Position numbers and translations under genes: made by a program
Notes under the pieces: generated by a model
What the model saw: the letters and a program-made list of their open reading frames with translations, nothing else
Told to the model about the DNA's origin: nothing
The model's database searches: none
Shown here: positions 1 to 64,000 of the stretch, piece by piece
How the letters are laid out: each line of letters starts with the position of its first letter
Position numbering within the stretch: the stretch's first letter is position 1
Assembly: GCA_035652395.1 (NCBI GenBank)
Contig: DASRDX010000009.1
Coordinates: 355,739-419,738, forward strand
Source of the DNA: Minisyncoccota bacterium
GTDB taxonomy: Bacteria; Patescibacteriota; Minisyncoccia; Phycocordibacterales; CAJBRS01
Direction of reading: 5' to 3'
Length of the DNA stretch: 64,000 nt

Positions 1-2
1 AT

Positions 3-1688
3 GCCGCCGGCGTGGTGATCTCCCCTATTCCTTTAACGGAAATTGTGCCACTTCAATATGACCCAAAAAGCACCGGCGAAAATGAGACCAGCAAGATCAT
101 TACTCAATATGACATGCACTCAGTGGACGAGAATAATGCCGGCCTTTTGAAGTTTGATTTTCTAGGGATTCGGAACTTGGCAATTCTCGCCGACGCCGTG
201 AGACTGGTTAAAGCTATTGAAGGAATCGAAGTTGATATTGAAAACGTCACTCTGGACGATAAAAAAACTTTTGAACTTTTGGCTAAGGGAGAGACGGTTG
301 GACTCTTTCAATTAAATGGAGCTGGCATGACTCGTTACTTAAAAGAGTTGAAACCTTCCACTATTCACGACATCAATGCCATGGTGGCTTTATATCGCCC
401 TGGACCGATGGAAGTAATTCCCGAATATATTCGCCGCAAGAATAGTCCTCGCCTGATTTCCTATCCCGATCCACGCATGAAAAAATATCTGGAAGAATCT
501 TATGGATTAATTGTTTATCAGGACGACCTTCTCTTTAGCGCCATCGAGCTCGCCGGCTACTCGTGGCTCGAGGCCGACAAATTTCGTAAAGCGGTAGGTA
601 AAAAGATTCCGAAGGAAATGGCTGCCCAGAAAGAAAAGCTGATTGAAGGTATTATTAAGAATGGTCAGACAAAGGAATTCGCCGAGAAATTATGGAAGCT
701 TTTTGAACCGTTTCAAGCTTATGGCTTTAACAAGGCTCATGCCGCAAGCTACGGCAAAGTGGCTTACCAGACTGCCTACATGAAGGCTAACTTCCCGTGT
801 ATTTATATGGCAGCGGTACTAACGGCTGAATCCGGCGACGTAGAGAAAATTGCGGAAATTATCAATGAATGCAAACGTATGGGCATTCCAGTGCTGCCGC
901 CGGATATTAACGAAAGCTTTGAAGATTTCACGGTGGTTAAGAAAGGCACTGACGGGGCCGAGTGTGACAAAATTCGTTTCGGATTGACCTGTATTAAAAA
1001 TTTTGGAGCCGGAATCGCTGCCACCATTATTAAAGAGAGAAAAGAAAACGGTAAGTTTAAATCATTGGAAGATTTTCTGAATCGAATCGTTGATCGCAAT
1101 CTAAATAAGAAGTCGCTGGAAGCTTTGATCAAAGCCGGAGCGATGGATCAGTTTGGCGATCGCGGATGTTTGCTGGCAAACATTGAAGATATTTTAGAGT
1201 ACAACAAAGAAAAGAATCGGGCACCGGCCGGCCAGGATTCCTTGTTCGGATCCTTTGCTGAAACGGTGGCTCTGCCGGCGCTTCGCTTGCGCGAAGCGCC
1301 TCCAGCCACGCCGGCCGAGAAGCTCCTCTGGGAAAAGGAGCTTCTCGGGCTATATGTAAGCGGGCATCCTTTAGACAAACATCGCGAGCGCTTGGAGAAG
1401 AAACAAACCAATATCACTAAGGTTAAGGCTGAACTAAAAGAAGGAATGCTGGCTGTCATTGAGGGAATCGTAGAAGAAGCTAAACAGATCCGCACTAAGA
1501 ATGGTTCGCCAATGTATTTTTTGAAGATTGCGGATTATAGCGGCAACATGGAAGTGGTAGTCTTTCCAAAAGTAACTGAAAAATACAGCTCCATCATCGC
1601 TCCGGAAAAATGTTTAGCTGTTAAAGGGCGTCTCTCCGGCCGCAACGGTGAGACTAGTATGGTGGCAGAAGCAATTAAGGAAATTTAA
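3..1688 (+). CDS. dnaE: DNA polymerase III alpha subunit, C-terminal portion. The 5' end lies outside the window.
   Basis: Reading frame is open from the window start. The translation (GLFQLNGAGMTRYL..., AMVALYRPGPME, OB-fold-like C-terminus) matches the DnaE C-terminal region. Confidence 0.85.
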   Translation, partial: AAGVVISPIPLTEIVPLQYDPKSTGENETSKIITQYDMHSVDENNAGLLKFDFLGIRNLAILADAVRLVKAIEGIEVDIENVTLDDKKTFELLAKGETVGLFQLNGAGMTRYLKELKPSTIHDINAMVALYRPGPMEVIPEYIRRKNSPRLISYPDPRMKKYLEESYGLIVYQDDLLFSAIELAGYSWLEADKFRKAVGKKIPKEMAAQKEKLIEGIIKNGQTKEFAEKLWKLFEPFQAYGFNKAHAASYGKVAYQTAYMKANFPCIYMAAVLTAESGDVEKIAEIINECKRMGIPVLPPDINESFEDFTVVKKGTDGAECDKIRFGLTCIKNFGAGIAATIIKERKENGKFKSLEDFLNRIVDRNLNKKSLEALIKAGAMDQFGDRGCLLANIEDILEYNKEKNRAPAGQDSLFGSFAETVALPALRLREAPPATPAEKLLWEKELLGLYVSGHPLDKHRERLEKKQTNITKVKAELKEGMLAVIEGIVEEAKQIRTKNGSPMYFLKIADYSGNMEVVVFPKVTEKYSSIIAPEKCLAVKGRLSGRNGETSMVAEAIKEI

Positions 1689-1718
1689 ATAAAAAGCCGT
1701 TTTAGCGGCTCATTCCAA

Positions 1719-2114
1719 TTACATATATGGCATGTAAACGTGGCGACGAAAATTCTTTCGACGTCTTCCTTTATGACGAGGAAACGGAATTTTTAATAAA
1801 GCAACCTTCTTCTCCAGTCGTTCGGTGTCAAGATACTCAACCATTGGTTTAAGCACTTCTCCCGGATTTCGATACTTATCCCAAGAGAGCGTTCTGCTTT
1901 CGCTCACTCTTCTTGAAAAAGAGTACACCGTATTCCCGCGTAAATCGATAAGAACATATTTAGAGTGATGACTGCGTCGAAAAATATGGATATCTTGCAG
2001 AATCAGTAATTCTGGATTTCCACCTTGATCGAGGAAGAGGCAATCTTTTCCATCATGAAGTTTTTCAAGTATATCGTGACGTTTTACGGCGCCCGCAAAG
2101 ACAGTAGTTTTCAT
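1719..2114 (-). CDS. Hypothetical protein with a strongly basic C-terminal tail.
   Basis: 131-aa ORF sits between dnaE and thrS. The C-terminus is FPRHKGRRRKNFRRH, suggesting nucleic-acid binding. No motif was recognised with confidence. Confidence 0.35.
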   Translation of the reverse strand: MKTTVFAGAVKRHDILEKLHDGKDCLFLDQGGNPELLILQDIHIFRRSHHSKYVLIDLRGNTVYSFSRRVSESRTLSWDKYRNPGEVLKPMVEYLDTERLEKKVALLKIPFPRHKGRRRKNFRRHVYMPYM

Positions 2115-2180
2115 CTAAATTGAAATTAGCACGGTCCTTTTGGGAAAGCAATTTTTAATAAAGTATGAACATGATAAGAT

Positions 2181-3935
2181 TTGCGTATGGAAAATAATGA
2201 GCAATTGTCTAAAATCAGGCATTCACTAGCCCATCTTCTGGCGGCGGCGGTTTTAGAATTGCACCCTGACACCCTGAATACTATTGGACCGGCCATTGAG
2301 AATGGTTTCTATTATGATTTTGATTTTGTCTCCTCTATTTTGGAGGCGGATTTGAAAAAGATTGAGAAGAAGATGAGAGAAATTTTTCCGACTTGGAAAA
2401 ATTTCTCTCACAAGGAAGTTGGCGCGGGCGAAGCCCGCGCTCTCTTTGCCGACAACCCCTACAAGTTGGAATTAATAGATGAGATCGAAAAGAAAGGCGA
2501 GAAAATCACTCTCTATACTTCCGGAAATTTCACTGATCTCTGTCGCGGCGGACACGTGGAAGATATACAAGATATTAATCCGAATGGATTCGAGCTTTCC
2601 CATTTGGCCGGCGCTTACTGGCGAGGTGATGAGAAAAACAAAATGCTGACGCGAATTTATGGTCTGGCTTTCAATAACAAAGACGAACTCGATAACTACA
2701 AAAAGCAACAGGAAGAAGCGGAAAAACGTGATCACCGAAAACTAGGCAAGGAATTAAAGATTTTCACTTTTGATGAAGATGTGGGTCCAGGTCTGCCCCT
2801 CTGGCTGCCGAACGGCGCCGTGATGATTGAAGAACTTGAGAAACTCGCTAAGGAGACTGAATTTCAGGAAGGCTACAGCCGAGTTCGCTCCCCTCACATT
2901 GCCAAAGAGTCAATCTATTTAAAGAGCGGTCATCTTCCCTATTACGAAGAAAGTATGTTCCCGCCAATGGAATATGAGGGCGGCAATTATTATTTGAAAG
3001 CTATGAATTGTCCGCATCATCACAAGATTTATGCCGCTCTTCGCCCCAGCTATCGTGATTTACCGCTTCGATTGGCTGAATATGGCACTTGCTATCGCCA
3101 TGAAAAATCCGGCGAGCTTTTTGGTTTAATGCGGGTAAGGTCGCTCCAAATGAATGATGCTCACATTTATTGCACTAAAGAGCAATTCGCTGATGAGTTT
3201 CGTCGAGTTAATGATATTTATTTGAAATATTTTAAGATTTTTGGGGTGGATAAATACCAAATGCGATTATCTACTCACGATCCGGAAAAGTTGGGACAGA
3301 AATTTGTAGATGAACCGGAGCTCTGGGAAGAAACGGAAAAAATGGTGCGAGATGTTTTGGTGGAATCGAAGATTCCCTTTGTGGAAGTCCCGAACGAAGC
3401 AGCATTTTACGGACCCAAAATTGATGTGCAGGTTTGGAGCGCCATTGGCCGCGAGTTTACTTTGGCTACCAATCAGGTGGATTTTGCCCAGCCTCGACGG
3501 TTTGATCTAACTTACGTTAATAAGAACGGCAAGGAAGAAACTCCTCTCTGCATTCATCGAGCCCCTCTCGGCACGCACGAGAGATTCATCGGCTTTCTGA
3601 TAGAACATTACGCCGGCGCCTTTCCACTTTGGCTTTCTCCAATCCAAGTGAAAATTCTACCTATTGGCGAGGATCATCTTGGTTACTCAAAAGAACTTTT
3701 TAAAGAATTGCATCAGGCTGGTATTCGAGCCCAAACGGATGAAAGTAATGAAAGTCTGGGCAAAAAGATTAGACAAACTAAAGTTGAGAAAGTTCCATAC
3801 TTTTTAGTTATTGGTGATAAGGAAGTGGAATCGCAGACGGTGACTTTAGAAAGCCGCGACAATGGCAATCAGGGATCAGTATCGTTAGCCGATCTCCTGA
3901 AGAGATTAGAAGAAGAGATTAAGACAAGAAAATAG
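2181..3935 (+). CDS. thrS: Threonine--tRNA ligase (class II).
   Basis: Class II aaRS motifs are present: HRKLGKEL, MNCPHHHKIY, RVRSLQMNDAHIYC. Length is 584 aa. Confidence 0.9.
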   Translation: MRMENNEQLSKIRHSLAHLLAAAVLELHPDTLNTIGPAIENGFYYDFDFVSSILEADLKKIEKKMREIFPTWKNFSHKEVGAGEARALFADNPYKLELIDEIEKKGEKITLYTSGNFTDLCRGGHVEDIQDINPNGFELSHLAGAYWRGDEKNKMLTRIYGLAFNNKDELDNYKKQQEEAEKRDHRKLGKELKIFTFDEDVGPGLPLWLPNGAVMIEELEKLAKETEFQEGYSRVRSPHIAKESIYLKSGHLPYYEESMFPPMEYEGGNYYLKAMNCPHHHKIYAALRPSYRDLPLRLAEYGTCYRHEKSGELFGLMRVRSLQMNDAHIYCTKEQFADEFRRVNDIYLKYFKIFGVDKYQMRLSTHDPEKLGQKFVDEPELWEETEKMVRDVLVESKIPFVEVPNEAAFYGPKIDVQVWSAIGREFTLATNQVDFAQPRRFDLTYVNKNGKEETPLCIHRAPLGTHERFIGFLIEHYAGAFPLWLSPIQVKILPIGEDHLGYSKELFKELHQAGIRAQTDESNESLGKKIRQTKVEKVPYFLVIGDKEVESQTVTLESRDNGNQGSVSLADLLKRLEEEIKTRK

Positions 3936-3942
3936 CCAAAAG

Positions 3943-3970
3943 AAAAAGGCTCGCAAAGCGAGCCTTTTTC
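3943..3970. terminator. Bidirectional intrinsic terminator hairpin between thrS and the convergent surface-protein gene.
   Basis: aaaaaggctcgc-aaa-gcgagccttttt. The perfect stem is flanked by an A-run and a T-run. Confidence 0.55.
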
Positions 3971-3992
3971 TTTTTATCTTGTAATCGTTTTC

Positions 3993-5354
3993 TTAAGCTA
4001 GTAATTTTTCAATTTTCTCTGAGTTAAGAGTGGCGTAATTGCCATCATTTCGAGAAACTTTACTGATCAAGGTGTTAAGCATTGATTCAGCGGCGCTCTT
4101 ATCAGTTCCGGTTCGAGCCATAATATTGGTCAAACCATCGCGAGAGATAAGGACATTGTTTTCTCGAGCCATGAAGGAAAGACTGTTTTCAAACTCTTCG
4201 GCGGTCACCTCTTCCTGAACTGGAGTATCAATTTCCGCCTCCGGAGTTTCCACTTCCGTATCAGAATCGAGACCCATTTCTGAAGTACTGATTCCGACGG
4301 CTGCTAAAGCTCCAACTTTTCGCTTCTGAATGATCATGTAGGCACCGAAGGCGCTCCACATGAAGAGTCCGAGGAAGAAGAGAGCCATCTTAAGATTCAT
4401 GCTGATGCCGGTAGCTGGAATTTGACTAAGGAAGACACCGGCGCTAGGCGTACCAGTAATCGGCTGCTGATAGACCGTAGTGAAAGCTGCCTGATTACCG
4501 TTTGGCTGAACATTGACTGAACAATTGGCAGTCACCTGTCGGCCATCTGAAGTTACGGTTACGTTTGCATTTCGAGTACCAGTGTTGTAGTAGGTATTTG
4601 AAACGCTTGGGCCGCTGCCGTAGACATCTCCGCTCCAAGAATATGAGTAGTTGCCATTTCCACCTGAAGCAATCGCTTGCCAAGTTACCGTGTTTCCAAC
4701 TAATGGGTTGGAAGGGTTAGCCGTACAATAAGCAGTTAAATTCTGGTTCTGATTATTGTTGCCCGCTGGAGTGTTAATAATAATAGTGTTCGTATTGTTG
4801 TTCACTGCAGTGGCAGTGGCACTTGAACTAGAGGTAGAATTTGAGTTGGAGAAATTATTATTAGCGTTTGTGTTTACGTTAGTAACCGGGGTGCTAGAAG
4901 GCGGATGATATGTCTGGGTTGGGGTGTAAGTTGGGTAAGAATAGTTTGGATATGAGTAACAGCTTCCACAGCCGTATGATCCATAACTGGAACCGCCGTA
5001 ATTTCCATAACTACCACAGCTATAATCACATGGGTTGTAAACATCATAAGTATCATATCCACAGTTATAGCTACAGTCTTGATATACATCTAGAGTGTCG
5101 CATCCGCCGTAGGAACAAGGATCATATGCATCGACATAACCAGTGTTATCAGCAGAGCCCCAGCCGGAGTCTACCCATCCCATATCACCACTAAAATTGT
5201 CTCCACCGTCAAAAGCCCAGCCTGAGTCATTCCATTCTTGAGCCGAAACCTTATGAGCCATGCCTAAGAAACCGACCATAAAGAGTCCTCCGACAATAAC
5301 CAAAATGGCCAAAATAGCCTTGGTTTTCTTGCTTAATTTAATTAATTTATTCAT
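3993..5354 (-). CDS. Type I membrane surface protein. It has a signal peptide, a Cys/Tyr/Gly-rich low-complexity region, an Asn/Ser-rich linker, a PKD-like Ig domain, a TM helix and a 110-aa cytoplasmic tail.
   Basis: N-terminal signal/TM KAILAILVIVGGLFMVGFLGMAHKVSA. Region CSYGGCDTLDVYQDCSYNCGYDTYDVYNPCDYSCGSYGNYGG. PKD-like motif YSYSWSGDVYG with NANVTVTSDGRQVTANCSVNV. TM helix ALFFLGLFMWSAFGAYMII. Confidence 0.55.
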   Translation of the reverse strand: MNKLIKLSKKTKAILAILVIVGGLFMVGFLGMAHKVSAQEWNDSGWAFDGGDNFSGDMGWVDSGWGSADNTGYVDAYDPCSYGGCDTLDVYQDCSYNCGYDTYDVYNPCDYSCGSYGNYGGSSYGSYGCGSCYSYPNYSYPTYTPTQTYHPPSSTPVTNVNTNANNNFSNSNSTSSSSATATAVNNNTNTIIINTPAGNNNQNQNLTAYCTANPSNPLVGNTVTWQAIASGGNGNYSYSWSGDVYGSGPSVSNTYYNTGTRNANVTVTSDGRQVTANCSVNVQPNGNQAAFTTVYQQPITGTPSAGVFLSQIPATGISMNLKMALFFLGLFMWSAFGAYMIIQKRKVGALAAVGISTSEMGLDSDTEVETPEAEIDTPVQEEVTAEEFENSLSFMARENNVLISRDGLTNIMARTGTDKSAAESMLNTLISKVSRNDGNYATLNSEKIEKLLA

Positions 5355-5440
5355 AATTTTTTATAACTAATTGTTAATAATTTCCATAAGTATACACCAA
5401 GCTGTACAATTTGTCAAGTCTGTTTTATTATAAAGAAGAT

Positions 5441-5466
5441 AGCGGACAACCCAAGGGTTGTCCGCT
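5441..5466 (-). terminator. Intrinsic terminator hairpin downstream of the 5486..6379 gene.
   Basis: agcggacaacc-caa-gggttgtccgct, with a perfect 11-bp stem. Confidence 0.5.
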
Positions 5467-5485
5467 ATTAATTTTTCGACTTTCC

Positions 5486-6379
5486 CTACAATTGCTTGAA
5501 GTGAATGTCGTTGTCGGCCGCGTATTCTTCGACTTCCTCGGTAGGAATCAATTGATCCCTCTTTAAGAAAGGCAACCCGTAAAAGCGCCCGTCGGGACTT
5601 TGTTTGATTCGACCATGAGCCATCAGATCGAGAGTAATAGCGTCGGGGATCAGCTTGCCGTACTTGGCAATGTACCAATCCACCACCGCTTTTGTCTCCA
5701 GTTCTTTGGAGGTAACCCATTCATGATGGAGGGCCTTATTTTCTCTGGGCGGCTCCCCATCGTTACTGTAGGCCGGCGGTTTTCCCTTGCGGGAAAAGAG
5801 AGCCGACTTTGTCATCTTGATGGTATTCGTGGGCGAACTTGCGGGTGTCGGAGATATTTTCCCCTGAACGCCTGGTTTGTTCACTTCCGCCAGCTGCCGA
5901 TTTTTTTCGGCTAACTGCCGATCCTTTTCGTCGAGCTCCTTTTGGAGCCTAGCCGTTTCTTTCTGACGGTCCGTGAGAGCGTCCTGCACCACTTGTTCCC
6001 CTTCGGGGTCTTCTTCCGAAGTAATCCCTTCTGGAGGTGGAGCGTTGTTGTCGATATCATTCGCCAACGCAGGATTCGATGAGTTTTCTCCGCTTGTCTG
6101 CGCCGGATTATTTGGAGTCACCGCCGCGACTGGGGTTGAAGCCACTTTAGGAGTTGGTGTTGCCTGAAGTAACTTTTGATCCTCGGCGTTAGGAACGCCC
6201 GCTATTTGGACAGAGGAGGAAGAGCGAAGTCGGGTGAAGCAAAATAGTATTGCCACCACGATTACCAGCCGGGTTACCCATCTGATCCATCGCGGACTTC
6301 CCTTCATCCTGAGAGCATCGAAGAATCGTTGAAACCGATTTTCTTTGATCGGTTGAGGGCCTTGCAAAATTGAATTCAT
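5486..6379 (-). CDS. Membrane-anchored (N-in, single TM) coiled-coil protein of unknown function, in the GC-rich island.
   Basis: TM helix VTRLVIVVAILFCF. Pro/Ala/Thr-rich linker. Coiled-coil QKETARLQKELDEKDRQLAEKNRQLAE. Conserved-looking C-terminal domain. Local GC is about 55%. Confidence 0.5.
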   Translation of the reverse strand: MNSILQGPQPIKENRFQRFFDALRMKGSPRWIRWVTRLVIVVAILFCFTRLRSSSSVQIAGVPNAEDQKLLQATPTPKVASTPVAAVTPNNPAQTSGENSSNPALANDIDNNAPPPEGITSEEDPEGEQVVQDALTDRQKETARLQKELDEKDRQLAEKNRQLAEVNKPGVQGKISPTPASSPTNTIKMTKSALFSRKGKPPAYSNDGEPPRENKALHHEWVTSKELETKAVVDWYIAKYGKLIPDAITLDLMAHGRIKQSPDGRFYGLPFLKRDQLIPTEEVEEYAADNDIHFKQL

Positions 6380-6468
6380 AAAACTTTCCCCTTCTAGGTT
6401 TGGTGTTGTTGAGAGCTAACTGCGGTAAATATTAGCATAATTTATCTTAAAAGTCAAGGATAATAAAA

Positions 6469-6494
6469 ATGACCTGTGTTTTAGCACAGGTCAT
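6469..6494 (-). terminator. Intrinsic terminator hairpin downstream of the 6502..8163 gene.
   Basis: atgacctgtg-ttttag-cacaggtcat. Confidence 0.45.
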
Positions 6495-6501
6495 GAATGA
6501 G

Positions 6502-8163
6502 CTAGTTTCGAGCCCCCAAAAAATCCTTTATTTTTCTGAGCCGATTTGGAGGTTGAGCTCTTTGAGAGCTGTCCCTTCTTTCCCCTTTTGATTCTTCGGG
6601 CTCTTCAGCAATTTCGATTTGATGTTCAGGTGGCTTGAGAGCCGGTGGATTAACCGTAGGTTTTTGGCGTTTTTTGCGCCTACCGTAGGTAATCGGTGGG
6701 CTTTCGACCGATTCTTCCTTGATATCGACCACAAAACCGTGGTGATTTTTTTCAACCACATAAGTCTTGGTGGTTGATAAAGGTGACGGCACTTCGGCAA
6801 TTGGATCAAAGACTAGCTTGTTTCCAACAAAGATTCGCCCCACCTCATCCTCTCGAACTTTTGGAGGTTCGGGGCGATGCTGGACAAATTGGGCGTCCAA
6901 GATCTTGGTTGGGGAAATGTTCGGATAAAAGACCTCGACCAAGACTTCCGAAATGGTTAGTCGGTCAGGATATCTCTCCAGAACTTTTTTCGCCCCTTTT
7001 CGGAATGAATGTTTCAATTCTTCCCGAAGAGCTTGGCGCTCATCATAGGATAGAACTCTTTCCCTTCGGACAACTGTCTTCGCAAGTTCTTCTTCAACAA
7101 TGTGGTCGAGGACTCGACCCACCAAGTTGCGAAATTCCGAAAAGGTCAGAGCGGCTGGAACGGTAGTTCTCAACCGAATTCCCCGTGTCTCAGTATTTAC
7201 TAAAACCCAAGGACATCGCCCGAGGTTGATCTGCCGTTGCTTTAATTTTTCCTGCCATTCCGCTGACGGATTGGCCGGGGCGGCAAACAGACCGGAAACA
7301 TCCACTTGGAATTTCCGAATCTCCGGTTTTAGCCGTTCAAGTGTCCTTTCCGCTTCGGCAAGGTGAGCTTGACCAGTAGCCTCGTCACCTGTTCGAAGCA
7401 TTTCAATGCCCCGAATATAGGTTTCGATCATCGGCTTCGTCAGTTCCTCAATTTCAGGTATACACCCGAGGGAGCTGGTATCAATGCCATTCCCATCGGC
7501 ATCGGCCGCTAACCCCGCGGTCGAGCCGGTAATGCCTGTAACAGTGGATCCCCTGCGGATGCCGTCGGTTGGACCCGTGAAGTAAACCTGCCCGTGCAAT
7601 ACCAGATGACCGGAAGTGGCTGTAATGTTGAGAAGAAGATCTGAAGGGATCCGGCCCGTATTAGTAGCCGTATCGCCCTCAACCATGGGATTAACAAACG
7701 AAACTTGACGAAGGCCATAGCCGGTCAATTTTGTATGCGCTCCTGTTTGAGGGTTTGCTTCCTCAAAGGCACGCTTTGCCGTATCCCTGATTCGATCAAC
7801 ACTGTGGCGGTTGCTGTAGTACTGACTGTGAGTGTCGACCTCAATTACTGGAGTTGGGGCTTGATCCTTCGGTGCCTCAAGCGGCGGAGCGGCAATGTTT
7901 GGGGCATGACCGTTTCCCTGATCGCTGGAAGCGGTGTAAGAAGCCCATTCAATTGCAGTTTTGGTGATGAATGGATGACTTAATGCCATTTGAAGTGGCA
8001 TCTCGTTCGCCTCCGACCATTTCACCATTACAGAACGGAATGTCTGCCGAAGCATGGTGCCTTTTCCGTTAACTGGCATTGGCACTGCTTTGCCATTCCA
8101 GGTTGCGGTCTTTAATTCGGTGTAGGTAAGATTGGCTAAAGTAGTTATTTTGTCTATGTTCAT
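6502..8163 (-). CDS. Large hypothetical protein (553 aa) with no recognised domain, in the GC-rich island.
   Basis: Long intact ORF at about 58-62% local GC with its own downstream terminator. Composition is Arg/Ala/Gly/Pro-rich. No catalytic motif was identified by eye. Confidence 0.5.
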   Translation of the reverse strand: MNIDKITTLANLTYTELKTATWNGKAVPMPVNGKGTMLRQTFRSVMVKWSEANEMPLQMALSHPFITKTAIEWASYTASSDQGNGHAPNIAAPPLEAPKDQAPTPVIEVDTHSQYYSNRHSVDRIRDTAKRAFEEANPQTGAHTKLTGYGLRQVSFVNPMVEGDTATNTGRIPSDLLLNITATSGHLVLHGQVYFTGPTDGIRRGSTVTGITGSTAGLAADADGNGIDTSSLGCIPEIEELTKPMIETYIRGIEMLRTGDEATGQAHLAEAERTLERLKPEIRKFQVDVSGLFAAPANPSAEWQEKLKQRQINLGRCPWVLVNTETRGIRLRTTVPAALTFSEFRNLVGRVLDHIVEEELAKTVVRRERVLSYDERQALREELKHSFRKGAKKVLERYPDRLTISEVLVEVFYPNISPTKILDAQFVQHRPEPPKVREDEVGRIFVGNKLVFDPIAEVPSPLSTTKTYVVEKNHHGFVVDIKEESVESPPITYGRRKKRQKPTVNPPALKPPEHQIEIAEEPEESKGERRDSSQRAQPPNRLRKIKDFLGARN

Positions 8164-8221
8164 TCGATTCCTTTTCTAATCGCTTTTTATCACTTTTTAT
8201 TAAAATGTCAATCAAAATAAA

Positions 8222-8249
8222 AAGATTCTCGTTTTAAAACGAGAATCTT
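8222..8249 (-). terminator. Palindromic terminator downstream of the bactofilin gene.
   Basis: aagattctcgtttt/aaaacgagaatctt, a perfect 14-bp palindrome. Confidence 0.45.
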
Positions 8250-8260
8250 GAAATTGGGAG

Positions 8261-8671
8261 CTAGGGAGTTGCCGCGGAGGCTGGGGCACTCGAAGACTGA
8301 GCAGTACTGGCCCCAGGTTTTGGTCCCTCTGGCTTTTGACTCGCCTGGATAAGCTTGCCAGTAAGTTGAGCCGTGGGAGACGTCGCGATGATTCTTTCGT
8401 AATTAACGTCTCCAGTAACCCTGGCATTTGGACCGAAGCCGACTGTCTTGGCGGTGACGACGGCATTAACTTCACCGTCAATCTGAACGTCCGGGGCGAT
8501 AATTTCGCCTTTGACGTGGGCATCTTTGGTAATCTCGAGCTGACAGCCGTTTTTACTTATGAGCTGGCCTTCCAAGATGCCTGCGAAGATCAATTTTTTA
8601 GAAAAGGTGATGATTCCTTTGATTTCCGTGCCTTTTTGGATGACATTGTCACCATTCGTATTTCCATTCAT
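8261..8671 (-). CDS. Bactofilin (polymer-forming cytoskeletal protein, DUF583 beta-helix) with an Ala/Ser/Pro-rich C-terminal tail.
   Basis: Matches the bactofilin repeat pattern: KGTEIKGIITFSKKLIFAGILEGQLIS...VKGEIIAPDVQIDGEVNAVVTAKTVGFGPNARVTGDVNYERIIATSPTAQLTGKL. Confidence 0.7.
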   Translation of the reverse strand: MNGNTNGDNVIQKGTEIKGIITFSKKLIFAGILEGQLISKNGCQLEITKDAHVKGEIIAPDVQIDGEVNAVVTAKTVGFGPNARVTGDVNYERIIATSPTAQLTGKLIQASQKPEGPKPGASTAQSSSAPASAATP

Positions 8672-8780
8672 ATGTTTCCTTTGGTTTGATTTTGATTGGA
8701 AAGCCTGTATAGAACTTCCAAGTCCTTATTATCACAAGATTTAGAAAAGTCAAATATATAATCCCGTCTAAAATAAAAAT

Positions 8781-8806
8781 GGCCAATTAGCTAGAGCTAA
8801 TTGGCC
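8781..8806 (-). terminator. Intrinsic terminator hairpin downstream of the 8828..9511 gene.
   Basis: ggccaattagc-taga-gctaattggcc, followed on the minus strand by a T-rich run. Confidence 0.5.
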
Positions 8807-8827
8807 AGTGAGATCAACGCTTTTCGA

Positions 8828-9511
8828 CTATGGAGTCGGCGTTGTTAGATTTCTCTGGTATTCATCCACCTTCGCTTTCAAGCCTTCGGCGTACTTCCTC
8901 CAGCCGGTGGTATTGGCATTGGCTTGTTTAGCTTTGTTCTCCCAGAAAGCCGATTGTTCCGCCCAATATTTTGCTCGGTTTTCGGCATCGGAAGCGTTTG
9001 AGGCTTTCCCTCTCAAACGCAATATTTCCCGATCTTTGGCGGCAGAATCTTTTTTTTCTTGCGCCAGATCACCTTCCGCTTTGTCTCTGTCGCTTTCAGC
9101 CTGAGCTTTATCGCGTTCCGCCCGCTCTTTTTGATCCTTCCAGTCTTGCATCACTCTTTGGAAGGCGGCGTCAACTTGACCCTTTGGAGTCTCGGCGATA
9201 TTGTTGGTTTTTTCCGAGTCTTCCGGCGGCGGAGTATTTGTTCCAATCTCCTGAACCAATTTCTGTTTTTCGGTAGGTAAAGCCTTCTCAATGTCTTTAT
9301 CCTTTTTTACAAGATCCGGGTCCAATTGCTGAACGACCGGAGGTGTCTTTGAACCGGTGGGAGTGGCGGGTGGACTTGTGGCTGAAGCATCGGCTGTCGC
9401 CGTTCGAGACGAAGTGGCGGATTTGTGACTCGGTTTCTGATCTGCCACCGCCACAAGTGGAAGAGCACAGATGATGAGAAAAAGTAAATTGCTAAAGAAC
9501 TTGCGTTTCAT
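8828..9511 (-). CDS. Secreted coiled-coil protein of unknown function, in the GC-rich island.
   Basis: Signal peptide FFSNLLFLIICALPLVAVA. Ser/Thr/Pro-rich linker. Lys/Asp/Glu/Ala-rich coiled-coil region. Confidence 0.5.
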   Translation of the reverse strand: MKRKFFSNLLFLIICALPLVAVADQKPSHKSATSSRTATADASATSPPATPTGSKTPPVVQQLDPDLVKKDKDIEKALPTEKQKLVQEIGTNTPPPEDSEKTNNIAETPKGQVDAAFQRVMQDWKDQKERAERDKAQAESDRDKAEGDLAQEKKDSAAKDREILRLRGKASNASDAENRAKYWAEQSAFWENKAKQANANTTGWRKYAEGLKAKVDEYQRNLTTPTP

Positions 9512-9616
9512 TAATACCTCCTGATTTCAATTTTGGGTGTTCCGGAACTTCCGAAACTAGTTATCCCATTTCGGTAACTATCACAACTTATTTAAAAAGT
9601 CAAGTCTCTGGAGGGA

Positions 9617-10279
9617 TCAGCTCTTCCCGATCGGGGCGGTGCCGGCGTAGGTGGCGACGACGACGTAGCGATCTTCCTTAGCGCCGAAACTGTTACAGGT
9701 TGAGAGAGTCAAAATGTTTTGTTTGGTTGAGAAGCTGACGTAAGCGTTAGTATCTTTTTCCAATTTCACTGAGGCGACGGTGTAAAAATAAACTCTGTCT
9801 TTAGTAAGAACTTTAATCTGATCTCCTTCTTTTAAATTGTGAATGTTGTTGAAAACTTGATAAGCCTTGTTGTTCACCACTTTGAAACCGGTGGAGTGGC
9901 CGAAGATGAACATGTTGCCATAGCCTGGCAATCCTGATCCGGGATAATGCACCGCTCCTTCCGTGAGTGCGTTATCAAGCGTGGTATTACCAGTGCTCGA
10001 GGGATTAATAACTTGATAATTTAGACCGATGACGTCAGATTGAATGCGAAGCGGCACTTGATCAGTGGGCGGCAAGGGATTTGGATTCTGAGGATTATTT
10101 TCACCGGTGATGCTTTCAATGGAATTCTCGGAAAGCTGGTTTAAGATATTGGGTGTACCTGTTTGTTCTTTTAATTCGGTTGGAATTAGACCAAAAGCAT
10201 AGAGAACGACAAAAGTAACCAAAAAAATTCCCAAAAATAAAAAAGAGAAGGTGGCTTCCGGACGTTTATACCATTTCAT
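9617..10279 (-). CDS. Sortase (transpeptidase), membrane anchored.
   Basis: N-terminal TM helix. His motif MFIFGHSTG. Catalytic TLSTC motif (TLxTC). Downstream conserved Arg in RYVVVATYAG. Confidence 0.8.
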   Translation of the reverse strand: MKWYKRPEATFSFLFLGIFLVTFVVLYAFGLIPTELKEQTGTPNILNQLSENSIESITGENNPQNPNPLPPTDQVPLRIQSDVIGLNYQVINPSSTGNTTLDNALTEGAVHYPGSGLPGYGNMFIFGHSTGFKVVNNKAYQVFNNIHNLKEGDQIKVLTKDRVYFYTVASVKLEKDTNAYVSFSTKQNILTLSTCNSFGAKEDRYVVVATYAGTAPIGKS

Positions 10280-10335
10280 AAGAGTATTATAAGGGTATTT
10301 GACAAAAAATCAAATATGGAGTATAATTCGGCATT

Positions 10336-11592
10336 ATGGAAAAAGATAAAAACCCTGATAATAAAAGCCCTCGGCAAATTAAGGAAAGTGCCCCTATCAA
10401 TCTCCCAATCGAGGAGGAGAATAAAAACCCTGCCCGAATCGTCTGGCGAGTTTTGATTTTGGGGGTTGTTTTAGTCGTTTTAATTATTCTAAGTATTGGC
10501 ATTATCAAATTGGTGCCGCGAGCCCTTTCTTCTTTGGCTTCGGTAAACGTCTCTATCTCTTCCCTCTTTACTCCTAGCAAAAACGCTTCAAGCACTAATC
10601 AAAATCGACCGGTTGTTACTCCTGCTTCTACTTCAAGCAATCAGAGCGCCACTACTTCCGCTCCATACCCAGTCAATAATGGAGATACCGGTGGCAATTC
10701 TAATTCCGGAAATAATGGTGGAGCCTCATTTAATCAAAATGGTAATCCCGACCTTCAATTGACTATCAGCTCAATCGGAGTACTCGATCGCAACAGTGGA
10801 GCTTTTGTTCCAACCACTAACGTAAACACCAATGATCGAGTGGCTGTTAAGTTTCAGGTAGAAAATGTCGGAGAAGGTCCATCAGGAGCTTGGAATCTTT
10901 CAGCTGCCCTACCGGCAGTTAATCCCGCAGATCAGACTAAAAATCTTTCCAACCAGATTTCTATTCCGGCTGGCATGGCTGTCAGCGGAGAACTTTACTT
11001 TGATTATGTTCAGACCGGTCAGAATCGGGTAGTTCAAATTTCCATCAGCGACAGTCGTTCTGAACTTCGCACCAATAACAACAGCGCCCAAGTGACTATT
11101 AATTCTACGGGAAATAATGGTGAATATTATGGCGGGGGCGTAGTTACTAATGGCCTAGATTTGGCAGTTCAGATTATGGATACTGGCACAGTTGATCGCT
11201 ACAGCGGTCAGTACAATCCTTCTTCTTACATTAATGCTTCTAATCGAGCAGCTGTTCGATTTCGAGTAACTAATCAGGGATCGATTGCAAGCGGTAACTG
11301 GACTTTCAGCGCCACTCTGCCGAATAGTTATAACAACAATAACAACTGCTATTACAATTACGGCGTCTATCAGTGCAACAACAATAATTACAATAACGGC
11401 AATAATAACCTGACTCAAAATGAAGGTTCATTGGCTCCCGGCCAAAGCGTGATCCTAATTGTCGGCTTTGACGGAGTGCAGTACGGCACAAACAATACTG
11501 TTAATATCAATGTTGACCCGTATAATCAGCTGCCGGATGTGAATCGAGGAAATAATTATGCTAGCGCGAATTTGTACGTAAATTCGTATTAA
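10336..11592 (+). CDS. Membrane-anchored extracellular protein with two CARDB-like domains and Asn-rich low-complexity inserts.
   Basis: N-terminal TM helix RVLILGVVLVVLIILSIGII. Two repeats of the pattern DL..I.......RVAVKF.V.N.G...SG.W...A.LP, each ending in ..NNNSAQVTIN / NRGNNYASANLYVN, typical of CARDB domain C-terminal ends. Confidence 0.55.
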   Translation: MEKDKNPDNKSPRQIKESAPINLPIEEENKNPARIVWRVLILGVVLVVLIILSIGIIKLVPRALSSLASVNVSISSLFTPSKNASSTNQNRPVVTPASTSSNQSATTSAPYPVNNGDTGGNSNSGNNGGASFNQNGNPDLQLTISSIGVLDRNSGAFVPTTNVNTNDRVAVKFQVENVGEGPSGAWNLSAALPAVNPADQTKNLSNQISIPAGMAVSGELYFDYVQTGQNRVVQISISDSRSELRTNNNSAQVTINSTGNNGEYYGGGVVTNGLDLAVQIMDTGTVDRYSGQYNPSSYINASNRAAVRFRVTNQGSIASGNWTFSATLPNSYNNNNNCYYNYGVYQCNNNNYNNGNNNLTQNEGSLAPGQSVILIVGFDGVQYGTNNTVNINVDPYNQLPDVNRGNNYASANLYVNSY

Positions 11593-11612
11593 TCTTTAAT
11601 TAATCATTTCAA

Positions 11613-11650
11613 GAAAAAAGGCCGGCCGCTTCGCGGCCGGCCTTTTTTCT
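11613..11650. terminator. Bidirectional intrinsic terminator between the CARDB gene (+) and gyrB (-).
   Basis: aaaaaaggccggccgc-ttc-gcggccggccttttttc. A 10-bp GC stem with A-run and T-run flanks. Confidence 0.65.
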
Positions 11651-11685
11651 TGACCCCTAAGCGAAAACCAAATCTAGTGAAGCGA

Positions 11686-13791
11686 CTATATATCAATATT
11701 AGCCAACTTGGCGTTTGATTGTATAAACGACTTGCGGCTTGGTACATCCGTACCCATTAAAATCTCAATTACTTTATCGGCCGCTTCCGCATCTTCGATA
11801 TTTACCTGCTTCAAAACTCGATTGTTTGGATCCATGGTAGTCTCGCCGAGCTCTTCTGCATTCATCTCTCCAAGACCTTTGTAGCGCTGAATGGCGATCT
11901 TTTTCTTCTTCTCTGCGCCTTTTTCTTTCTTATTTTTTGTTCCTTCCTCTTCTGGCTGCTCGCTTTCAGCTTCCTCTTCCCCTTCTTCACTGGCTCCTTC
12001 CACTGGTTCGGCCACTTCCACTTTCTCCCGAGTCAAGAACTTATCTTTTTCTTCTTCGGTATAAAAATAAAGTAATTCTTTTCCATATTTCACTTTATAA
12101 AGTGGCGGCTGGGCAATGTAAACAAATCCATTTTCAATCAATGGCCGGAAGTAACGATAGAAAAGAGTCAAAATAAGAGTCCGGATGTGGGCTCCGTCAA
12201 CGTCGGCATCAGTGGCAATAATAATTTTGTGATAGCGCAGCTTGGAAATATCGAAGGTGTCCCCGATGGCAGTGCCGATGGCAATCACCAGATTTTTAAT
12301 TTGTTCTGAAGCCAGCATCTTATCGAGGCGAGCGCGTTCAATATTTAGGATCTTGCCGCGAAGCGGCAAGATGGCCTGCGTTCGGCGATCGCGTCCCATC
12401 TTGGCCGTGCCACCGGCCGAATCTCCTTCCACGATAAAGAGTTCTGACTCGCTGGCTTCTTTGGACTGACAGTCGGCTAGCTTTCCCGGCAAAGTCATAC
12501 CCTCAAGGGCACCTTTGCGTAGAATTGAATCTTTGGCGGCTTTGGCGGCTTTGCGAGCCTTTAAAGCCAATAAAGACTTGTTAACAATAGATCTGGCATC
12601 ATCGGGATTCTCTTCCAAGAAGGCGGAAAAAGCCTCCCCGAAAACCGTAGTGACAGCCGATTGAGCTTCCACACTTCCGAGTTTGGCCTTAGTCTGACCT
12701 TCGAATTGAATCTCCCGCAATTTTACAGAGACGACAGCCGTTAATCCCTCCAAAACATCATCACCGGTAAAATTGTCCTCTGATTCCTTAATGATATTAG
12801 CTTTGCGCCCGTAAGTGTTTATAGTTCGAGTCAGAGCGGTTTTAAATCCAGTTAGGTGCGTTCCTCCTTCGGGAGTACTGATGTTGTTGGCAAAACTTAC
12901 TACTCGTGAAGATATGTCATCAACATACTGGAGAGCCACCTCCACCGATTCCACTCCTTCAGCTTTTTTCTCCACATAAAAAATGTTCTTGTGAATTGGC
13001 TTTTGGAGCTGATTGTAGAATTTAATGAGAGAGAGTAATCCTCCTTCAAAGTAAAAAGTTTGTGATGGAGCCTCGATCTCCAGTTCTCTGAAATAAAAGA
13101 CTTTATCGGTGTCTATCTTCTCTTTAACCTCTCTAGCATCAATCATGGAAATGCGCAGACCTTTTACCAAATAGGCTTGTTGCCGCATATGAGAAACGAC
13201 ACGGGAGAAATCAAAATTGATTTCCTTGAAGATTTCCGGATCGGGTTCAAAAGTTACAATAGTTCCCGATTGTTTAGTGCTGCCAATTTTTTTGACGGCC
13301 GCCTTTCGTTTGCCTTTGGAATATTGCTGAACGTAAATTCCCCCCTCTTTGTGAACAATTACCTCGGTGAAGACTGAAAGAGCGTTTACTACTGAAGCGC
13401 CGACTCCGTGTAAACCACCTGAAACTTTGTAGCTACTATTTTCACCACCAAATTTTCCGCCGGCGTGCAAAGTGGTCATGATGGTCTCCAGTGCCGAAAC
13501 TTTAGTTTGTTTGTGCATGTCCACCGGAATACCTCGGCCATTGTCCGCCACTCTCACTCGATTTCCTGGGAGCAGAGCCACTTCAATGTCATTGGCAAAA
13601 CCACCCATAGCTTCGTCTCGAGCATTGTCAAAGATTTCCGTAATTAGATGGTGGAGGCCGTCAGGACCGGTAGTACCAATGTACATTCCCGGACGCTTTC
13701 GAACAGGCTCAAGGCCTTCTAGGACAGTAATGTCGGCGGCTCCGTAGGAGCCGCCTTTTTTCTCTTCTTTTTCAGCTGATTTTTTGGCCAT
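11686..13791 (-). CDS. gyrB: DNA gyrase subunit B, with a roughly 40-aa acidic/Lys-rich insertion near the C-terminus.
   Basis: GHKL ATPase and TOPRIM motifs: LEGLEPVRKRPGMYIGTTG, LHAGGKFGG, LFIVEGDSAGGTAKMGRDR, IATDADVDGAHIRTLILT, IQRYKGLGEMNAEEL. Confidence 0.9.
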   Translation of the reverse strand: MAKKSAEKEEKKGGSYGAADITVLEGLEPVRKRPGMYIGTTGPDGLHHLITEIFDNARDEAMGGFANDIEVALLPGNRVRVADNGRGIPVDMHKQTKVSALETIMTTLHAGGKFGGENSSYKVSGGLHGVGASVVNALSVFTEVIVHKEGGIYVQQYSKGKRKAAVKKIGSTKQSGTIVTFEPDPEIFKEINFDFSRVVSHMRQQAYLVKGLRISMIDAREVKEKIDTDKVFYFRELEIEAPSQTFYFEGGLLSLIKFYNQLQKPIHKNIFYVEKKAEGVESVEVALQYVDDISSRVVSFANNISTPEGGTHLTGFKTALTRTINTYGRKANIIKESEDNFTGDDVLEGLTAVVSVKLREIQFEGQTKAKLGSVEAQSAVTTVFGEAFSAFLEENPDDARSIVNKSLLALKARKAAKAAKDSILRKGALEGMTLPGKLADCQSKEASESELFIVEGDSAGGTAKMGRDRRTQAILPLRGKILNIERARLDKMLASEQIKNLVIAIGTAIGDTFDISKLRYHKIIIATDADVDGAHIRTLILTLFYRYFRPLIENGFVYIAQPPLYKVKYGKELLYFYTEEEKDKFLTREKVEVAEPVEGASEEGEEEAESEQPEEEGTKNKKEKGAEKKKKIAIQRYKGLGEMNAEELGETTMDPNNRVLKQVNIEDAEAADKVIEILMGTDVPSRKSFIQSNAKLANIDI

Positions 13792-13853
13792 TTATAGCCA
13801 TATTTTAGCATTTTTAGCCTCTTCTGCCAAGCTCAAATCGGCCATAATTAGCC

Positions 13854-14174
13854 TTAATTTGAGCCATTATTTGGTAATTTTTTGAGGTCTAATTCCATTA
13901 CGCCATCAAGTCGGTTAATTTCCCCCACTTTTTCTTTTCCGAGCATTAAAATTCCGCCCGTATCGTCAAGGGTGCAGACAGTTAAAATCTTAGTTTCGAG
14001 ATTTTCGAGAAGCTTTTCGCGAGTTTGACGAATTTCTTCATTAACAGAACCGGCTGAATTTGGTTTGAAAATAGAAACAGTCAAAATCCCATCCTTAATG
14101 TGAAAAATCTTATCTCCACTTTCAGATTCGACGAAACCAAAATCTGAAAGGATTACCCGAATTTTATTCTCCAT
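13854..14174 (-). CDS. Small hypothetical protein, possibly roadblock/LC7-like.
   Basis: 106-aa ORF between gyrB and pheS. The pattern ILTVCTLDDTGGILMLGKEK resembles roadblock-fold regulators. The assignment is weak. Confidence 0.35.
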   Translation of the reverse strand: MENKIRVILSDFGFVESESGDKIFHIKDGILTVSIFKPNSAGSVNEEIRQTREKLLENLETKILTVCTLDDTGGILMLGKEKVGEINRLDGVMELDLKKLPNNGSN

Positions 14175-14181
14175 TGTTTAA

Positions 14182-15330
14182 TTATTGTCTTCTAATTTCT
14201 CCTCCAAATTCTTCTTCCGTCATCTCCTCAACACGAACATGAAGAGCGTTCACCTCTTCGTTAGTTAAAGTGCGATTGAGATCACGATAAGTTAAGCGCC
14301 AAGTGTAGCTCTGGCGATCGGTTCCGAACTTATTGTCGTTTTCATATTTATCGGTCAGCTTCATCTCCTCAATTTGATCTCCCACAATGTCGCGAATGCG
14401 GTCAAAGTAAGTATTTAAAACCAAATTTTTTGAAGCGACGAAAGAGATGTCACGGAGTACCGGCGGAAACTTGCTGACCTCCTTGAATTTAGTACCGAGT
14501 TTAAGTTGCTTTCTGACTCTCTCATCTTCTGACCACAGCAATCTAATATCCGGCAATTCCATGGAGACAATGGCCAAGCGCTCCAGACCGAAGCCAAAAG
14601 CCCAACCATTCCATTTAGTTGAATCAACTCCGAGCTTATCTAAGACGCTTCCTTTAACCACACCACTTCCAAGCACTTCTATCCATTTGTCGGCCGGTTT
14701 GATTTCCATTTCAATTGATGGATCAGTGTAAGGAAAATCATCCGGATTAAATCTTCGCTCCATCTGCGTTCCAAAAATGGCGTCGGCAATGGCATTTAAA
14801 ACTTTTTTTAATTCTTCCACCCCGATATTCTCTTTTGCTTTTGGAGCCAAGTACCAACCGTCAAGCTGATGAAAAACATTCATGTGGTTACGATCAATTT
14901 CATCCTTGCGGTAAACCTTGCCGAAGGAAAAACAACCGACTGCTTCACCCTTGCTCATCCTTTCCTTCACATCTTTCTCGTTCAAATAGTAATACCACAT
15001 CACTGTAGTGTGAGTTCTCAAAATATTTTCTTCGTTCAAGTAATATGTGTCGGATTTGCTACGGGCCGGATGATCTTTGGGAAAATCAAAAAGGTCAAAG
15101 CTGATGCTCTGCGGTACCACTTCAGGCGTTTCAATAACATCAAAATCCTTGAACTCCGGCCGAGCCAAAATCCTCTCTACCATTTCGGCGATCGGGCTTC
15201 CGATCTTTCGGGAAAGATCGGGCATATTTAAATAGCGTTTTATTCTTTGGCTTTCAGGATCATTTCGTCCATCGAGAGATGCGATGATTTTGTCCTGTTC
15301 TTTTTTAGATACTTGGAAAGTGTTCTTCAT
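14182..15330 (-). CDS. pheS: Phenylalanine--tRNA ligase alpha subunit.
   Basis: Class II motif 3 region WNGWAFGFGLERLAIV, plus HTTVMWYYYL and FSFGKVYRKDEID. Confidence 0.85.
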   Translation of the reverse strand: MKNTFQVSKKEQDKIIASLDGRNDPESQRIKRYLNMPDLSRKIGSPIAEMVERILARPEFKDFDVIETPEVVPQSISFDLFDFPKDHPARSKSDTYYLNEENILRTHTTVMWYYYLNEKDVKERMSKGEAVGCFSFGKVYRKDEIDRNHMNVFHQLDGWYLAPKAKENIGVEELKKVLNAIADAIFGTQMERRFNPDDFPYTDPSIEMEIKPADKWIEVLGSGVVKGSVLDKLGVDSTKWNGWAFGFGLERLAIVSMELPDIRLLWSEDERVRKQLKLGTKFKEVSKFPPVLRDISFVASKNLVLNTYFDRIRDIVGDQIEEMKLTDKYENDNKFGTDRQSYTWRLTYRDLNRTLTNEEVNALHVRVEEMTEEEFGGEIRRQ

Positions 15331-15382
15331 GTTGGGGGGGGTTTTTGACTTTCGGCGACGTTGATTATATCATGAAATAACT

Positions 15383-16630
15383 ATGCATTTGGCCGTTTTT
15401 TCCGAAACTATTACTTATATCCTCCTTTTTCTCACCCTTTATTGGGAAGTCTTTTTATTGATGACTTTTTTAGAAAAGAAGGGACAAATTCAAAAAGAGG
15501 AGTCTATGATATTAAGTGATTTTCCGGCTGTGACAGTGTTGGTTCCGTGTTTCAACGAAGAGAGTACGATATCCAGCACGATAGAGTCGCTTCTATCCCT
15601 AAATTATCCAAAAGATAAATTGGAGATTTTAATTATAGATGATGGCAGTACTGATCAGACATTGTCAGTGGCAAAAAAATTTGAGATTGAATCTAATGTT
15701 CGCGTTTACCACAAAGAAAATGGCGGTAAGTTCACTGCCCTCAATTTTGGTTTGGATCTGACCAGAACAGAATTTGTCGGTTGCCTCGACGCCGATTCTT
15801 TTGTTCATCCGGATGCCCTGAAAAATCTAATGCCTTATTTTACGGACCCGAAGACTATGGCTGTCACTCCTTCTCTAAAAATTTACAATCCGAATAGCAG
15901 CGTTATCCGGATGATACAGAACGTGGAATACAATCTTGGAATTTTTGTCCGAAAGATTTCCAGTCTTTTAAATGCTATTTACGTTACTCCCGGCCCGTTT
16001 TCTATTTTCCGCATGCAGGTTTATCGGGACCTTGGAAGGTATCACCATGCTCACAATACCGAGGATATGGAGATGGCTTTGCGCATGCAAAGCCATCATT
16101 ATCGGATTGTAAACGCCCATAAAGCGGTGGTTTACACTGTGGGCCCAAAGACCCTGCCAAAGCTTTATAAACAGCGCGTTCGTTGGACCCACGGCTTCCT
16201 AGAAAACATTAAGGATTACCGTCATTTAATTCTCAATCCAAAATACGGCAATCTCGGTCTTTTAATTCTGCCTCTAGCTTTTGTCTCTTTCTTTGCTACT
16301 CTGTATCTAGTCTTAGTTTCTTATTACGGCTTGGTGCGGATTATTATCAAAGATGTCATCCAGATTCAGACGGTCGGCTTTCATCCAGCCTGGCAGAGCC
16401 TTCATTTCAGTTGGTTTTTTGTTAACACAGCTACTCTCTCAATTATTAATGTCCTGATCGCTTTTTTAACTTTGATAATTATTTTCGCCGGCAAGCGACT
16501 AGCCGGAGTGAAGGACCGACGAGTGATGGATCTGGTTTATTCTTTCTTTTTATATTCGTTTATCGCGCCGCTATGGCTCACTAAAGCTTTTTATAACAGT
16601 CTTTTCTCAAGGAGAACTCCGTGGAGATAG
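15383..16630 (+). CDS. Family 2 glycosyltransferase, integral membrane, of the processive (HAS/NodC/chitin-synthase-like) type.
   Basis: GT-A motifs VLVPCFNEE, IIDDGSTD, GCLDADSF. Processive-GT signature QRVRWTHG (QxxRW). TM helices at both ends. Length is 415 aa. Confidence 0.8.
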   Translation: MHLAVFSETITYILLFLTLYWEVFLLMTFLEKKGQIQKEESMILSDFPAVTVLVPCFNEESTISSTIESLLSLNYPKDKLEILIIDDGSTDQTLSVAKKFEIESNVRVYHKENGGKFTALNFGLDLTRTEFVGCLDADSFVHPDALKNLMPYFTDPKTMAVTPSLKIYNPNSSVIRMIQNVEYNLGIFVRKISSLLNAIYVTPGPFSIFRMQVYRDLGRYHHAHNTEDMEMALRMQSHHYRIVNAHKAVVYTVGPKTLPKLYKQRVRWTHGFLENIKDYRHLILNPKYGNLGLLILPLAFVSFFATLYLVLVSYYGLVRIIIKDVIQIQTVGFHPAWQSLHFSWFFVNTATLSIINVLIAFLTLIIIFAGKRLAGVKDRRVMDLVYSFFLYSFIAPLWLTKAFYNSLFSRRTPWR

Positions 16631-16674
16631 TTTCGCTCTAAGTTAGCAAAATCGCAACGATTTTGCTATCCTGA

Positions 16675-17370
16675 TTGATTATGGCTGACTGGAAAAAGTA
16701 TTTAATTACACTGGGAATTACCGCTGTCATCTTTCTAACGGCAATTTATCTAAATAATTATTTCAATAACAAACGACTGGAGAATATTCAGGCTATTCAA
16801 AATTCCATTGCCACCGACATCGCTTCTTCGGAGGTTCAGTATACCCTTCTCGGAGATCTTTCCTGCAAAAGCGTGAATGACTCCATTCTCTCTCCGGAGT
16901 TAAATAATCTGGCTTCTCGCATTCAGTATGGCGAGCAAAATATCGGTAATACTGACAGCAATATCATCCAGTTAAAAAGGGATTATTCGCTTCTAGAAAT
17001 TAAGGATTACCTCCTAATGAAGCAGATTGATCAACGTTGCAAAATTCCAAGCGCTTTCATCCTTTATTTCTATTCCAACAATCAGTGCGATGACTGTACC
17101 CGTCAGGGATATGTTTTAGATACGTTGAAACAGCAGTATCCAGCCTTGCGTATTTATTCTTTTGATTACAATTTAGATCTATCTGCTATAAAAACCCTCA
17201 TTACTATTAATAAACTAAGTGGTACTCTGCCGGCTTTAGTCATTGACGATAAGGTTTATTATGGTTTTAACAGTATTGAAGATATACAAAGATACATGCC
17301 GATTCTCAAGACTCTAAGTTCCTCTTCAACTAGCGCCACTTCTACCGCCACTAGCTCAAAGAAAAAATAA
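16675..17370 (+). CDS. Membrane-anchored thioredoxin-fold-like protein with a CxxC motif.
   Basis: N-terminal TM helix. CDDC motif (NNQCDDCTRQGYVLD) followed by a probable cis-Pro region LPALVIDDKVYYGF. Ser/Thr-rich C-terminal tail. Confidence 0.45.
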   Translation: MIMADWKKYLITLGITAVIFLTAIYLNNYFNNKRLENIQAIQNSIATDIASSEVQYTLLGDLSCKSVNDSILSPELNNLASRIQYGEQNIGNTDSNIIQLKRDYSLLEIKDYLLMKQIDQRCKIPSAFILYFYSNNQCDDCTRQGYVLDTLKQQYPALRIYSFDYNLDLSAIKTLITINKLSGTLPALVIDDKVYYGFNSIEDIQRYMPILKTLSSSSTSATSTATSSKKK

Positions 17371-18800
17371 TGGATAGTTTTTGGGGAAAGTTGAAAGAAA
17401 AACGGTTGATGGCTATTTATCTAGTATTATTCTTTTCTTTCTTTCTGCGATTTCTGCTAATTTTGAAATCAAATCACCTCTGGTGGGATCAAGCCATTTA
17501 TATTGGCATGGGAAAATATTTATTCTCCGGCGGCCGGATCGGCTACTGGGAAAATTTTCGTGGACCTCTTTGGCCAATTCTTCAAGGAATAATTTGGAAG
17601 GCGGGTTTGGATAATATTTTCTGGGGAAAGTTTCTGGAAGTGATCTTTAGCAGTGCTTCGGTCTGGCTCGTTTATCTAATTGGAGAGAAAATCAAGAAAA
17701 ATGTCGGCTTAATTGCGGCCATCTTATTTGGTTTTACACCTTTTTATTTTTATCTATCGGCAGTGGGCTTAACAGATATTCCGTCCCTTTTTCTGGCTTT
17801 GCTAGCCGTTTATTTAGTAGCGGCCGAAAGACCATATTTAGCCGGTCTTTCGGCCGCCCTAGCCTTCCTGACTCGTTTTCCGGAAGGCTTAATTGTGGTG
17901 CCGCTCGGCTTGGCATATTTCCTCGAAATTTATCGAGGAAATATGCCAAGCCGAGCACCCGTCTTTCACAAGTTTCTTTACTTCCTCAACGGCTTCCTCC
18001 TTTTAGTCATTCCCTACTTTCTATTAAATTACCTTCTCTATAAGGAAGCTTTTCTGCCTCTCTTACGAGCCAACGCCGCCTTCCATGAATATCTCTTTAT
18101 TTATCCTCTTAATCCACTCTTTTACTTACTAAAAATCCCGCTTGAAAATCCGCTTTTGCTTTTTGCCCTTGTCACTCTCTTTTTGGTATTTTCGAAGCGT
18201 CGAGAAATCTCGGATAATCGTATCTTTCTTTTAAATATACTAATTCTAGTGATCATTGGCGGATACTACTTTTTCATTGCTCCGATAAAAGATCTCCGTT
18301 ATGCGATAGCTTTTCTACCCTATCTCGCTATTTTTGCCGCCTATAGTATTGAATGGATTTTTGAGAAGCTTCAATCGGCAAAACCAATAATGATCATTAT
18401 AGGTTTGATTTTAATTATGTTCATCTTGCGTCTAGACATTTCAACTTCGCCGTATATGAAATCCGGTTTAGCCAAAGATTCAGCAACCTATAATCTGTAC
18501 GATCATTTTAAAGACCGCAAAACAATCAACTCTTCCTCTCCCTTCCCTTTAGCCTATTCCGATATAAAAATAAATAAGATTTTTGAAACCTGGCCTCAAG
18601 CGGCGAAAGTTTACCTCAACCAAAAAGGCACCGGAAATTACCTGCTGATTAACAGTTGCGATTTAATTTGTCGACCGGAAGATCGGGTTTGCCAAGATGA
18701 AGAAAAAGAATTTCTGACTGAAGTAGATCGAAGCTCATTGAAACTTTACGATGCTACCGAGAATTCCTGCCATCTCTTAATCTATCAAATGAATCAATAA
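17370..18800 (+). CDS. Polytopic membrane glycosyltransferase of GT-C fold (PMT/ArnT-like, GT39/83-type).
   Basis: 476 aa with more than 10 predicted TM helices. N-terminal loop pattern is typical of GT-C enzymes. Start codon overlaps the upstream stop (ATGA). Confidence 0.55.
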   Translation: MDSFWGKLKEKRLMAIYLVLFFSFFLRFLLILKSNHLWWDQAIYIGMGKYLFSGGRIGYWENFRGPLWPILQGIIWKAGLDNIFWGKFLEVIFSSASVWLVYLIGEKIKKNVGLIAAILFGFTPFYFYLSAVGLTDIPSLFLALLAVYLVAAERPYLAGLSAALAFLTRFPEGLIVVPLGLAYFLEIYRGNMPSRAPVFHKFLYFLNGFLLLVIPYFLLNYLLYKEAFLPLLRANAAFHEYLFIYPLNPLFYLLKIPLENPLLLFALVTLFLVFSKRREISDNRIFLLNILILVIIGGYYFFIAPIKDLRYAIAFLPYLAIFAAYSIEWIFEKLQSAKPIMIIIGLILIMFILRLDISTSPYMKSGLAKDSATYNLYDHFKDRKTINSSSPFPLAYSDIKINKIFETWPQAAKVYLNQKGTGNYLLINSCDLICRPEDRVCQDEEKEFLTEVDRSSLKLYDATENSCHLLIYQMNQ

Positions 18801-18807
18801 AATTACC

Positions 18808-18842
18808 TGCGGTTTACTTTGAGCCGCAGGCCAGGATCGAAA
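18808..18842. repeat. Degenerate direct copy of the tRNA-Thr 3' end (T-loop to 3' end plus 14 nt of 3' flank). Possible att-site scar.
   Basis: gtttactttgagccgcaggccaggatcgaa, compared with gtttactttgagccggaggccaggatcgaa at 18942-18971. About 35 of 38 positions are identical. The upstream part of a tRNA is absent. Confidence 0.6.
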
Positions 18843-18951
18843 AACACTTCACATTGTCCGAACGTTCGAGTTTCGAGGCTTCTTACCATAGAATTACTGG
18901 CGACTTTATTGATCGCAAAACTCGCTGAGACATTACCCGCTGTTTACTTTG

Positions 18952-19024
18952 AGCCGGAGGCCAGGATCGAACTGGCGACCTATAGTTTACAAAACTATTG
19001 CTCTACCAACTGAGCTACTCCGGC
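18952..19024 (-). tRNA. tRNA-Thr (anticodon UGU).
   Basis: Manual cloverleaf: GCCGGAG-TA-GCTC-AGTTGGTA-GAGC-A-ATAGT-TTTGTAA-ACTAT-AGGTC-GCCAG-TTCGATC-CTGGC-CTCCGGC-T. Anticodon TGT. U33 and A37 are present. Confidence 0.85.
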
Positions 19025-19410
19025 AAATTGATATCCTCTGGACGGTTATTTTCCTTGTGTTCCTGAATATTCTTAAGATAAAACGAGGTTGATGATTTAT
19101 CTTCCGGCAAACTGCCTTCTCCTTTTACCATCTTCACCGGTTTGGTCAACTTACCGCGAAGACGACGATAAAGCCCCAGAAAAAATTCCTCGAGCTTTTC
19201 CAAGACGAAATGATAAATCATCCTAAGGGCTCGAAGATTCCAGTAACGAAAAAAATTACGTAGGCTATGATGCCCCTCCCTAACCAATTGATCGCCTCTT
19301 TGACTAAAGAAAAGATATTTCTTGCCGGTCTGAATCTCTACTACTTTAAAGCCAATCATGGCCACCAACACTAAAAAGGACAATGAGAAGATAGAGATTA
19401 AAAATATCAT
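19015..19410 (-). CDS. Hypothetical small membrane protein co-transcribed with tsf.
   Basis: N-terminal TM helix MIFLISIFSLSFLVLVAMIGF. Lies 4 nt downstream of tsf. Its 3' end overlaps the tRNA 5' end by 10 nt. Confidence 0.35.
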   Translation of the reverse strand: MIFLISIFSLSFLVLVAMIGFKVVEIQTGKKYLFFSQRGDQLVREGHHSLRNFFRYWNLRALRMIYHFVLEKLEEFFLGLYRRLRGKLTKPVKMVKGEGSLPEDKSSTSFYLKNIQEHKENNRPEDINLPE

Positions 19411-19413
19411 GAA

Positions 19414-20004
19414 TTATTTGTCCAAGACAGAAAAACGAGCGAAGCGAGCCACTTCGATTTTCTCCCCGAATTTTTGAATACCGGCTTCAATTAGCTCTCC
19501 GATAGTTTTCTCTCCGTCTTTAATGAAGGCTTGTTCAAGTAAAATGCGGTCGGCGAAATAAGAATTGAGTTTGCCTTCCATAATTTTCTGGTGCATTTCT
19601 TTTGGTTTGCCTTCTAATTCTTTCTGGAAAACTTCGGCTGCTTTGTCTCGGCTATCTTGAGTAATTTCATCCTTATGAATAAATTCCGGATTTAGGGCCG
19701 CAATATGCATGGCAATATCATAGGCCAGGGCTTTAAACTCCTCGTTCTTGGAGACGAAATCCGTTTCCGAAGAGAGTTCCACCATGGCTCCCACGTTGCC
19801 GTTGGAATGAATATAGGCGGCCACTGTACCTGCGCCGAGATTTCGGCTGGCTTTCTTGGCCGAAATCTCGGCGCCCTTTTTTCGAAGGATGATTAGAGCT
19901 TTTTCCATATCGCCATCTGCCTCTTCCAAGGCCTTGCGACACTGCATCACCGAAATACCGGTTTTCTCTCGTAATTCTTTTACTTGATCAGTTGAAATGG
20001 TCAT
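19414..20004 (-). CDS. tsf: Elongation factor Ts (short form).
   Basis: QVKELREKTGISVMQCRKALEEADGDMEKALIILRKKG (UBA-like N-terminus), then MVELSSETDFVSKNEEF. Confidence 0.9.
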   Translation of the reverse strand: MTISTDQVKELREKTGISVMQCRKALEEADGDMEKALIILRKKGAEISAKKASRNLGAGTVAAYIHSNGNVGAMVELSSETDFVSKNEEFKALAYDIAMHIAALNPEFIHKDEITQDSRDKAAEVFQKELEGKPKEMHQKIMEGKLNSYFADRILLEQAFIKDGEKTIGELIEAGIQKFGEKIEVARFARFSVLDK

Positions 20005-20065
20005 AATAATTTTAAAAGTTTATAAAGTTTAAGCGTTTGCCTTACAAACTTTACAACTTGTACCT

Positions 20066-20776
20066 TTATGAACTCTTAATCTGTTTCCCTTGCTTGTAGG
20101 CTTCCACTACCTTCTCAACAAAAAATTTAATGCTGGTGATGGAAGAGTCATTAGCCACAATCGGATAATCCACCTCCTTCAAATTACAATCAGAGCCGCA
20201 AAGAGCAATTACTGGAATATTTAATTTCTTGGCTTCCTCGACGGCAATTTTCTCCCGTCGGGAATCAACTACAAAGAGAGCGGTCGGTAACTGTTTTAAA
20301 AGAACTAAGCCGGAAAAAAGTTCTTGAAGATTATCAATCTGGCGATCAATCAATAAACGTTCCTTTTTAGTGTATTTCCCCAACTCTCCCTTTTCTCGCT
20401 GACTGATAAGGTCCTGCATTTTCTCTACCCGCTTCTTAATATTGTCAAAATTGGTAAAGGTTCCACCTACCCAGCGGCCGGCCACATAAGGCATTTCAAT
20501 GGAGTTAGCTCCTTTTTCAACTGCTTCCTTGGCCTCATTTTTACCCGAAACAAATAAAATGACTTTTCCTTCGGAGGCCAGTTTCTTCACAAATTCCAAG
20601 GCGCTATTTAAGAGTTCTTCGGTTTTTTCCAGATTGATTATTTCCACCTTATTTTTAGCCCCAAAAATATAAGAGCTGGTCGTCGGGTGGCGACGAGAAC
20701 GAGAATAGCCGAAATGCGCTCCAACGGAGAACATTTTCTCAATTAACTGGCTATTTTGTTCGGTTTTTTCTGCCAT
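20066..20776 (-). CDS. rpsB: 30S ribosomal protein S2.
   Basis: AHFGYSRSRRHPTTSSYIFG, ILFVSGKNEAKEAV, YVAGRWVGGTFTN. Confidence 0.9.
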   Translation of the reverse strand: MAEKTEQNSQLIEKMFSVGAHFGYSRSRRHPTTSSYIFGAKNKVEIINLEKTEELLNSALEFVKKLASEGKVILFVSGKNEAKEAVEKGANSIEMPYVAGRWVGGTFTNFDNIKKRVEKMQDLISQREKGELGKYTKKERLLIDRQIDNLQELFSGLVLLKQLPTALFVVDSRREKIAVEEAKKLNIPVIALCGSDCNLKEVDYPIVANDSSITSIKFFVEKVVEAYKQGKQIKSS

Positions 20777-20880
20777 AGGTTCATTAGTGTAGCAGATAAG
20801 CCCTATTGGTGCAAGATGGCTTATTTAAAGGGTTTTTGGACTTTCCTCAAGGACTAACCTTTAAGTGTTACAATTAAAAA

Positions 20881-21078
20881 ATGAAAACTTCTCGGAAAGG
20901 TGGTTTGGTTGGCCTTTTGATGACTTTGATCGTCACTTTAATTATTTTTGGCAGCTTGGAATTCAACCTTTATCACGATCAGCCGGGTGGAGTTAGTGGC
21001 CATTTTTGGAAAGAAATAAAGCAAATACCGAATTACTGGCATTCTCTCGATCTCTCTCCGCTAATATTTGGCAGTTAA
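20881..21078 (+). CDS. Possible small membrane protein. Low confidence.
   Basis: 65-aa ORF with one hydrophobic helix, in the rpsB/prfA intergenic region. No further support. Confidence 0.15.
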
Positions 21079-22037
21079 GAAACTGACTTACCTTTACTCA
21101 AGGCTTCCACGATCGGATCCAGACCTCCGGCAAAAATTTTTTCAATATTGTGCCAGTTTTCTTTAATGCGATGGTCGGTGACGCGATCCTGCAAGATATT
21201 ATAGGTGCGGATTTTTTCAGACCGATCAGCCGTACCGATCTGATCTGAACGTTCTTTGGCAAATTTTTTAAACTCTTCCTCTTCCTTCATCTGCTCGAGC
21301 TTAGCGGTGAGAATCTGCATAGCTTTTTCTCGATTAGCCTGCTGGCTGCGCTCGGCCGTCGCTTTTACATCAATGCCGGTTGGTTTGTGAATAAGTCTGA
21401 CCGCCGTTTCCACTTTGTTAACATTCTGTCCGCCTTTGCCACCAGCGCGTGAGAATTCCATTTCAATGTCGGTCGGGTTAATGACGATCTTAGTTTTTTT
21501 GCGCATCGGTAGAATGGCCACTGAAGCGGTTGAGGTATGAACTCGTCCCATCTTTTCCGTCTCCGGTACGCGTTGAATGCGATGGACTCCAGTCTCATAA
21601 CGAAGTTTCTTGTAAACGTCTTGGCCACGAATTTCAAAGGCTGCTTCTTTGAAGCCGCCGAGGGCGGCCGTCGACTCGCTGATCATACGACTCGACCAGC
21701 CCGAGGCGGCGGCATATTTCTGATACATCTCCGCGAGCTCCTCCGCAAAAAGAGCCGCTTCTTCCCCACCGGCGCCAGCGCGTACTTCTAAGATAATCTC
21801 GTTTGGGAATTCTTCTTCCGCTTCTTCCGCTTTCATAATATTTTCAATTTGATCTAGAACGGCCTTCTTCTGAATCTCCAGATTTTTTAGTTCTTCTTTG
21901 GCCAATTGAGCCATGCCGGCATCTCCTTCGGCCATTTTCTTAATTTCCCCTTCCTCCTTTTCCAGACGCTCAAATTCACCGGCTAAAAAGCCGGTTTTAT
22001 GGTTCTTTTTCAATTCCTCCAGTTTTTCTCTTTCCAT
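21075..22037 (-). CDS. prfA: Peptide chain release factor 1. The start is corrected to the internal ATG.
   Basis: GGQ motif [14 protein letters not shown]. PxT-type tripeptide [14 protein letters not shown]. The ORF-track N-terminal extension would run through the upstream terminator hairpin, so the Met at [11 protein letters not shown] is used. Confidence 0.8.
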
Positions 22038-22046
22038 ATTGTTTAA

Positions 22047-22076
22047 CAAAAGTGACGCGCCAAGCGCGTCACTTTT
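22047..22076 (-). terminator. Intrinsic terminator of rpmE, located in the prfA 5' leader.
   Basis: aaaagtgacgcgc-caa-gcgcgtcactttt, a perfect 13-bp stem. Confidence 0.55.
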
Positions 22077-22182
22077 GTCATCCTCGCAATGCGGGGATCC
22101 AGTCATTGATCCTGGACAACGCTTGAGCGCTTGCTGTTAACGATACCTGTTTTTCCCGTCCTTACGGGAATGACAGGCTTAG

Positions 22183-22437
22183 TTATTTCTTGCTTTTAGT
22201 TGCCTTGGCAGTCTTTTTGGAATCCGTCTTGGTCTTAGCTCCGCTCTGTCGGGCCTTGAATCTTTCCACGCGGCCGGCTGAGTCAAGAACTTTCTCGTTG
22301 CCGGTATAAAGCGGATGACAAGCGGCACAGATCTCCACTTCCATTTTCTCTTTAGTTGATCCAAGAGTATAAACCACCCCGCAGGCGCAGGTAATAGTGG
22401 CGTTCGGAAAATATTGTGGGTGAATGTCAGCTTTCAT
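22183..22437 (-). CDS. rpmE: 50S ribosomal protein L31 (Zn-ribbon form).
   Basis: MKADIHPQY...CACGVVY...CAACHPLYTG. Confidence 0.9.
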   Translation of the reverse strand: MKADIHPQYFPNATITCACGVVYTLGSTKEKMEVEICAACHPLYTGNEKVLDSAGRVERFKARQSGAKTKTDSKKTAKATKSKK

Positions 22438-22482
22438 GATTTTCGAATTATAACGGAAATCCCTCGAAAGTCAAAAATGAAA

Positions 22483-23859
22483 TTAGCTGCTGGCTAAAAT
22501 ATCTATATTTGACTGAATACTCTGAACTTTGGCCATTACTTGTGTCCCGTAAGAGCAGGAGGAGCCGCCGCTGCCATAATATTTACAGGCTGCCCGAATT
22601 TCGGCGCTATAACTTCCGCCAACCGCTCCGAGATCCGACAAATAAAGGGCAGAAGCCATAAAAGCATCTTGAGGATTCCAAGGATCCGCCACATTCTTGC
22701 CGACGGCCGCTGCGATCCTAGCCTGATTTAATTTCCAAGTTGAAGCGATAAATTGAGCCGGCCCCATAGCTCCGCCATAGCCGGAGTTGCCGATTGGGCA
22801 GGAAACTTTCGTGTGATAAGGATCCCTCCCTACGGCTGCTGTAATTTCCAAAAATGGCGCCACATCTCGATCAGGTTTCATTAAATTGCTGACTGTAGCT
22901 CCCGTAGAAATCTTTGTTCCCTGTCCCGTTGAATTAAGCAAATAACAGGCACCGACATTTGCTCCGAGGTTACTTTCTTGAGTGATTATGGCTAAAAGAA
23001 ATGCTGGATCGACTCCGGTAGCTTTTTGAGCTGCTTGAGCATAAATTAAAGCGTCACCGAATTTAATAGCCGGTACGTCTCGCAGGACAAAGAGCTGGTT
23101 TCTGATTTTGGCCGCTTGAGCCTGTTTGGCCGTAAGAACACTTTGATAATTTTGCTGCTCTGACTTATTTAAATTAAGCAATTGCTGTTTTTGGGTCTCT
23201 GCTACTTTGATCTTATTCTGCTCGGCTTGAATATCGGCGCGGGTGTCTACTTCTTGATCCTTCTTCTGGCTAAGGACCTGCTGTTGTTGTTCGTTTTGAT
23301 TTTTGTCCGCTTCTACTTGATCAACGTGTTGTTTCAAAGCAGAATTGAGAGTTGAAAGAGTGTCCATATCTAGAAGGAAACTGGAAAGATCCTGACGACT
23401 TAACATGGCTTCGGCCAGCGAATATGAATCGAGCTGATTAAGCTGACGAATAACATTAGCTAAAGACTGCTGCTCGGCGCTGATGTGCTGATTTAAATTA
23501 TCAATCACCTGCGTCTTGATAGTGATATCGTGACCGAGTTGATTAATGGCAATGGTGTGAGCCTGAATTTTTAATTGAGCCTGTTTGATTTGGGCATTTA
23601 AAGAGGCGATGTCGCTTGAGATACTGCGACCTTGGGCTTTAGTTTGGTCTAAAATCTTTTGCTGGGCGGCAATTTCAGATTCAATTTGAGCAAGCTGGGC
23701 TTCCAGAGCCGCTCGCTGCTCCGGTGTTAAATTAGGGTTAACGGCCTGCCCTGAATCGCTTTGGGCAGAGACTTGCCAATAAAAAGGAGAAAAGGAAACG
23801 GCTAAGAGAAGGACTAAAGCAATTAAAATTTGGAAAAAACTTTTAAAAATTTTTAACAT
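22483..23859 (-). CDS. Secreted or membrane-anchored coiled-coil protein with a C-terminal lysozyme-like (SLT-type lytic transglycosylase) domain. Architecture is PcsB/EnvC-like.
   Basis: Start set at MLKIFKSFFQILIALVLLL (signal/TM), because the longer ORF overlaps rplY by 100 nt. The coiled coil is about 250 aa and Gln/Ala/Leu-rich. The C-terminus has AIITQESNLG (catalytic Glu-Ser), GAMGPAQF and SALYLSDLG. Confidence 0.6.
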   Translation of the reverse strand: MLKIFKSFFQILIALVLLLAVSFSPFYWQVSAQSDSGQAVNPNLTPEQRAALEAQLAQIESEIAAQQKILDQTKAQGRSISSDIASLNAQIKQAQLKIQAHTIAINQLGHDITIKTQVIDNLNQHISAEQQSLANVIRQLNQLDSYSLAEAMLSRQDLSSFLLDMDTLSTLNSALKQHVDQVEADKNQNEQQQQVLSQKKDQEVDTRADIQAEQNKIKVAETQKQQLLNLNKSEQQNYQSVLTAKQAQAAKIRNQLFVLRDVPAIKFGDALIYAQAAQKATGVDPAFLLAIITQESNLGANVGACYLLNSTGQGTKISTGATVSNLMKPDRDVAPFLEITAAVGRDPYHTKVSCPIGNSGYGGAMGPAQFIASTWKLNQARIAAAVGKNVADPWNPQDAFMASALYLSDLGAVGGSYSAEIRAACKYYGSGGSSCSYGTQVMAKVQSIQSNIDILASS

Positions 23860-23893
23860 GAGAATGATCGAGCGAGGATTAACGAGCCGGCCA

Positions 23894-24565
23894 TTATTTG
23901 GCCGGCTCGCTTCCGGCGCCGGCGTCGCCGGCGCCCTCTTCCCCTTCTTCTTCTTTCTTACCTTTCTGTTCCACTTCAATAGATTCAAGATCAATTGGAG
24001 CGACCACTTCTTCTATTTCTTCCTTCACTTCCGAAACCAAGGCTACTACTTCTTCCGCATCCGTAACTAATTCCACTCCTTGCGGCAATTTCACATCTTT
24101 AGCCAGAACTCTCGATTCGAAATTAACCAATCCCGTAACATCTACTTCAATTTGGTGCGGTAGATCTTTCGGCATCGCCTCAATTTCCAATTCGTGCAAA
24201 ACTTTCACCAGCGTTCCCCCGAGTTCCTTAACCGCCGGAGGCAAGCCATTAAATTCAATCGGTACGCCCACTTTTACTTTCTTCCCCTTTTCCAAAATAT
24301 AAAAATCAGCATGTCGGACTCGGCCGGTTACCGGATCCAGATCAATGTCGTGAATTAGAGCTTCATGTTCGTCTCCCGCCCCTTTTAGAACCAAAACGGA
24401 TGATTCCCCAGCCTCTTTCCAAGCCTTCAGAAAGTCCGCTTCTTTGACGACAATTGGGGTTGATTCAGACTTACGGCCATAAAAAACGGCTGGAATCTTG
24501 CCGTTTTGGCGAATTTCAGCCAGTTTCGCCTTCTTTTCCCTTTTTTCCACATTTAAAGTCAGCAT
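23894..24565 (-). CDS. rplY: 50S ribosomal protein L25, Ctc form, with an acidic/Gly-rich C-terminal tail.
   Basis: MLTLNVEKREKKAKLAEIRQNGKIPAVFYG. Two-domain Ctc-type length of 223 aa. Confidence 0.8.
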   Translation of the reverse strand: MLTLNVEKREKKAKLAEIRQNGKIPAVFYGRKSESTPIVVKEADFLKAWKEAGESSVLVLKGAGDEHEALIHDIDLDPVTGRVRHADFYILEKGKKVKVGVPIEFNGLPPAVKELGGTLVKVLHELEIEAMPKDLPHQIEVDVTGLVNFESRVLAKDVKLPQGVELVTDAEEVVALVSEVKEEIEEVVAPIDLESIEVEQKGKKEEEGEEGAGDAGAGSEPAK

Positions 24566-24603
24566 GGAAATTCATTATAGCTGCTAAATTTGAAAAATCA
24601 ATT

Positions 24604-25086
24604 TTATTTAGGAGCTGAAAGGCAAACGATAGTAGAGTAAGGCGAAGCTCCTCTATATTGAGTATTGGCTGGATTCAACTGATAGGGCGTATATAAAGCA
24701 TAAACTATATAGGGAGCTAGGTCAGAATTATTAACAGCTTGGCTACCACAACTATATTTAAAAGACAAATAACCAGAATAAGTAGGGATTATCATTCTAT
24801 ATAAGGGGGAAGTGGGCACGCTAGATATGTAAGCGGGTACAAAGTTAGGCAAACTAACACTATCAATATTGCTCGTACTTACTGTGGGATAGGTTCCGTT
24901 ATCTGAATAATATTGTTCAACAGCATTTCTCAATTGAACCAAGTTCTGCAATACTTGCGAATCGCTAGTCTTGGCTCGGGCCGTTACAATATTAGTGAGA
25001 ATTACCGTTACCAAAAGACCAATGATCGAAAGTACTACCATTAGTTCAATTAGGGTAAAGCCTCTTTTCTGGTCACGGTTTTTCAT
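24604..25086 (-). CDS. Type IV pilin or pseudopilin (prepilin).
   Basis: Class III signal KRGFTLIELMVVLSIIGLL, with Gly-1, Phe+1 and Glu+5. Confidence 0.8.
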   Translation of the reverse strand: MKNRDQKRGFTLIELMVVLSIIGLLVTVILTNIVTARAKTSDSQVLQNLVQLRNAVEQYYSDNGTYPTVSTSNIDSVSLPNFVPAYISSVPTSPLYRMIIPTYSGYLSFKYSCGSQAVNNSDLAPYIVYALYTPYQLNPANTQYRGASPYSTIVCLSAPK

Positions 25087-25093
25087 CTAGATA

Positions 25094-25402
25094 TTATGGG
25101 CCTCTTAACTCCGGCGGTAATGTTTGTATTTCCTGAGGAGTCAACGGCCGACCGGAAGTCTTATGGGAGGTTGTTGAATGAATTACTAAATAAACGGTTA
25201 ATAAAAAGAGGATCCCAGCTATACTCAAAATAAAATGATTCGCGCCAGCTTCGGTCTGAACCCATCTCTTGCTAATGAGCCAATCAACCATGAAGGATTT
25301 TTTTCTTGGTAGATAAGAACGATTGAAAACCGGCCGATTAGTGCTTGATTCTTCAAATTCAACCTCTTCGTTCATATTTCTGATTATACCGGTCGGCCAC
25401 AA
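25094..25402 (-). CDS. Small single-TM protein paired with the pilin. Paralog of 25918..26148.
   Basis: Shares the N-terminal motif EVEFEESSTN (compare DVEFDEVRSTN in the paralog), followed by one TM helix. Confidence 0.45.
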   Translation of the reverse strand: MWPTGIIRNMNEEVEFEESSTNRPVFNRSYLPRKKSFMVDWLISKRWVQTEAGANHFILSIAGILFLLTVYLVIHSTTSHKTSGRPLTPQEIQTLPPELRGP

Positions 25403-25415
25403 CCTAGAATCAATA

Positions 25416-25934
25416 TTAACTGGTCAAATCGTAGACGTTGTCTGTGCCCCCAGGTCCGTTTGAAGCTCCGTTAAAGGTGCCGTTACCAAATGTACCCGCT
25501 GCACAAACCGGAGCGGAGCTGTCACTTCTACAATCTTTATCAGAATTCAATACCGCATTTGGGGCTTCTAACAGAGCACCTAAATGATAGAAGGTCACGG
25601 GTGCGCTTGATGGCAAAACCGCATAGCAGTACCAACCGGCCCCTCCGCAACCTGTCCCAAAAGTTTGATTTGAAGGATCTTTGGGAATAGACCCAATATA
25701 GGTTGGTGCTAGGCTCGATAGGGTTAATGGATAGGACTGATTATTACTCTCGTAATAGAGCTGTAGGGCAGTTCTTAATTGGCGAATATCCGAGATTCGC
25801 TGAGTATCTCGAGCCTTGGCCCGAGCGGTGGCAATATTTGACAGAACAATGGTGCTCAGAAGACCAATAATGGCGATCACTACCAGCAATTCAATTAAGG
25901 TAAAACCTTTTTTAAATTTATTTAGTCGGAGCAT
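25416..25934 (-). CDS. Type IV pilin (prepilin).
   Basis: KKGFTLIELLVVIAIIGLLSTIVL, followed by a Cys-containing C-terminal domain. Confidence 0.8.
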   Translation of the reverse strand: MLRLNKFKKGFTLIELLVVIAIIGLLSTIVLSNIATARAKARDTQRISDIRQLRTALQLYYESNNQSYPLTLSSLAPTYIGSIPKDPSNQTFGTGCGGAGWYCYAVLPSSAPVTFYHLGALLEAPNAVLNSDKDCRSDSSAPVCAAGTFGNGTFNGASNGPGGTDNVYDLTS

Positions 25935-26148
25935 ACGTGGTGGGCAAAGGGAAACTATTATTAGGATTAGTTAAATGACTGATACTTAAGATTAGACCGG
26001 CAATAATCAATACTAGAATAATTAAATAAAGTAGGTTGGCTCCTCTCTGGCTTTTTACAAAACCGGCAGAAATTAGAAAATTCTTTGGTTGATTTCTTTC
26101 ACTGGAAAAATTTGTTGACCGAACTTCATCAAATTCCACATCAGACAT
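25918..26148 (-). CDS. Small single-TM protein paired with the pilin. Paralog of 25094..25402.
   Basis: MSDVEFDEVRSTNFSSERNQPKNF, then TM helix LLYLIILVLIIAGLILSI. Overlaps the downstream pilin start by 17 nt. Confidence 0.4.
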   Translation of the reverse strand: MSDVEFDEVRSTNFSSERNQPKNFLISAGFVKSQRGANLLYLIILVLIIAGLILSISHLTNPNNSFPLPTTYAPTK

Positions 26149-26195
26149 ATTTGAATTATATCAAGCTATTCTTATCTCAAAAAGCTGGCTATCCC

Positions 26196-27836
26196 CTAGC
26201 CCTTACTAATGTGATTTTCCAAAAAAGTCAGGCTACCTCCTACTTTTTTACCCGGATTGAAGATATTGTGCGGGTCAAAGATATTTTTTACTTCCTTAAA
26301 AAGACCGTACATTTGAGGCCCGAACATCTCCTCCACGAAAGGTGTGCGCATAATACCGTCATTGTGCTCCGCAGTAATGCTGCCGCCATATTGAACGATT
26401 AAATCATATACTTCTTTAGCTACCGGCACGATTTTAGCTCGTTCGCTTTCTTTGGTTAAATCCATTAAAGGAATAATGTGATAATTGCCATTTCCAGCGT
26501 GACCGGCAATATTGGCCTCAATATTATTATCTTTAAGAATCTTTAGTAATTTAGGTAAAAATTCAGGCATTTTGGCCGGATCAACGGCAAAGTCGTCGAT
26601 AAAAGGGGCAGTCTTCTTTCCATGAACATGCTGACGAAGCAGATTGAAACTTTCCCGACGCATTACCCAGTATTTTTCTGAATCCGGCCCCTCTTCAAGA
26701 ACACGCACATGAATTGGAAAATTTTTTAGGATGTTTGTAATCTCTTCTGTTTTTTGATCAACTGTTTCCTTACTTTCTTCGGCGAGCTCAATTAAAAGAA
26801 TTAACTTCGGTAGACCGCCCATTTCCAATCCGATGAAAGCTTCCGGCAAGAAGTTCAGGGCGAATTTCCATAAGTGCTCGTGAGCTTTCTTGGCAATCTC
26901 CGGCATGAAGTGAAGCGCCAGTTTCAAGGTGGCGTCATCAAATGCTTCCAGACTTTCCGGAGCAAACGGTAAAATTTGATTTACCACCTTTGGTAAATCG
27001 TCCCATGATTTAAAAAAGAGGGCGATTAGTTTGCGATTAGTTGGCTCTTTAATCAGTCGCATTTTCGCTTCGGTTAAAAGTCCGAGAGTGCCTTGGGAGC
27101 CGACAAAAAGTTGGGACATATCAAACAACTTTTTGTCGGCATCGTAAACTCTCCAGAGAGCATAGCCGGAAGAATTTTTCGAAGTTTTTGGTCGGGCTTT
27201 TTCAATTAAATCTTGATTTTTAGTCACCAGTTCAAAAACTTTTCGATAAAGCTCGCCCTCAAAATTGGTGAGGGCGAGCTTTTCTTTTAGTTCACCTTCA
27301 CCAAGCTTGCCAAAAGAATACTCATTCCCATCATAGAGAACCATTTTAACTTCCTCCACAAAATCTCGAATCTGGCCGTACTTCAAAGTCTTCTCACCGG
27401 CGGCATTATTCATCACCATGCCGCCGAGCGCCGCCAGCTGTTTGGAGGCTGGATAAACTGGCAGAGAGATATGTTTAGGTAAAGTTTCTGTTTCAAAATC
27501 GCGATAGAAGACGCCGGGGCCTACATCAGCCCTAAGCTTCTCTACATCAACTTCCTCTTTTTTAAAGTATTTAGTGAAATCAAGAATAATGGAATCGTTA
27601 ATAGCTCCGCCACCCATATCTGTACCGGCCGATCGGCCCGTCAAAGATAGTCCGGGCCGATCGGCCTTCTTCTCCTCTACGTACTTGACTAAACTCTTGA
27701 CATCTTCGGTGTCTTTCGGAAATACCACTAATTCCGGCCTCACTTCAAAAAGACTGGCGTCGCGACTATATTTTGTTAGGGTTTCTGGATCATCGAGAGC
27801 CTCCCCTTTAATCAACTTTTGAATTTCTTCTTTCAT
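26196..27836 (-). CDS. FAD-linked oxidase (GlcD / D-lactate dehydrogenase-like).
   Basis: FAD-binding PCMH-type N-terminal region. C-terminal signature HAGNGNYHIIPLMD. Confidence 0.75.
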   Translation of the reverse strand: MKEEIQKLIKGEALDDPETLTKYSRDASLFEVRPELVVFPKDTEDVKSLVKYVEEKKADRPGLSLTGRSAGTDMGGGAINDSIILDFTKYFKKEEVDVEKLRADVGPGVFYRDFETETLPKHISLPVYPASKQLAALGGMVMNNAAGEKTLKYGQIRDFVEEVKMVLYDGNEYSFGKLGEGELKEKLALTNFEGELYRKVFELVTKNQDLIEKARPKTSKNSSGYALWRVYDADKKLFDMSQLFVGSQGTLGLLTEAKMRLIKEPTNRKLIALFFKSWDDLPKVVNQILPFAPESLEAFDDATLKLALHFMPEIAKKAHEHLWKFALNFLPEAFIGLEMGGLPKLILLIELAEESKETVDQKTEEITNILKNFPIHVRVLEEGPDSEKYWVMRRESFNLLRQHVHGKKTAPFIDDFAVDPAKMPEFLPKLLKILKDNNIEANIAGHAGNGNYHIIPLMDLTKESERAKIVPVAKEVYDLIVQYGGSITAEHNDGIMRTPFVEEMFGPQMYGLFKEVKNIFDPHNIFNPGKKVGGSLTFLENHISKG

Positions 27837-27842
27837 TCCGAA

Positions 27843-28706
27843 TTATAGATTGTTGAAGATTCTTAATTTTTCTTCCGCCACCTTTTGCATTGCTTCAATT
27901 GCCGGTTTGCTAATTTTGTAAGGCGCTACTTCTTTTGGATAATCGGTCAAAGATTTTCGTAAAGCTTCAGTGTACGCGGCACGCAGTTCTGTACTGACGT
28001 GCACAATCGAAACGCCGTTCTCAATTGCCGCTTTAATATCTTCGGCTGAATTTCCGGAAGCGCCGTGCAGAACTAAAGGTACTTTGGCAGCTTGGCTAAC
28101 TTCCTTCACTACTTTGATATTCAGAGCGGGATCGCCCCTCTTTAACATTCCGTGAAAATTACCGACGGCCGGCGCCAGCAAATCGACGCCCGTTTCTTTA
28201 ACAAAGCGTTCCGCTTCATCAGGCTTAGTTAGATATTCCGCTCCAAGCTCTACTCCTTTTGGAATTTCATCTAAAATCTCCGAAGCAGTTCCTTTGTAGC
28301 CGAGCTCCCCTTCAATTAAGATCTCCGGATTTTTACTTCTAGCATATTCGACACATTGTTTAGTAATCTTAATATTTTCTTCAAACGGCTGCTCGGCTCC
28401 GTCATAGATAACCGCATCATAACCGGCATCGATCGCTTCTTTTACTCGTTCAAGTGAATAGGTATGATCAGCATTGATGAAAATCGGATAATCAAATTCT
28501 TCTCGCAAGCTCTTTACCAACAAAACGGCTTGTTTTACTCCCAAAAAATCCCGCTCCCCTTCGGAAGTGCCGATTATTACCGGCACATCCAGTTTTCGGG
28601 CGGCCTTAAAGACGGCCCATAAGCCTTCGATATTAGAAATATTAAAATGGCCGATGGCTTTTTTTTCTTTTACAACCCGGTTTAAACATTCTCTAAGAGA
28701 TTGCAT
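27843..28706 (-). CDS. fba: Class II fructose-bisphosphate aldolase (or tagatose-bisphosphate aldolase family).
   Basis: IGHFNISN, INADHTYS, LVLHGASGNSAEDIKAAIENGVSIVHVSTELR. Confidence 0.8.
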   Translation of the reverse strand: MQSLRECLNRVVKEKKAIGHFNISNIEGLWAVFKAARKLDVPVIIGTSEGERDFLGVKQAVLLVKSLREEFDYPIFINADHTYSLERVKEAIDAGYDAVIYDGAEQPFEENIKITKQCVEYARSKNPEILIEGELGYKGTASEILDEIPKGVELGAEYLTKPDEAERFVKETGVDLLAPAVGNFHGMLKRGDPALNIKVVKEVSQAAKVPLVLHGASGNSAEDIKAAIENGVSIVHVSTELRAAYTEALRKSLTDYPKEVAPYKISKPAIEAMQKVAEEKLRIFNNL

Positions 28707-28737
28707 TGTTTCATTTTATCATATATATTTTCACTGA

Positions 28738-28845
28738 ATGAAGTTCATCGCCCTTGTGAGCATCGCCGCTCTTGGTCTGGTGGCAACCGTTGTTGCCGAG
28801 CAATATCATCGGAAAGTTATCGCCAATCGACCTCACCGGCTCTAG
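28738..28845 (+). CDS. Possible 35-aa hydrophobic peptide. Not in the ORF track because it is shorter than 60 aa.
   Basis: MKFIALVSIAALGLVATVVAEQYHRKVIANRPHRL. Followed immediately by a strong terminator. Confidence 0.25.
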   Translation: MKFIALVSIAALGLVATVVAEQYHRKVIANRPHRL

Positions 28846-28860
28846 CCTAACTCAGTTTAC

Positions 28861-28905
28861 AAAAGGTCGGTCGCGCTTAACTCATGGCGCGACCGACCTT
28901 TTTCG
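28861..28905 (+). terminator. Strong intrinsic terminator.
   Basis: aaaaggtcggtcgcgc-ttaactcatg-gcgcgaccgacc-ttttt. A 12-bp GC stem followed by a T-run. Confidence 0.65.
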
Positions 28906-28928
28906 TTTTTCCGTGTTATAATTTTTAA

Positions 28929-29927
28929 ATGCAGGAGAATGTAAATCTCGATCTAATAGCTATAGGGGACGCTGTCGCCGATACTTTTATCCGCTTAAGC
29001 GAGGGGGAGGAAGTCTGGGACGCCAATCACACTACGGAGAAACTTTGCCTTTCTTTTGCCGATAAGGTGCCATATGAGTTTGCTGAAACTATTTATGCCG
29101 TGGGTAATAGTGCGAATGCGGCCGTTTCCGCTTCCCGCTTAGGCCTTAAATCAGCTTTAATTTCAAATATTGGTGATGATCAAATAGGTAAGGATTGCTT
29201 AGAGAGCTTGCATCAAAACGTTGTTGATACAAGCTTCATCAAGGTCAATCAGGAAATGAAGACCAATCATCATTACGTCCTCTGGTTTCACGATGAGCGC
29301 ACGATTTTAATTAAACATTTTGAGTATCCGTATGAGATGCCGAATGTGGGTAATCCTAAGTGGCTTTACCTTAGCTCTTTAGGCGCAAGCTCCTTGGAGT
29401 TTCATACTAAAATCGCCGATTATCTGGAAAATCATCCCGATATTAAATTATGTTTTCAGCCGGGAACCTATCAGATGAAATTTGGTACTGATGCTCTGAA
29501 ACGAATTTATGTGCGCTCCGATCTTTTCTTCTGCAATGTTGGCGAGGCTCAAAGAATATTAAAAACTACTGAAACCGATATTAAGAAATTGATGCAGACG
29601 ATGCGGGAGTTTGGGCCGAAAACAGTCGTAATAACTGACGGTCCGAAAGGAGCGTATGCCTACGATGGCCAAAATTTTTGGTTTATGAAGCCCTACCCTG
29701 ATCCAAAGCCTCCTTATGAGCGGACTGGGGCGGGCGATGCTTTCTCTTCCACCGTAACTAGTGCCCTAATTTTGGGTAAAAGTCTATCCGAAGCCTTGGA
29801 ATGGGGTGCCGTTAATTCCATGTCTGTGGTTCAAGATATTGGCGCTCAACGTGGATTGCTTTCCGAAGCTAAGATTAAAGAGTGGCTGGACAAGAAACCA
29901 GGGGGCTGGCAAGCGGAAAAAATATGA
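28929..29927 (+). CDS. PfkB-family carbohydrate/nucleoside kinase (ribokinase or adenosine kinase-like).
   Basis: PfkB signature 2, GAGDAFSSTVTSALILG. Gly-rich N-terminal motif AIGDAVAD. Confidence 0.75.
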   Translation: MQENVNLDLIAIGDAVADTFIRLSEGEEVWDANHTTEKLCLSFADKVPYEFAETIYAVGNSANAAVSASRLGLKSALISNIGDDQIGKDCLESLHQNVVDTSFIKVNQEMKTNHHYVLWFHDERTILIKHFEYPYEMPNVGNPKWLYLSSLGASSLEFHTKIADYLENHPDIKLCFQPGTYQMKFGTDALKRIYVRSDLFFCNVGEAQRILKTTETDIKKLMQTMREFGPKTVVITDGPKGAYAYDGQNFWFMKPYPDPKPPYERTGAGDAFSSTVTSALILGKSLSEALEWGAVNSMSVVQDIGAQRGLLSEAKIKEWLDKKPGGWQAEKI

Positions 29928-30295
29928 CATTCGAGAATCCAGAAGATCAAAAACAAGAAGAAATCTTTGCAGAGATAATAGCCGGGAAATACGGCGGAGT
30001 AACCGAGCCTCTTAAAGAGGCTCTAGAGCGTTTTGAGACTGGATATGAAAAATTATATGCTCCTCTCCGGCCATTACTGGATTATTACAACGAACTTTTA
30101 ATGCAATATTACGATTATCAAGATCTTAAACTTGGAGAAGAGTTAAGAAAAATTCAACCGGTCCTTTCGGATTTAGTAAAAAGAGTTGATAAGGAGGGTG
30201 AAACTTACCGCGGGGAGATTAAAGCGGCAAAAGAAGAATTGGATAGATTGAGACGACTATATTTCCCGAGTAGGGAAGATATCTCCAAGAATTAA
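29924..30295 (+). CDS. Hypothetical cytoplasmic protein.
   Basis: Start set at MTFENPEDQ (ATGA overlap with the kinase stop). No recognised domain. Confidence 0.4.
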   Translation: MTFENPEDQKQEEIFAEIIAGKYGGVTEPLKEALERFETGYEKLYAPLRPLLDYYNELLMQYYDYQDLKLGEELRKIQPVLSDLVKRVDKEGETYRGEIKAAKEELDRLRRLYFPSREDISKN

Positions 30296-31287
30296 TTCAA
30301 AAGTCTACGGACTGCTGTTTTAATTGAATTTGCATCCATTCCATAGTGTTCAATCAATTCTGCCGGTTTGCCGGATTGACCGAATTTATCGTGAACTCCA
30401 ATGAAAACTATCTTGGTCGGCTGATTCTTAGCCAGGCATTCGGCTACGGTCGAACCGAGCCCGCCGGTAGTCTGATGTTCTTCAACAGTTACAATTGCTT
30501 CTGTCTCTTTAGCTAAATTAATTATGGCCTCCTCGTCTAGTGGTTTGATAGTAGAAATATTCAAAACTTTGGCTGCCAATCCTTCAGTTTCTAATTGATT
30601 GGCGGCCAGTAGAACTTGATAGACCAATGCGCCTGTGGCAATAATTCCTACTCGCGCTTTCTCGTTAGGCTGGTAAAAAACTTGGGCTTTGCCGACTTCA
30701 AATGGTGTCTCTTCGGTAGTAATGATTGGTGATGGCTCGCGGGCAAGTCGCAGGTAAACCGGCCCAATCATTCCAGCGGCAGCCAAGGTGGCTTTTCTCG
30801 CCTCAATAGCATCACAAGGAGAAATGACAGTCATATTGGGTAGAACTCGCATAATAGCTAGATCTTCCAAGGCCTGATGGCTACCGCCATCAGGTCCCAC
30901 CGAGACTCCAGCGTGAGAGCCGACAACTTTAACGTTGGCATTGTTATAACAAACAGTGGTGCGGATCTGCTCCCAATTTCGGCCTGGACTGAAAGTGGCG
31001 TAAGAAGATAAAAACGGAATTTTCCCCATAGCGGCCATGCCAGAGGCAACGGTTGCTAAGTTCTGTTCGGCCACGCCAATTTCCACGAATCGCTCCGGAA
31101 ATTTTTCTTTAAAGGAGAGCATTTGCGTTGATTCAGTCAGGTCAGCGCAAAGACCGACAATGTTTTCATCTTTTTCTGCGGCCAGTACCAACCCTTGTCC
31201 AAATCCTTTTCGAATTGGTACTTGCTCTACATCTTTATCAAAGATTTTTGGATTTAAATTATTCATGCTCGCTTCTAATTTTTCCAC
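30292..31287 (-). CDS. Transketolase C-terminal subunit (pyrimidine-binding and C-terminal domains) of a split transketolase.
   Basis: GVAEQNLATVASGMAAMG, GSHAGVSVGPDGGSHQALEDLAIMR. Confidence 0.85.
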   Translation of the reverse strand: MEKLEASMNNLNPKIFDKDVEQVPIRKGFGQGLVLAAEKDENIVGLCADLTESTQMLSFKEKFPERFVEIGVAEQNLATVASGMAAMGKIPFLSSYATFSPGRNWEQIRTTVCYNNANVKVVGSHAGVSVGPDGGSHQALEDLAIMRVLPNMTVISPCDAIEARKATLAAAGMIGPVYLRLAREPSPIITTEETPFEVGKAQVFYQPNEKARVGIIATGALVYQVLLAANQLETEGLAAKVLNISTIKPLDEEAIINLAKETEAIVTVEEHQTTGGLGSTVAECLAKNQPTKIVFIGVHDKFGQSGKPAELIEHYGMDANSIKTAVRRLLN

Positions 31288-32125
31288 TTAACGTTCGTAA
31301 CTCATTGAGAGCCATTTTCGCTTCTTCTTTATTTGGTGCTTTGCCATGCCAATGGAAATCGCGTTCAAATTCTTTCACTCCCTTTCCCGGAATGGTGTGG
31401 GCAATGATGACTGATGGTTTTTCAAAAATGGCTTTGGCTTGATCGATTGCCGATACAATTTCACTAAAATTATGCCCGTCAATTTCCTGAACATGCCAAT
31501 TCCAAGCTTCCCAACGAGCACGCAGGTTCTCGAGCGGCATAATGTCTTCAGTGAAACCGTCAATCTGAATATTGTTGCGATCAATGATGGCAATCAGGTT
31601 TCGTAATTTTTCTTTGCCAGCCAGCATGGCTCCTTCCCAGCTATTTCCAGCGTCCAGTTCCCCATCGCTCATGAGGCAATAAATATATCGATCAGATGAT
31701 GGGCCGCGATCAATCCGATCGCCGAGAGCCATGCCGACCGCTTGTGAGAGGCCGGAGCCCAAGGGACCCGAGCTATTTTCCAAGTACGGCAAAAACTCCC
31801 GATGAGGATGCCCTTGCAAACGTGAGCCGAACTTCCGTAAGGTCTTCAACTCCTCAATTGGGAAATAACCGGCGTGAGCCATGGTGGCATAGAGCACGGG
31901 ACAGATGTGTCCGTTTGAGAGAACTAGCCGATCTCTCTCCTCCCATTTGGGATTTTTGGGATCGTGCTTGAGGATTTTAAAATACAAAGCGGTAAAAATG
32001 TCGGCCATTCCGAGCGGGCCAGCAGTATGGCCGGAACCGGCCTCAAGAAGCATTTCAATAATTGACTGGCGAATTTCATTCGCTTTCGTTTCCAGTCCCC
32101 AGATTGTTTGGTCAGAGAGCATCAT
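31259..32125 (-). CDS. Transketolase N-terminal subunit (TPP-binding) of a split transketolase.
   Basis: SGHTAGPLGMADIFTALY, LSNGHICPVLYA, GPLGSGLSQAVGMALG. Confidence 0.85.
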   Translation of the reverse strand: MMLSDQTIWGLETKANEIRQSIIEMLLEAGSGHTAGPLGMADIFTALYFKILKHDPKNPKWEERDRLVLSNGHICPVLYATMAHAGYFPIEELKTLRKFGSRLQGHPHREFLPYLENSSGPLGSGLSQAVGMALGDRIDRGPSSDRYIYCLMSDGELDAGNSWEGAMLAGKEKLRNLIAIIDRNNIQIDGFTEDIMPLENLRARWEAWNWHVQEIDGHNFSEIVSAIDQAKAIFEKPSVIIAHTIPGKGVKEFERDFHWHGKAPNKEEAKMALNELRTLSGKIRSEHE

Positions 32126-32142
32126 GAGTGAAATTATAACAT

Positions 32143-32817
32143 TTAAAGATTTTGAAAATCGGTAATAGCTCCCTCAATATCTCCACTTTCAAAGATAGCG
32201 GAACCGATGACTAGACGGTCGGCGCCGGCGGCGATTAAAGCCGGCGCCGACTCAGAATTCACTCCGCCGTCGACACTAATAACAGTCGACGGCGATCTCT
32301 CCTTCAATTCCCTCACCCTCTCCACCACTCTCTCATCAAATGGCTGCCCTTGGTAGCCAATCTGGGCAATCCCCATTAATTGAACAAAGTCTACATAATC
32401 TAAAAATGACAAAGCTTCTTCAATCGGCGTTTCCAAATCCAAGCCAAGTCCCACTTCCACTCCATCGTTTTTAAGGTCTTCTAAAACCTCTCTCAAATCA
32501 CCTTTAACGCTCTCCAAATGAACCGCTACTCTGCTGGCTCCGGCGGTTATCCACTTGCTGGCTTCGTGTTCTGGGTTATCTACCATCAAATCTATTTCAA
32601 AGTCTAATCGATCCCAAAATGGTAACCCCTCTTCTTCATGCAGGACTTTTTCAAAATCAGGATCAGCATGCAAATTGTACGGCCAGCTCTTGGAGCTCAC
32701 AAACCGTCCATCCATTACGTCAATTTGAACTACTGGTACGGTCGTCGAGACTTGCGCCAGTTTTTCTCGCAAGTCTTCATAACTTTCCGGCATTATGGCG
32801 GGAATGATTTCTGCCAT
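32143..32817 (-). CDS. rpe: Ribulose-phosphate 3-epimerase.
   Basis: VQIDVMDGRFV, VDFVQLMGIAQIGYQGQPF, ISVDGGVN. Confidence 0.85.
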   Translation of the reverse strand: MAEIIPAIMPESYEDLREKLAQVSTTVPVVQIDVMDGRFVSSKSWPYNLHADPDFEKVLHEEEGLPFWDRLDFEIDLMVDNPEHEASKWITAGASRVAVHLESVKGDLREVLEDLKNDGVEVGLGLDLETPIEEALSFLDYVDFVQLMGIAQIGYQGQPFDERVVERVRELKERSPSTVISVDGGVNSESAPALIAAGADRLVIGSAIFESGDIEGAITDFQNL

Positions 32818-33335
32818 TATTTTTTTCGGGTTACCTTATGTAACAATCTTCTGAAAATAGTTTTCTGACTTTTCATAGTCACTGATTCAATTTCTTTGAT
32901 TTTCTCAATTCGCCTTGGGTGCCGCTCTTCATCTACCAAGAATTTCGCCCCAAGCCAAAGCCTTACCATTTCCTTAGCTTCCTTTTCATTTAGAAATCTG
33001 GCACCGAGGGAGAGGATATTGGCATCATTATGATTGCGAGAGAGCTTAATAATCTCCCGATTGCCCCCATAATAGACAACTGCTCGAACGCCAGGGAATT
33101 TATTAGCCACAATTGCCTCCCCTTGCCCCGAAGCACCCAGAATAATTCCGCGAGTATTTTCCGGATCTTCCGAGACTTTTTCTGCCGCTAATTTAATAAA
33201 ATCAGGATAATCGTCGCCCATCTTATAAACAAAAGCGCCCATATCTACCACCTCATGCCCTTCCTGTTTCAAAAACGGAATCAGAACATCCTTTAATTTA
33301 AATCCAGCGTGGTCTGAAGCTATAAAAATCTTCAT
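32817..33335 (-). CDS. rpiB: Ribose-5-phosphate isomerase B.
   Basis: MKIFIASDHAGFKLK, GIILGASGQGEAIVANKFPGVRA. Confidence 0.85.
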   Translation of the reverse strand: MKIFIASDHAGFKLKDVLIPFLKQEGHEVVDMGAFVYKMGDDYPDFIKLAAEKVSEDPENTRGIILGASGQGEAIVANKFPGVRAVVYYGGNREIIKLSRNHNDANILSLGARFLNEKEAKEMVRLWLGAKFLVDEERHPRRIEKIKEIESVTMKSQKTIFRRLLHKVTRKK

Positions 33336-33341
33336 TTAATT

Positions 33342-34367
33342 TTAGATTAACTTGCCAGCTTCGATAACATGTTCAACAAGGGAGTGTGTGTACCCCATTT
33401 CGTTGTCATACCATGAGAGAACCTTCACTAAATTACCATCAATAACGCGGGTCAGTCCGAGATCGGCAATGGCGGCATGAGATTCGCCGAGGATGTCGCT
33501 GGAAACAATTTGATCAGTCACCACCGTAAATACTTTCTGCCAGCGCGGGTCAGTAGCCGCTTTAGTTAAAATAGAATTAACTTCCTCAACTGAAGTAGGT
33601 CGTTTGGAAATAAAAGTGATGTCAGCAATTGAACCGGCCGGCACGGGTACTCGCATAGAAATGCCATCAAACTTCCCTTCGAATTGAGTCAGGGCTTTGG
33701 CGGTGGCGATGGCGGAGCCGGTAGAAGTCGGTACGATATTTTGGGCCGCTGCGCGGCCCTCTTTCCAGTCTTTCTTGTTCGGTCCGTCCACAATTGATTG
33801 GCTGGCAGTGTATCCGTGAACGGTGGTGAGAATGGCTTTTTCGATTCCAATGGTTTCGTCAAGAATGGCTAGAATCGGGCTAGCCGAATTAGTGGTGCAG
33901 GAAGCATTTGAACTAATTTGAACGCCTTTCAGGGCCGCTTCATTCACTCCCATCAGCACAGTCGGAGCGCCGGCAGAAGCATCTTCTTTTACTGGAGCGC
34001 TGATTACTACTCGTTTAGCGCCGGCATCAAGATGAGGTTTGGATTTTTCAAAACTCGTAAAGAAGCCCGTTGACTCCACTACTACATCGATATCTAAATC
34101 TTTCCAAGGAAGTTGAGCGGGGTCTTTTTGGCTCAGAAATTTAACATTTTTTCCATCAATAGTCAGGCTCTGTCTGTCAGGAGCAATTTCAATCTGCAAG
34201 CCACTCCGGCCATAAACAGTGTCGTATTTTAATAGATAGGCAATGTTTTCAATATCACCGAGATCATTGAGAGCGACAATTTCAATCTCCGGTCTTTTAC
34301 TGGCTACTTTATAGAATGCTCGGCCAATACGGCCGGCACCATTAATAGCTACACGAATTTTTTTCAT
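33342..34367 (-). CDS. gap: Glyceraldehyde-3-phosphate dehydrogenase.
   Basis: INGAGRIGR, active-site SNASCTTN, TTVHGYT. Confidence 0.9.
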   Translation of the reverse strand: MKKIRVAINGAGRIGRAFYKVASKRPEIEIVALNDLGDIENIAYLLKYDTVYGRSGLQIEIAPDRQSLTIDGKNVKFLSQKDPAQLPWKDLDIDVVVESTGFFTSFEKSKPHLDAGAKRVVISAPVKEDASAGAPTVLMGVNEAALKGVQISSNASCTTNSASPILAILDETIGIEKAILTTVHGYTASQSIVDGPNKKDWKEGRAAAQNIVPTSTGSAIATAKALTQFEGKFDGISMRVPVPAGSIADITFISKRPTSVEEVNSILTKAATDPRWQKVFTVVTDQIVSSDILGESHAAIADLGLTRVIDGNLVKVLSWYDNEMGYTHSLVEHVIEAGKLI

Positions 34368-34406
34368 ACAAAAATTATAGCATTTCAGAGCTTCCCTCCC
34401 AATTGA

Positions 34407-34435
34407 AAGAGGGCGGCCGCTTCGCGGCCGCCCTC
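34407..34435 (-). terminator. Intrinsic terminator downstream of giant surface protein 1.
   Basis: agagggcggccgc-ttc-gcggccgccctct. Confidence 0.6.
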
Positions 34436-34446
34436 TTCCTCAATTC

Positions 34447-37400
34447 TTATGAAGTGGAGCTCCCTGAATCCGTTGGAGGCGCTGGTTCTGATGGAAGCGG
34501 CTCTGGAGCGGGATCAGTGCTTGTTCCGGAGATAGTTGAATTAGGAGAAGTTGAGGCGATGGAATCAGTAGAAGTAGAGCTTATGGTTGACCCATTAGAG
34601 CTTCCAGAAGTGTTGTCTGGCACTACTACGGTATTGTTGTTGGAATCAACAGTAATGACGGTGCCGCTTCCTTGAGTGGTTGAAGTAGCCGTAACGTCCT
34701 GACATTCCCCCGCTACGTTTACCATCGCACCATTTCGAATAACGACGCAATATGGATCACCGGTTACCTGATCGTAAAGAGTGATGCCGTTTGGATGAGA
34801 AGGCGCACCCACTGTAAGCTGCTTGGTAAACAGATGCGAGACATAAGCAATACCGTTTAGCATTTCAGCACCAAAGGATTGGAGCGCCGAAAGAAGATCG
34901 GCTCCGAGACCTGGGCCGCCGCCTCCGGCGGCGGCCCCTCCCCCAATATTCAGACTCTCCAAACTCTTCACTCGCAAGTCGAGCGAAGCGAATGCCGCCG
35001 TAGTCGACGCATTCTTATCATCCACTTTCTGATTTAGTCCTTTTATGGCTTCTACTAAGTATGGCCCTACCTGGGCATAGAGAAGGGATTTATAGCCATT
35101 GGCATCGGTTCGTACCAACTCCGGAATGGTCTTCTCCACATCCTGAGCGATAAAGCCAACTTGCGTAGTGGTCGTATCTCCTTGTCTCCAGTTATAGGTC
35201 ACTCCCTGCAAAGCTAGAACTTTATTCAGAGAATCTGATAGCGGATTAATATTCTGCTTCAATCGCTCATCTGAAGAACATGACCATCCTGTTCCTGCCA
35301 CTACCGTACACTGAGCAGTGCCGGCGCTACCATAAAATCGCGCCACATCTGTTCCTGCAGCAGAAACAGTTAAAGGATACGTTGGAGTGCTCGTCCCAAT
35401 GCCGACGTTACCAGCACCATTGTACACAATAGCGGGAGTAGCAAGTCCATACATACCAAACGATGTATAGTTTGATGTTGAATTTGTTCCTACATAATTA
35501 AAATCAATTGACGCAAGATTATAGTTTGAGGCATCTCTTCCTAATACATAACCGACCGTATTTGAACCTCCTGCTGTAGTCAGTCCGGAATAAAGCATCT
35601 TGGTAATCCAACCATTTGTTGGTCTAGAAGTTGGCTCAACCGATAACGGTGATCCGGGGTTTGTAGTACCGATGCCTACGTTCCCTGTCGCGGTATTCAC
35701 AAACAAGGCCGGCGTCGTTCCAGTGGCTACATTTAAGTTGCCCCAGACATCCAGTTTTTGAGAAGGAGAGGAGGTTCCAATCCCGACGTTGCCTGAAGCG
35801 AGAATGGTCATTCGTGTTAAGGCTCCGGTAGCAAAACTTATACTATTTGTTGGGGAATTACCACTAGTATTGTCCGAAGTAAAAGCTAAACCGACATTAG
35901 AATAAAATTGGGCGGTATTTGGAAAAGAAAATGCCCAATTACTATTAACTAGACCGAAACCTCCGTTCGTCCCATCGGCGCGGACAACTTGTACTCCTGA
36001 AAAGGCACTGGATCCAGTATTAGCATTTCGAATAGTAAGACCGTTTACAAAATTATTATCTGAATACGCAACACTTAGAGGTGTAGAGGGGGTTGTTGTT
36101 CCAATCCCGACATTGCCATTTCCATCAATTCTCATCGCTTCAGTATTGCCTACACCCGTTCGGGAAGTTGAAAAAATGAGTTGGCCAGTTCCCCAATTGC
36201 CATTTCTTGTTCCAGCTTGAGCCGCAATAGAAGCGATTCCTACAGCGTTTCCGGGGAGGTCGCGAGAAGCAAAAACTATTTGGTTAAAATTGTTTGCTGT
36301 CTCATCAAAATTATATAGAGTTAGTGCTGGTATGTTGTTGGCCAGAGTAGTGTTGCTATCTGATTGAAATATTCCTGTCACCGGGGCCCCTATATTACTT
36401 CCGTACCAGTAACCATTTGGTACTGACCCACCAATATTTAAGAAGTTCTGAGGACTATTTGTACCTATTCCCACATTCCCCGTCGCCGTATTCACAAATA
36501 GGGCCGGTGTGGTTCCCGTCGCTACATTCAAGTTCCCCCAGACGTCGAGTTTGGAACCAGGCGTCGTTGTTCCAATTCCCACATTCCCTGAAGATTTTAT
36601 AATCAATGCTTGAGTGCCATTCTGTCCTCCATTATTTGGAATAAATCCAATATCACTAATAGATCCTAATTCCATAATGGAGTTAGCTCGTCCAATGAAA
36701 GAGCCGCCTTCATTATTGAAGTTAGCTATTGTATTAAAATTGGCACCCCCATTTACATCAAGTTTATACTGAGGATTCGTCGTTCCAATCCCGACGTTGC
36801 CACTCGGCAAAATAGTGACTTGTTGATTGAATGTATTATTAGAAGATGCGCCAAGTGTTAGAGGATAATTCTGCATTGAGCCCAATTCAATACGCCCAGC
36901 GCCTGCATTCATGTGCAGCAAGCCGTACTTGGTTGTACCTTGTAAAAGCTCAAGAAAAACATTTTGGCCAGTAGGAGCTCCAAAACTCATTCCGCCGTAC
37001 GAACTTGTTGATTGAACATATAAAAGTGGATTTGAGCCATTGGAAATGGCACCTCCTCCAACACCTGCTACATGGAGATTTGCAGTTGGACTACTCGTCC
37101 CAATCCCGACGTTGCCTGTAAATGTGCTCGTGCCTGTAACTGCAATCGTACCTCCTATAGTGGCATTGCGAAGTAAGTAAAGATCTCGCCATCCCTGACT
37201 TCCTGCAGCGCCGAGGTCTTGACCTCCAGACGGAGTTAATATATTGGCACTAAATAAAATGTTTCCACTATCTGAAGAAATTATTCTTGTAGCACCGTTA
37301 ATTTGAATCATACCGCTCAGTCCACCATTGCCGCTCCGAATGGCTCCACCATTTAATGTTTCAATAGTTCCATCAACAAGTAAATTATTTGTTCCAGGAT

Positions 37401-40254
37401 CACTGACCCCTCCAATATGAACTCCTCCTGCAACAGCGAGTTTAGCTAAAGGCGTGCTTGTCCCAATGCCGACATTGCCCGATGAATCAATTCTCATTCT
37501 TTCCGATCCGTTTGTAAGCAGCCTAATTGGTCCAGACGTTGCATTATTAATCTCTAAGAAATTACCAGCTTGTTGATTGAAGGATATAGATGCTAATCGG
37601 CCAGTTGATGTTAGAAGATCAGCAAAGTTGACCGTATAAGTAGGGTCGGTCGTATAGTAAGTTGTGCCTTGATTAGAACCATTAATCATAATTTGTACAC
37701 CTCCGTTATCGAAGGCGGGGTTGCCGAACCCGTCTGGCCAGTTTAATCGGGTTGTGCCTGTTACTGTAAGTTTTTTTGAAGTGTTTGTTGTTCCAATCCC
37801 GACATTTCCCGCTTGAGTAATGTGAAATAATGACGTACCCGTCGAGGAGGCAATCTCAACTGCGTCCTTCCCCGCCACTGCTTGGAGAGTCAGTGTTGAG
37901 GATTGAGAAGTAGTGCCAAGAGAGAGATTGCGGACAATTAAGTCGCGGAAAGTGCCGGCAGAGCCGTTGTTGATTTCAAAAATCCCGGCAGCATTTCTGG
38001 TTAAACCGATATCAGGTGTTGAGCCAGTACCAAAAACTATTCCCGCCGTAGTCCAGCGAGATGGGGTGTTGTTAAAATTATTGCTACCAAGACCTAAACC
38101 TGCGGAGACTAGAGTTGAGTTGTTACCGGCATCCTTTAAGAGAAGGACGTCATTCCCTCCTATCCCGATATCTAATTCGTGAGTGCCCTGATTCTTGAAA
38201 TAATGTCCTCCATTTATTGGAAAGAGGGTCACCACTCCACTCCCGCTTGGAGCTAAAGTGATATTCTGATTCGTTCCTCCAGCATACATGGTCAAGCCGC
38301 CTGCTCCTCCTGTAATCTGCCCATTGCTCGCCACTATTGATCCGGCAAAAGTGGAAGTGGCGGAAGCATTCGTCGCCACAAAGTTCCCGGCTGTCTCGGT
38401 GCCCGTGGTAGTAGCATTTCCGGAGTTTATGAAGTTAGAAGCGGTGACGTTCCCGGTAAAATATCCGTTACCCACGACTGTTACCTTTTCAAAAGGAGTG
38501 GTGGTGGCAATGCCGAGGTTGCCCGCAACTGAACTATTCCCAGCCCCACTTACAGTTAAAGTGCCGGGCTGAGTAGAGTTGCCACTGTCGTCAATTGCCC
38601 ATTTAATAGCATTTCCTGTTCCCTGAATTTGGAAACCGCCTTGGTTACCAGAACCTGTTCCGCCATAACGGATTCTTGCAATATTGCTTAACCAAGAAAG
38701 ACCTACACTTGCTGATTGATTAGTAGGATTTAAAACTTCAACATCACCGCCAGAGGCTCCAGAGCTTTGGATAATACCATTGTATACATCTAATTTAGAT
38801 CCCGGACTAGTCGTACCGATCCCTACATTGCCATTCGCATCGATTCTCATTCGTTCAGAGCCACTGGAGCCGGTGCCAAAACGCAAAGAATTAGATCTCC
38901 CTTCGATCCGGGCGTTCTCGTTGTTCGTGCTGTAGAAAGTTAGATATTCTCCTGTATTGCCGGCATTGGTGCCCGCATTTTGGAGTCGAAAAATTTCCAC
39001 AGTTGCATTGTCTAAATCATTCTCAACATAGAGCTTAGCGGTTGGATTTGTTGTTCCAATCCCGACATTGCCGGCAAAGGTAGAGTTGGCCGCGCCGTCT
39101 GTAGCCACAAAGTAGGCGGCCACATTAGCACCGGTAGAAGTAGAATTAGTAAAAGTTAAATTAGTAAAGTTGGCATTATTGGCAAAGAAGTTGGAGGAAG
39201 TGGCACTGGTGAAGTTTCCGGACGTACTTGTAATTCTAGTACTAAATAAGTTTGTCCCGGTCGCATTGCCAAAAATAAAATTTGAGACATTGCCGTTGGT
39301 ACCATTTAGATTGGTGGAGAAGAGATTGGTAGAGGTAGCACTAGTGAAGAGATTGTTGGTGCTTGATAGATTGGCTAGGGAGAGATTAGTGCCAGTCGCA
39401 TTGGTGAAGATGAGATTGGTAATGTTAGAACTTGAAGCGTTTAGATTGTTGACGTTCTGAGTGTTGGTGAAGGTGGTGGTGCCAGAGACATTGAAGTTGC
39501 CGTTGACGGTGAGATCGTGATTGACGGTGAGATTTCCCCCAGTGTATAGATTTCCGGCAATGGTTGAAGTAGAAAAGCCGTTAAAGAAATTATTAATTTG
39601 GTTTTGGATATTAGTAATGTCGGAGTTTGAGGGACCGGTCCAAGAGCCGATTGGAGCAGAACCTCCAGAATATGTGATGTAGTTGTTGGTGATCGGTGCC
39701 GGCTGATTTGGCGCCGATCCACTTTGCGCGCCAAAAATTAGAGTGCGCAACTCTTGATCTAGATTTGAAAGCTTTTGGTTAAGTTCTTTTTCCGTGACAC
39801 CAGATTGGATGATGGTAGTTTTTTGCGGATCGACAATAGTGACTGGTTGATTTTTAGAATATGTAGTTACATTTGAGATCGTAGATGGTTGATAATTATT
39901 CTGATTTCCTGTATTTGGCTGAATGACAATCGAGGAGGTAGTGGTTGAGATGGGTGCGGGCTTTTTAAAGAGATCAAAGAAATGTTTCAGGAAATCACTG
40001 ATGGAAGAAAGCACGGAAGCTTCCATGTTAATCCCTTGTTGCCCTAAACCACTGTAGCTATTTGCCACTTGGGTCGGCAAGGTTCCGTAAAGGTGTGCCG
40101 CATCTTTAATGGAATTAATGATGGCAGAGTTCGAATTAAAAAAAGAGGTACTTCCAACAGAAGAGGCCGCCTCTACTTTAGAGACGTTTAGGAATAGGAC
40201 GCTTATTAAGAATAAAGAGCCTAAAACTTTATTAAAAACTGGGTTATGATTCAT
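34447..40254 (-). CDS. Giant secreted surface protein 1 (1935 aa). It has a signal peptide, an N-rich 11-mer tandem-repeat region, many tail-fibre-like GNVGIGTTxP repeats, and a C-terminal peptidase S74-like intramolecular chaperone domain. A conserved Cys-containing module and an S/T-rich tail follow.
   Basis: Signal peptide LGSLFLISVLFLNVSKVEA. Repeats of the type PGSKLDVWGNLNVATGTTPALFVNTATGNVGIGT. S74-like block CSSDERLKQNINPLSDSLNKVLALQGVTYNWRQGD...VGFIAQDVEKTIPELV...LLYAQVGPYLVEAIKGLNQK at about 35030..35280. Confidence 0.8.
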   Translation of the reverse strand: MNHNPVFNKVLGSLFLISVLFLNVSKVEAASSVGSTSFFNSNSAIINSIKDAAHLYGTLPTQVANSYSGLGQQGINMEASVLSSISDFLKHFFDLFKKPAPISTTTSSIVIQPNTGNQNNYQPSTISNVTTYSKNQPVTIVDPQKTTIIQSGVTEKELNQKLSNLDQELRTLIFGAQSGSAPNQPAPITNNYITYSGGSAPIGSWTGPSNSDITNIQNQINNFFNGFSTSTIAGNLYTGGNLTVNHDLTVNGNFNVSGTTTFTNTQNVNNLNASSSNITNLIFTNATGTNLSLANLSSTNNLFTSATSTNLFSTNLNGTNGNVSNFIFGNATGTNLFSTRITSTSGNFTSATSSNFFANNANFTNLTFTNSTSTGANVAAYFVATDGAANSTFAGNVGIGTTNPTAKLYVENDLDNATVEIFRLQNAGTNAGNTGEYLTFYSTNNENARIEGRSNSLRFGTGSSGSERMRIDANGNVGIGTTSPGSKLDVYNGIIQSSGASGGDVEVLNPTNQSASVGLSWLSNIARIRYGGTGSGNQGGFQIQGTGNAIKWAIDDSGNSTQPGTLTVSGAGNSSVAGNLGIATTTPFEKVTVVGNGYFTGNVTASNFINSGNATTTGTETAGNFVATNASATSTFAGSIVASNGQITGGAGGLTMYAGGTNQNITLAPSGSGVVTLFPINGGHYFKNQGTHELDIGIGGNDVLLLKDAGNNSTLVSAGLGLGSNNFNNTPSRWTTAGIVFGTGSTPDIGLTRNAAGIFEINNGSAGTFRDLIVRNLSLGTTSQSSTLTLQAVAGKDAVEIASSTGTSLFHITQAGNVGIGTTNTSKKLTVTGTTRLNWPDGFGNPAFDNGGVQIMINGSNQGTTYYTTDPTYTVNFADLLTSTGRLASISFNQQAGNFLEINNATSGPIRLLTNGSERMRIDSSGNVGIGTSTPLAKLAVAGGVHIGGVSDPGTNNLLVDGTIETLNGGAIRSGNGGLSGMIQINGATRIISSDSGNILFSANILTPSGGQDLGAAGSQGWRDLYLLRNATIGGTIAVTGTSTFTGNVGIGTSSPTANLHVAGVGGGAISNGSNPLLYVQSTSSYGGMSFGAPTGQNVFLELLQGTTKYGLLHMNAGAGRIELGSMQNYPLTLGASSNNTFNQQVTILPSGNVGIGTTNPQYKLDVNGGANFNTIANFNNEGGSFIGRANSIMELGSISDIGFIPNNGGQNGTQALIIKSSGNVGIGTTTPGSKLDVWGNLNVATGTTPALFVNTATGNVGIGTNSPQNFLNIGGSVPNGYWYGSNIGAPVTGIFQSDSNTTLANNIPALTLYNFDETANNFNQIVFASRDLPGNAVGIASIAAQAGTRNGNWGTGQLIFSTSRTGVGNTEAMRIDGNGNVGIGTTTPSTPLSVAYSDNNFVNGLTIRNANTGSSAFSGVQVVRADGTNGGFGLVNSNWAFSFPNTAQFYSNVGLAFTSDNTSGNSPTNSISFATGALTRMTILASGNVGIGTSSPSQKLDVWGNLNVATGTTPALFVNTATGNVGIGTTNPGSPLSVEPTSRPTNGWITKMLYSGLTTAGGSNTVGYVLGRDASNYNLASIDFNYVGTNSTSNYTSFGMYGLATPAIVYNGAGNVGIGTSTPTYPLTVSAAGTDVARFYGSAGTAQCTVVAGTGWSCSSDERLKQNINPLSDSLNKVLALQGVTYNWRQGDTTTTQVGFIAQDVEKTIPELVRTDANGYKSLLYAQVGPYLVEAIKGLNQKVDDKNASTTAAFASLDLRVKSLESLNIGGGAAAGGGGPGLGADLLSALQSFGAEMLNGIAYVSHLFTKQLTVGAPSHPNGITLYDQVTGDPYCVVIRNGAMVNVAGECQDVTATSTTQGSGTVITVDSNNNTVVVPDNTSGSSNGSTISSTSTDSIASTSPNSTISGTSTDPAPEPLPSEPAPPTDSGSSTS
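39130..39480 (-). repeat. Intragenic tandem repeats of about 33 bp (11-aa) in giant protein 1 (pattern xTNATGTNLFS).
   Basis: Visible DNA periodicity (gagattggt... variants) encoding NLIFTNATGTNLSLANLSSTNNLFTSATSTNLFSTNLNGTN... Confidence 0.5.
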
Positions 40255-40279
40255 TAACTGAATCCCTCTTGGGTACTAG

Positions 40280-40308
40280 TGTACTTAGAATTATATATGA
40301 GCGCAAGA
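40280..40308 (-). promoter_or_regulatory. Putative sigma70-type promoter of giant gene 1.
   Basis: On the minus strand: TTTCAA, 17-nt spacer, TATAAT. This lies about 25 nt upstream of the AGAGGGA Shine-Dalgarno sequence and the ATG at 40254. Confidence 0.4.
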
Positions 40309-40373
40309 GGCTTTGAAAGAGAAAAAGTAGTCAAAACAACGGCTTAATTGAGCCAGCTTTTTGAGTTGACCGG

Positions 40374-40419
40374 CCCAGCCGCTTAAAGGCGCTGAAATGA
40401 CCGCCTTTAAGCGGCTGGG
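40374..40419 (-). terminator. Long perfect hairpin (17-bp stem) downstream of giant gene 2.
   Basis: cccagccgcttaaaggcg-ctgaaatgac-cgcctttaagcggctggg. It is nested in a longer imperfect palindrome (about 40347..40448). Confidence 0.5.
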
Positions 40420-40499
40420 TCAGTTAATAATTAGCCAAAAAAGCTCAATATTACCCGAGCGTATGTTATTAAATGCAAAATAATCTCCATAATCTTTAA

Positions 40500-43400
40500 T
40501 TAAGGATTGCTAATTGAAATATCCGTAGAAACGGGAAGACTACCTCCCGATCCCTCCCCTCCTGAATTATCGACACTCGCACCAATACCGGTATCCACTG
40601 CCGGCGGTAATGGAACAGGATTAGGTAAAATTTCTGTGGAGTTCACGGGAGAGCTCTCGTCTCCATTGGAAACAGTAGAAGTGGCAACTGGAGTAGAACT
40701 GCCGGAAGTATTGTTGGTATTATCCGGTACTACTACAGTGTTGTTATTTGAATCAATTGTAATAATGTTTCCGCTACCTGCTCCGACATTCGCTACCTGA
40801 TCGGTTGAGGTGCTGGTTGAATCCGGACATTCACCCGGGTCACTCTTCATTTCACCATTCATAAAGTAAACACAGATTGGTGAGCCGGTTCCTCGATCGT
40901 AAATGGTGAAACCGGTTTTAGAAACATCTTTACCTTTGATTGTTAAATTCTGTGTGGTGAGATGTTGAGCGAATACATTCTTCAAATATGAAATACCGTC
41001 CACAATTTCAGAACCAAATGACTGCAAGGTAGAAAGAATTTCTGAACCGAGTCCACTTGAAACTGTTACTCCCCCGCTTGTCTGCAAATCTTCCAAACTC
41101 TTTACCCGTATATCGATGGCAGAAAGTGCAGCGGTAGTGGAAGCATTGAAAGCATCTTGAGCGTCAAGGCGTGCAGTTGTGGAAGCGGTACTTGAAGAGA
41201 AACTGGCATAGAGAGATTTTACTGAAGCCATCAACAAACCGTTTACTGAAACTTGATCAATAACATTTCCCCACATGAATTGCGGATCCACTTCATCAGC
41301 GATGTATCCAATACGTTTCTTAGCCAACGGGCTATTCGAACCATAGCCTTCGACTTCGTTCTTGTATCGGAAGTAGTGGAGGGGAGAATCCAAAATCATT
41401 TTCAAAGCGCCATTGTAGTCGGAGTAATCAGTAATATCTTGCTTAGTATCTCGAGTGGAGGTTTGGGCGCCAATTACTACACCGGAGGCGTCGTTGGCAT
41501 TGGTTGGTGAAGAAGTGGAAACACGAACGTTTCCGGAACTGTCAGACCAGATGAATTTATCAATTCCTGTTCGGGATATTAAGTTAATTGAACCGGCACC
41601 GTTTGAAGCATTGGTATTGCGGCCTATTGTTAGGGTTCGGCCAGCCGCTCCTGCTCCAAGGTCAGCGTCTTCGAGATCAACAAAGGTTCGGGGAATAGTG
41701 CTTGTACCACCAATTCCAATATTTCCATTTGCAGCAATGTAAAGTTGTTGAGCGCCGGAAGAGGAAGCAACCAGAAGTGACATGTTGGCTCCTCCAACAC
41801 CTGTTACCCCAAGAGTGGCGAACGGAGTACTCGAGCCAACACCAAAGAAACCATTTGGTCGCAGAGTTAAGAGTTGAGCATTCGTGGAAGAAGCCACCAT
41901 AAATGGGTTGGTGGCGCCAGCAATACCAGTAACGGCTAAGGTGGCAAATGGAGTGGAGGAGCCGACACCGACATTACCGTTAAATGAAATGTGCAGTGCA
42001 GAGGTACCGGTTGATGAGGCAATGTCTAACAGGTCGTTAGCACCGGCCAATCCTTGAATGGAAAGTCGCGATGTACCGGTAGAAGTGCCGACGTTAATTA
42101 TTCCATTCAAAGTGTCCGCCACGAACAAGTTAGTGTTTCCAGTGGATCCTTGAATCTGCAGGGCTGTTACGGAATTAGTAGTTGATTGGAAAGAAACCGG
42201 AGCATTAACTACGCCACGAAGTTGAGTTGAACCAATCTGATATGAGGTGGCGATGGCGCCAGTCTGAAGTTGAACGGCATCAAGATAAAAGGTACGACCG
42301 TTAGCATCGGTCTGTTCAATGAAAATGTATGGGCTGCCTGAAATAGTTCCTGAAGTAAAAGTACAATAGAATCTTTTCCATCCACCAGTAACTACAGTAG
42401 TGTCATTTAAGGTACAGGTTTGTTCATTTACACCGTCGCTTGCGATGCCGGCTCGGATAGTAAAGTTGGCACCGGAAGCTTGAGAATAAAAAGATAAAGT
42501 GTATTGAGTAGCCGAGCTTAAAGCACTAGTAAATAAGGTGGTTTTGGCGCCGGAGGAAGCCGTGGCCGAATCCCCTACTGCCAGAGAGCTAACACCGTGA
42601 TACTTGTTGGTGGTCACACGGGTAGTAGAACCGGTGCCAGCAGTAATGGCCCAACCGGCGGCATTTACTTCAAAACCTGGGTTAGTCAGCAGGTTGTTTG
42701 AAGTAGTATCTACTACAAAGATTGGTGCACCTTGACTGTTTTGAACCTGAAAGGCGGTGGATGAGTTAGTTGGAGTCATGACTACCGCTGTCCCAGCCAC
42801 CGTTAAAGTCTGTCCTGGCGTAGAAGTGCTAATACCGAAATTACCATTTTGAAGCAAAGTTAAAAGTTGGGTGTTAGTAGAAGAGGCAATAATAAATGGA
42901 TTAATGCCTCCGTAACCTTTAACAGCCAAAGTGGCAATTGGAGTAGAGCTTCCGATGCCAACACTACCGGCTGAAGTAATACGCATTTTTTCTCCCAGAC
43001 CGCCGGTAGTGTTGTTCTTAAAACTTAAGTAGCTATTAGTTACACCGTTTGTGGCATCTTCTTTGCGAGCTTCAATGGTGCCAAAGACTCGAAGAGCAGT
43101 AGCGGGGCTGTCATTGTAGCCACCTAAAGTAATGGAAGCTCCGACATCTGCCGCTTGGGCGTTGGTGGTATAGACATTCAAATTACCGAATACGCTACCG
43201 GCAGTAGTAACGTTGGCTGAAGCAATATCTACCGTACTATTTGGACTAGCGGTGCCAATTCCAATTTTGCCGGTGGCAGTGTTTGCCGAGAAAAGCGGGG
43301 TGGAAGAAGTGGCGATATTCAGGTTGCCCCAAATATCCACTAATTGAGAAGGAGAGGAGGTACCGATACCAATCTTCCCTACCGCCGTGTTTGCAATGAA

Positions 43401-46400
43401 TAGTGAAGTAGATGAAGTGGCGACGTTGAAATTTCCCCAGACATCCAATCGCTGTGAAGGAGAAGATGTGCCAACCCCTAAGTTACCGTTTGTATCCAAT
43501 CGCATTCTTTCTTGATTGAAAGTTTTGAAAGCTAAAGAGTTGTTGTCAATCGTTCCAAGGGTAGCGAGAGCTCCGAACGAGTTCCCGTTTTGTTGAAAGT
43601 CGTTAGCCAACAGAGTCGAAGTAGAAACCCAAGTTGGCGCCACCCCTGCCCCCGCTGACTGAAGGACTTGCCCAGTAGTGCCGGCATTACCATTTGGCGT
43701 AAGAGCACCGGTGAAATTTATGTCGCCTCCGACCGAAAGTTTAGAAGATGGAGTGGTAGTGCCGACTCCAACGTTTCCGTTAGTCAAGATGCGAAATAAC
43801 TGAGTACCTGTTGATGAAGCCACTACAAACGGATCGGAGGCACCTACGCCAGTGACTGAGAGAGTGGCAAAAGGTGTAGTTGAGCCAACTCCTAATCTTC
43901 CAGCACTGGTAAGTCTCATTCCTTCGCTCAGGTTTCCTCCAGATGCTCTGGTTGAGAAACTAAGATCGGTACTAATAGGTGAACTAAGGTACGTGGCTCC
44001 CATATCAATCAAACCATCTTGAATTCTAGTTATGAGAGCGTTTTGTGAACCCGTCACGTTGTTGAAAATAGTTGTAGTTCCAAAAGTGCCGCCATTGTTT
44101 ATGCCATTTGAAATAACCAATGGAGCAGTAGGGTTACTGCTTCCCACCCCGACCATTCCAGTCGCAGTGTTCACAAATAAAGCTGGGGTGGTACCCGTGG
44201 CTACGTTTAAATTTCCCCAAAGATCTAATTTCTGTGAAGGAGTGGTAGTGCCGATGCCAAAATTGCCAGTATTTAATAAGGTAACTGCAGGGTCGGTTGA
44301 TTGAGTTCTAAATTGTATTCCTGATTGTCCATAGATTCTAAACATTGCCGCTCCGTTGGCATTCAAATCGTTGAATCCGTTTGTGTAGAAATTATAATTA
44401 TTAGAACCAGTTCCTACTTGAAGTCCAAGACTTGTGGTCGGATCTCCGGCTACAACAAGCATGGGGGCATTATTTGAAAGGGTGGACGCATTTACTCCTA
44501 TACCGACGTGCCCATTCTGAGATATGGCAAATAGATGACTATCTGTGGAAGAGGCGACAATGAATGGATTAGTGCCAGATGTACCTTTGACACTAAGCGT
44601 GGCAATTGGACTCGATGTGCCAATACCAACGTTTGCAGTATTATTGTTGAAAATATTGTTTCCGCTTGTGGTCCAGACACTATTTAAAGTATTTCCGGTA
44701 AATGAAAGACCTGTGCCCGCGGTGATGGCAGCTTGTTTGCCATTAAAAGTACTCCAGTCTGCAGAAGTTAATAGTCCCCTATTTGAAGCCGAGGCGCTTG
44801 GCATATTAAACGTATGAGTGGATCCGGAAGATACGATTGAGAAATCCGTGCCGGTGGTGGTAGTGGCAAAAGTTTGGCTGGCTCCACTCAAACCATTCAA
44901 ACTAGTTATACCGGATCCCCCACTAATGCCCAGTGTAGAAGTAGCAACCCATCTAGTAGATGTGCCGGTAGTCTGAAGAACCATTCCGAGAGTGCCGGCT
45001 GTAGCGGAGCCATCGAACAAAGTTTTAGTTAAAGAAAGTGAACCGCTAATTCCTAAACTATCGGTAATAGTAGAAGTGCCGGCGCCGGAGATTGTGGTTA
45101 GACCAGTAAAGAGTCCACTTCCAGCTACAGAAAGATTGGTGGTAGGGGTGGAGGTGCCGATGCCAACTTTTCCTGTCGCCGTATTTACCAAAAAGGTAGG
45201 AGTTGAACTTGTTGCAACATTTAGGTTGCCCCAAATGTCTAGTCTTTGTGAAGGAGTGGTTGTGCCAATTCCTATGTTTCCCGTAGAAAGATTTCCGTAC
45301 AAAGCCCCTCCAATATTAAGAAAATTATTGGCACTAGCCAATATGGATGAAGCAAGATATCCAATTAGAATGTTATTACTACTATTGTCTAGACTGGCTC
45401 CAGCGTTATATCCTAATAAAACATTGTTGGATCCTGTGACCATACTAGCGCCGGTATTCATTCCCAAGAAAACATTGTTGGATCCTGTAACTAGACTTCC
45501 TCCTCCCATGTCTCCCATTGCAATGTTATTTGAAATTGGACCTGGGGTGGCACCCTGATTCCAAGCATATCCTCCTAAGATTTCCTGGCCTATACCAGAG
45601 TTTGAACTGCCACTGGTATTATTTGCTCCTGCATAGTTACCAATAAAATTATTTGATTGTCCTATTGTATTCTGGATTCCAGCACCAATTCCTAAGAAGG
45701 TATTATCAAATCCGGTTGTATTGTAATATCCGGCGCTATTTCCTAGAAAAATATTTTCATAACCGCTGGTGGTAGTGTTGCCTGCACCACTGCCTAAGAA
45801 AATATTGTCTCGACCCGTAGTGTTTTTTGACCCGGCAGTTAAACCAATAAATACATTATTGTTTCCAGTGGTGTTGTTTGCGCCCGCACTGCTCTCAGCA
45901 AAAAAGTTGTTTCCGCCGGTAACTGCAGCGGTCGTTGTTGGAGTTGCTCCAGCTAAATAAAAACTCTTCGTTCCTGTAGCCAGAAGAGCAGATATGCCAT
46001 TAAAATAAAGGGGTTGGGTGTAGTTACTTGTTCCAGCAACGGTCAAAGCATAGCCGGCAGTGGTGGTACCAATGCCAACATTTCCTGTAGCTGTGTTTAC
46101 AAACAAAGTTGGAGTCGTACCTGTGGCCACATTCAAGTTTCCCCAGACATCTAATTTCGATCCAGGCGTGGAGGTACCAATGCCAACATTGCCGTTATTC
46201 AAAACTGAAAGAAACGTGGAGGAATTATTTCCCGCCGAGAAAATATTTCCTGAACCGATTTGCGTGATAGCGAGGGCCGTTTGCGTTGAGGAAGCAAAAA
46301 GAACTCCGGCCTGATCATTGCGTAAGTATTGCGTTGAAGATGCGCCGCCGAGATTATAGGCTTCAATGGCGGCCGGCACAGCACCGATAATTTTTCGCGG

Positions 46401-46799
46401 CGTCATTTCCGAATCTGATTCCACCGTTACTCCAAGATAAAGGGTCTGATTAAAATTGATTCCGGTAAGCGGCGTAGTAGAGCCGAGCATCACACTGAAG
46501 AGTCCGCTTGTTACCTGAATTTTATTTGCTCCAGTGTCAGCTTCCGTCCAAATAGCGGCGCCTCCGGTTGAAACGGTGTAGAGTTTGAAAGTTATGTTAT
46601 AGAGACCATCGGCGACGGCAACGTTTGAAGCGTTGGTCAACTTGCCTTGATAATTAACCTGTTGATTGATGGCGGCTTGAACTAAAGTCCCATCTGAAAA
46701 AATAGATAAAAAAATACTCCCAGTGGTAAGGAGTGTAAGTATGAGGGACCTTACGAAAAACGTATTCAGTTGTCGGTTTCTTATAAGCCTATGGACCAT
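40500..46799 (-). CDS. Giant secreted surface protein 2 (about 2099 aa from ATG 46799; the ORF track gives a TTG start at 46835). It has a signal peptide, tail-fibre-like Gly-rich repeats, a CBM4_9-like jelly-roll domain and a C-terminal S74-like intramolecular chaperone domain. The same conserved Cys module and S/T tail as protein 1 follow.
   Basis: The ATG at 46799 is preceded by the same SD context (AGAGGGATTC) as gene 1. Signal peptide MVHRLIRNRQLNTFFVRSLILTLLTTGSIFLSIFS. CBM-like block NPGFEVNAAGWAITAG...YTLSFYSQASG...GGWKRFYCTFTSG...TFYLDAVQLQ at about 42265..42690. S74-like block DITDYSDYNGALKMILDSPLHYFRYKNE...KRIGYIADEV...NGLLMASVKSL at about 41200..41455. Confidence 0.8.
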   Translation of the reverse strand: MVHRLIRNRQLNTFFVRSLILTLLTTGSIFLSIFSDGTLVQAAINQQVNYQGKLTNASNVAVADGLYNITFKLYTVSTGGAAIWTEADTGANKIQVTSGLFSVMLGSTTPLTGINFNQTLYLGVTVESDSEMTPRKIIGAVPAAIEAYNLGGASSTQYLRNDQAGVLFASSTQTALAITQIGSGNIFSAGNNSSTFLSVLNNGNVGIGTSTPGSKLDVWGNLNVATGTTPTLFVNTATGNVGIGTTTAGYALTVAGTSNYTQPLYFNGISALLATGTKSFYLAGATPTTTAAVTGGNNFFAESSAGANNTTGNNNVFIGLTAGSKNTTGRDNIFLGSGAGNTTTSGYENIFLGNSAGYYNTTGFDNTFLGIGAGIQNTIGQSNNFIGNYAGANNTSGSSNSGIGQEILGGYAWNQGATPGPISNNIAMGDMGGGSLVTGSNNVFLGMNTGASMVTGSNNVLLGYNAGASLDNSSNNILIGYLASSILASANNFLNIGGALYGNLSTGNIGIGTTTPSQRLDIWGNLNVATSSTPTFLVNTATGKVGIGTSTPTTNLSVAGSGLFTGLTTISGAGTSTITDSLGISGSLSLTKTLFDGSATAGTLGMVLQTTGTSTRWVATSTLGISGGSGITSLNGLSGASQTFATTTTGTDFSIVSSGSTHTFNMPSASASNRGLLTSADWSTFNGKQAAITAGTGLSFTGNTLNSVWTTSGNNIFNNNTANVGIGTSSPIATLSVKGTSGTNPFIVASSTDSHLFAISQNGHVGIGVNASTLSNNAPMLVVAGDPTTSLGLQVGTGSNNYNFYTNGFNDLNANGAAMFRIYGQSGIQFRTQSTDPAVTLLNTGNFGIGTTTPSQKLDLWGNLNVATGTTPALFVNTATGMVGVGSSNPTAPLVISNGINNGGTFGTTTIFNNVTGSQNALITRIQDGLIDMGATYLSSPISTDLSFSTRASGGNLSEGMRLTSAGRLGVGSTTPFATLSVTGVGASDPFVVASSTGTQLFRILTNGNVGVGTTTPSSKLSVGGDINFTGALTPNGNAGTTGQVLQSAGAGVAPTWVSTSTLLANDFQQNGNSFGALATLGTIDNNSLAFKTFNQERMRLDTNGNLGVGTSSPSQRLDVWGNFNVATSSTSLFIANTAVGKIGIGTSSPSQLVDIWGNLNIATSSTPLFSANTATGKIGIGTASPNSTVDIASANVTTAGSVFGNLNVYTTNAQAADVGASITLGGYNDSPATALRVFGTIEARKEDATNGVTNSYLSFKNNTTGGLGEKMRITSAGSVGIGSSTPIATLAVKGYGGINPFIIASSTNTQLLTLLQNGNFGISTSTPGQTLTVAGTAVVMTPTNSSTAFQVQNSQGAPIFVVDTTSNNLLTNPGFEVNAAGWAITAGTGSTTRVTTNKYHGVSSLAVGDSATASSGAKTTLFTSALSSATQYTLSFYSQASGANFTIRAGIASDGVNEQTCTLNDTTVVTGGWKRFYCTFTSGTISGSPYIFIEQTDANGRTFYLDAVQLQTGAIATSYQIGSTQLRGVVNAPVSFQSTTNSVTALQIQGSTGNTNLFVADTLNGIINVGTSTGTSRLSIQGLAGANDLLDIASSTGTSALHISFNGNVGVGSSTPFATLAVTGIAGATNPFMVASSTNAQLLTLRPNGFFGVGSSTPFATLGVTGVGGANMSLLVASSSGAQQLYIAANGNIGIGGTSTIPRTFVDLEDADLGAGAAGRTLTIGRNTNASNGAGSINLISRTGIDKFIWSDSSGNVRVSTSSPTNANDASGVVIGAQTSTRDTKQDITDYSDYNGALKMILDSPLHYFRYKNEVEGYGSNSPLAKKRIGYIADEVDPQFMWGNVIDQVSVNGLLMASVKSLYASFSSSTASTTARLDAQDAFNASTTAALSAIDIRVKSLEDLQTSGGVTVSSGLGSEILSTLQSFGSEIVDGISYLKNVFAQHLTTQNLTIKGKDVSKTGFTIYDRGTGSPICVYFMNGEMKSDPGECPDSTSTSTDQVANVGAGSGNIITIDSNNNTVVVPDNTNNTSGSSTPVATSTVSNGDESSPVNSTEILPNPVPLPPAVDTGIGASVDNSGGEGSGGSLPVSTDISISNP

Positions 46800-46873
46800 T
46801 TCAGAATCCCTCTGAAATATATCCCCCTCGTTCAATTTAGAGTCCTGAACTAGACTTTTATCCCTCGTCTAAA

Positions 46874-46901
46874 ATTATAACCTACCTGAAAGCTTTGGCA
46901 A
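46874..46901 (-). promoter_or_regulatory. Putative sigma70-type promoter of giant gene 2.
   Basis: On the minus strand: TTGCCA, 16-nt spacer, TATAAT. Confidence 0.4.
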
Positions 46902-46994
46902 GTGATTTTGAGTTTAAACTTGACAACTTTATGGCTAAAATAGCTTGCGAAATAAAGCTGGATTGGCGAGGAGAAAAAAGAAGAAAGTTATCCA

Positions 46995-47036
46995 CAGATG
47001 AAGGGGCGCGGGCAAAGCCCGCGCCCCTTCATCTGT
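46995..47036 (-). terminator. Intrinsic terminator ending the WxL/DUF916/FN3 operon.
   Basis: cagatgaaggggcgcgggc-aaa-gcccgcgccccttcatctg, a perfect 19-bp stem. Confidence 0.6.
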
Positions 47037-47078
47037 CTTGTGAGTCAATTTCTATAATTCCCTTTTTCTTTTCCTAAG

Positions 47079-48434
47079 TTATCGCCAAATTAATTCCAGC
47101 ATCAAAAGAATGATTAAGAGGATCCAAAGCCAACTCCATCCAGGAAATTGTAGTTTATTTAAAAAACCGGAATCTTCTGAAGGCGGAATTGTTTGGAGCT
47201 TTCCTTTTTGTTGAATCAGGGTCGTGCCGTTAGCATCCACAGCGCTAATAAAAAATTCATACAAGCCGATTTTATGATATGCCGGTATCAAAGCTTCAAA
47301 AGTATTGTTACTCCCCTCTCGGGTTAAATTGTATACATTAAACTTATTGAAATCCTTTTCATCTTGGACACTTAAGATCACTTGATAAAAATTCTCTGGC
47401 AGACTTTCGGTAGATACAATGAACTTAATTGAATTATTACCCTCTACTTGTGCTAGATTATTGTAAAAATATTTCTGTTCATTGTTCTGTTCTATGCTAA
47501 TTCGGAATAAGTTCTTTGAAGTCGGAGATAAAATACTTGTAGAACTGGTAGCAACAAAGACCTGTTCATTCCGATTATTAAGAGCTGGTATGATTCGCAG
47601 ATGTAACAGTGCACCGGAGGAAAAATTACCGTCAATATTTTCCACGAAAGCGGCATAATAATAATCGTGATTAATTTGGAGCGGCCCATCCGTAACGGAA
47701 GTGCCCGTGCCCTTATAAATTTCTTTGCCATGTGCCGAGTCAATTGGATAATTAAAATCGGAACGAGTGAGGACTAAATCTCGAAAGGGTTGCTCCGAAG
47801 AATACTGCCACGTTAATTTAACCGATGATCCGACTAACTGATATGAGAAGTTCAAGATATTAATTGGTGATTGAAAAGGGCTTAAGGTAAGAAATGGAAT
47901 TGGACCGACAAAACTCGATTGACCCTTTCGATCGGTAGACTGAATCTTAAAATAATAAAGGGTGGCAGGTTCCAGATAATCAAGCTCAATCTGATGATTT
48001 ATACCGTAATTAATTTCGGTCACTCCTCCTTTCTCTGTATCGGCAGTCTTGCCCCAATTTAATAATCCGATTGATTCTCCAGTCGTTTGCCATTCTATTA
48101 AAACAGAGGTGTCGAAGAGATTAATAACTTTAATGCTTTGAGGTAAAACGGCGCTCGAAATACCGGAAGAAGTAACGGCAGTGAGCGGAGCCGGTCCGTA
48201 GTTAATGTTTGCAGAAGGCGCCGGAGTAGAAGAGGCATTACAATCTAAAGGACATCCGCCATAGGTCTCGCCGAATTGGGGTTCACAGATGTTGTTGTTA
48301 TTGCAATTATGGACCTGTAACTCAACAACGGAGGCAGTGTCGGCCGCTAAAGCGGCCGACACTGCAAAAAACGATAAAAATAGAGACCATCCAACAATAA
48401 TGGCCCCTATTAAAAAGACATTTCTAAAGGACAT
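47079..48434 (-). CDS. Surface protein with two fibronectin type III-like domains and a C-terminal TM anchor.
   Basis: Signal peptide. Cys-rich segment HNCNNNNICEPQFGETYGGCPLDCNA. FN3-like blocks SIKVINLFDTSVLIEWQT...LYYFKIQSTD and VKLTWQYSSEQPFRDLVLTRSDFNYP...YYYAAFVEN. C-terminal GWSWLWILLIILLMLELIWR. Confidence 0.5.
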   Translation of the reverse strand: MSFRNVFLIGAIIVGWSLFLSFFAVSAALAADTASVVELQVHNCNNNNICEPQFGETYGGCPLDCNASSTPAPSANINYGPAPLTAVTSSGISSAVLPQSIKVINLFDTSVLIEWQTTGESIGLLNWGKTADTEKGGVTEINYGINHQIELDYLEPATLYYFKIQSTDRKGQSSFVGPIPFLTLSPFQSPINILNFSYQLVGSSVKLTWQYSSEQPFRDLVLTRSDFNYPIDSAHGKEIYKGTGTSVTDGPLQINHDYYYAAFVENIDGNFSSGALLHLRIIPALNNRNEQVFVATSSTSILSPTSKNLFRISIEQNNEQKYFYNNLAQVEGNNSIKFIVSTESLPENFYQVILSVQDEKDFNKFNVYNLTREGSNNTFEALIPAYHKIGLYEFFISAVDANGTTLIQQKGKLQTIPPSEDSGFLNKLQFPGWSWLWILLIILLMLELIWR

Positions 48435-48435
48435 A

Positions 48436-49194
48436 CTATAGAGCCACGGCAGTAACCGTTACTGAAGCCTGATAAGTACCGGCTTCCTGAATCTTATTGG
48501 AACCGATTCCTACCTGATACTTAACGGAAGTGGTGGCCCCGTTTGGCTGATTATTGGTAGTGCCGAGAGCAATAGTTTTGGGACTCGTAGACATACCGTC
48601 CCAACATCGGTCCGTCGTATCCGTAGAACCAGTGTTGCAGGCACTACCATTATTGCGATAGCGGGAGATTACGTCTGAACCATGAGGGGAAAAACCAAAA
48701 GTGGAGGAAGCTGCTCCAACACTAAAAAGAAAATCAGGGGCAGCGCCGGCGGGGGCGTAATCCGTAATTGAAGCGCTGGTGCTGGTAGATTTTAGGGCGG
48801 GAGTAGTAGATGCCACGATAGAAAGTTGATAGCCTGCCGGATCATCTGTAACCACTATCCAATCCGATTGGGCTTGCACGGATCCACCGGAAATGCCGCT
48901 AATGTTCGGTAAGGAAATATTAACTGTATTAGATACAGAAATGTAGTTAGTCTGTAAGGCCTGATAGCCGGCGCTTAGACGATAGTTGGTACTTGAGCTG
49001 AAACCGGTTCCTACCTCCCCCACCGTACTTTCTTGTCTATAGTTACTACTGGTGCTAAAACCACCTCCAATATTCAAACTATCAGACTGAATCTTGTATG
49101 AGCTGCTCTGCATGACGGCGGCAAAAATAGAAAGCGGTATCAGAAGTATGGAAATTAAAATGACCAGTTTTAAAGTCTTGAAAATTTTTAGCAT
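48436..49194 (-). CDS. WxL-domain-like secreted surface protein (paralog A).
   Basis: Signal peptide. Motif DWIVVTDDPAGYQLS resembles the first WxL motif (TWxLxDAP). Paralogous to 50202..50873 over the C-terminal 150 aa. Confidence 0.4.
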   Translation of the reverse strand: MLKIFKTLKLVILISILLIPLSIFAAVMQSSSYKIQSDSLNIGGGFSTSSNYRQESTVGEVGTGFSSSTNYRLSAGYQALQTNYISVSNTVNISLPNISGISGGSVQAQSDWIVVTDDPAGYQLSIVASTTPALKSTSTSASITDYAPAGAAPDFLFSVGAASSTFGFSPHGSDVISRYRNNGSACNTGSTDTTDRCWDGMSTSPKTIALGTTNNQPNGATTSVKYQVGIGSNKIQEAGTYQASVTVTAVAL

Positions 49195-49230
49195 GAGATT
49201 TTTAGAGGCGCCGCGAAGCGGCGCCTCTTC

Positions 49231-50199
49231 CTACTTCCTCTTCAGTTCAAAGTTGCGTCTAAAGAAGTAGATAAGAGCGACTAAGATTAGTATGATGAGA
49301 ATAACGATGATCATGATCTTGTAAGGAATGACCCAGAAAGAAATAGTCATGTCATCAGTAGTGCTGGCGTACCCGCGATTAAGGGTAACCGTGGCAGTGT
49401 ATCTTCCGAGAGCAATATTCTTCCCCCACGGAATCTCCCGATAACGAAGTGAGTGAGGCAAAGCAAAGTAAGCATCAATTGGCAACTGATCAATCGTGGC
49501 TCCCCACATATTTTTGACCGTAATATAACCATAAGGAACGAGGTGAATGTTTCCATCGTTATTGAAGTAGACCTGAAAGGTTAAGTTGCCATTCTGATAA
49601 ATGGGTCCCGCTTCTTTGATGCGGAAATCGGATAGCCGACCACTTTGATTAACCGGCCCCAAAACTCGAACAAAAAGCAGGGACCCAATTCGGGAAATAA
49701 TAGTGGCTGCTTGGGCCGCCGCCGTACTTGAACCGGCATTTAATTTTGATGGCGCGTTTGAAACAATAACCGCTCCATAGAAACCGCCTGGTGCGGCATC
49801 TTTTGGTAGATCAACTTTGACCGGAATTTGAATACGTTCGCCAAAGTGAAGGGTAAATTGATTAACTTCCGGATGCAGGTAATCTTTCAAAGAGTACGGA
49901 CTTTTATCTCCTCCGAGCAGGACTACCGGCTGTTGGGGGTTGTTGGAACCGACTATGTCTTCAGATTTTATATCGAAGGTGACCGGATCTTTAATTCGGC
50001 TGGTAACACTGATATTAACAGTAGCGCTTTGACCCGGATTGAGATCAACTTCCTGCTTGGCAGGCTCTACCACGAAATCATTCCGATTTTCAACAGTCGT
50101 CTGGAAGACCGTGTAAGCGCGAATGGCAATAGCTCCAATCAAAAGAACGGCCAGTGTAGCACAAATCGAAATCAGAATTTTCTTTTGATTGAAAGCCAT
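49231..50199 (-). CDS. DUF916/DUF3324-like cell-surface protein (CscA-like WxL-locus partner). N-terminal signal/TM, C-terminal TM and a basic tail.
   Basis: 322 aa. N-terminal LISICATLAVLLIGAIAI. C-terminal IMIIVILIILILVALIYFFRRNFELKRK. Placed between two WxL-like genes in one operon. Confidence 0.35.
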   Translation of the reverse strand: MAFNQKKILISICATLAVLLIGAIAIRAYTVFQTTVENRNDFVVEPAKQEVDLNPGQSATVNISVTSRIKDPVTFDIKSEDIVGSNNPQQPVVLLGGDKSPYSLKDYLHPEVNQFTLHFGERIQIPVKVDLPKDAAPGGFYGAVIVSNAPSKLNAGSSTAAAQAATIISRIGSLLFVRVLGPVNQSGRLSDFRIKEAGPIYQNGNLTFQVYFNNDGNIHLVPYGYITVKNMWGATIDQLPIDAYFALPHSLRYREIPWGKNIALGRYTATVTLNRGYASTTDDMTISFWVIPYKIMIIVILIILILVALIYFFRRNFELKRK

Positions 50200-50201
50200 A
50201 A

Positions 50202-50873
50202 CTAGCTTGCCAAGGCCGTTCCGACAACTGTAGCCTTGTAGGCGGCGGAAGCTGTAGGAGTTGGAACAAAGAAATTATTTTGTTCAACGGCAAAGCAAAC
50301 TGTAGTTGTGACGCCGGTCGGAGTAGTAGTGGAAGTTCGGCTAGCAGCATTTACTTGGCTGATATAAGCGGCGGAAGAAGTGGCTAGCCCTTGATATTTC
50401 AGAGTAGTAGATGTTCCATTGGCGCTCGCTCCACAGGCTGCTCCAGTTCCCCAAGAACCCGTAGAAGTGTCAGTGCCGAAAGCAGTATAACCAAAGTAAG
50501 CGCTGCCGGAAGTGGCTACCCAAATGCTTGGAGCTGCCTTCTGGTAATCGGCGATACTAAAGGTAGGAGTTGGAGACATCTGCATGGCGGGAGTTCCAGT
50601 AGAAGTCATGGCCAGCGTGTAGCCGGCGGAATCGTTGGTGATAACCGTCCAAGTACTTGTGGCAATGGCCGAATTCTGAGTAATACCTAAGGCCGTACTC
50701 ATCGTCGTATCTCCGGAATTTGAGAGACTGATACCTTGAGTTACGTTTAAAGTAACGATTACTTGAGCGGTAACCGCTTTAGCGAACTGCGGCTCAAGTG
50801 CTCCGTAAGAGAAGAAGGCCAGCACCGCAATGACTAAGGTCGTAGAAAGAATAATACTAAGATGTTTTAGCAT
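50202..50873 (-). CDS. WxL-domain-like secreted surface protein (paralog B).
   Basis: Signal peptide. Motif TWTVITNDSAGYTLA. Paralogous to 48436..49194. Confidence 0.4.
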   Translation of the reverse strand: MLKHLSIILSTTLVIAVLAFFSYGALEPQFAKAVTAQVIVTLNVTQGISLSNSGDTTMSTALGITQNSAIATSTWTVITNDSAGYTLAMTSTGTPAMQMSPTPTFSIADYQKAAPSIWVATSGSAYFGYTAFGTDTSTGSWGTGAACGASANGTSTTLKYQGLATSSAAYISQVNAASRTSTTTPTGVTTTVCFAVEQNNFFVPTPTASAAYKATVVGTALAS

Positions 50874-50895
50874 TTAATTGTATTTAGATATCAAT

Positions 50896-50924
50896 ATTAT
50901 ACCCCGCCCCCTCTAGAGGCACAA
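50896..50924 (-). promoter_or_regulatory. Putative sigma70-type promoter of the WxL-like operon.
   Basis: On the minus strand: TTGTGC, 17-nt spacer, TATAAT. This lies about 25 nt upstream of the ATG at 50873. Confidence 0.4.
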
Positions 50925-51008
50925 GCAATAATATGATTAATGGGGATAAGTCTTATCCCAGAGAATCCCTCTCATAAATTACGACGAAAGGGGTGCCCAA
51001 ATCTTTCT

Positions 51009-52448
51009 TTAAGCCTTTAGGAGTTGTTCCAGAATCTCTCGGATTTTCTCAGGGTCGGCGGAGCCTTTTGTTTCTTTCATGGCCTGACCAACAAAGAATT
51101 GCAATGCGGATTGCTTGCCCCCCTTGAAATCGGCCACTACTTGAGGATGAGCGGCCACAATTTTCTCGAGCATTTGTTTTAGATCGGCCTCGTTGTGAGT
51201 CTGAAGTAGCCCCCCTTTTTCGGCAATCTGGCCTGGTTGGCCCCCATCTTTGTAAATAACGGTCAATATATCTTTGGCCGCTCGCGAGCTGATTTCGCGA
51301 GCGGAAATCATTTCGATCAGGTCGCCGAGATTTTCGGGACTGACCTTTCCAAAAATCTCGGCACTCTCTTCCTTTTTTGATAACCCGACTAAATCCGAAG
51401 TAATGTAATTTGAAGCCAGAACAATTTTTTTCTGATCATGGCCGAATTTTTTGACCGTCTCTTCAAAAAATTCGGCCACTCCTTTTTCTCTCACATACAT
51501 CTCCACATCTTCATTTTTTAAACCAAATTCCTTTTTATACCTCTCGCGTTTTTCGGCCGGCAACTCCGGTATCTCTTTTCTCAAAACTTCGGATTGAAAC
51601 TCCGGAATTTCGCTAATATAAAGTTTTGGTAAATCCGGATCGGGAAAATATCGGTAATCGTGTGATTCCTCCTTTTCCCGTTGCGAAAAAGTTTTTTGTT
51701 TATTTTCGTCCCAACCGCGAGTCTCCTGAACTATCTTCTCTCCCCGATCAAGCAAGTCGCCCATTCTTTCAATCTCATAAGCTATGGCCCTTTCGGCTGA
51801 CCGGAAAGAATTTAAATTTTTTACTTCCACTTTGGTGCCAAATTTTTTTGGATCACCACTGATAGAAATATTGGCTTCCACGCGCATCTCCCCTTTTTCC
51901 ATATTAGCTTCAGCCACAGCTAGAGTTTGCAGTAATAATTGTAATTCTTTGGCAAAAGCGCTTGCTTCCTCCGCGCTTTTAATTACCGGTTCTGTCACCA
52001 ATTCCATAAGCGGCACGCCAGCCCGATTAAAATCAACTAACGAAAAATCTCCCTGATCATGTTTAGACGTGGCGGTATCCTCTTCCAAATGTACGCGAGT
52101 CAAAGTTACTCCATTAATTGAGCCCCCTTTTACCAGAGGATATTTATATTGAGAAATCTGATAACCCTTTGGAATATCGGGGTAAAAATAATTTTTGCGG
52201 TCGAATTCAGTGAAATCGGCTAAATCCCCCCCAACGGCAAGTCCGATTTTTAGAACGCTTTTGACCGCTTCCTTGTTAATCACCGGTAGAGTGCCTGGGT
52301 GCCCCATGCAAACCGGACAAATGTTTACATTTGGTTTTTTTTCATCCGGATCATTCTTGGAATCACAGAACATCTTAGTCTTTGTCTTCAATTCAGCATG
52401 AATTTCCAGACCAATGGTCGTATGGTATTTATTTTCAGTAGCAGCCAT
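51009..52448 (-). CDS. gatB: Asp-tRNA(Asn)/Glu-tRNA(Gln) amidotransferase subunit B.
   Basis: TIGLEIHAEL, ICPVCMGHPGTLPVINKEAV, NYFYPDIPKGYQISQY. Confidence 0.9.
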   Translation of the reverse strand: MAATENKYHTTIGLEIHAELKTKTKMFCDSKNDPDEKKPNVNICPVCMGHPGTLPVINKEAVKSVLKIGLAVGGDLADFTEFDRKNYFYPDIPKGYQISQYKYPLVKGGSINGVTLTRVHLEEDTATSKHDQGDFSLVDFNRAGVPLMELVTEPVIKSAEEASAFAKELQLLLQTLAVAEANMEKGEMRVEANISISGDPKKFGTKVEVKNLNSFRSAERAIAYEIERMGDLLDRGEKIVQETRGWDENKQKTFSQREKEESHDYRYFPDPDLPKLYISEIPEFQSEVLRKEIPELPAEKRERYKKEFGLKNEDVEMYVREKGVAEFFEETVKKFGHDQKKIVLASNYITSDLVGLSKKEESAEIFGKVSPENLGDLIEMISAREISSRAAKDILTVIYKDGGQPGQIAEKGGLLQTHNEADLKQMLEKIVAAHPQVVADFKGGKQSALQFFVGQAMKETKGSADPEKIREILEQLLKA

Positions 52449-52469
52449 TTCTAAAATATAACACGGCAG

Positions 52470-53435
52470 CTATTTTCTCAAAATCTTAAGAATTTCTTTC
52501 TTCAAGTTTTCAATCGATTGCTCGTCGTAACCCGAGACTGTAAAAATACGGGAATTTTTGGCAGAGAGCATTTTTTTGGCCTGCTCAATAATCTCCGGAG
52601 TGACTACATCGCTTTTAGTCAGAATGATAACTTCCGGTTTTTTAGCCATTTCCGGATCAAACTTCTCAAGCTCTTTTCGAATGATGCTGTAACTCTCTAA
52701 GATATCTCCCTCGAGCGAAATGCAGTGAAATAAAATTTTAGTGCGTTTAACGTGACGCAAAAATTTCTGACCTAAACCTTTTCCTTCCGAGGCTCCTGAA
52801 ATTAAGCCAGGGATGTCAGCCAAGATAAATTCATAAAATGCCCCAAGATTCGGTTCAAGTGTCGTAAATTGATATTGCCCCACCCGCGCTTCCGCTCCGG
52901 TCAAAGCATTTAAGAGACTTGATTTGCCAGCATTCGGTAATCCAATCAAACCGGCAGCAGCCACCAACTCTACCTCGATAAAGAAATCCGCTTCTTCCCC
53001 ATCTTTGCCCAACGTAAATTCTTTTGGGCGAATATTAGTGGAAGCTTTGAAATGTTCGTTGCCTAATCCGCCGCGACCGCCCTTAAGAAGTAGGGCGGTC
53101 GCTTCTTTCTCATCCAAGGAAATCTTCTTCTCCGTTTGAAGGTTAGTTAAGACTGATCCAATCGGAACATTGATAATAAGGTCGGCACCATCTTTACCAT
53201 GCATGCTTTTTTTCATACCGCTTTCTCCGTTTTCAGCCTTAAATTCTTTTTTGTTTCGATAGTGAGATAGAATATTCAAATCGCTGACCGCTCGGGCATA
53301 AACGTCTCCCCCGCGGCCCCCGTTTCCTCCGGAGGGTCCCATGAATTCTTTACCTTTCTCATGCAGCCAGCGCACTACTCCGTCTCCTCCTTTACCGGCT
53401 TTAATATGAATTTTTAATTCGTCAACGAAAGGCAT
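52470..53435 (-). CDS. obg: GTPase Obg (short form lacking the C-terminal OCT/TGS extension).
   Basis: Obg-fold Gly-rich N-terminal domain FVDELKIHIKAGKGGDGVVRWLHEK...GGNGGRGGDV. G1 motif GLPNAGKSSLLNAL. Confidence 0.85.
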   Translation of the reverse strand: MPFVDELKIHIKAGKGGDGVVRWLHEKGKEFMGPSGGNGGRGGDVYARAVSDLNILSHYRNKKEFKAENGESGMKKSMHGKDGADLIINVPIGSVLTNLQTEKKISLDEKEATALLLKGGRGGLGNEHFKASTNIRPKEFTLGKDGEEADFFIEVELVAAAGLIGLPNAGKSSLLNALTGAEARVGQYQFTTLEPNLGAFYEFILADIPGLISGASEGKGLGQKFLRHVKRTKILFHCISLEGDILESYSIIRKELEKFDPEMAKKPEVIILTKSDVVTPEIIEQAKKMLSAKNSRIFTVSGYDEQSIENLKKEILKILRK

Positions 53436-53438
53436 AAT

Positions 53439-54335
53439 TTAATCACCTATGGCGATTTGAGCCAGTTTAGTGGCCGCTTCAAAATCCTTGGCAATCACTA
53501 AATGTCGGCCATTGTGGCAAAAGATGGCCCCCTTCACTCCCGTCACTTTCTCAAGTTCGGCGTCGCGTTTACCGCCCCAACTTTCTGGAAATAATTTCCG
53601 AGTTTTGAAAGAAACTCCTTCTTCCCGAATGCCGGCCACCGCCCATTCAGGTCGTCGACCATCGTTGGCCACGACATATAACGGTTCAGGAAAAGTATTT
53701 AGGATGTCTTTCCACGCGTAAGCATCTTTTATGACAATCATTCTTTTATCTGGCGCTTCCTTATAGGCTTCCAAAACATGACTCTTTCCTTCCAGGAAAT
53801 GCTTCGCTCTGGTTATCTCCCGCGCCAACACTTCTTCCACTAACACCAGAACTTTTAGAAAGGCCATATCAATACTTTTATCTTTTTCTTTCCAAGTCGG
53901 AATGAAGGATGAAATGGCAGTCTCAAACTGATATGGTTTAACATTTTTATTAATTGATTCCACGATCTGAACGCCGTTGTCTTCCGCATCAATGGCCTGA
54001 ATTAATTTCTCGTCTACCCGATCAGCCGCCTCCTGACTACTGCAAAGTTCCGCTCCATATTTTTTCCAGACCAGACCAAAACTGGCGTACGGTACTCCAT
54101 TTGGCCGCGCCCCACCCCCACCTTTTTGGTGATGGTCAAATTTGTTAGATTCGGGATCTAAAACTCCGCCAATATCTACCACATAATCTCCAGTGTTGAT
54201 TATTTCCGGGTCACGACTGCGAATAATTTCATATTTATCATTGCTTAAATCGAGATGGAGCAGCAGCGTAGCGACGGCAAATAATTCGTCGGGATGAAAG
54301 TTACCGCTGTGAGTGATAATTCGAACCTTCTTCAT
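53439..54335 (-). CDS. MYG1/UPF0160-family metal-dependent hydrolase.
   Basis: THSGNFHPDELFAVATL and FDHHQKGGGG, characteristic of the MYG1 family. Confidence 0.7.
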   Translation of the reverse strand: MKKVRIITHSGNFHPDELFAVATLLLHLDLSNDKYEIIRSRDPEIINTGDYVVDIGGVLDPESNKFDHHQKGGGGARPNGVPYASFGLVWKKYGAELCSSQEAADRVDEKLIQAIDAEDNGVQIVESINKNVKPYQFETAISSFIPTWKEKDKSIDMAFLKVLVLVEEVLAREITRAKHFLEGKSHVLEAYKEAPDKRMIVIKDAYAWKDILNTFPEPLYVVANDGRRPEWAVAGIREEGVSFKTRKLFPESWGGKRDAELEKVTGVKGAIFCHNGRHLVIAKDFEAATKLAQIAIGD

Positions 54336-54682
54336 TTAGATTCAGTCTCGGCTAGAAGATGGTGCCCGAGATAGCTGAAAAGCGAAACGATCAGAGCCCC
54401 AAGAAAGGCGGCCAGAAAGCCGCTGACATCAAAACCTTTGACAAAAGTGGCAACTAGCCAAAAAAGCAATCCGTTGATCACGAAAGTAAAAAGGCCAAGA
54501 GTTAAGAGATTGATCGGTAAAGTTAAGAGGAGAAGAATTGGACGAAGAATAAGATTGATAAGACCGAGCAGAATGGCCACGATTAGAGCGGTGTAGAAAC
54601 TGCTAATACTGATGCCGGGCACCACATAAGCGGCTACAAACAAGGCTAGAACGGTGATGAGTAAACGAATGATTATTTTCAT
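54332..54682 (-). CDS. Small polytopic membrane protein (YvlD/DUF360, phage-holin-4-like family).
   Basis: 116 aa with 4 TM helices. Pattern VVPGISISSFYTALIVAILLGLIN is typical of this family. Confidence 0.45.
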   Translation of the reverse strand: MKIIIRLLITVLALFVAAYVVPGISISSFYTALIVAILLGLINLILRPILLLLTLPINLLTLGLFTFVINGLLFWLVATFVKGFDVSGFLAAFLGALIVSLFSYLGHHLLAETESK

Positions 54683-54726
54683 ATAAAGACTTTAACATGT
54701 TGGCACCTCCCCTCAAAGTGCGGTAG

Positions 54727-56007
54727 TTATTTGAAATATTTGACAATGCCATGACTCAAAGCGAAGGCCAGTGGCTTGGAGATGAACGATTGAATTTTAT
54801 TGCTGATAGGATAAGAGCGATTAGCCGTAAAAAATTTATCATAGTCGTCTCTGTTATTTAAAATTTTCTCGGCAATATAATCTCCCAGAGCGACAGCCCA
54901 GGGAAGACCTGTAGCACCGCTAACATAGTAGACACTTTTCATTTTTGGATCTTGACCGGCAATCGGGACAAAATCTTTAGTTACTCCAATTAAGCCGGGC
55001 CAGCTGTATTCAAAAGTAATATCAGCCACACCAAATTTAATTTTTAGATATTTATGCATCTTTCGGATAACTCCTTCGAAATTCTCCTTCTGATTGGACT
55101 GATAGGTGTAAAGGAGGTTGGCCGCTCCGAAAAGTAGTCGGTTATCTTCCACTAAACGATAGTATTGATAAATGAGATCAGTGTCCCAGACCATTACTTC
55201 GTCAGACGGAAAAATTTTTTTAATCTGCTTTTCAGAAAGTGGCTGAGAAAGTGCCAAAAAAGTTTGAGCGTGATAGACCTCATTTTTGCGCAAGTTTAAA
55301 TCCGGCAAAAATTTATCGGTAGCTACGATGATGTGTTTGGCCTTGACGGTGAAGTTGCCCGAATAATCGCAGACAACTTTACCGTCTTTAACCTCCGTAA
55401 CGACAGTCTCTTCAAAAATTTCCACTCCTCTTTTCTCGAGTACTTCTTTCATAGCCTGACAATATAAATAGGAATTTAAACCAAAACTACCGCCGTAACG
55501 AACTCCGCCAAAATATTGATCCGTAGCTAGAACTTCCGGAAGTTTTTCCGGATGATATAAATCACTCTGATAACCGAGTTTTGTTCGAGCCTCGTGTTCA
55601 TCTTTTACTTTTTTAAAAGATTTTTTGGAATTTGCTACAAACAAAGAATCTTGAACTCGGTAATCGCAATCAATATTGTGCTTCTTTATATTATCCCGAA
55701 TAAGATCAAGGCCGACATTGACGAACTCTCTCATTTTCTTGGCTCCTTCGGGGCCGTATTTCTCCAGAAGATCGGCCAGCTGAAGTTCGGAATCCGGAGT
55801 CAAAAAACCGGAGCTTTTGCCGCTCGCCCCTCCCCCACAAAAACGACACTCTAGGACCATGACCTTTAAACCGGCCGCGTTTAATCTATCCGCGGCCGAA
55901 AGCCCAGACATCCCTCCGCCGACAATGCAGACGTCGGCGGAGGCATTCTGATCCAATCTCTTAATCGTCGGTTCTTTTTTGGTGTACCAATAAACTTCCT
56001 TTTTCAT
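54727..56007 (-). CDS. FAD-dependent oxidoreductase (DAO/amino-oxidase superfamily).
   Basis: Rossmann dinucleotide motif DVCIVGGGMSGLSAADRL. Confidence 0.7.
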   Translation of the reverse strand: MKKEVYWYTKKEPTIKRLDQNASADVCIVGGGMSGLSAADRLNAAGLKVMVLECRFCGGGASGKSSGFLTPDSELQLADLLEKYGPEGAKKMREFVNVGLDLIRDNIKKHNIDCDYRVQDSLFVANSKKSFKKVKDEHEARTKLGYQSDLYHPEKLPEVLATDQYFGGVRYGGSFGLNSYLYCQAMKEVLEKRGVEIFEETVVTEVKDGKVVCDYSGNFTVKAKHIIVATDKFLPDLNLRKNEVYHAQTFLALSQPLSEKQIKKIFPSDEVMVWDTDLIYQYYRLVEDNRLLFGAANLLYTYQSNQKENFEGVIRKMHKYLKIKFGVADITFEYSWPGLIGVTKDFVPIAGQDPKMKSVYYVSGATGLPWAVALGDYIAEKILNNRDDYDKFFTANRSYPISNKIQSFISKPLAFALSHGIVKYFK

Positions 56008-56426
56008 AGAGAAGGCCCAGATTTAGTACCTTTGCTTACGATATTCTTTAATTCTTCCAGGCTTTTCTCAATCTTTTTTATATGTTCTTCTGCCTCTACT
56101 TCAGCCTGAAGATCAATCTCAATTTCTTCCTCGGTTTTCTCAATTAATTTATGCTGCCGTCTAAGACCGCTAATCAAAATATTGTCTCCCACAAAGAAAG
56201 AGACAAATAATCCGGAGCCGAGAAGAATAATGATGCTGACAAGAAGCGAGACCCAGCCGTTCTGAATAATTGGAATCTCATCGGCAATAATCCAGACCCC
56301 CCGCCAGAAAAGAACGATGCCGACACCGCCGACGAAAGTATAGACAAAAGGGTGATGGCTAAGAGCGCTTCGAATGTGATCTTCCAAATGATCAAAAAAT
56401 CGATAAAGTTTGCCGTGTTTTCTCAT
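56004..56426 (-). CDS. Hypothetical membrane protein with an acidic coiled C-terminus.
   Basis: Two TM helices, then EKTEEEIEIDLQAEVEAEEHIKKIEKSLEELK. Confidence 0.35.
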   Translation of the reverse strand: MRKHGKLYRFFDHLEDHIRSALSHHPFVYTFVGGVGIVLFWRGVWIIADEIPIIQNGWVSLLVSIIILLGSGLFVSFFVGDNILISGLRRQHKLIEKTEEEIEIDLQAEVEAEEHIKKIEKSLEELKNIVSKGTKSGPSL

Positions 56427-56645
56427 TTAAAAACTACTGATTGAATTGATCTGATCCACGTAATTATGCATGAAGGCTGGAATGGCAAAAACCAACCCGA
56501 GGAGCGGCAAGACAAAGAGAGCAATGGTGATAATCATGGTCCACATAAAATATTTGCGCAGTTTCTCTACCGACTGATACATCGCATCAATTTTTTGCTG
56601 CTGTTCGTCAATTTTAGCTTGAAGTTTTTGTAGTTCTGCCTCCAT
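56427..56645 (-). CDS. Small coiled-coil/TM protein.
   Basis: 72 aa. N-terminal coiled coil and C-terminal TM helix. Start abuts the preceding gene. Confidence 0.3.
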   Translation of the reverse strand: MEAELQKLQAKIDEQQQKIDAMYQSVEKLRKYFMWTMIITIALFVLPLLGLVFAIPAFMHNYVDQINSISSF

Positions 56646-56657
56646 ATGTTGATTATA

Positions 56658-57371
56658 TCATTTAAAGAATTCTCGGCGGATTTTCATGACGTCCTGATGA
56701 TAAGTAATTCCCTGCTCACGGCGAGGATACGGCATTTCAACATTAAAAGTAGCGGTCACTGTTTTGTTTTTAATTAAAATAATCTTTTGGGCCAAGGAGA
56801 CAGCTTCTTCGATAAGATGTGAGACTAGTACAATAGTCTTCTGGGTTTTCTTCCAGATTTCAATTAAGTCATCGTGGAGTTCGGCCGTCGTCTTGGCATC
56901 CAAAGCGGAAAACGGCTCATCTAGAAGTAAGACCTGCGGATCGACTGCTAAAGCTCGGGCAATTCCCACGCGTTGACGCTGACCGCCGGAAAGTTCGGCT
57001 GGATACTTAGTTAAATAATCAATCATCTTAACCATCTCCAAATATTTTAAAACTTCCGTTCGAATTTTTGATTCGGAAATTTTAGCTTTAGCCTTTAGTC
57101 CAAAGGCGGCATTTTCGTAAACGGAAAGCCACGGGAAAAGGGCCCCGCCCTGAAAATCCATGGAGATGCTATCGGGTTTCTTTACTTCACCAGAACTCTC
57201 TTCCTCAAGACCGGCGATAATTTTTAAAATAGTGGTTTTTCCTGAACCGGATGGCCCAATTAAACAAAGGAACTGACTTTGCTCTACGATCAGGCTGACT
57301 TTCTCCAGAGCCACCTCGTGCGGATGAGTGTAGATCTTGCCGACGTTTTTAAATTCAATAATGGTCTCCAT
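56658..57371 (-). CDS. ABC transporter ATP-binding protein (NitT/TauT/SsuB-like).
   Basis: Walker A GPSGSGKTT. Signature LSGGQRQR. Walker B LLLDEPFSALD. Confidence 0.85.
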   Translation of the reverse strand: METIIEFKNVGKIYTHPHEVALEKVSLIVEQSQFLCLIGPSGSGKTTILKIIAGLEEESSGEVKKPDSISMDFQGGALFPWLSVYENAAFGLKAKAKISESKIRTEVLKYLEMVKMIDYLTKYPAELSGGQRQRVGIARALAVDPQVLLLDEPFSALDAKTTAELHDDLIEIWKKTQKTIVLVSHLIEEAVSLAQKIILIKNKTVTATFNVEMPYPRREQGITYHQDVMKIRREFFK

Positions 57372-57376
57372 GAAAG

Positions 57377-58219
57377 TTATTCAAAGCGAAAGCGCTCGGC
57401 ATAGCGCAATAATTTTTGCCAGACAAAAAAGTTCAAAAAGGCGATGGCTAAGATCATGAAAAGCAAAGCCATAACAAATAAATCATTTTGGCCACTAGCA
57501 GCAGATTGTACCAAGAGAGAGCCAAGGCCAAACAAATCGCCTGTATTGCTGCCGGCCGGAATATAAACATGCAAAACTTCGGCTACGATTATAAGATTCC
57601 AGCCTTGGGCCACCGCCAAAATTGAGCCGGTCACAAACTGCGGGAAAATGGCAGGCAAGATCACTTTTATTAAGTATGGCCAGCCACGCAAGCCAAAGAC
57701 TTTAGCCACTCCTTTAATATCCTGCGGGATAATCTTCAGGCCTCCCACTAAAGTAAAGACTAGATTCCAGAGCATGGAAAGAAAAAGAATAAAAATGGCG
57801 GCGCCATTGAGAAAATTAAAACGGACAAAAAATATGATCAGGATGGGGAAAAAGGCCAGAGCCGGCACTGATTCCAAAATGTCAAAAATAGGCAGAAAGA
57901 TTGATTCAGCTCGACGGTTAGAAGTGCAAAGAAGAGCCAGCGGGATGGCACAAATTAGAGCCAAAACATAAGCGATGAATAAACGCCCGAGAGTTAGAAG
58001 CAGAGCGCGGAATAAAAAGAAAAGTGAATCGGGCCCTGATAAAGTCGGAATAATGTGACTAAAAAGCGGTGTATTGGAGAAAAGGCGAAGAGCGATAAAG
58101 AGAATGAAAATAAAAAGTAACGGTCCCCACAGCAGAGTATAGAGTCGTTGGGAGAGCGAAAGCGGATAGCTGATAATTAGATGTCGATGATGATGACCAA
58201 TATGCCGAGAGTTTCGCAT
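57377..58219 (-). CDS. ABC transporter permease (BPD-transp_1; SsuC/TauC-like).
   Basis: Six TM helices. Operonic with the ATPase. No substrate-binding protein is adjacent. Confidence 0.75.
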   Translation of the reverse strand: MRNSRHIGHHHRHLIISYPLSLSQRLYTLLWGPLLFIFILFIALRLFSNTPLFSHIIPTLSGPDSLFFLFRALLLTLGRLFIAYVLALICAIPLALLCTSNRRAESIFLPIFDILESVPALAFFPILIIFFVRFNFLNGAAIFILFLSMLWNLVFTLVGGLKIIPQDIKGVAKVFGLRGWPYLIKVILPAIFPQFVTGSILAVAQGWNLIIVAEVLHVYIPAGSNTGDLFGLGSLLVQSAASGQNDLFVMALLFMILAIAFLNFFVWQKLLRYAERFRFE

Positions 58220-58278
58220 TAATGTATTTTACTATAGATGTTTTAAAAAAGCGGGAAGTTGTGCTAGCCTAGAAACAG

Positions 58279-58611
58279 ATGAAAATGAGATACTGCTTAG
58301 CTATGGTTGGCGTTTGTGTCTTTGCTTTAACATCCTTCGGACAAGACATTGCTCCACTTACTAACCCGGTCGGATTTTTCTTGGTCCCGGCTGACAAAGA
58401 AAGTGATGCCTACCCGGTGAGAAGTTATCGGATGGAAATCACTCAAATCTTTCCTGGTCTAGGAGATCCCAGCTTAATTGAGGAAATGGATAACGAAAGC
58501 GGAGAGTGGCACTCTATTTTCTTAAATAAGATTGGCCCACCACTCCAAACTGTCCGATTTCGATCGAAAGATCACAAAGAGTATCGGGTGATTATGATTC
58601 TTCACAAATAA
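58279..58611 (+). CDS. Small secreted hypothetical protein.
   Basis: Signal peptide MKMRYCLAMVGVCVFALTSFG. 110 aa. Followed by a terminator. Confidence 0.35.
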   Translation: MKMRYCLAMVGVCVFALTSFGQDIAPLTNPVGFFLVPADKESDAYPVRSYRMEITQIFPGLGDPSLIEEMDNESGEWHSIFLNKIGPPLQTVRFRSKDHKEYRVIMILHK

Positions 58612-58662
58612 CGATGGCGAGTACTTCCCTGCTCACACCAGAGCGGGTTTTTATTTAAAAGG

Positions 58663-58694
58663 AAAAGGCGGCCGGCGAAGCCGGCCGCCTTTTC
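58663..58694. terminator. Bidirectional intrinsic terminator.
   Basis: aaaaggcggccggc-gaa-gccggccgcctttt. Confidence 0.6.
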
Positions 58695-58703
58695 AAACCA
58701 ACA

Positions 58704-58856
58704 CTAAGCTACCGGATTTCGGCCTCGAATCAATCTAACTAGAATAACAATAATGGCGATTACCAAGAGGATGTGAATAAAACCTCCTAAGGTATATGAG
58801 GTTACAAGCCCCACTAGCCACAAGATAAGCAAGATAACAGCGATTGTTTCAAGCAT
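58704..58856 (-). CDS. lmo0937-family-like small membrane protein (50 aa). Missed by the ORF track, which only reports ORFs of 60 aa or more.
   Basis: MLETIAVILLILWLVGLVTSYTLGGFIHILLVIAIIVILVRLIRGRNPVA. This matches the characteristic ILLVLWLLGF..GG.IHILLVIA pattern of that family. Confidence 0.5.
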   Translation of the reverse strand: MLETIAVILLILWLVGLVTSYTLGGFIHILLVIAIIVILVRLIRGRNPVA

Positions 58857-58936
58857 ATTTTTAAATTAAGTTAATAATGATAATCCTAACTCTCTTTTAG
58901 ACGACTGAAAAGAGCCGTCCTTACCCTTCCTTCAAA

Positions 58937-59728
58937 TCACCACTCTAACTTCATAATCTTGCCGTTAATCTTTACCCAGTAAAAAGCTCGATAGAAAAGG
59001 AAGGAAATTAAGCCCACATAAAAAATATTGAGAGCGGTGCTAAGCAGAAAATAATTTACATTAAAGACCCCGGTGTGAATTAAATCTCTCATCCCCTCAA
59101 AGACATAGGCTGATGGAAGAATGTAAGCAAAGTATTGGAGAAAATGCGGTAGAGCTGAAATCGGATAAAAGACGGCACTAAACGGCTGAAGAATAAAAAT
59201 CAGAGTAAAAGCAATGATATTCGCTCCACTGCCAAAACGAAATGTCACACTAGTAGTCATGATTCCCAAGGTCCAGCCGAAGAGCAGCAGATTTATCATA
59301 AAAGGAATGGTGTACAGACCAAATTGCAAAATGTTGAATTTATATAAAAGCAGAGAGCCAATACCAAGAACGACGGCGCAAATAATGATTCGAATTAAGC
59401 CGAGAAGAAAAGTGGAAGCCAAGAATTCACTGATACGCATTGGAGTGACAAAAATATTCAGAAAATTTTTCTCCCAAACTTCCTCCATCATGGCAAAAGA
59501 AACCGCTTTTTGAGATTGACTAAGAAGATCCCAAAAAATGATAGCCCCGAGCAAAAGACTGACAATATTAACCCCGCCAAGCCCGCTTTTCTCCAAGTAA
59601 ACGCTCAAAAAACCCCAAACCAGAATTTCCAAAATCGGCCAGAAGAAGAGATCCATCAATCTCGGCAGACTGCGTTTGTAGAGATAGAGATGTCTCATTA
59701 ATAAAGCGTATAGACGATAGAATTTCAT
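58937..59728 (-). CDS. ABC-2 family transporter permease.
   Basis: 263 aa with 6 TM helices. Operonic with the downstream ATPase. Confidence 0.7.
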   Translation of the reverse strand: MKFYRLYALLMRHLYLYKRSLPRLMDLFFWPILEILVWGFLSVYLEKSGLGGVNIVSLLLGAIIFWDLLSQSQKAVSFAMMEEVWEKNFLNIFVTPMRISEFLASTFLLGLIRIIICAVVLGIGSLLLYKFNILQFGLYTIPFMINLLLFGWTLGIMTTSVTFRFGSGANIIAFTLIFILQPFSAVFYPISALPHFLQYFAYILPSAYVFEGMRDLIHTGVFNVNYFLLSTALNIFYVGLISFLFYRAFYWVKINGKIMKLEW

Positions 59729-59754
59729 AGATTTAGATAAAAATTATTTAAACT

Positions 59755-60507
59755 TTAAATTTGAGCAGCCTCTGGAACTTTATCCGTCTCCCCTCTGGCA
59801 ATTGCTAAGAAAACATCATTCAAATCATCCCGACCGTATTTTTTAATTAGATCAGCCGGTGCTCCATCATCTTTTAATTTACCATGATGGATGAAAATAG
59901 CCCGGTCACAGATTTCCTCCACTTCCTGCATATTGTGGGTAGTATAGAGGATGGTAACCCTTTTCTCCTTCTGAATTTTCTTTAGGAGCTGGCGCGTGCG
60001 ATCGGCCACGTCAGGATCGAGAGAAGCGGTTGGCTCATCAAGAAGAAGGAGGGCGGGATCGTTTAAAAGAGCTTTGGCTAGATTAAGTCTGGTCAGCTGT
60101 CCTGTCGAAAGAGAAGAGGTTAGTTTTGGCAGAAACTCCTTGATGTTGAAATAGTCGGTAATCTCATCTATCTTTTGTTTGTAATCCTTAATGCCGTATA
60201 GTCGAGAAAAAGTATAAAGATTTTCCCAGACTTTCAGATTGGCCGGCAGTGCCACGTAAGGCGAAGAGAAATTAACCTTATTCAAGATTTCTTCCCGATG
60301 ATGCTTCATATCTTTGCCGAAAAGTGAAATGGTACCGGAAGTCGGAATAATTAAATCCAGCAACATCTGAATAGTCGTAGTCTTTCCCGCACCATTGGGT
60401 CCCAGAAGTCCGGTGATTGTCCCCTCTTCCACGTTAAATGAAAGATTGTCGACAGCGGTAAAGTCGCCGAATTTTTTAGTTAAATTTTTTACTTCCAAAA
60501 CTGCCAT
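59755..60507 (-). CDS. ABC transporter ATP-binding protein (ABC-2/DrrA-like).
   Basis: Walker A GPNGAGKTT. Signature LSTGQLTR. Walker B LLLDEPTASLD. Confidence 0.85.
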   Translation of the reverse strand: MAVLEVKNLTKKFGDFTAVDNLSFNVEEGTITGLLGPNGAGKTTTIQMLLDLIIPTSGTISLFGKDMKHHREEILNKVNFSSPYVALPANLKVWENLYTFSRLYGIKDYKQKIDEITDYFNIKEFLPKLTSSLSTGQLTRLNLAKALLNDPALLLLDEPTASLDPDVADRTRQLLKKIQKEKRVTILYTTHNMQEVEEICDRAIFIHHGKLKDDGAPADLIKKYGRDDLNDVFLAIARGETDKVPEAAQI

Positions 60508-60588
60508 GAAATTATCTTAGCATTTAAAAATGAAAACAAAAATCGTAACTCTTTAGACATTTAGTAATCAAAAAGCTAAAATATTAAG

Positions 60589-61317
60589 ATGATTATTTTT
60601 CTGATTGCCATCGCTGCCTTTATTGCTACCTTGCTCGGCGGTCTGTTTGCTCTGAAATTTCGAGACAAACTTCATCTCATTCTCGGTTTTAGCGCCGGCG
60701 CCGTCATCGCCGTGGCGTTTTTTGATCTTTTGCCCGAAGCGATAAATCTCGGTAACTCTTATAATGTTAGTACCATTACCGGCATCGTGGCTTTGGGATT
60801 CATCGTTTACACCATCTTGGATCGATTTGTTATTCTTCATTCTCATCACGATGAGCATAATCATTCGGGAGATCTCGCCTCACCGCGAAGAGGCGTTCTC
60901 GGAGCCGGCAGTTTATCTATTCACAGTTTCTTGGATGGAGTGGCTATTGGCTTAGCCTTTCAAATTTCAGCTGCAGTGGGCGCAGTTGTGGCCATCGCCG
61001 TTTTAGTTCATGATTTTTCTGATGGCATCAATACCGTCAATCTCATCTCCAAAAATGGCGGTAGCCGTAAGGATGCCTTCCGATGGCTTGTGGTGGATGC
61101 TCTGGCTCCAGTGCTTGGAGTAACTTCCACTCTATTATTTAGTCTACCGGAGAGCGCTTTGGGGATAGTTCTGGCTACTTTCTGCGGATTTTTTCTCTAC
61201 ATCGGTGCCACCGATCTTCTGCCCGAAAGTCATCATGGTCATCCAACATATTGGACCACTTTGATGACGGTAGTTGGAATGACGGTGCTTTATTTGGCTA
61301 TTAAGTTGATTGGGTAA
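60589..61317 (+). CDS. ZIP-family divalent metal transporter.
   Basis: His-rich loop HSHHDEHNHSGD. Conserved SIHSFLDGVAIGLAF motif. Confidence 0.8.
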   Translation: MIIFLIAIAAFIATLLGGLFALKFRDKLHLILGFSAGAVIAVAFFDLLPEAINLGNSYNVSTITGIVALGFIVYTILDRFVILHSHHDEHNHSGDLASPRRGVLGAGSLSIHSFLDGVAIGLAFQISAAVGAVVAIAVLVHDFSDGINTVNLISKNGGSRKDAFRWLVVDALAPVLGVTSTLLFSLPESALGIVLATFCGFFLYIGATDLLPESHHGHPTYWTTLMTVVGMTVLYLAIKLIG

Positions 61318-61333
61318 ATAGAAAAGCGGCGGC

Positions 61334-61909
61334 CTACGATCCGGCAGCCGCTTCTTTATTTTTAGACAAACTCTTATCTACCTTTTTGAAAAGATCTTCT
61401 TTAGTGCCCTCATTTAAGATAATTAAATCTGCTTCATCCATTACTAAATCAACTTCATGACTTCCCTGATCCTTAGCTTTTTCTCGCTCTTCTTCTTTTT
61501 TAAATTGCTCAAAAGAAATTTCATCCCCTGTTCTTTTTCTCTCTTGAGCCCATTTGTAACGAATCTTTAAGGGAGCGTCGACGGCAATTAACTGGAACTT
61601 ATTCCCTAACTCCTTTCTGAATATTTTAACTTCCTCCCTGTTCCTAATTCCAGAAATTACAGTATTGCCTTTTATCCTTTTAATGGTTTCGTGAGACAAA
61701 TATCCATTTCCGTGTTTCAAACGCATTTTAGAAACAAAGTCATGTATGTTTGCTCGATGGGTAGCAAGGTTTAATTTATGCATTTCCTCTCGCAGGATAT
61801 CTCCTCCTGAAATCTTGATAAAACCTTTGGACACAAGGTAATCTGCCACTGTATCTTTACCAGAGGCTGGATGTCCGGTGATGCCTATAATTTTATTATT
61901 TGCCTTCAT
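61334..61909 (-). CDS. P-loop nucleotide kinase-like protein (CoaE/adenylate-kinase superfamily).
   Basis: Walker A IIGITGHPASGKDT. Lys/Glu-rich C-terminus. Overlaps the secA stop by 14 nt. Confidence 0.45.
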   Translation of the reverse strand: MKANNKIIGITGHPASGKDTVADYLVSKGFIKISGGDILREEMHKLNLATHRANIHDFVSKMRLKHGNGYLSHETIKRIKGNTVISGIRNREEVKIFRKELGNKFQLIAVDAPLKIRYKWAQERKRTGDEISFEQFKKEEEREKAKDQGSHEVDLVMDEADLIILNEGTKEDLFKKVDKSLSKNKEAAAGS

Positions 61910-64000
61910 TAATTAACTTTTGATGCTCTTCCGTATTCTTTAGACCGCAGTTTTTGAACTTCTTGCCGGAGCCGCAGAAGCAGGGGTCGTTGCGGCCAAT
62001 TTTTGGAAGATGTGAGGCAGTGGAAGAGGCGGGGGCGGCCGAATTCGCCCCCGCCACATTTAGAGGTGAAGCCTGCGGCTTCAACTCCATAGTGGGAACT
62101 TGCACGCTAAAAGCAAACTGACCGCTCCCCATATTCGGAATCGCCTCTAAAATAGAAAGATTAATCGACTGCTGCATCTCTTTAAATAATCGCAAGCCTT
62201 CGCGCTTATATTCCACCAAGGGATCACGCTGACCATAAGCTCGTAAATTTACCGAGCTTCTCATATAATCCATCACTTCCAGATGATCCACCCAAAATAG
62301 ATCAATAGTCTGCATGAAAAGTCGGCGCAAGGCCTGATAGAATTGCTCTTCTCCAAGCTCTGTCTTTTTCTTTTCAATTTTTTCCAGCTCTTCAGGTGTA
62401 GCTTCCGACTTTACTTCATTTAAAAATTCCTCAATGTCCTCACGATTTCCCATGAGAATCTTTCGCCGTCTTTCATACACCACTTTTCGTTGGGAATTCA
62501 GAACATCGTCATATTCCAAAACATGTTTTCTGGCATCAAAATTAAAACCTTCAATTTTCGTCTGGGCATTCTCGAGCGCTCTGGTAATTAATCGGTTTTC
62601 AATCGGCTGATCTTCCGGAATGCCAAAACGCCCCATCATATTTTTGATGGTGTCAGTTGCAAAAATACGCATCAAGCTATCTTCGAGAGAGACGAAAAAT
62701 TGAGTGGTTCCCGGATCCCCTTGTCGACCCGAACGACCGCGAAGTTGATTATCAATTCGCCGCGCTTCGTGACGCTCCGTTCCCAAAACAAATAGTCCGC
62801 CAAGATTCTTTACTTCTTCAGATTCGGTACTGTCGGCAATGGCTCCTCCCAATTTAATATCCACTCCGCGGCCGGCCATGTTAGTGGAAATAGTCACAGC
62901 TTTGCGCTTGCCGGCTTCGGCAATAATTTCTCCTTCCCTTTCAGCGTACTCGGGTTTAGCGTTAAGGATCTGATGCTGAATACCTTCCCTCTTCAGATAG
63001 GCCGATAGTAATTCATTCTTTTCAATAGAGACCGTACCGACTAAGACCGGCTGACCCGCCTCGTTTAATTCCTTGATCTTTTTGGCAATAGCCATGAATT
63101 TACCCTTTTCAGTTTGGAAAATGAGATCGTTAGCGTCTTTTCTAACTACTGGTTTGTTAGTAGGTACTTCTATTACTTCAAGTCCGTAGACTTTAAAAAA
63201 TTCCTCGGCGTTGGTTTTGGCCGTACCGGTCATTCCCGAAAGTTTCTCATAGAGGCGAAAATAATTTTGAAAAGTAATAGAAGCATAAGTACGCGATTCT
63301 TTCTGTACTCTCACCCCTTCTTTGGCTTCAACGGCCTGATGAAGTCCTTCAGACCAGCGCCGACCGTGCTGAAGACGGCCGGTAAATTCATCCACAATAA
63401 TCACTTCGTTATCCTTGATGACATAATCCTTGTCTCTTTCAAAAAGAGCGCGAGCCCGCACAGCAGTTTCAAGATGATGAACATACTTGATACCTTTTTC
63501 GGTGTAAATATTTTCCACTCCCAGCAACTTCTCGGCCAAGTCAATTCCTTCATCAGTTAAAGTAATAGCTCGAAGTTTTTCATCCACAGTAAAATGTTTT
63601 TCTTTTTCCATCTTGCGAGCAATGGAGGCAAAGGTGCCGTAGAGATCTTCCGATTCAGTGGTCGGCATGGAAATAATGAGGGGCGTTCTGGCTTCGTCAA
63701 TCAGAATAGAATCCACTTCGTCCACAATGGCAAAGTTATAGGGTCGCTGACGAAGATTGCGAATGTCATATTCAATATTGTCGCGTAGATAATCAAAACC
63801 GAATTCATTGTTGGTGCCGTAGGTGATGTCAGCATTGTAAGCCTCGGTACGACTGCAGGGTCGAAGGAACTCGTAGACCACTTTGAAAGCGGCTACTTCG
63901 TCTCGTTTCTCATCCAACTCGCGATGAGTCGGATCATAGATATAAGAAGAGTCGTGATTAATGACTCCGACCGATAGTCCCAAGAAAGAATAGATCTCTC
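61896..64000 (-). CDS. secA: Preprotein translocase subunit SecA, C-terminal portion. The 5' end lies outside the window.
   Basis: DEAD-like motor and helical scaffold motifs: TNMAGRGVDIKLGG, LFVLGTERHEARRIDNQLRGRSGRQGDPG. C-terminal Zn-binding HLPKIGRNDPCFCGSGKKFKNCG. Confidence 0.9.
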   Translation of the reverse strand, partial: EIYSFLGLSVGVINHDSSYIYDPTHRELDEKRDEVAAFKVVYEFLRPCSRTEAYNADITYGTNNEFGFDYLRDNIEYDIRNLRQRPYNFAIVDEVDSILIDEARTPLIISMPTTESEDLYGTFASIARKMEKEKHFTVDEKLRAITLTDEGIDLAEKLLGVENIYTEKGIKYVHHLETAVRARALFERDKDYVIKDNEVIIVDEFTGRLQHGRRWSEGLHQAVEAKEGVRVQKESRTYASITFQNYFRLYEKLSGMTGTAKTNAEEFFKVYGLEVIEVPTNKPVVRKDANDLIFQTEKGKFMAIAKKIKELNEAGQPVLVGTVSIEKNELLSAYLKREGIQHQILNAKPEYAEREGEIIAEAGKRKAVTISTNMAGRGVDIKLGGAIADSTESEEVKNLGGLFVLGTERHEARRIDNQLRGRSGRQGDPGTTQFFVSLEDSLMRIFATDTIKNMMGRFGIPEDQPIENRLITRALENAQTKIEGFNFDARKHVLEYDDVLNSQRKVVYERRRKILMGNREDIEEFLNEVKSEATPEELEKIEKKKTELGEEQFYQALRRLFMQTIDLFWVDHLEVMDYMRSSVNLRAYGQRDPLVEYKREGLRLFKEMQQSINLSILEAIPNMGSGQFAFSVQVPTMELKPQASPLNVAGANSAAPASSTASHLPKIGRNDPCFCGSGKKFKNCGLKNTEEHQKLINEGK

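Follow-up and report, generated by a model that had tools for sequence, protein, structure and literature searches.

A four-gene bactofilin cassette, probably acquired, that separates a sortase gene from its likely substrate gene in a Minisyncoccota bacterium

The cytoskeletal polymer protein MreB has bitopic partners, RodZ and MreC. Most bactofilins, although not all, carry an N-terminal membrane-targeting sequence (MTS) with a consensus of approximately MFSK/RK in which F2 and K4/K7 are critical (PMC12448750), and this motif is not strictly defining for the family since MTS-free bactofilins exist. In BacA, polymerisation and membrane binding cooperate, and when BacA lacks its MTS, its bitopic client PbpC can act as the tether (PMC12448750). 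Csd5 likewise recruits CcmA through its cytoplasmic N-terminus (PMC9507126). Horizontal transfer and genomic islands are documented in Patescibacteria, where transfers are mostly within the phylum and mostly old, so that most of the original compositional signal has been ameliorated and the donor frequently escapes detection (PMC12455944).

The window analyzed here is a 64,000-nt stretch of DNA from an uncultured, ultra-small Minisyncoccota bacterium. ORF calls agreed with the initial annotation that its GC-rich interval holds four minus-strand genes, encoding proteins of 297, 553, 136 and 227 aa, and that it is flanked by genes for a Cys/Tyr-rich surface protein and a sortase:

3993..5354, minus strand: Cys/Tyr-rich surface protein, native boundary gene (IPATG, transmembrane (TM) segment, basic patch KRK)
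5360-9600: GC-rich interval holding the four minus-strand genes
5486..6379, minus strand: 297-aa bitopic (type II) membrane protein (ORF, hydropathy)
6502..8163, minus strand: 553-aa protein (ORF)
8261..8671, minus strand: bactofilin, 136 aa (PF04519)
8828..9511, minus strand: 227-aa protein (ORF)
9617..10279, minus strand: sortase, native boundary gene (PF04203, E=4.5e-21)

Elsewhere in the window, pilin-like genes lie at 24604-25934. The island genes are set apart from the native ones by GC content, synonymous codons, amino-acid style, gene starts and an upstream element. We consider it probable that the island is an acquired and coherent four-gene unit, and on balance we lean towards the fuller explanation that the interval is a lineage-specific cassette, acquired horizontally, which builds a bactofilin assembly at the envelope.

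The most serious alternative, which we regard as unlikely but deserving of weight, is that these are native, fast-evolving genes with no history of transfer. Their mildly raised GC content would then be a by-product of Ala/Pro/Arg/Glu-rich disordered and coiled-coil sequence and of gene-specific codon bias, and relatives would lack them because genes in this variable neighbourhood of surface-protein genes diverge rapidly or are lost. The initial annotation had described a sharp jump to 55-62% GC, which the base counts contradict: the interval has 47.5% GC, as compared to 43.5% in the remaining window, and its peaks reach 51.5% in 1-kb and 54.3% in 300-nt windows. It is not a contiguous block either. 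The rise sits in the gene bodies (49.3-51.2%; 49-51% for island coding sequence versus 43.7 ± 2.8% for native coding sequence) and the five spacers of the interval are AT-rich (27-38% GC), as are those of native genes (mean 39%), a point in favour of a native origin. The two blocks that had been cited, 7501..7560 (given as 37/60 GC, 38/60 in our count) and 15601..15660 (17/60), turned out to be extremes picked from the distribution, as 17 60-nt blocks of the window, the majority lying outside the interval, reach at least 37 GC, and a further 35 have 17 or fewer. A GC-rich island does exist, modestly above chance and far weaker than claimed. The interval is the most GC-rich 4.2-kb span of the window (top 1% of sliding windows, ~2.2 sd) and its genes occupy GC ranks 1 to 4 among 46 ORFs, the fourth place by 0.0001; the chance of the top four being adjacent is 2.6e-4 for 46 ORFs, or 1.3e-3 under the looser requirement that four of the top five be adjacent.

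Much of this excess lies in the proteins themselves. Ala/Pro/Arg/Glu-rich amino-acid composition accounts for ~45% of the coding GC excess in the 297-aa gene and for 55-75% in each of the others, supplying +2.8 to +4.1 of the +5 to +7 GC points, as a native origin would have it. The initial annotation had stated that its proposal would weaken if Ala/Pro/Gly/Arg-rich low-complexity composition, with typical GC3, explained the excess entirely; amino-acid composition explains over half of it, and GC3 (0.47-0.55 across the four genes) is clearly beyond the native range in one of them only. The 297-aa gene has the highest GC (51.2%) and GC3 (0.545, z=+4.4) of the window, and the 227-aa gene has 49.3% GC and a GC3 of 0.48. 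The oligonucleotide signature of the interval looks native-like, again as expected of native genes: 35% of equal-sized windows are at least as deviant in dinucleotide delta* and 23% in tetranucleotide distance, so that the tetranucleotide comparison suggested in the initial annotation gave no foreign signal. An acquired cassette with these properties most probably entered some time ago, or else came from a donor whose GC was only moderately higher; that donor may well have been another Patescibacterium, which would place the transfer within the phylum.

Codon choice and gene starts speak against a native origin. Compared with 33 native gene sets of similar size, the synonymous codon usage of the island is atypical (G=121 versus 62 ± 12, maximum 86; z ~4.9), favouring NNC over NNT and using more NNG; two giant native surface-protein genes deviate as strongly, in the opposite direction. 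All four island genes have a leader with a Shine-Dalgarno (SD) site, whereas native starts are mostly SD-less and often leaderless-looking. SD duplex energies range from -5.6 to -11.6 kcal/mol in the island, while the native median is -0.1 (p=0.0013, or p=0.006 when the test is made robust to the choice of start codon), and a -10 box is found 4-12 nt upstream of the start in 15 of 40 native genes and in none of the four. A few native envelope genes likewise carry SD-like motifs, which favours the native explanation. The motif TTGAC[AT]TTT occurs five times in the window, four of them in the upstream regions of the four island genes and none at a native gene (P ~1e-4, post hoc). This start architecture and this upstream element, common to all four genes and missing from native ones, count against native descent. 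The signals bordering each gene are as follows:

5439..5468, minus strand: hairpin terminator of the 297-aa gene, 13-14 bp perfect stem and T-run
6387-6394: SD of the 297-aa gene, GAAGGGGA, -7.9 kcal/mol
6429..6457, minus strand: promoter-like site of the 297-aa gene, TTGACT, 17 nt, TAATAT, with TG upstream; its start TTGACTTTT is shared
6469..6494, minus strand: hairpin terminator of the 553-aa gene, 10-bp stem and T-run
8168-8173: SD of the 553-aa gene, AAGGAA, -5.6 kcal/mol
8188..8211, minus strand: promoter-like element of the 553-aa gene, TTGACATTTTAATAAAAAGTGATA
8222..8249, minus strand: hairpin terminator of the bactofilin gene, 12-14 bp perfect palindrome and T-run
8676-8681: SD of the bactofilin gene, AAGGAA, -5.6 kcal/mol
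8730..8753, minus strand: promoter-like element of the bactofilin gene, TTGACTTTTCTAAATCTTGTGATA
8780..8807, minus strand: hairpin terminator of the 227-aa gene, 12-bp stem and T-run
9517-9522: SD of the 227-aa gene, AGGAGG, -11.6 kcal/mol
9579..9603, minus strand: promoter-like element of the 227-aa gene, TTGACTTTTTAAATAAGTTGTGATA, followed by a ~60-nt leader

The synteny comparison that the initial annotation had proposed also points away from native genes. When 80 related Paceibacterota loci anchored on GyrB (70-80% identity) were searched by tblastn, none of them matched any of the four island genes, while the gyrB-sortase-surface protein-thrS order of the flanks was conserved (thrS in 59 loci, sortase in 19 and surface protein in 18). 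In relatives, either the surface-protein gene or thrS comes directly after the sortase gene, and loci L008, L011, L024 and L031 display the empty site, with the surface-protein gene immediately after the sortase gene. The IPATG motif is kept in 10 of the 11 proteins checked, comprising the window protein and its homologues in relatives, and the Cys/Tyr-rich protein is likely the cognate sortase substrate. The slot between the two genes is variable in many relatives, with different single genes in different relatives, a variability that the native explanation can accommodate. Foreign DNA demonstrably enters this same slot, which counts against it: the slot genes of L028 and L073 are clearly foreign, the L028 insert having 60-65% GC amid 29-38% and an ORF with a GC3 of 0.76 versus 0.27 for gyrB, and the L073 insert a GC3 of 0.72 versus about 0.49. 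The foreign inserts of L028 and L068 lack an SD site, a point against acquisition. The cassette, too, was probably inserted in the variable slot between the sortase gene and its likely substrate gene. Because the closest relatives are distant (GyrB identity of at most 80%), absence from them says little about timing, and loss elsewhere is possible.

As had been noted initially, neither an integrase, a tRNA nor a flanking direct repeat marks the interval: we found no integrase-like ORF and no convincing flanking repeat there, the repeats being short and at chance level, and the only tRNA of the window, with none nearer, is at 18951-19024. Homology searches with the island proteins returned no donor lineage. 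Both the missing mobility genes and the missing donor favour native descent, and with neither donor nor homologue for three of the four genes, transfer is without phylogenetic proof. The earlier proposal of horizontal acquisition or of a biased module with an envelope or cytoskeletal theme is partly supported; it stands on absence from relatives, codons, starts, the upstream element and the foreign genes found in this slot in L028 and L073, and no longer on 55-62% GC.

The identity of the bactofilin was confirmed by its match to PF04519 (E=6.7e-16, 58.8 bits with a cut-off of 27.9; residues 10-106 on profile positions 2-96 of 98) and by PDB matches to BacA (2N3D, E=9.5e-5) and to the Thermus bactofilin (6RIA, E=9e-4). 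The domain is divergent, extends over residues ~10-106 and is followed by a Pro/Ala/Ser-rich C-terminal tail. F130 of BacA, a hydrophobic residue of the polymerisation interface, aligns with Leu103, a conservative change located where the phmmer alignment is weak. The N-terminus, MNGNTNGDNVIQKG (MNGNTNGDNV), lacks the canonical MTS, with no Phe2 and no Lys4/Lys7. A search of 5.8 billion sequences at word-index sensitivity returned no match other than the protein itself. De novo origin is impossible for a bactofilin domain, and the window has no second bactofilin as a paralogue, which again argues against native origin.

The 553-aa protein had been described as lacking any recognisable domain, and it indeed has no match in Pfam, NCBIfam, PHROGs, PADLOC or PDB sequences. 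The initial annotation had also counted it among three unknown envelope proteins, a description that fits the 297-aa and 227-aa proteins; a hydropathy and motif scan revealed neither a TM segment nor a signal peptide in the 553-aa protein, which is most likely cytoplasmic. Its conserved core (~117-400) is followed by a C-terminal tail that is disordered, basic and rich in Pro and closes with a short helix (RKIKDFLGARN); the AlphaFold2 model of the protein is unusable (pLDDT 32.5). An exhaustive HMMER search of 1.84 billion cluster representatives retrieved only the protein itself and P0003 (E=1.2e-5; BLASTP 2e-15, 25% identity over 308 aa), and judging from this similarity the two form a new two-member family. 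P0003 is encoded on L081, a 5-kb contig of ~53% GC, between MreB (PF06723, E=1.5e-76) and a 427-aa bitopic protein, upstream of the latter.

The descriptions of the remaining two proteins as a type II membrane coiled-coil protein and a secreted coiled-coil protein agree with our predictions. The 297-aa protein is predicted to start in the cytoplasm with a basic tail of ~29 aa that includes a short helix (residues 1-33 contain seven Arg/Lys) and to have a single TM segment (~30-53, pLDDT ~86), the remainder lying outside the membrane as a Pro/Thr/Ala-rich linker, a long helix (125-166) and a C-terminal region of ~90 aa. In a single-sequence AlphaFold2 model, confidence is limited to helices 15-26, 29-53 and 125-166, pLDDT being below 50 over residues 170-297. 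Neither the whole protein nor residues 170-297 matched any family or sequence in Pfam, NCBIfam or PDB sequences. The 227-aa protein (HZS43011.1) starts with a signal-like hydrophobic segment (residues 3-27, ...PLVAVA/DQ), followed by a linker rich in Pro, Thr and Ala; its C-terminal half is charged and helical, like a coiled coil. It has no match in Pfam, NCBIfam, PHROGs, PADLOC or PDB. It is known only from its own MAG and from SRR5581483 fragments, and the 90%-identity clusters of both the 297-aa and 227-aa proteins have members from that MAG and one read set only. A C-terminal sorting signal (motif, hydrophobic segment, basic tail) is found in none of the four island proteins, the sole sorting-motif match being NPQTG at residue 137 of the 553-aa protein, with no TM segment after it.

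It is improbable, in our view, that the four genes are unrelated cargo gathered separately in an insertion hot spot, with a bactofilin unconnected to its neighbours. A perfect-hairpin terminator for each gene had been claimed, and all four were located, each with a T-run; these elements mark every island gene as a predicted independent transcription unit with its own terminator. Being monocistronic, each with its own promoter-like site, the genes could have arrived singly, as could be argued too from their spread of GC3 and from the single genes that differ between relatives in this slot. Yet the TTGAC[AT]TTT element upstream of all four is otherwise nearly missing from the window, the genes are on the same strand with similar GC and similar SD-led starts, and the 227-aa and 297-aa proteins have a similar 65-aa segment (38% identity, E=0.006). 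In addition, the order of polymer, 553-like protein and bitopic protein is repeated on L081.

Still less probable is that the interval represents what remains of a prophage, plasmid, integrative element or anti-phage defence island after decay. A lineage-specific ORFan insertion in a repeatedly invaded slot would be in keeping with it, as would the very weak PHROG and PADLOC similarities of the L028 insert, but the four island proteins have no match in PHROGs or PADLOC and no relatives in 2.9 million viral contigs, neither the 553-aa protein nor the L028 insert, the only queries in that search, has a match in 72,556 plasmids, and the integrase, tRNA and repeat are missing as described above. 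Finally, although the sequence is a MAG and only one contig is known to carry the island, an assembly or binning artefact in the form of a chimeric join placing another organism's DNA in the contig is very unlikely, since both flanks are on one 462-kb contig and syntenic with relatives, the AT-rich spacers resemble those of the host, identical island-protein fragments occur in an independent gene catalogue from SRR5581483, and a double chimeric join sparing both flanking genes exactly is improbable.

For the acquired cassette, we tentatively consider a specific functional model, possible although rather doubtful, based on gene adjacency, predicted topology and the two-member family, in which its products build a bactofilin-based assembly at the cell envelope. 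Without the usual N-terminal MTS, the bactofilin would need a partner to reach the membrane, and the best candidate for a tether would be the 297-aa bitopic protein, acting via its short basic cytoplasmic tail. Its coiled-coil ectodomain would project outward and could there be joined by the secreted 227-aa coiled-coil protein, and the cytoplasmic 553-aa protein may serve as adaptor or regulator of the bactofilin polymer.

The CcmA-Csd5 pair of Helicobacter pylori (PMC9507126) likewise combines a bactofilin with a type II bitopic protein, and Csd5 and the 297-aa protein are built alike: a short N-terminal region in the cytoplasm and a TM helix are followed by a stretch that is helical or coiled-coil and by a small ectodomain at the C-terminus. 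Neither bactofilin would reach the membrane alone, a property demonstrated for CcmA and one that we infer here from the missing MTS. In contrast, the 297-aa protein has no sequence similarity to Csd5, the M23 peptidase (Csd1/Csd2) and MurF link are missing here, and the window belongs to a monoderm-like CPR bacterium in which the pairing of bactofilin and 297-aa protein is only predicted. In Caulobacter crescentus, PbpC shows that tethering of a bactofilin, in place of the MTS, can be provided by a bitopic protein whose cytoplasmic tail is short (PMC12448750). BacA, however, does possess an MTS (MFSKQAK), unlike the island bactofilin, PbpC belongs to the class A PBPs while no enzymatic domain is present in the 297-aa protein, and the genes are not neighbours as they are in the window. 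In contrast to both systems, no SH3, PBP or other peptidoglycan-binding domain was detected in the 297-aa protein. BacNOP-PadC of Myxococcus xanthus, cited in PMC12448750, shows that a bactofilin can be encoded together with a soluble, non-enzymatic adaptor that binds its tail in the cytoplasm, and the island bactofilin likewise has an unstructured C-terminal tail as a possible docking site; relative to that system, the 553-aa protein has no PadC homology and no ParA/ParB partners, and its role is one that we infer.

The MreB system with RodZ and MreC is paralleled on L081, where mreB, the gene of the 553-aa homologue and that of the bitopic protein succeed each other as polymer, adaptor and bitopic protein, the order also seen in the window, where the polymer is a bactofilin and not an actin homologue. 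The L081 proteins have no match to the MreC, MreD or RodZ families, and the bitopic proteins of the window, L081 and L028 have a common architecture with no detectable sequence homology. It is conceivable, albeit rather unlikely, that the cassette represents an undescribed portable cytoskeletal anchoring module, spread horizontally and made of a polymer, a member of the 553-aa/P0003 family and a bitopic coiled-coil protein. If so, the polymer would be interchangeable, being a bactofilin in the window and MreB on L081, and such modules would spread into ultra-small episymbiotic bacteria beside sortase and surface-protein genes and remodel the cell envelope or an attachment structure.

As an island, the cassette resembles those described in Patescibacteria (PMC12455944) in being a small, lineage-specific and compositionally deviant block in a streamlined CPR genome, for which uptake via competence and pili is plausible. 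It differs from them in that it lacks mobility genes, that its cargo is cytoskeletal or envelope-related rather than metabolic or restriction-modification, and that it interrupts the conserved pairing of sortase and substrate genes, in a slot which has been invaded in other species too.

Four independently transcribed genes, each with its own terminator, a Shine-Dalgarno (SD)-led start and upstream elements common to the group, make up the island, which is lineage-specific and compositionally distinct. We regard it as a small cluster of acquired genes, among them that of a divergent bactofilin, and consider it probable that the four genes were acquired as a coherent unit. The metagenome-assembled Candidatus Paceibacterota (CPR/Patescibacteria) genome places the window on a 462,702-bp contig, and outside the island it is ordinary chromosomal DNA with a dnaE fragment, thrS, gyrB, pheS, rpsB, tsf, an RF gene, rplY, glycolysis and pentose-phosphate genes, gatB, obg, pilin-like genes and two giant surface-protein genes. 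The island genes (NCBI locus tags VFA52_02190 to VFA52_02205) lie between two native envelope genes, a place hereafter called the slot:

3993-5354, minus strand: Cys/Tyr-rich surface protein
5486-6379, minus strand: 297-aa membrane protein
6502-8163, minus strand: 553-aa protein
8261-8671, minus strand: bactofilin, 136 aa
8828-9511, minus strand: secreted 227-aa coiled-coil protein
9617-10279: sortase

The content and strand of the four reading frames agree with the initial annotation, as does a perfect hairpin with a T-run after each of them, and no tRNA, integrase or meaningful flanking repeat was seen near the island, again as noted there. The 553-aa protein likewise has no recognisable domain in any of the family libraries searched, and the proposed bactofilin matches PF04519 (E=6.7e-16) and BacA 2N3D (E=9.5e-5); it scores as a member in the family profile test and is missing the common N-terminal membrane-targeting sequence (MTS).

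The same annotation had described a block of 55-62% GC and suspected horizontal acquisition. The suspicion is reasonably supported by the other evidence reported here, but the GC headline was largely an overestimate: the interval has 47.5% GC against 43.5% for the remaining window, its richest 1-kb and 300-nt windows reach 51.5% and 54.3%, and the 60-nt blocks quoted were tails of the distribution, with 17 blocks of the window holding at least 37 G+C and 35 holding at most 17. Nor is the block contiguous, the gene bodies lying at 49.3-51.2% and the five spacers at 27-38% (native spacer mean 39%). The anomaly itself is not due to chance. The island is the most GC-rich 4.2-kb span of the window and its genes hold GC ranks 1-4 among 46 ORFs; the chance of the top four being adjacent is 2.6e-4, or 1.3e-3 on a more conservative reading.

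When the GC expected from each protein's amino-acid content was computed with the window's own codon usage, the excess per island gene divided into +2.8 to +4.1 points from amino-acid composition and +1.3 to +4.1 from synonymous choice. Island proteins are rich in Arg, Glu, Lys, Ala and Pro, whereas the adjoining native envelope proteins are rich in Asn, Ser, Thr and Gly and poor in Arg. The dominant amino-acid contribution is what would be expected of native, fast-evolving genes whose GC is driven by composition, a reading we judge unlikely though not negligible. It also draws on the GC-normalised signatures, which are native-like: deviations at least as large as the island's occur in 35% (delta*) and 23% (tetranucleotide distance) of equal-sized windows. 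Codon usage speaks against it. The island genes have GC3 z-scores of +4.4, +2.3, +2.7 and +1.7, where native genes have 0.2 +/- 1.45 (maximum 3.0); taken singly, the 297-aa gene alone exceeds the native range. The synonymous usage of the island gives G=121 against 62 +/- 12 (maximum 86) in 33 contiguous native gene sets of similar size, with C-ending preferred over T-ending two-fold codons and more NNG codons. The two giant surface-protein genes are equally deviant in codon usage, in the opposite GC3 direction. Two giant ORFs of 1,935 and 2,111 aa (34447-40254 and 40500-46835, minus strand) deviate more than anything else in the window in their dinucleotide and tetranucleotide signatures and combine a very high GC2 (0.51-0.53) with a low GC3 (0.38-0.39).

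The most discriminating new observation on the island is its gene-start grammar, which also argues against a native origin. Native genes of the window are essentially devoid of SD motifs (median anti-SD duplex energy -0.1 kcal/mol), and in 15 out of 40 a TATAAT-like box stands 4-12 nt ahead of the start codon, the arrangement that leaderless mRNAs would show. The island leaders, in contrast, all have an SD motif (-5.6 to -11.6 kcal/mol), and in no case is there a -10 box close to the start:

227-aa gene: AGGAGG
bactofilin gene: AAGGAA
553-aa gene: AAGGAA
297-aa gene: GAAGGGGA

The difference in SD strength is significant (Mann-Whitney p=0.0013) and persists when native genes are granted their best SD at any candidate start within the first 30 codons (p=0.006); SD-like motifs are also present in a few native envelope genes. 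Leaderless-looking native starts are found for example at 10279, 13791, 29927/28929, 32125, 34367 and 27836, and the box pattern, together with the rarity of SD motifs, suggests that leaderless transcription is widespread in this genome. A literature search found no paper combining leaderless starts, Shine-Dalgarno and Patescibacteria.

A native origin is further opposed by an upstream element common to the island genes. The 9-mer TTGAC[AT]TTT occurs five times in the window, both strands counted together, and four of these sites, correctly oriented, precede the four island genes 48-92 nt before each ATG (P about 1e-4, a post hoc value for a motif defined from the island sites themselves). The composite TTGACWTTT-N9-13-TGATA is found three times in the window, each time upstream of an island gene. 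Canonical sigma-70 spacing is seen only at the site upstream of the 297-aa gene. Sigma-70-like hexamers are generic, and the spacing is non-canonical at three of the four island sites; we therefore rejected "host-type promoters" as a sign of nativeness. The leader of the 227-aa gene contains a near-palindrome, TTTCGGAAGTTCCGGAA (9531-9556, minus strand), placed after the promoter-like element and before the SD site; it may act as an operator or form an RNA structure, and Rfam has no match to it.

The phyletic pattern also argues against a native origin. In a GyrB-anchored set of 80 species-representative loci, all from Patescibacteria MAGs with GyrB 70-80% identical, tblastn (E<=1e-4) with the four island genes found a match in none. 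Downstream of gyrB these loci carry thrS (59), the sortase gene (19), the Cys/Tyr-rich surface-protein gene (18) and a gene for a 418-aa protein (17). In L008, L011, L024 and L031 the surface-protein gene comes immediately after the sortase gene, and in L019, L021, L032 and L045 thrS does, so that the island with its spacers (4,262 nt) sits in what is elsewhere a short intergenic spacer. This slot is variable among relatives and in some of them holds unmistakably foreign DNA. In L028 (GyrB 75% identical, locus GC 39.6%) it contains a sharply bounded 1.2-kb block (14701-15900) of 60-65% GC between flanks of 29-38%. Three relatives carry different inserted genes, those of L073 and L044 being GC-rich and lineage-specific:

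L028, 14777-15862, plus strand: 361-aa ORF, GC3 0.76 against 0.27 for its own gyrB
L073, 12587-13531, plus strand: 314-aa secreted protein, GC3 0.72 against about 0.49
L044, 13468-14142: 224-aa ORF, 65% GC, strong SD site

This place behind the sortase gene looks like a recurrent landing site for foreign genes. Strong SD motifs are present in the L073 and L044 inserts and absent from those of L028 and L068. The L028 protein is built on the plan of the island 297-aa protein, with a cytoplasmic N-terminus, a single TM segment, an Ala-rich coiled coil and a C-terminal domain, but homology between the two is not detectable. In L071 (17192-18514) and L067 (17839-18504), relatives of higher GC, one or two paralogous nucleotidyltransferase-like genes with weak Polbeta and NTP_transf_2 matches stand just before thrS, another sign of a variable neighbourhood.

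The surface protein beside the sortase (3993-5354, minus strand) has homologues in L002, L008, L011, L024, L028, L031, L056, L072 and L073. Ten of 11 proteins checked have an [IVL]P[AY]TG motif, a TM segment (..GL..WSA..AY..) and basic residues, and an unusual 48-373 further residues follow the sorting region; we take the protein as the probable cognate substrate of the sortase, bearing an additional cytoplasmic tail. A 24-nt repeat, D5 (83% identity), links 5464-5487, just after the 297-aa stop codon, with 3997-4020, the 3' end of the surface-protein gene encoding ...EKIEKLLA. It was rejected as an att site, being judged at chance level; it is probably fortuitous and could be the trace of a displaced gene copy.

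No donor was found, which also favours native genes. In word-indexed searches of 5.8 billion sequences, neither the 553-aa protein nor the bactofilin matched anything outside its own cluster, and a word-indexed search with a profile combining the 553-aa protein and its homologue P0003 (731 aa) likewise retrieved nothing but the cluster of the query. The 297-aa and 227-aa proteins are confined to this MAG, apart from identical fragments in read set SRR5581483. P0003 was the single relative of the 553-aa protein in an exhaustive HMMER search of 1.84 billion cluster representatives (E=1.2e-5; pairwise BLASTP 2e-15, 25% identity over 308 residues). It is encoded on L081:1-5086, a 5-kb contig from SRR13214015 with about 53% GC, between a bona fide mreB (PF06723, E=1.5e-76) and the gene of a bitopic membrane protein (427 aa) that has Ala/Pro/Lys-rich repeats; each of these three proteins is a singleton in a 15-billion-protein collection. 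The order on L081 (polymer, 553-like protein, bitopic protein) matches that of bactofilin, 553-aa and 297-aa genes in the window, a match that for a family of two members only is suggestive, not conclusive. Pairwise homology was not detectable among the bitopic proteins of the window, L081 and L028. Metagenome-contig scans with the 553-aa family profile and the L081 MreB anchor gave no matches, and exact look-up of the 553-aa protein and the bactofilin (P0002) retrieved no encoding contig on record.

Against a coherent unit, the four could be independent cargo genes without a common function, which we consider improbable given the element they share upstream. Still less probable is a remnant of a mobile element or defence system, as the searches made gave no sign of a link to phages, plasmids, defence systems or RNA families: no island match came from PHROGs, PADLOC, NCBIfam or Rfam, viral-contig scans with all four island proteins found nothing, and the 553-aa protein and the L028 insert had no plasmid match by tblastn. 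That the arrangement is an assembly artefact is scarcely credible.

PDB sequence searches with the 553-aa, 297-aa and 227-aa proteins yielded nothing significant. An AlphaFold2 model of the 553-aa protein from a two-sequence alignment has a pLDDT of 32.5, and a single-sequence model of the 297-aa protein is confident for three helices only, of which one is short and cytoplasmic, one spans the membrane and one is long. The 227-aa and 297-aa proteins have in common a 65-residue segment (PPPE..., then a charged helix; 38% identity, E=0.006), which may point to shared ancestry or to nothing more than similar composition. The idea that the Gly-rich core of the 553-aa protein holds a bactofilin-like repeat was rejected for want of similarity. 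A MinD-type amphipathic membrane-targeting helix at the C-termini of this protein and P0003 was also set aside, the hydrophobic-moment test failing to discriminate: the tails lie at the 90th-94th percentile within their own proteins, and tails that we take as membrane-targeting references score low on the same measure. A MinD-like tail is only a lead.

A specific model, a bactofilin-based envelope assembly, is one we hold as a tentative possibility. By analogy with PbpC and Csd5, the 297-aa protein would be the best candidate tether, with a TM helix between its basic cytoplasmic tail of 29 aa and a coiled coil on the outside; the secreted 227-aa protein could join it outside the membrane, and the cytoplasmic 553-aa protein would serve as a polymer-associated adaptor. 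To our knowledge the cytoskeletal organisation of Patescibacteria is essentially unstudied, and a literature search found no paper linking bactofilins with this group. If true, the model would provide a first candidate bactofilin-based envelope assembly in these ultra-small bacteria. It would also bring in a new and tiny protein family, made up of the 553-aa protein and P0003, both members being encoded beside a cytoskeletal polymer gene. On present evidence the island is an ordinary small acquired cluster whose function we infer. It offers two practical markers of foreign genes in such genomes for cases in which GC and oligonucleotide signatures are weak: gene-start grammar, with SD-led as opposed to leaderless-looking starts, and the recurrently invaded slot between the sortase gene and its substrate gene.

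Patescibacteria offer well-documented examples of genomic islands and single-gene transfers, mostly within the phylum, mostly old and often with donors unrecovered (PMC12455944), and the island fits this pattern. Two small proteins with a type IV pilin N-terminal methylation motif (PF07963), encoded at 24604-25086 and 25416-25934 on the minus strand, bear on DNA uptake as a route of gene acquisition in the group. In Caulobacter the cytoplasmic tail of the bitopic client PbpC can serve as a tether for a BacA without its MTS (PMC12448750), and Helicobacter Csd5, bitopic and non-enzymatic, uses a cytoplasmic N-terminal region to recruit the bactofilin CcmA and makes contact with the wall through the ectodomain (PMC9507126). 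Unlike these two, the 297-aa candidate shows no recognisable peptidoglycan-binding or synthase ectodomain, and its likeness to Csd5 and PbpC is one of topology only.

Follow-up and report, generated by a model that had tools for sequence, protein, structure and literature searches.

The open reading frame (ORF) at positions 22483-23859 of the window (the whole 64-kb stretch of DNA that was analysed) is confirmed as a real gene for a coiled-coil protein with a lysozyme-like domain, as an earlier sequence-only reading had described it. The gene belongs to an ultrasmall bacterium of the Paceibacteria, lies on the minus strand and encodes a protein of 458 amino acids, in which a coiled coil that appears related to the FtsX-binding coiled coil of EnvC is followed by a predicted glycan-cleaving domain. 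We propose that this protein may be an FtsEX-coupled, self-directed housekeeping autolysin, controlled through its EnvC-like coil and acting by glycan-cleaving chemistry, a reading whose chances we put at about even. The pairing of an EnvC-like coil with an MltB-type domain was not described in the literature searched. The ORF starts with the ATG at 23859, which is also the start in the database copy of the protein (P0001), and its stop codon occupies 22483-22485. With the longer alternative start, TTG at 23994, the ORF would run into rplY for about 100 bp. Two alignments are used below: A1, which holds 50 close sequences, and A3, a family profile built from 120 diverse representatives whose identity to the 458-aa protein goes down to 29%. 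The protein has four parts, namely a probable signal peptide, an antiparallel two-helix coiled-coil hairpin, a lysozyme-fold domain and a C-terminal helix. These are given here with the adjoining genes, whose identities were assigned by matching them through tblastn to the Pfam-labelled genes of related loci:

23764..23859 (-), residues 1-32: probable Sec signal peptide (MLKIFK, hydrophobic core, VSA/Q), from the sequence and AF2
23428..23724 (-), residues 46-144: helix I of the coiled coil, forming the hairpin's outward arm, from AF2 and the EnvC alignment
23389..23427 (-), residues 145-157: hairpin turn with a six-residue helix (148-153), from AF2
23092..23388 (-), residues 158-256: coiled-coil helix II, return arm of the hairpin, from AF2 and the EnvC alignment
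23062..23091 (-), residues 257-266: short conserved linker (FxLRDxxxI) from the coil to the catalytic domain, from AF2 and alignment A1
22555..23061 (-), residues 267-435: predicted lysozyme-fold lytic transglycosylase domain of the family-3 (MltB/Slt35/SltB) type, compact
22975..22977 (-): Glu295, predicted catalytic acid (motif LAIxxQES), codon verified
22486..22554 (-), residues 436-458: amphipathic C-terminal helix, conserved (YGxxVMxxAxxxQxxIDxL) and predicted as helical by both models
23894..24565 (-): rplY, for ribosomal protein L25/Ctc, on the same strand and 34 bp upstream
22183-22437 (-): rpmE, directly downstream
21075-22106 (-): prfA, downstream, after rpmE

The first reading placed a signal or transmembrane segment at the N-terminus, and the segment found there is signal-peptide-like. 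A lysine-containing n-region and a hydrophobic core are followed by a VSA/Q site, a pattern that points to a cleavable signal peptide and not to a permanent anchor. In the AF2 model, a helix spans residues 3-21 and gives way to disorder. When the 120 diverse relatives are screened with a regex heuristic of our own design, a hydrophobic N-terminal run is found in 100 of them, and a small-x-small site comes after it in 99 of these 100. For Ca. Microsyncoccus PMX.50, the available part of the supplement of PMC9763046 gives the SLT_2 protein linked to rplY as SignalP-positive. Export of the 458-aa protein, as predicted from its N-terminus, is thus probable.

Searching the C-terminal region against lysozyme-like families brings two models above their Pfam cut-offs: SLT_2 (PF13406; 28.3 bits against 24.3) and SLT (PF01464; 22.0 against 21.3). 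The SLT match is confined to 28 residues around the glutamate (273-300; model positions 2-29 of 117). The SLT_2 match spans model positions 78-200 of 292 and the domain has only about 170 residues, which indicates that the extra domains of Slt35 are absent. Five relatives that were scanned score 31-43 bits with SLT_2, and a precomputed PF13406 annotation is carried by nearly all relatives among the matches listed. All three motifs noticed at the outset are present (IITQESNLG at 290-298, GAMGPAQF at 363-370 and SALYLSDLG at 403-411). The assignment to family 1 that had been drawn from them has to be abandoned, since motif pattern and fold both belong to family 3 (MltB/Slt35): the closest solved folds are family-3 enzymes, all family-1 structures rank below them, and the SLT match is partial. 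Scores with the curated models are far below their cut-offs (TIGR02282 MltB, 20.3 bits against 281.4; NF008029, 14.6 against 449). Judged from such profile and fold comparisons, the domain is a minimal, divergent member of the family-3 superfamily and not an MltB orthologue. Glu295 aligns with the glutamate of the GVET motif in SltB1 and Slt35; in Slt35 this catalytic glutamate is Glu162, which we take to be the counterpart of the Glu295 motif position. The residue has not been lost in homologues, being invariant in 50/50 close sequences (A1) and in 120/120 diverse ones (A3). It is the predicted catalytic acid of an enzyme whose sequence does not separate lysozyme-type hydrolysis from transglycosylation.

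The segments on either side of this domain are also conserved. The linker is non-helical in AF2 (mean pLDDT of 68 for the block 251-260), and in A1 its residues F257, L259 and I265 are invariant, with R260 and D261 almost so. In the C-terminal helix, Y437 and V441 never vary in A1 and hardly do so in A3. The geometry between the domains is uncertain, because the full-length model reaches a pTM of 0.51 as against 0.89 for the catalytic domain alone.

The genomic setting is typical of a core gene. As first described, the gene sits among ribosomal-protein and translation genes, with rplY, rpmE and prfA adjoining it. In 71 of 76 related loci rplY lies immediately upstream, which suggests a housekeeping gene, and it does so again in a divergent subfamily only about 29-31% identical to the 458-aa protein; on the downstream side, 52 of 62 loci have rpmE or prfA. 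On account of this fixed housekeeping synteny, an origin from a phage or mobile element was rejected. There is a promoter-like site upstream of rplY (24601-24574), and a search of the gap between rplY and the SLT_2 gene for a terminator-like site found none; the two genes are probably co-transcribed. A further promoter-like sequence, TTGACT-16-TATAAT, is located between the SLT_2 gene and rpmE (22474-22447). The family comprises at least 3787 clusters at 90% identity, with a constant length of about 450 aa, and 309 representatives at 50% identity have E values below 1e-30. Matches occur in at least 587 genome stretches of a one-genome-per-species collection, and the family was seen in Patescibacteria only. 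Clusters of divergent members almost all lack protein names, and a JGI pipeline calls some family members “peptidoglycan hydrolase CwlO-like protein”. The window also encodes giant surface proteins and, a short way upstream of rplY, two pilin-like genes (24604-25086 and 25416-25934).

The coiled coil is rich in Gln, Ala and Leu (18.5, 11.8 and 11.4%, respectively), as previously stated, and at about 210 residues (46-256) it is shorter than the roughly 250 residues first estimated. AF2 folds it as a hairpin of two helices of about 99 residues each (46-144 and 158-256), after which comes the lysozyme fold. Block means of pLDDT in helix 46-144 are mostly 83-91, with 79 near the tip, and fall to just 57-62 in the turn. 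The best-conserved 47-residue span of the coil starts at residue 210, and the last 20 or so residues of helix II (YQxxL...AAxIRxxLF) fall in this best-conserved part. A PDB search with the single 458-aa sequence returned nothing useful, and profiles were required. The A3 profile then matches the E. coli EnvC with an E value of 3.2e-13 over 211 residues without a gap (profile 44-254 against EnvC 35-245), and the EnvC proteins of V. cholerae (E 4.8e-8) and P. aeruginosa (E 4.4e-6) as well. The best generic coiled coil, that of P22 gp26, reaches 1.9e-7 over only about 100 residues, so the EnvC match stands six orders of magnitude above any generic coiled coil, with the full hairpin in register. 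Within this alignment, EnvC residue x corresponds to residue x+16 of the 458-aa protein. The end of EnvC helix I (128) and the start of its helix II (141) therefore project to 144 and 157, as against 144 and 158 in the independent prediction, which places the hairpin turn within one residue of that of EnvC. Helix 158-256 aligns with EnvC helix II and with the first 24 or so residues of the EnvC restraining arm. A six-residue helix is also present in the EnvC linker (PMC7668044), and EnvC ranks first when the whole model is compared by Foldseek. PF24161 and similar precomputed Pfam labels on relatives were set aside, as a rescan gave generic coiled-coil noise only.

Convergence can inflate HMM scores on coiled coils. 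The match was compared with shuffled sequences, and the unshuffled coil of EnvC reaches 56.5 bits. Shuffling it in blocks of 7 residues (n=1000) gives a mean of -1.5 and a maximum of 25.6 bits, and in blocks of 21 residues (n=1000) a mean of 11.9 and a maximum of 47.2 bits; none of 3000 shuffles (1000 full and 1000 of each block size) reaches the real score. These comparisons support a sequence relationship between the coil and the FtsX-binding coiled coil of EnvC, within which some coiled-coil bias is possible. The combination proposed at the start, an EnvC/PcsB-type coil with a lysozyme-like domain in place of CHAP or LytM, is thus borne out by the SLT_2 and SLT matches, the invariant glutamate, the AF2 hairpin and the EnvC profile match.

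The chief alternative to our proposal, possible but rather doubtful in our estimate, is a self-directed transglycosylase that works without FtsEX. Its coil would be autoinhibitory or a spacer, the enzyme would be freed by another membrane partner or by proteolysis or be unregulated, and convergence would account for part or all of the likeness to EnvC. The in-register match, the coincident turn and the shuffles all count against such convergence, while other features of the coil speak for it: single family members give matches to SMC models and to the EnvC model equally often, and the segment aligned to the two FtsX-binding sites of EnvC, at the hairpin tip, is not conserved significantly above the rest of the coil (p 0.15-0.28). 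There is also a precedent in RipA, whose N-terminal coil plugs the catalytic cleft until SteB (Cg1604) releases it (PMC9897464). The related loci have no conserved SteA/SteB-like neighbour that could play this part, as rplY alone is conserved.

Gene order is consistent with the same alternative, since it gives no sign of ftsEX beside the gene. Neither ftsE nor ftsX was found in the 64-kb window by a Pfam scan of 30 ORFs and ABC ATPase motif scans, the only ABC systems there being one BPD-type importer and one ABC-2 exporter. Nor do they occur up to 10 kb away from the gene in any of 88 related loci, and they are absent too from the loci of the divergent subfamily, which have rplY upstream. The motif scans of the 88 loci returned a single MacB-type pair, inserted after the gene in one locus (L049). 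This pair is judged incidental as a partner, because it appears in 1 of 88 loci and at a position that holds unrelated inserts in other genomes. FtsEX itself is listed for a relative. According to the available part of the supplement of PMC9763046, Ca. Microsyncoccus PMX.50, a member of the Paceibacteria, has prfB-ftsE-ftsX as genes 00441-00443, its FtsX carrying the Pfam domain FtsX_ECD. About 18 genes beyond ftsX come rplY (00461), an SLT_2 protein with a signal peptide that Prokka names “Smc” (00462), and prfA (00464). The same part of the annotation has M23 peptidases of the LysM type only and lists no NlpC/P60, CHAP or Amidase_3 protein, nor another coiled-coil hydrolase (PMC9763046), which argues against an FtsEX-free enzyme. 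FtsEX has been reported for further Patescibacteria classes too. On the other side stands Yanofskyibacterium PMX_810_sub, a Paceibacteria MAG with an SLT_2 protein and no KEGG assignment for ftsE or ftsX; this protein has 930 aa and does not adjoin rplY, and MAGs can be incomplete. The literature searched names no FtsEX partner in Patescibacteria. From the EnvC-type coil and the co-occurrence in PMX.50, we infer the link of the 458-aa protein to FtsEX.

Two further explanations give the enzyme another target, and we consider both improbable. It might be a lysin that an episymbiont secretes to breach the wall of its host and release nutrients, which would fit its predicted secretion and the pilins and giant surface proteins encoded in the same window, but a gene that is near-universal, constant in length and placed behind rplY in 71/76 loci has the pattern of a core gene and not that of a fast-evolving host-interaction factor. 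An EnvC-type coil has no known role in attack enzymes. The methanogenic archaea that are hosts of Ca. Microsyncoccus have no murein to our knowledge, which also counts against this explanation. That parasite nevertheless keeps the same synteny, as far as the available part of its annotation goes. The least likely explanation of all is a transglycosylase that makes space for type IV pili or competence machinery, as VirB1, EtgA and FlgJ do for other machines: it could draw on the two pilin-like genes upstream of rplY in the window and on pilin homologues a few kb away in some related loci, but only 9 of 67 loci have a pilin-like ORF in the 3 kb upstream, as against 71 of 76 with rplY there, no conserved pilus assembly genes lie alongside, and we know of no machine-associated transglycosylase with an EnvC-like hairpin.

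Taking the FtsEX-coupled autolysin as our preferred reading, a model can be proposed. The gene product would be a housekeeping autolysin acting on the bacterium's own peptidoglycan. Its long antiparallel hairpin, with an estimated length of about 150 A, would have its tip docked between the extracellular domains of the FtsX dimer. At the division site, FtsE would bind and hydrolyse ATP and in this way alter the conformation of the hairpin, and this change would free or position the transglycosylase domain. Cleavage of MurNAc-GlcNAc bonds in the septal or growing wall would then let the daughter cells part. The enzyme would be the Paceibacteria counterpart of PcsB, CwlO and RipC, would be directed at glycan strands and not at peptide or amide bonds, and would not require the separate amidase that EnvC needs. 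A broader form of the proposal, which we hold tentatively and just short of an even chance, is that ATP-powered strand cutting by an EnvC-type coil joined to a transglycosylase is the main route of septal splitting in Paceibacteria, in place of an amidase or endopeptidase, and is wired into the rplY operon, so that production of the enzyme would track growth.

Reviews of FtsEX from 2024 and 2025 give as its partners only EnvC (an amidase activator), PcsB, CwlO and RipC, each of which acts on the peptide part of peptidoglycan. If an EnvC-type coil does work with a transglycosylase, the mechanotransmission module would be chemistry-agnostic. A likely enzyme of daughter-cell separation would also have been named for an uncultured bacterial radiation that is among the largest and in which the division machinery has hardly been studied. 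Lytic transglycosylases of this radiation have been proposed as anti-host weapons, a reading that would change for the present family, which looks core and self-directed. The claim is testable with recombinant proteins and with cultured Minisyncoccus.

Among known systems, the reference for the coil is the system FtsEX-EnvC-AmiA/B of E. coli, V. cholerae and P. aeruginosa (PDB 6TPI, 8HD0, 8TZK, 8I6O). Like EnvC, the 458-aa protein is predicted to be exported and has an N-terminal antiparallel hairpin of equal length with a six-residue turn helix, followed by a wall-related C-terminal domain. In EnvC, however, this domain is a degenerate, inactive LytM that activates separate amidases and holds a kinked “restraining arm” helix in its groove, whereas here the coil leads through a 10-residue linker into a transglycosylase predicted to be active. 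A score of 17.3 bits with the curated EnvC model, against a cut-off of 270, means that the protein is not an EnvC orthologue. RipA/Cg1735 of Corynebacteriales also places an N-terminal coil before a wall hydrolase for cell separation and is similar in structure at the level of the hairpin, with no sequence-level match among the 60 best PDB matches of the family profile. It differs in its NlpC/P60 catalysis, in a coil that directly blocks the active site and in its regulation by SteAB, independent of FtsEX (PMC9897464). The solved family-3 enzymes MltB/Slt35 and SltB1-3 share the lysozyme-like core and two motifs, the catalytic E-S/T...G and GAMG-x-x-QF(I/M)PS-T/S; they lack an N-terminal EnvC-like coil, and as a further difference the 458-aa protein has no lipobox. 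In layout the protein resembles PcsB (S. pneumoniae), CwlO (B. subtilis) and RipC (M. tuberculosis). Neither PcsB nor RipC contributes a chain to those 60 best matches, and only 2 of 70 family members touched the PcsB model. The three proteins likewise combine a signal peptide, a hairpin and an active C-terminal domain that cleaves peptidoglycan, a design in which no separate amidase is needed. They cut peptide stems with CHAP or NlpC/P60 domains, which are cysteine peptidases or amidases, whereas the 458-aa protein is predicted to cut the glycan strand by means of a glutamate.

The transglycosylase gene encodes 458 residues. An alternative TTG start would extend the ORF about 100 bp into the upstream rplY, and the database copy of the protein, which is identical, begins at the same ATG as that used here. 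Composition, length and all downstream tests show that this is a conserved protein, not a chance ORF. A full-length AlphaFold2 model (50-sequence alignment, mean pLDDT 84) divides the product as follows.

The gene by ORF reading, and its product as predicted by AlphaFold2
ATG at 23859, stop at 22483-22485, minus strand: transglycosylase gene, 458 aa
Residues 3-21: hydrophobic N-terminal helix
Residues 23-40: disordered segment (pLDDT <50)
Residues 46-144: long helix, first arm
Residues 148-153: six-residue helix within the turn
Residues 158-256: long helix, second arm
Ten residues after helix 158-256: linker
Residues 267-435: globular domain
Residues 436-457: terminal helix

The sequence-only reading had proposed an N-terminal signal or transmembrane segment. 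The N-terminus runs from MLKIFK through a hydrophobic core to VSA|Q, the pattern of a cleavable Sec signal, and it reads as a signal rather than an anchor. A simple heuristic finds a hydrophobic N-terminal run in 100 of 120 diverse relatives, followed by a small-x-small site in 99 of those 100, and no membrane-like segment further along in the relatives scored. In the available part of a published Paceibacteria annotation, SignalP calls a signal peptide in the equivalent protein (PMC9763046 supplement). As with EnvC, PcsB and CwlO, the mature product is therefore probably soluble and located outside the cytoplasm. One divergent relative (P0256, 681 aa, on a 6.3-kb Logan contig) carries, in place of the signal peptide, about 270 N-terminal residues resembling a polytopic membrane protein, by eye prolipoprotein diacylglyceryl transferase (Lgt); this may be a gene-calling or assembly artefact, and if true the fusion would tether a coiled-coil enzyme to the membrane.

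The C-terminal domain had been read as a lysozyme-like transglycosylase of family 1; the fold assignment stands, and the family becomes family 3 (MltB-like). Pfam SLT_2 scores 28.3 bits over residues 275-411 (cut-off 24.3); the SLT match, at 22.0 bits against a cut-off of 21.3, is confined to 28 residues around Glu295. All three motifs quoted earlier (ITQESNLG, GAMGPAQF and SALYLSDLG) are present, the Glu of IITQESNL being residue 295 (codon 22975-22977). When a profile of this domain is aligned to family-3 enzymes, LAIIQQESNLG pairs with IIGVETFFG in P. aeruginosa SltB1 and with the matching motif of E. coli Slt35, and GYGGAMGPAQFIPST pairs with YAGAMGLPQFMPSS. Modelled by itself, the domain is predicted with confidence (pLDDT 93.5, pTM 0.89). 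Glu295, the predicted catalytic residue, is invariant across the 120 representatives, whose identity to this protein falls to 29%. By sequence the domain is of family 3, and its non-hydrolytic, lytic transglycosylase reaction is a prediction. An MltB orthologue is ruled out: the SLT_2 model is covered in its core only (positions 78-200 of 292), and curated MltB models give about 20 bits, far short of their cut-offs (near 280-450).

The proposed PcsB/EnvC-like coiled coil is supported by its match to E. coli EnvC, which strengthens from E 5.4e-6 with a profile of 50 close relatives to E 3.2e-13 (52.5 bits) with the 120 representatives (50% clustering). The alignment is gapless (profile 44-254 to EnvC 35-245), and the larger profile also spans the hairpins of V. 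cholerae EnvC (4.8e-8) and P. aeruginosa EnvC (4.4e-6). The top unrelated coiled coil, P22 needle gp26, reaches 1.9e-7 over about 100 residues, and myosin and tropomyosin 5e-5 or worse; only the E. coli EnvC match lies far above this background. Because HMMER has a known, published tendency to overrate coiled coils, a coiled-coil-only profile was scored against the real, shuffled and reversed EnvC segment. The real segment gives 56.5 bits, shuffles in 7-residue blocks a mean of -1.5 and a maximum of 25.6 bits, shuffles in 21-residue blocks a mean of 11.9 and a maximum of 47.2 bits (1000 shuffles per block size), and the reversed segment 4.7 bits. In the EnvC crystal structure, long helix I ends at about residue 128, long helix II begins at about 141, and the linker holds a six-residue helix (PMC7668044). 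Since EnvC residue x maps to x+16 here, these boundaries fall at 144 and 157, in agreement with the predicted boundaries at 144 and 158 and the predicted six-residue linker helix. Against this, in a curated-model scan of 70 single family members, SMC models are matched about as often as the EnvC model (by 46 and 34 members), with best E-values of 1.3e-8 for SMC versus 3.3e-12 for EnvC. We consider the coil likely to be homologous to the EnvC FtsX-binding domain.

The family is large and uniform in length. A word-indexed search yields at least 3787 clusters (90% identity), each of about 430-480 aa and covered over its full length, from Candidatus Paceibacterota, Parcubacteria and relatives, under source names such as 'lytic murein transglycosylase', 'MltB' and 'CwlO-like protein'. 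An exhaustive search of 50%-identity representatives gives 309 at E <1e-30, and a second subfamily, which includes Harrisonbacteria and shares about 29-31% identity with this protein, contributes at least 2246 more clusters. At least 587 encoding stretches appear in a one-genome-per-species scan; the 80 loci kept from it all belong to Patescibacteria-type MAGs or unclassified bacteria.

The housekeeping synteny is striking: in 71 of the 76 loci with enough sequence the gene immediately upstream, on the same strand, is rplY, and rpmE or prfA lies downstream in 52 of 62. In the divergent subfamily rplY is again upstream and the downstream genes are different. Such an rplY-locked context marks a core gene linked to growth. 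In the window, 34 bp separate rplY from the transglycosylase gene; a promoter-like site precedes rplY, and the window scan found no terminator-like site between the two genes. Several further features were seen around these genes.

About 23885-23915, minus strand: perfect inverted repeat with a 9-bp stem (GAGCCGGCC AAATAAT GGCCGGCTC) across the rplY stop codon, 30-odd bp upstream of the transglycosylase start, with no T-run after it; it may act in transcript processing or translational coupling
22447-22474, minus strand: TTGACT-16-TATAAT, a near-consensus sigma-70-like motif (11/12 positions) in the 45-bp gap from the transglycosylase stop to rpmE, which suggests that rpmE and prfA have a promoter of their own; the scan's overall promoter count is not above shuffled expectation
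21075-22106: prfA ORF, whose true start is probably a later Met (MEREKLEEL), not the first ATG
24604-25086 and 25416-25934, minus strand: pilin-like genes just upstream of rplY with a GFTLIEL-type N-terminal motif, the first confirmed by Pfam N_methyl
25094-25402: small membrane ORF between them

Two loci of the divergent subfamily differ downstream of the gene: one has a 245-aa protein, possibly RodZ-like, that matches HTH_25 weakly (L087, 11532-12269), the other two ORFs with no Pfam match (L084, 11451-12773), and recA comes next in each; neither has rpmE/prfA behind the gene, and rplY is the only linkage common to both subfamilies.

Elsewhere in the window, residues 1661-1715 of a giant minus-strand ORF (34447-40254, 1935 aa) match Peptidase_S74 (E 3.6e-17), the domain that serves endosialidase and tail-spike proteins as an intramolecular chaperone. 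This ORF and its neighbour at 40500-46835 (minus strand, about 2100 aa, no Pfam match) look like the giant surface-fibre proteins reported on patescibacterial cells. A sortase gene (9617-10279, minus strand) and a cluster of four genes for signal-peptide proteins, which match WxL-interacting and fibronectin-III domains weakly (47079-50873, minus strand), point to a Gram-positive-style surface-anchoring system. At the right edge, an ORF that is SecA-like by eye (61896-63983, minus strand) appears to begin mid-protein; the cause may be a split gene, a frameshift or an alternative start.

Neither FtsE nor FtsX was found in the window, whose sole ABC systems are these.

56658-58219: BPD-type ABC importer
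58937-60507: ABC-2 exporter

Within 10 kb of the gene, the 88 related loci hold no FtsE-like ATPase save at one Taylorbacteria MAG locus (L049, 11376-13375). There, rpmE is separated from the transglycosylase gene by an inserted MacB-type ABC3 permease of 429 aa (MacB_PCD and an FtsX-like domain) and its ATPase, the insertion lying 10 bp past the transglycosylase stop. Pumps of the MacB type are related to FtsEX as mechanotransmission systems; this insertion, in 1 of 88 loci, is probably coincidental, and we regard it as incidental to the FtsEX question. The missing synteny is no evidence against coupling, because pcsB, cwlO and envC are not known to adjoin ftsEX in their model organisms.

FtsEX is reported in Minisyncoccus, Saccharimonadia, Patescibacterium and Absconditicoccaceae. 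The order prfB, ftsE, ftsX, typical of Gram-positive bacteria, recurs in PMX.50 (Ca. Microsyncoccus archaeolyticus, class Paceibacteria) and offers a handle for locating FtsEX in other Paceibacteria genomes. In the part of the PMX.50 annotation table used here, genes 00441-00443 are prfB, ftsE and ftsX, the last with the Pfam FtsX extracellular domain, and genes 00461, 00462 and 00464 encode, in turn, rplY, an SLT_2 protein with a signal peptide (wrongly labelled 'Smc' by Prokka) and prfA, the same arrangement as in the window (PMC9763046). In that part, the M23 peptidases found all carry LysM, not a coiled coil, and NlpC/P60, CHAP and Amidase_3 entries are absent, so the SLT_2 protein is the only EnvC-like candidate partner visible there (PMC9763046). 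The closest UniRef entries to two PMX.50 genes are fragments labelled 'Mesotoga sp. SC_NapDC', which probably reflects patescibacterial contamination of the Mesotoga assembly. A Yanofskyibacterium MAG has no KEGG ftsE/ftsX, and its SLT_2 protein, of 930 aa, is a different one.

From these data we infer a functional link to FtsEX. In the best-supported account, to which we give even odds, the enzyme is exported and acts on the cell's own wall, its EnvC-type hairpin docks on FtsX, and the FtsE ATP cycle releases or positions the transglycosylase domain. The export signal, hairpin, fold, invariant Glu, conservation throughout the family and housekeeping synteny are observed or directly predicted, whereas docking on FtsX, ATP-dependent activation, a septal role and autoinhibition are inferred. 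Compared with the remainder of the coil, the segment aligned to EnvC's two FtsX-binding sites shows no significant excess of conservation (p 0.15-0.28). The main rival, somewhat doubtful in our view, is the same enzyme working without FtsEX, under RipA/SteAB-type regulation or none. Attack on a host, a role proposed for patescibacterial transglycosylases generally, is improbable: neither the behaviour of a core gene nor the gene's retention in parasites of archaea, which are not known to have murein, sits well with it. A part in pilus assembly is likewise improbable, because only 9 of 67 related loci have a pilin-like ORF of this kind in the 3 kb upstream.

The FtsEX papers of 2024 and 2025 consulted here name partners of the LytM, CHAP and NlpC/P60 types only, and we found no description in the searchable literature of an EnvC-type coil combined with a transglycosylase in Patescibacteria. 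The protein as such is already known, since automated pipelines name its parts ('lytic murein transglycosylase', 'CwlO-like'). Undescribed, as far as searchable papers show, is the recognition that throughout an entire bacterial radiation an EnvC-type FtsX-binding module bears a domain for glycan cleavage. The earlier description of the PcsB/EnvC design with a different catalytic chemistry is supported; by sequence the coil is nearest to EnvC and the catalytic domain to MltB/SltB. The curated orthologue models for EnvC and for MltB both reject the protein, which should therefore be filed under neither. In function it would resemble PcsB, CwlO and RipC, which likewise join a coiled coil to an active hydrolase, the activity here being predicted.

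Follow-up and report, generated by a model that had tools for sequence, protein, structure and literature searches.

Two type IV pilin genes lie close together on the minus strand of the window (the whole stretch of 64,000 nucleotides that we analysed), and each has a gene for a small membrane protein immediately upstream of it on the same strand. The locus raises two questions: is the pair, and not just the pilin, the unit that was duplicated, and what might the small protein do for its pilin? Pair 1 consists of small76 (positions 25918-26148, minus strand), a 76-aa protein with the N-terminus MSDVEFDE that is deposited at NCBI as the hypothetical protein VFA52_02310, followed by prepilin172 (25416-25934, minus strand). 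In pair 2, small93 (25094-25375, minus strand; N-terminus MNEEVEFEE) precedes prepilin160 (24604-25086, minus strand). The first-pass annotation had announced two such minus-strand pairs. Its four open reading frames are present at these coordinates, but the length of 102 aa that it gave for one small protein is too long. The start of small93 is almost certainly the ATG at 25375, and the 102-aa reading from a TTG (25402) is too long, since the family alignment, the deposited 93-aa protein (VFA52_02300) and a TATAAT box inside the 5' extension all argue for the shorter form.

The second gene of the cassettes encodes a GspG/PilA-like type IV prepilin with a near-invariant GFTLIELLVVISIIGLLSS segment, and the prepilins of the window bear KRGFTLIELMVV or KKGFTLIELLVV. 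Prepilin160 starts with MKNRDQKR-G followed by FTLIELMVV (leader MKNRDQKRG, helix FTLIELMVVLSIIGLLVTVIL) and prepilin172 with MLRLNKFKK-G followed by FTLIELLVV (leader MLRLNKFKKG, helix FTLIELLVVIAIIGLLSTIVL), i.e. both have a short basic leader up to Gly(-1), Phe(+1), Glu(+5) and a hydrophobic alpha1-N helix of about 20 residues. Prepilin160 and prepilin172 reach 36.1 and 35.8 bits, respectively, on PF07963 N_methyl (cut-off 21.2), and 33.7 and 36.3 bits on TIGR02532 (cut-off 16.3), thus passing both models. They are paralogous, as had been claimed, with N-terminal regions that are 48% identical over 89 aa (E = 5e-26), while their C-terminal domains are much more diverged (37 bits). Both are predicted prepilins, ordinary Patescibacteria GspG/PilA-like pilins with diverged C-terminal domains. 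They represent 2 of the approximately 60 genes of the window, and a six-frame motif scan of the window matched only these two prepilins and the two small proteins. By reading the ORFs of the window and scanning most of the larger ones against Pfam, we found no gene encoding PilB, PilC, PilD, PilT, PilM, PilN or PilO, in agreement with the earlier statement that pilus-machinery genes (PilB, PilC, PilD, PilT) are lacking there. The surroundings of the pairs are housekeeping genes and not phage genes; a PADLOC search for a link of the region with defence systems gave noise only.

Are the two small proteins related to each other? Their direct BLASTP match is marginal (E = 3e-4 over 35 aa). A family HMM made from 36 other members, without small76 and small93, gave 77.0 bits to small93 and 51.3 bits to small76, against 1.8 and 5.2 bits, respectively, for the best of 500 shuffles. 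Since these scores far exceed those of the shuffles, small76 and small93 are homologous, and the small partners are indeed paralogs, as first proposed. Against Pfam, NCBIfam and PDB, the small proteins matched no curated family or solved structure. Word-indexed homolog searches with each small protein returned the query itself only, and the same type of search with the 38-sequence alignment returned 7 proteins only. The family was exposed only by a full HMMER scan of 1.84 billion representatives, with 38 further matches at E < 1e-3, among which 36 small proteins (60-131 aa) align from residue 1 and 2 repeat artefacts were excluded. All named source organisms of the family are Patescibacteria (Paceibacteria, Taylorbacteria, Saccharibacteria). 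Judged by these profile comparisons, the small proteins are one family, absent from Pfam and NCBIfam. We found no partner of this kind described in the studies of Meheust 2019 (PMC6744442), of the TM7x pilus (PMC11623550) and of the Patescibacteria T4SS (PMC12102498).

Members of the family are single-pass membrane proteins of 60-130 aa (60-131 aa among the scan matches). They begin with an acidic stretch, M-x-x-VEF-[DE]-[DE], continue through a polar linker that varies between members to a basic juxtamembrane motif and the single TM helix, and may end in a tail. The N-terminal pattern M-x(1-3)-[VI]-[EQ]-F-[ED]-[ED] is present in small76 and small93. In the family alignment, 37 of 38 sequences have the F and 33 of 38 have V or I; the two positions after the F hold an acidic residue (E or D) in 31 and 32 of 38. 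A conserved (D/E)VEF(D/E)E.(R/S)STN motif had been proposed for the two small proteins: it fits small76 (DVEFDEVRSTN), but small93 is one residue shorter (EVEFEESSTN). Although the similarity over VEF[DE]E is significant, N-terminal conservation across the family is limited to M..VEF[DE][DE], and STN is variable. A second block, unlisted in the first-pass annotation, [WF]-L-I-K-K-G-x-[VA]-K-x-E-K-x-A-N, stands directly before the TM helix. This juxtamembrane block (W-LIKKG-x-VK-x-EK-x-AN), with its A conserved in 37 of 38 sequences, is the strongest signature of the family. In the two proteins of the window it is partly degenerate, yet aligns with the family: small76 has the degenerate form FLISAGFVKSQRGAN, a single TM helix and a Pro-rich tail of 19 aa, and small93 has WLISKRWVQTEAGAN, a TM helix spanning about residues 42-70 and a tail of 28 aa. 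The AF2 model of small93 (pLDDT 80.9) has a coil (1-27), a helix (28-35), a turn and a helix (42-70), the juxtamembrane block forming a short basic helix-turn that runs into the TM helix. The single TM helix claimed for each small protein is borne out by this model for small93 and by hydropathy for both, each containing one 19-residue hydrophobic window with a mean hydropathy >2.4. The TM helix is conserved chiefly in hydrophobicity, with weak positional signals, and the external tail is optional, variable and Pro-rich (1-72 aa across the family). A candidate conserved tail motif, T-P-[EQ]-[EQ]-I, was rejected, being found in 5 of 31 tails only.

The predicted topology places the conserved parts on the inner side of the membrane. 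Across the family, the mean number of K+R beside the TM helix is 3.1 on the N-side versus 1.4 on the C-side, and the first 12 residues have a mean net charge of -3.2. By the positive-inside rule, we infer an N-in orientation, the N-terminus and the basic motif being cytoplasmic and the tail outside. With the conserved parts in the cytoplasm or in the membrane, an extracellular chaperone or a filament component becomes less likely. A degenerate pilin-like protein, acting as a pseudo-substrate of the prepilin peptidase, is hardly credible: a superficial K-K-G-x-x-x-x-E before the hydrophobic helix resembles G(-1)...E(+5), but the Gly is followed by about ten charged residues before the TM helix begins, no family member matches N_methyl at E <= 0.1, and hhalign of the family profile against the N-termini of the partner pilins gives a probability of 9.6%, with only the TM helices aligned. 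The same holds for a phage-type holin, to which the weak match of small93 with PF23778 Phage_holin_2 (E = 0.009, 16.7 bits) could point: this match is below the cut-off (32), concerns 1 of 38 members, and the neighbouring genes are housekeeping genes.

With both genes of each pair related to their counterparts, this region of the window contains two copies of a conserved two-gene Patescibacteria cassette. A recent tandem duplication can be rejected, as a syntenic relative (GCA_038215155.1, L005) has orthologs of both pairs and small76 and small93 are not mutual best matches. The C-terminal domain of prepilin172 is 68% identical to that of its ortholog in this relative, and it is nearer to a pilin of another Paceibacterota genome (L003) than to prepilin160. 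The duplication is therefore old, both pairs being retained in the relative, so that the claim of a duplicated pair stands, with an old duplication and not a recent tandem copy. In the other Paceibacterota genome, three cassettes interrupt a run of housekeeping genes that adjoin one another in the window. Together with the two-pair synteny in the relative, this three-cassette insertion indicates that the cassette behaves as a unit. The ortholog of small76 in the syntenic relative lacks the LIKKG..AN motif, though its pilin is 68% identical, which suggests a relaxed constraint on this copy.

Then, we investigated how often members of the family accompany pilins in other genomes. In 10 of 12 look-ups of family representatives, the start of a prepilin lies at most about 20 nt from the stop of the small gene. 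Further loci were fetched by degenerate DNA patterns, with many false positives, as a family gene was absent from about 30 of the 54 genome loci and from 29 of the 35 metagenome loci. All fetched loci together gave 46 unique family genes: 30 have a prepilin directly downstream, and another 5 belong to small-small-pilin or similar arrays (35/46 in total). Homologs of the small proteins do not, therefore, lie mostly away from pilins. The gene order, small gene then pilin, is fixed across Paceibacteria, Taylorbacteria and Saccharibacteria, with tight or overlapping spacing: in most Paceibacteria-type loci, 9-50 nt separate the stop of the small gene from the Gly(-1) codon of the pilin, which means that the two genes either overlap or stand no more than about 20 nt apart. 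The arrangement of both small genes of the window, immediately upstream of a prepilin, is thus typical of the family, although not universal. The genetic coupling of the small gene and the pilin is well supported by comparative genomics, and the recurrence of the pair, not just of the pilin, in the fetched loci strongly supports the functional coupling that had been proposed.

This link is not obligatory, as 11 of the 46 family genes have no nearby pilin: family genes neighbour pilins mostly, not always. In one locus (L069), the FAD-oxidase/L25 synteny of the window is found with a small gene and without any pilin. Short forms of 47-51 aa without the VEFEE end stand alone (L019, L056), and pairs of a short and a long family gene adjoin a convergent FtsW/RodA-like gene (L030, L051, L101). 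Conversely, pilins also occur without a small partner (L013 at 5183, L073 at 1511, L015 at 3904). We also compared small-protein similarity with similarity of the pilin C-terminal domains: the Spearman coefficient was -0.06, the Mantel test was not significant, and within-genome partner swaps matched the observed value in 7 of 24 cases, so there is no sign of partner-specific co-evolution.

The genes without pilin, the isolated gene at the syntenic site, the short forms (alone or paired with long ones) and the undetected co-evolution with the pilin C-terminal domain would all suit a general envelope or membrane protein of Patescibacteria that functions without a pilin. Its adjacency to pilin genes would then come from a strong promoter shared by abundant surface-related genes, or from the spread of the cassette. 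We consider this explanation unlikely, because 30 of 46 family genes stand directly upstream of a gene class that forms only a few percent of the genes, with tight or overlapping spacing and a fixed order across three Patescibacteria groups. Moreover, the presence of a tail goes with that of a pilin: 10 of the 11 genes in a pilin-free neighbourhood encode no C-terminal tail, and members whose tail has at least 10 aa are pilin-adjacent in 19 cases versus 1 without pilin (19 of 20 classifiable cases), against 11 versus 10 for tail-less members (Fisher p = 0.004, phylogeny uncorrected).

The expression signals of the two pairs were examined on the minus strand. A TATAAT -10 box preceded by TTGA (26155-26160), 6 nt before the ATG of small76, is the candidate promoter of pair 1, and its position points to a leaderless or nearly leaderless mRNA for this pair. 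Between pair 1 and the FAD-linked oxidase gene upstream of it stands a terminator-like hairpin (26187-26201; a consensus match only), which sits at the oxidase stop codon and includes the last 6 nt of the oxidase gene. The candidate promoter of pair 2 is a TATAAT -10 box at 25383-25388, 7 nt before the ATG of small93, and this is the box located inside the spurious 102-aa extension. Prepilin172 starts within small76, sharing the final 17 nt of small76 in a different reading frame, prepilin160 begins 7 nt past the stop codon of small93, and no terminator lies between small gene and pilin in either pair. On reading the sequence, no obvious Shine-Dalgarno was seen before prepilin172 or prepilin160. 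As the box of each cassette precedes the ATG of the small gene and no -10 box precedes either pilin, each pair is probably made from one leaderless bicistronic mRNA, the translation of the pilin being coupled to that of the small protein. A promoter specific to the cassette was considered and rejected, as 12 starts of ORFs of at least 50 aa in the window, mostly of evident genes, show the same leaderless placing of a TATAAT box; this placing is also found at many family genes in other loci.

A box 6-7 nt before the ATG of the small gene, in both pairs and at many loci, and a pilin start reached by a 17-nt overlap or a 7-nt gap with no obvious Shine-Dalgarno could also mean that the small ORF serves mainly for expression, as a leaderless first cistron that recruits ribosomes for the pilin and whose peptide matters little. 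This is very unlikely, given the conservation at the protein level (F and A in 37 of 38 sequences, LIKKG..K..AN, the TM helix) while the codons differ between copies. In addition, the family persists without a downstream pilin, and leaderless starts of this kind are found genome-wide, not just in the cassette.

If the peptide itself matters, which known proteins does it resemble? The TfpX, TfpY and TfpZ (FimB-like) proteins of Pseudomonas aeruginosa and other Pseudomonadota are encoded in pilin-accessory gene cassettes, and TfpY promotes pilus assembly, probably contacts pilins and stays out of the filament (PMC11841053). The TfpY-like proteins have 170-245 aa, three N-terminal TM helices and a periplasmic alpha/beta domain (PMC11841053). 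Like TfpY, the small protein is a small membrane protein whose gene adjoins a major-type pilin gene, is probably co-regulated with it and recurs with diverse pilins as a two-gene cassette, and the role of TfpY is the one that we propose for the small protein. However, no sequence relationship was found between them, and the two are not homologous. The TfpY-like genes stand downstream of pilA, past an attenuating terminator, whereas the small gene stands upstream of the pilin, to which it is apparently translationally coupled. Unlike the TfpY-like proteins, small76 and small93 have only 76 and 93 aa, cross the membrane once, lack a folded domain outside and carry their conserved parts on the cytoplasmic side. 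Finally, the TfpY-like proteins are found in Pseudomonadota and the small-protein family in Patescibacteria.

The second comparison is with PilO and PilN of type IV pili and GspM/PulM of type II secretion, which are bitopic, single-pass and N-in, as predicted here for the small protein. PulM binds the major pseudopilin via membrane segments, and the conserved cytoplasmic N-terminal peptide of PilN binds PilM. By analogy, a TM contact with the pilin and a cytoplasmic docking peptide would be mirrored in our model of the small protein. On the other hand, PilO, PilN and GspM carry a ferredoxin-like domain in the periplasm and are covered by Pfam families of their own, and the small proteins have neither. 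The Pfam models of PilO, PilN and GspM are matched neither by the small proteins of the window (E <= 1) nor by any family member (E <= 0.1). Moreover, PilO, PilN and GspM are encoded once per system in machinery operons and not beside individual orphan pilins; the acidic VEFEE motif at the N-terminus is unrelated to the motif of PilN, and PilO and GspM are not homologous to the small protein. As analogues, the TfpY/FimB cassettes and PilO/GspM are the closest known to the small protein.

The reading that we tentatively favour is that of a pilin accessory, not a filament subunit, acting from the cytoplasmic face. The small protein would be made together with its pilin, and its TM helix would place it beside the membrane-embedded prepilin. 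With its acidic cytoplasmic peptide and its basic helix, it would then retain the pilin, process it or pass it on, the peptide engaging either the basic leader of the prepilin or PilD, or docking on the PilM/PilC/PilB platform. The small protein would thus do from the cytoplasmic face what PulM/PilO and TfpY do from the periplasmic face. In an alternative without a role in assembly, the small protein would be anchored in the membrane to regulate or sense the pilin pool and would signal to a cytoplasmic partner via its N-terminal peptide, much as PilS senses PilA in the membrane. Cytoplasmic conserved parts with a variable or absent external tail would be expected of such a sensor, as would co-expression with the pilin, and stand-alone copies could sense pilins encoded elsewhere in the genome. 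We find it improbable, since the small protein contains neither a DNA-binding nor a kinase nor any other signalling domain and no conserved regulator gene is found near family genes in any locus looked up; furthermore, the same mRNA and apparently coupled translation would better suit a partner needed in matching amounts. A more far-reaching form of the accessory reading is possible, if speculative: a so far undescribed, Patescibacteria-wide component of type IV pili, i.e. a tiny accessory of the cytoplasmic face, dedicated to the pilin encoded on the same leaderless mRNA, which may gate processing by PilD via its acidic peptide or hand the prepilin over to PilM/PilC.

Few surface structures are shared by nearly all CPR/Patescibacteria, and type IV pili are one of them. 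To our knowledge, pilin biology in Patescibacteria has so far been described solely via classical Pil proteins. In Saccharibacteria, type IV pili are essential or important for attachment to host bacteria (PMC11623550). If the small protein functions independently of pilins, our finding shrinks to a new family of small proteins with a strong synteny bias. If it is an accessory, it would act on the cytoplasmic side, the known accessories (TfpY, PilO/GspM) acting on the periplasmic side. The family HMM could improve the annotation of thousands of "hypothetical" genes of 60-130 aa in CPR. An unannotated small protein coupled to many orphan pilins in at least three named Patescibacteria groups is a candidate for a lineage-specific step of pilin handling, and this candidate is testable because the genetically tractable Saccharibacteria (TM7x, S. 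epibionticum) belong to a group that bears the family.

ORF calling and reading of the sequence gave four closely packed ORFs on the minus strand of the window, from position 26148 to 24604, forming the two consecutive pairs described by the first-pass annotation, each made of a small gene and a type IV pilin gene. The small gene small76 (26148-25918) is followed by prepilin172 (25934-25416), the first 17 nt of which lie within small76 but in a different frame. The second pair, read mechanically, comprises an ORF of 102 aa with a TTG start (25402-25094) and prepilin160 (25086-24604), which begins 7 nt past the preceding stop. Three concordant lines place the true start of this small ORF at the ATG at 25375: the protein as deposited, the alignment of the family and a TATAAT box inside the extension. 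The 102-aa version, the upper size first given for the small proteins, is therefore too long and is replaced by a protein of 93 aa (small93), while the lower size of 76 aa stands. Both proteins are deposited as hypothetical (VFA52_02310 for small76, VFA52_02300 for small93) on a 462,702-bp contig of a Candidatus Paceibacterota metagenome-assembled genome.

Upstream of the pairs lies a FAD-linked oxidase gene (27836-26196, minus strand; PF01565 and PF02913), and a hairpin resembling a terminator occurs at the stop codon of this gene. Downstream are genes encoding ribosomal protein L25 (identified from ORF reading and synteny with the Pfam-annotated locus L005), an SLT_2 transglycosylase (Pfam scan), L31 and RF1. 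The SLT_2 protein (22483-23994, minus strand; 503 aa), encoded two genes downstream of the pilins, combines a long N-terminal region of coiled-coil-like character with an SLT_2 lytic transglycosylase domain; the L25-then-SLT order, after a pilin or a lone small gene, is also kept in two fetched loci, L005 and L069. Neither ORF reading nor a Pfam scan of most larger ORFs revealed PilB, PilC, PilD, PilT, PilM, PilN or PilO in the window, in line with the absence of pilus-machinery genes reported earlier. Elsewhere in the window, two giant adjacent ORFs rich in GN(V/I)GIGTTxP-type repeats (34447-40254 and 40500-46835, minus strand; 1935 and 2111 aa) resemble surface proteins of the tail-fibre type; a Peptidase_S74 domain (endosialidase intramolecular chaperone; residues 1661-1715, E = 3.6e-17) is present in the first. 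Four successive ORFs with hydrophobic N-termini (47079-50873, minus strand) may represent a WxL-type cell-surface cluster: one (49231-50199, minus strand) also carries a TM helix at its C-terminus and matches WxLIP_PGBD/DUF916 weakly, below threshold (E = 1.5e-4), and another has an fn3-like region. Bactofilin and sortase genes are found near each other (8261-8671 and 9617-10279, minus strand), and the interval between them holds an ORF without assigned function (8828-9511).

The two larger genes of the pairs are, judging from their sequences, ordinary type IV prepilins. Both products score above the curated thresholds of PF07963 and TIGR02532, and each has a basic leader together with Gly(-1), Phe(+1) and Glu(+5). 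Over the N-terminal 89 residues they share 48% identity (E = 5e-26), which bears out the paralogy claimed for them, and their C-terminal domains have diverged (37 bits). A six-frame scan of the 64 kb found no further prepilin.

For the small proteins, a direct comparison of small76 with small93 gave only E = 3e-4, and a word-indexed search with each returned nothing beyond the query. Family members were recruited with a profile of the two window proteins, using HMMER against 1.84 billion representatives (E < 1e-3). This gave 38 further matches, 36 of which, proteins 60-131 aa long, align from residue 1; the other two were repeat artefacts and were left out. An HMM built without the window proteins scored them at 77.0 and 51.3 bits, vs. 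1.8 and 5.2 bits for the best of 500 shuffles each, its members having themselves been recruited by the profile of these two proteins. These scores indicate that the small proteins are paralogs, as first suggested, and form a real, unannotated family. No entry of Pfam-A, NCBIfam, PADLOC or PDB matches it, with scattered sub-threshold noise only.

In the 38-sequence family alignment, the N-terminal end reads M-x(1-3)-[VI]-[EQ]-F-[ED]-[ED], with F in 37 of 38 sequences. The (D/E)VEF(D/E)E..STN motif initially described is thus retained for its VEF[DE][DE]-type end, and "STN" is common to the two window proteins only. A polar linker of about 15-28 residues without conservation leads to a juxtamembrane block, (K)-M-v-x-[WF]-L-I-K-K-G-x-[VA]-K-x-E-K-[GQ]-A-N (A in 37/38; L and K in 34/38 each), then to one hydrophobic helix and a non-conserved, Pro/Ser/Asn/Gln-rich tail of 1-72 residues. 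A short form without the VEFEE N-terminus, mostly of 47-51 aa (e.g. MPPT..ESAFANFLINKGIVKNESSAN followed by a TM helix), was also observed in Saccharibacteria and in unclassified 'uncultured bacterium' records, alone or directly upstream of the long form, with or without a pilin (L015 4647-4790; L017 5578-5721; L030 5440-5589; L039 3780-3926; L051 6136-6282; L019 2615-2821; L056 4718-4873).

The AlphaFold2 model of small93, computed with this alignment (pLDDT 80.9), shows a coil (1-27), a short helix (28-35), a turn and a long helix (42-70), in accordance with the single TM helix already noticed. Lys and Arg residues average 3.1 on the N-terminal side of the TM helix vs. 1.4 on the C-terminal side, and the first twelve residues carry a mean net charge of -3.2 in the family. 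The proteins are therefore predicted to be single-pass and N-in, with the conserved N-terminus and the basic motif facing the cytoplasm and the tail outside. A pseudo-prepilin or a holin is a very unlikely reading of such a small membrane protein.

Then, we examined the linkage of the family to pilin genes, a check proposed in the first-pass annotation. Among twelve representatives looked up in public assemblies, ten have a prepilin start within about 20 nt of the stop of the small gene (P0027, P0013, P0030, P0003, P0032, P0041, P0005, P0009, P0020 and P0038; the pilins beside P0005 and P0038 were read from DNA). The other two, P0019 and P0006, are proteins of 62-63 aa without a tail. Further loci were obtained from GTDB genomes and metagenomes with two degenerate DNA patterns derived from the small gene alone. 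All loci together contain 46 unique family genes (HMM search). For 30 of them a prepilin motif occurs at most 200 nt downstream; another five either open a small-small-pilin array or have one short ORF between themselves and the pilin. As pilins represent only 2 of the about 60 genes of the window, their enrichment beside family genes is very large, and the genetic coupling of the two genes is supported by these neighbourhoods. Every named source organism belongs to the Patescibacteria (Paceibacteria/Paceibacterota, Taylorbacteria, Saccharibacteria, "Patescibacteria group"). The small protein might instead, though less probably, be a pilin-independent envelope protein: no pilin was found for 11 of the 46 genes. 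Pilins without a small partner also occur (L013, L073, L015). Tails of at least 10 aa, present in both window proteins, were found in 19 pilin-linked members vs. 1 without pilin, and tail-less members number 11 vs. 10 (Fisher P = 0.004, uncorrected for phylogeny). Several loci without relation to one another have a gene of the FtsW/RodA family, in convergent orientation, immediately beyond the small gene or the pair on its downstream side (minus strand in each case: L030 5976-7124 and L051 6681-7829, from sequence reading; L101 717-1868 and L098 5593-6396, from Pfam).

The pair was claimed to have been duplicated as a unit, and other genomes agree with this. The gene order of the window is also that of locus L005 (GCA_038215155.1): PfkB, FBP aldolase, FAD oxidase, small69, pilin172, small100, pilin164, L25, SLT, L31, RF1. 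The two-pair arrangement is therefore older than the split of these species. Moreover, small76 and small93 are not each other's best matches, and the C-domain of prepilin172 is nearer to a pilin of L003 (48% identity) than to prepilin160. These three observations rule out a recent tandem duplication and point to an old paralogy. In another Paceibacterota genome (L003 481-4718, identical to L004), three cassettes have been inserted next to and between the GAPDH, RpiB and Rpe genes; the window has these genes side by side, uninterrupted by any cassette (32143-34367). Gain, loss or movement of the cassette therefore involves the whole unit. One of these cassettes is preceded by an unrelated TM ORF of 105 aa. 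Nevertheless, the coupling is not absolute. L069 has the order FAD oxidase, small gene, L25, SLT, L31 without any pilin, its small gene (5731-5910, minus strand) encoding a tail-less protein of 59 aa identical to one in L077. In L005, the small76 ortholog (3279-3488, plus strand; 69 aa) no longer has the LIKKG..AN block, and its score with the family HMM is only 13.5 bits, but it retains the DVEFNE motif, the TM helix and an FPLPTSY tail, and its partner pilin is 68% identical to prepilin172. From these two loci, one small-gene copy may be under relaxed constraint.

A TATAAT box is found 6-7 nt before the ATG of both small genes and before neither window pilin; it also occurs at -12 to -15 in many family genes at other loci. 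Each pair would therefore be its own transcription unit, co-transcribed from the small gene, and translation of the pilin probably depends on coupling to that gene. That the small ORF is a mere coupling ORF is an unlikely reading. The box is not specific to the cassette: TATAAT (or TACAAT) lies 5-9 nt before the ATG of 12 window ORFs of at least 50 aa, out of 14 pattern occurrences (starts at 10279(-), 10336(+), 20881(+), 22437(-), 24565(-), 25375(-), 26148(-), 27836(-), 28929(+), 32125(-), 34367(-) and 56645(-)), including L25, L31, GAPDH, transketolase, PfkB and FAD oxidase. From this geometry, many mRNAs of this Paceibacterota genome appear to be leaderless.

We tentatively propose, at slightly less than even confidence, that the small protein serves the pilin as an accessory or escort protein. 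Positioned next to the membrane-embedded prepilin, it would work through its cytoplasmic acidic peptide and basic helix-turn, with either the basic prepilin leader and PilD step as its target or the PilM/PilC/PilB platform as its docking site. Much less probably, it would sense the pilin pool. Neither a filament subunit nor an extracellular chaperone is likely, because the conserved parts are only cytoplasmic or membrane-embedded and the tail can be absent. Similarity among small proteins does not track that of the pilin C-domains, and mainly hydrophobicity is conserved in the TM helix, which counts against a partner-specific interaction; contact, if any, would most plausibly involve the near-invariant alpha1-N segment of the pilin. 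Contact of PulM with the pilin involves TM segments, and PilN binds PilM by an N-terminal peptide. PilO, PilN and GspM share the bitopic N-in topology predicted here, but they have periplasmic domains and are encoded in machinery operons, and the family gives no match to them.

The closest concept is the pilin-accessory cassette of Pseudomonadota, in which TfpX/TfpY/TfpZ/FimB, membrane proteins adjoining the major pilin, promote assembly and stay out of the filament (PMC11841053). However, these genes lie downstream of pilA whereas the small genes lie upstream of the pilin, their products have three TM helices and a periplasmic domain instead of one TM helix, and no sequence relationship with the family was found. 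Such a pilin partner is not described in the open-access papers searched on CPR protein families, Saccharibacteria pili and Patescibacteria T4SS. By analogy, what is new would be a pilin-accessory cassette with an unrelated, much smaller, cytoplasm-facing and Patescibacteria-specific partner, whose role is proposed. Although the link to pilins is not universal and the role is only a candidate one, the small-protein/pilin pair provides a concrete and testable lead for CPR pilus biology.
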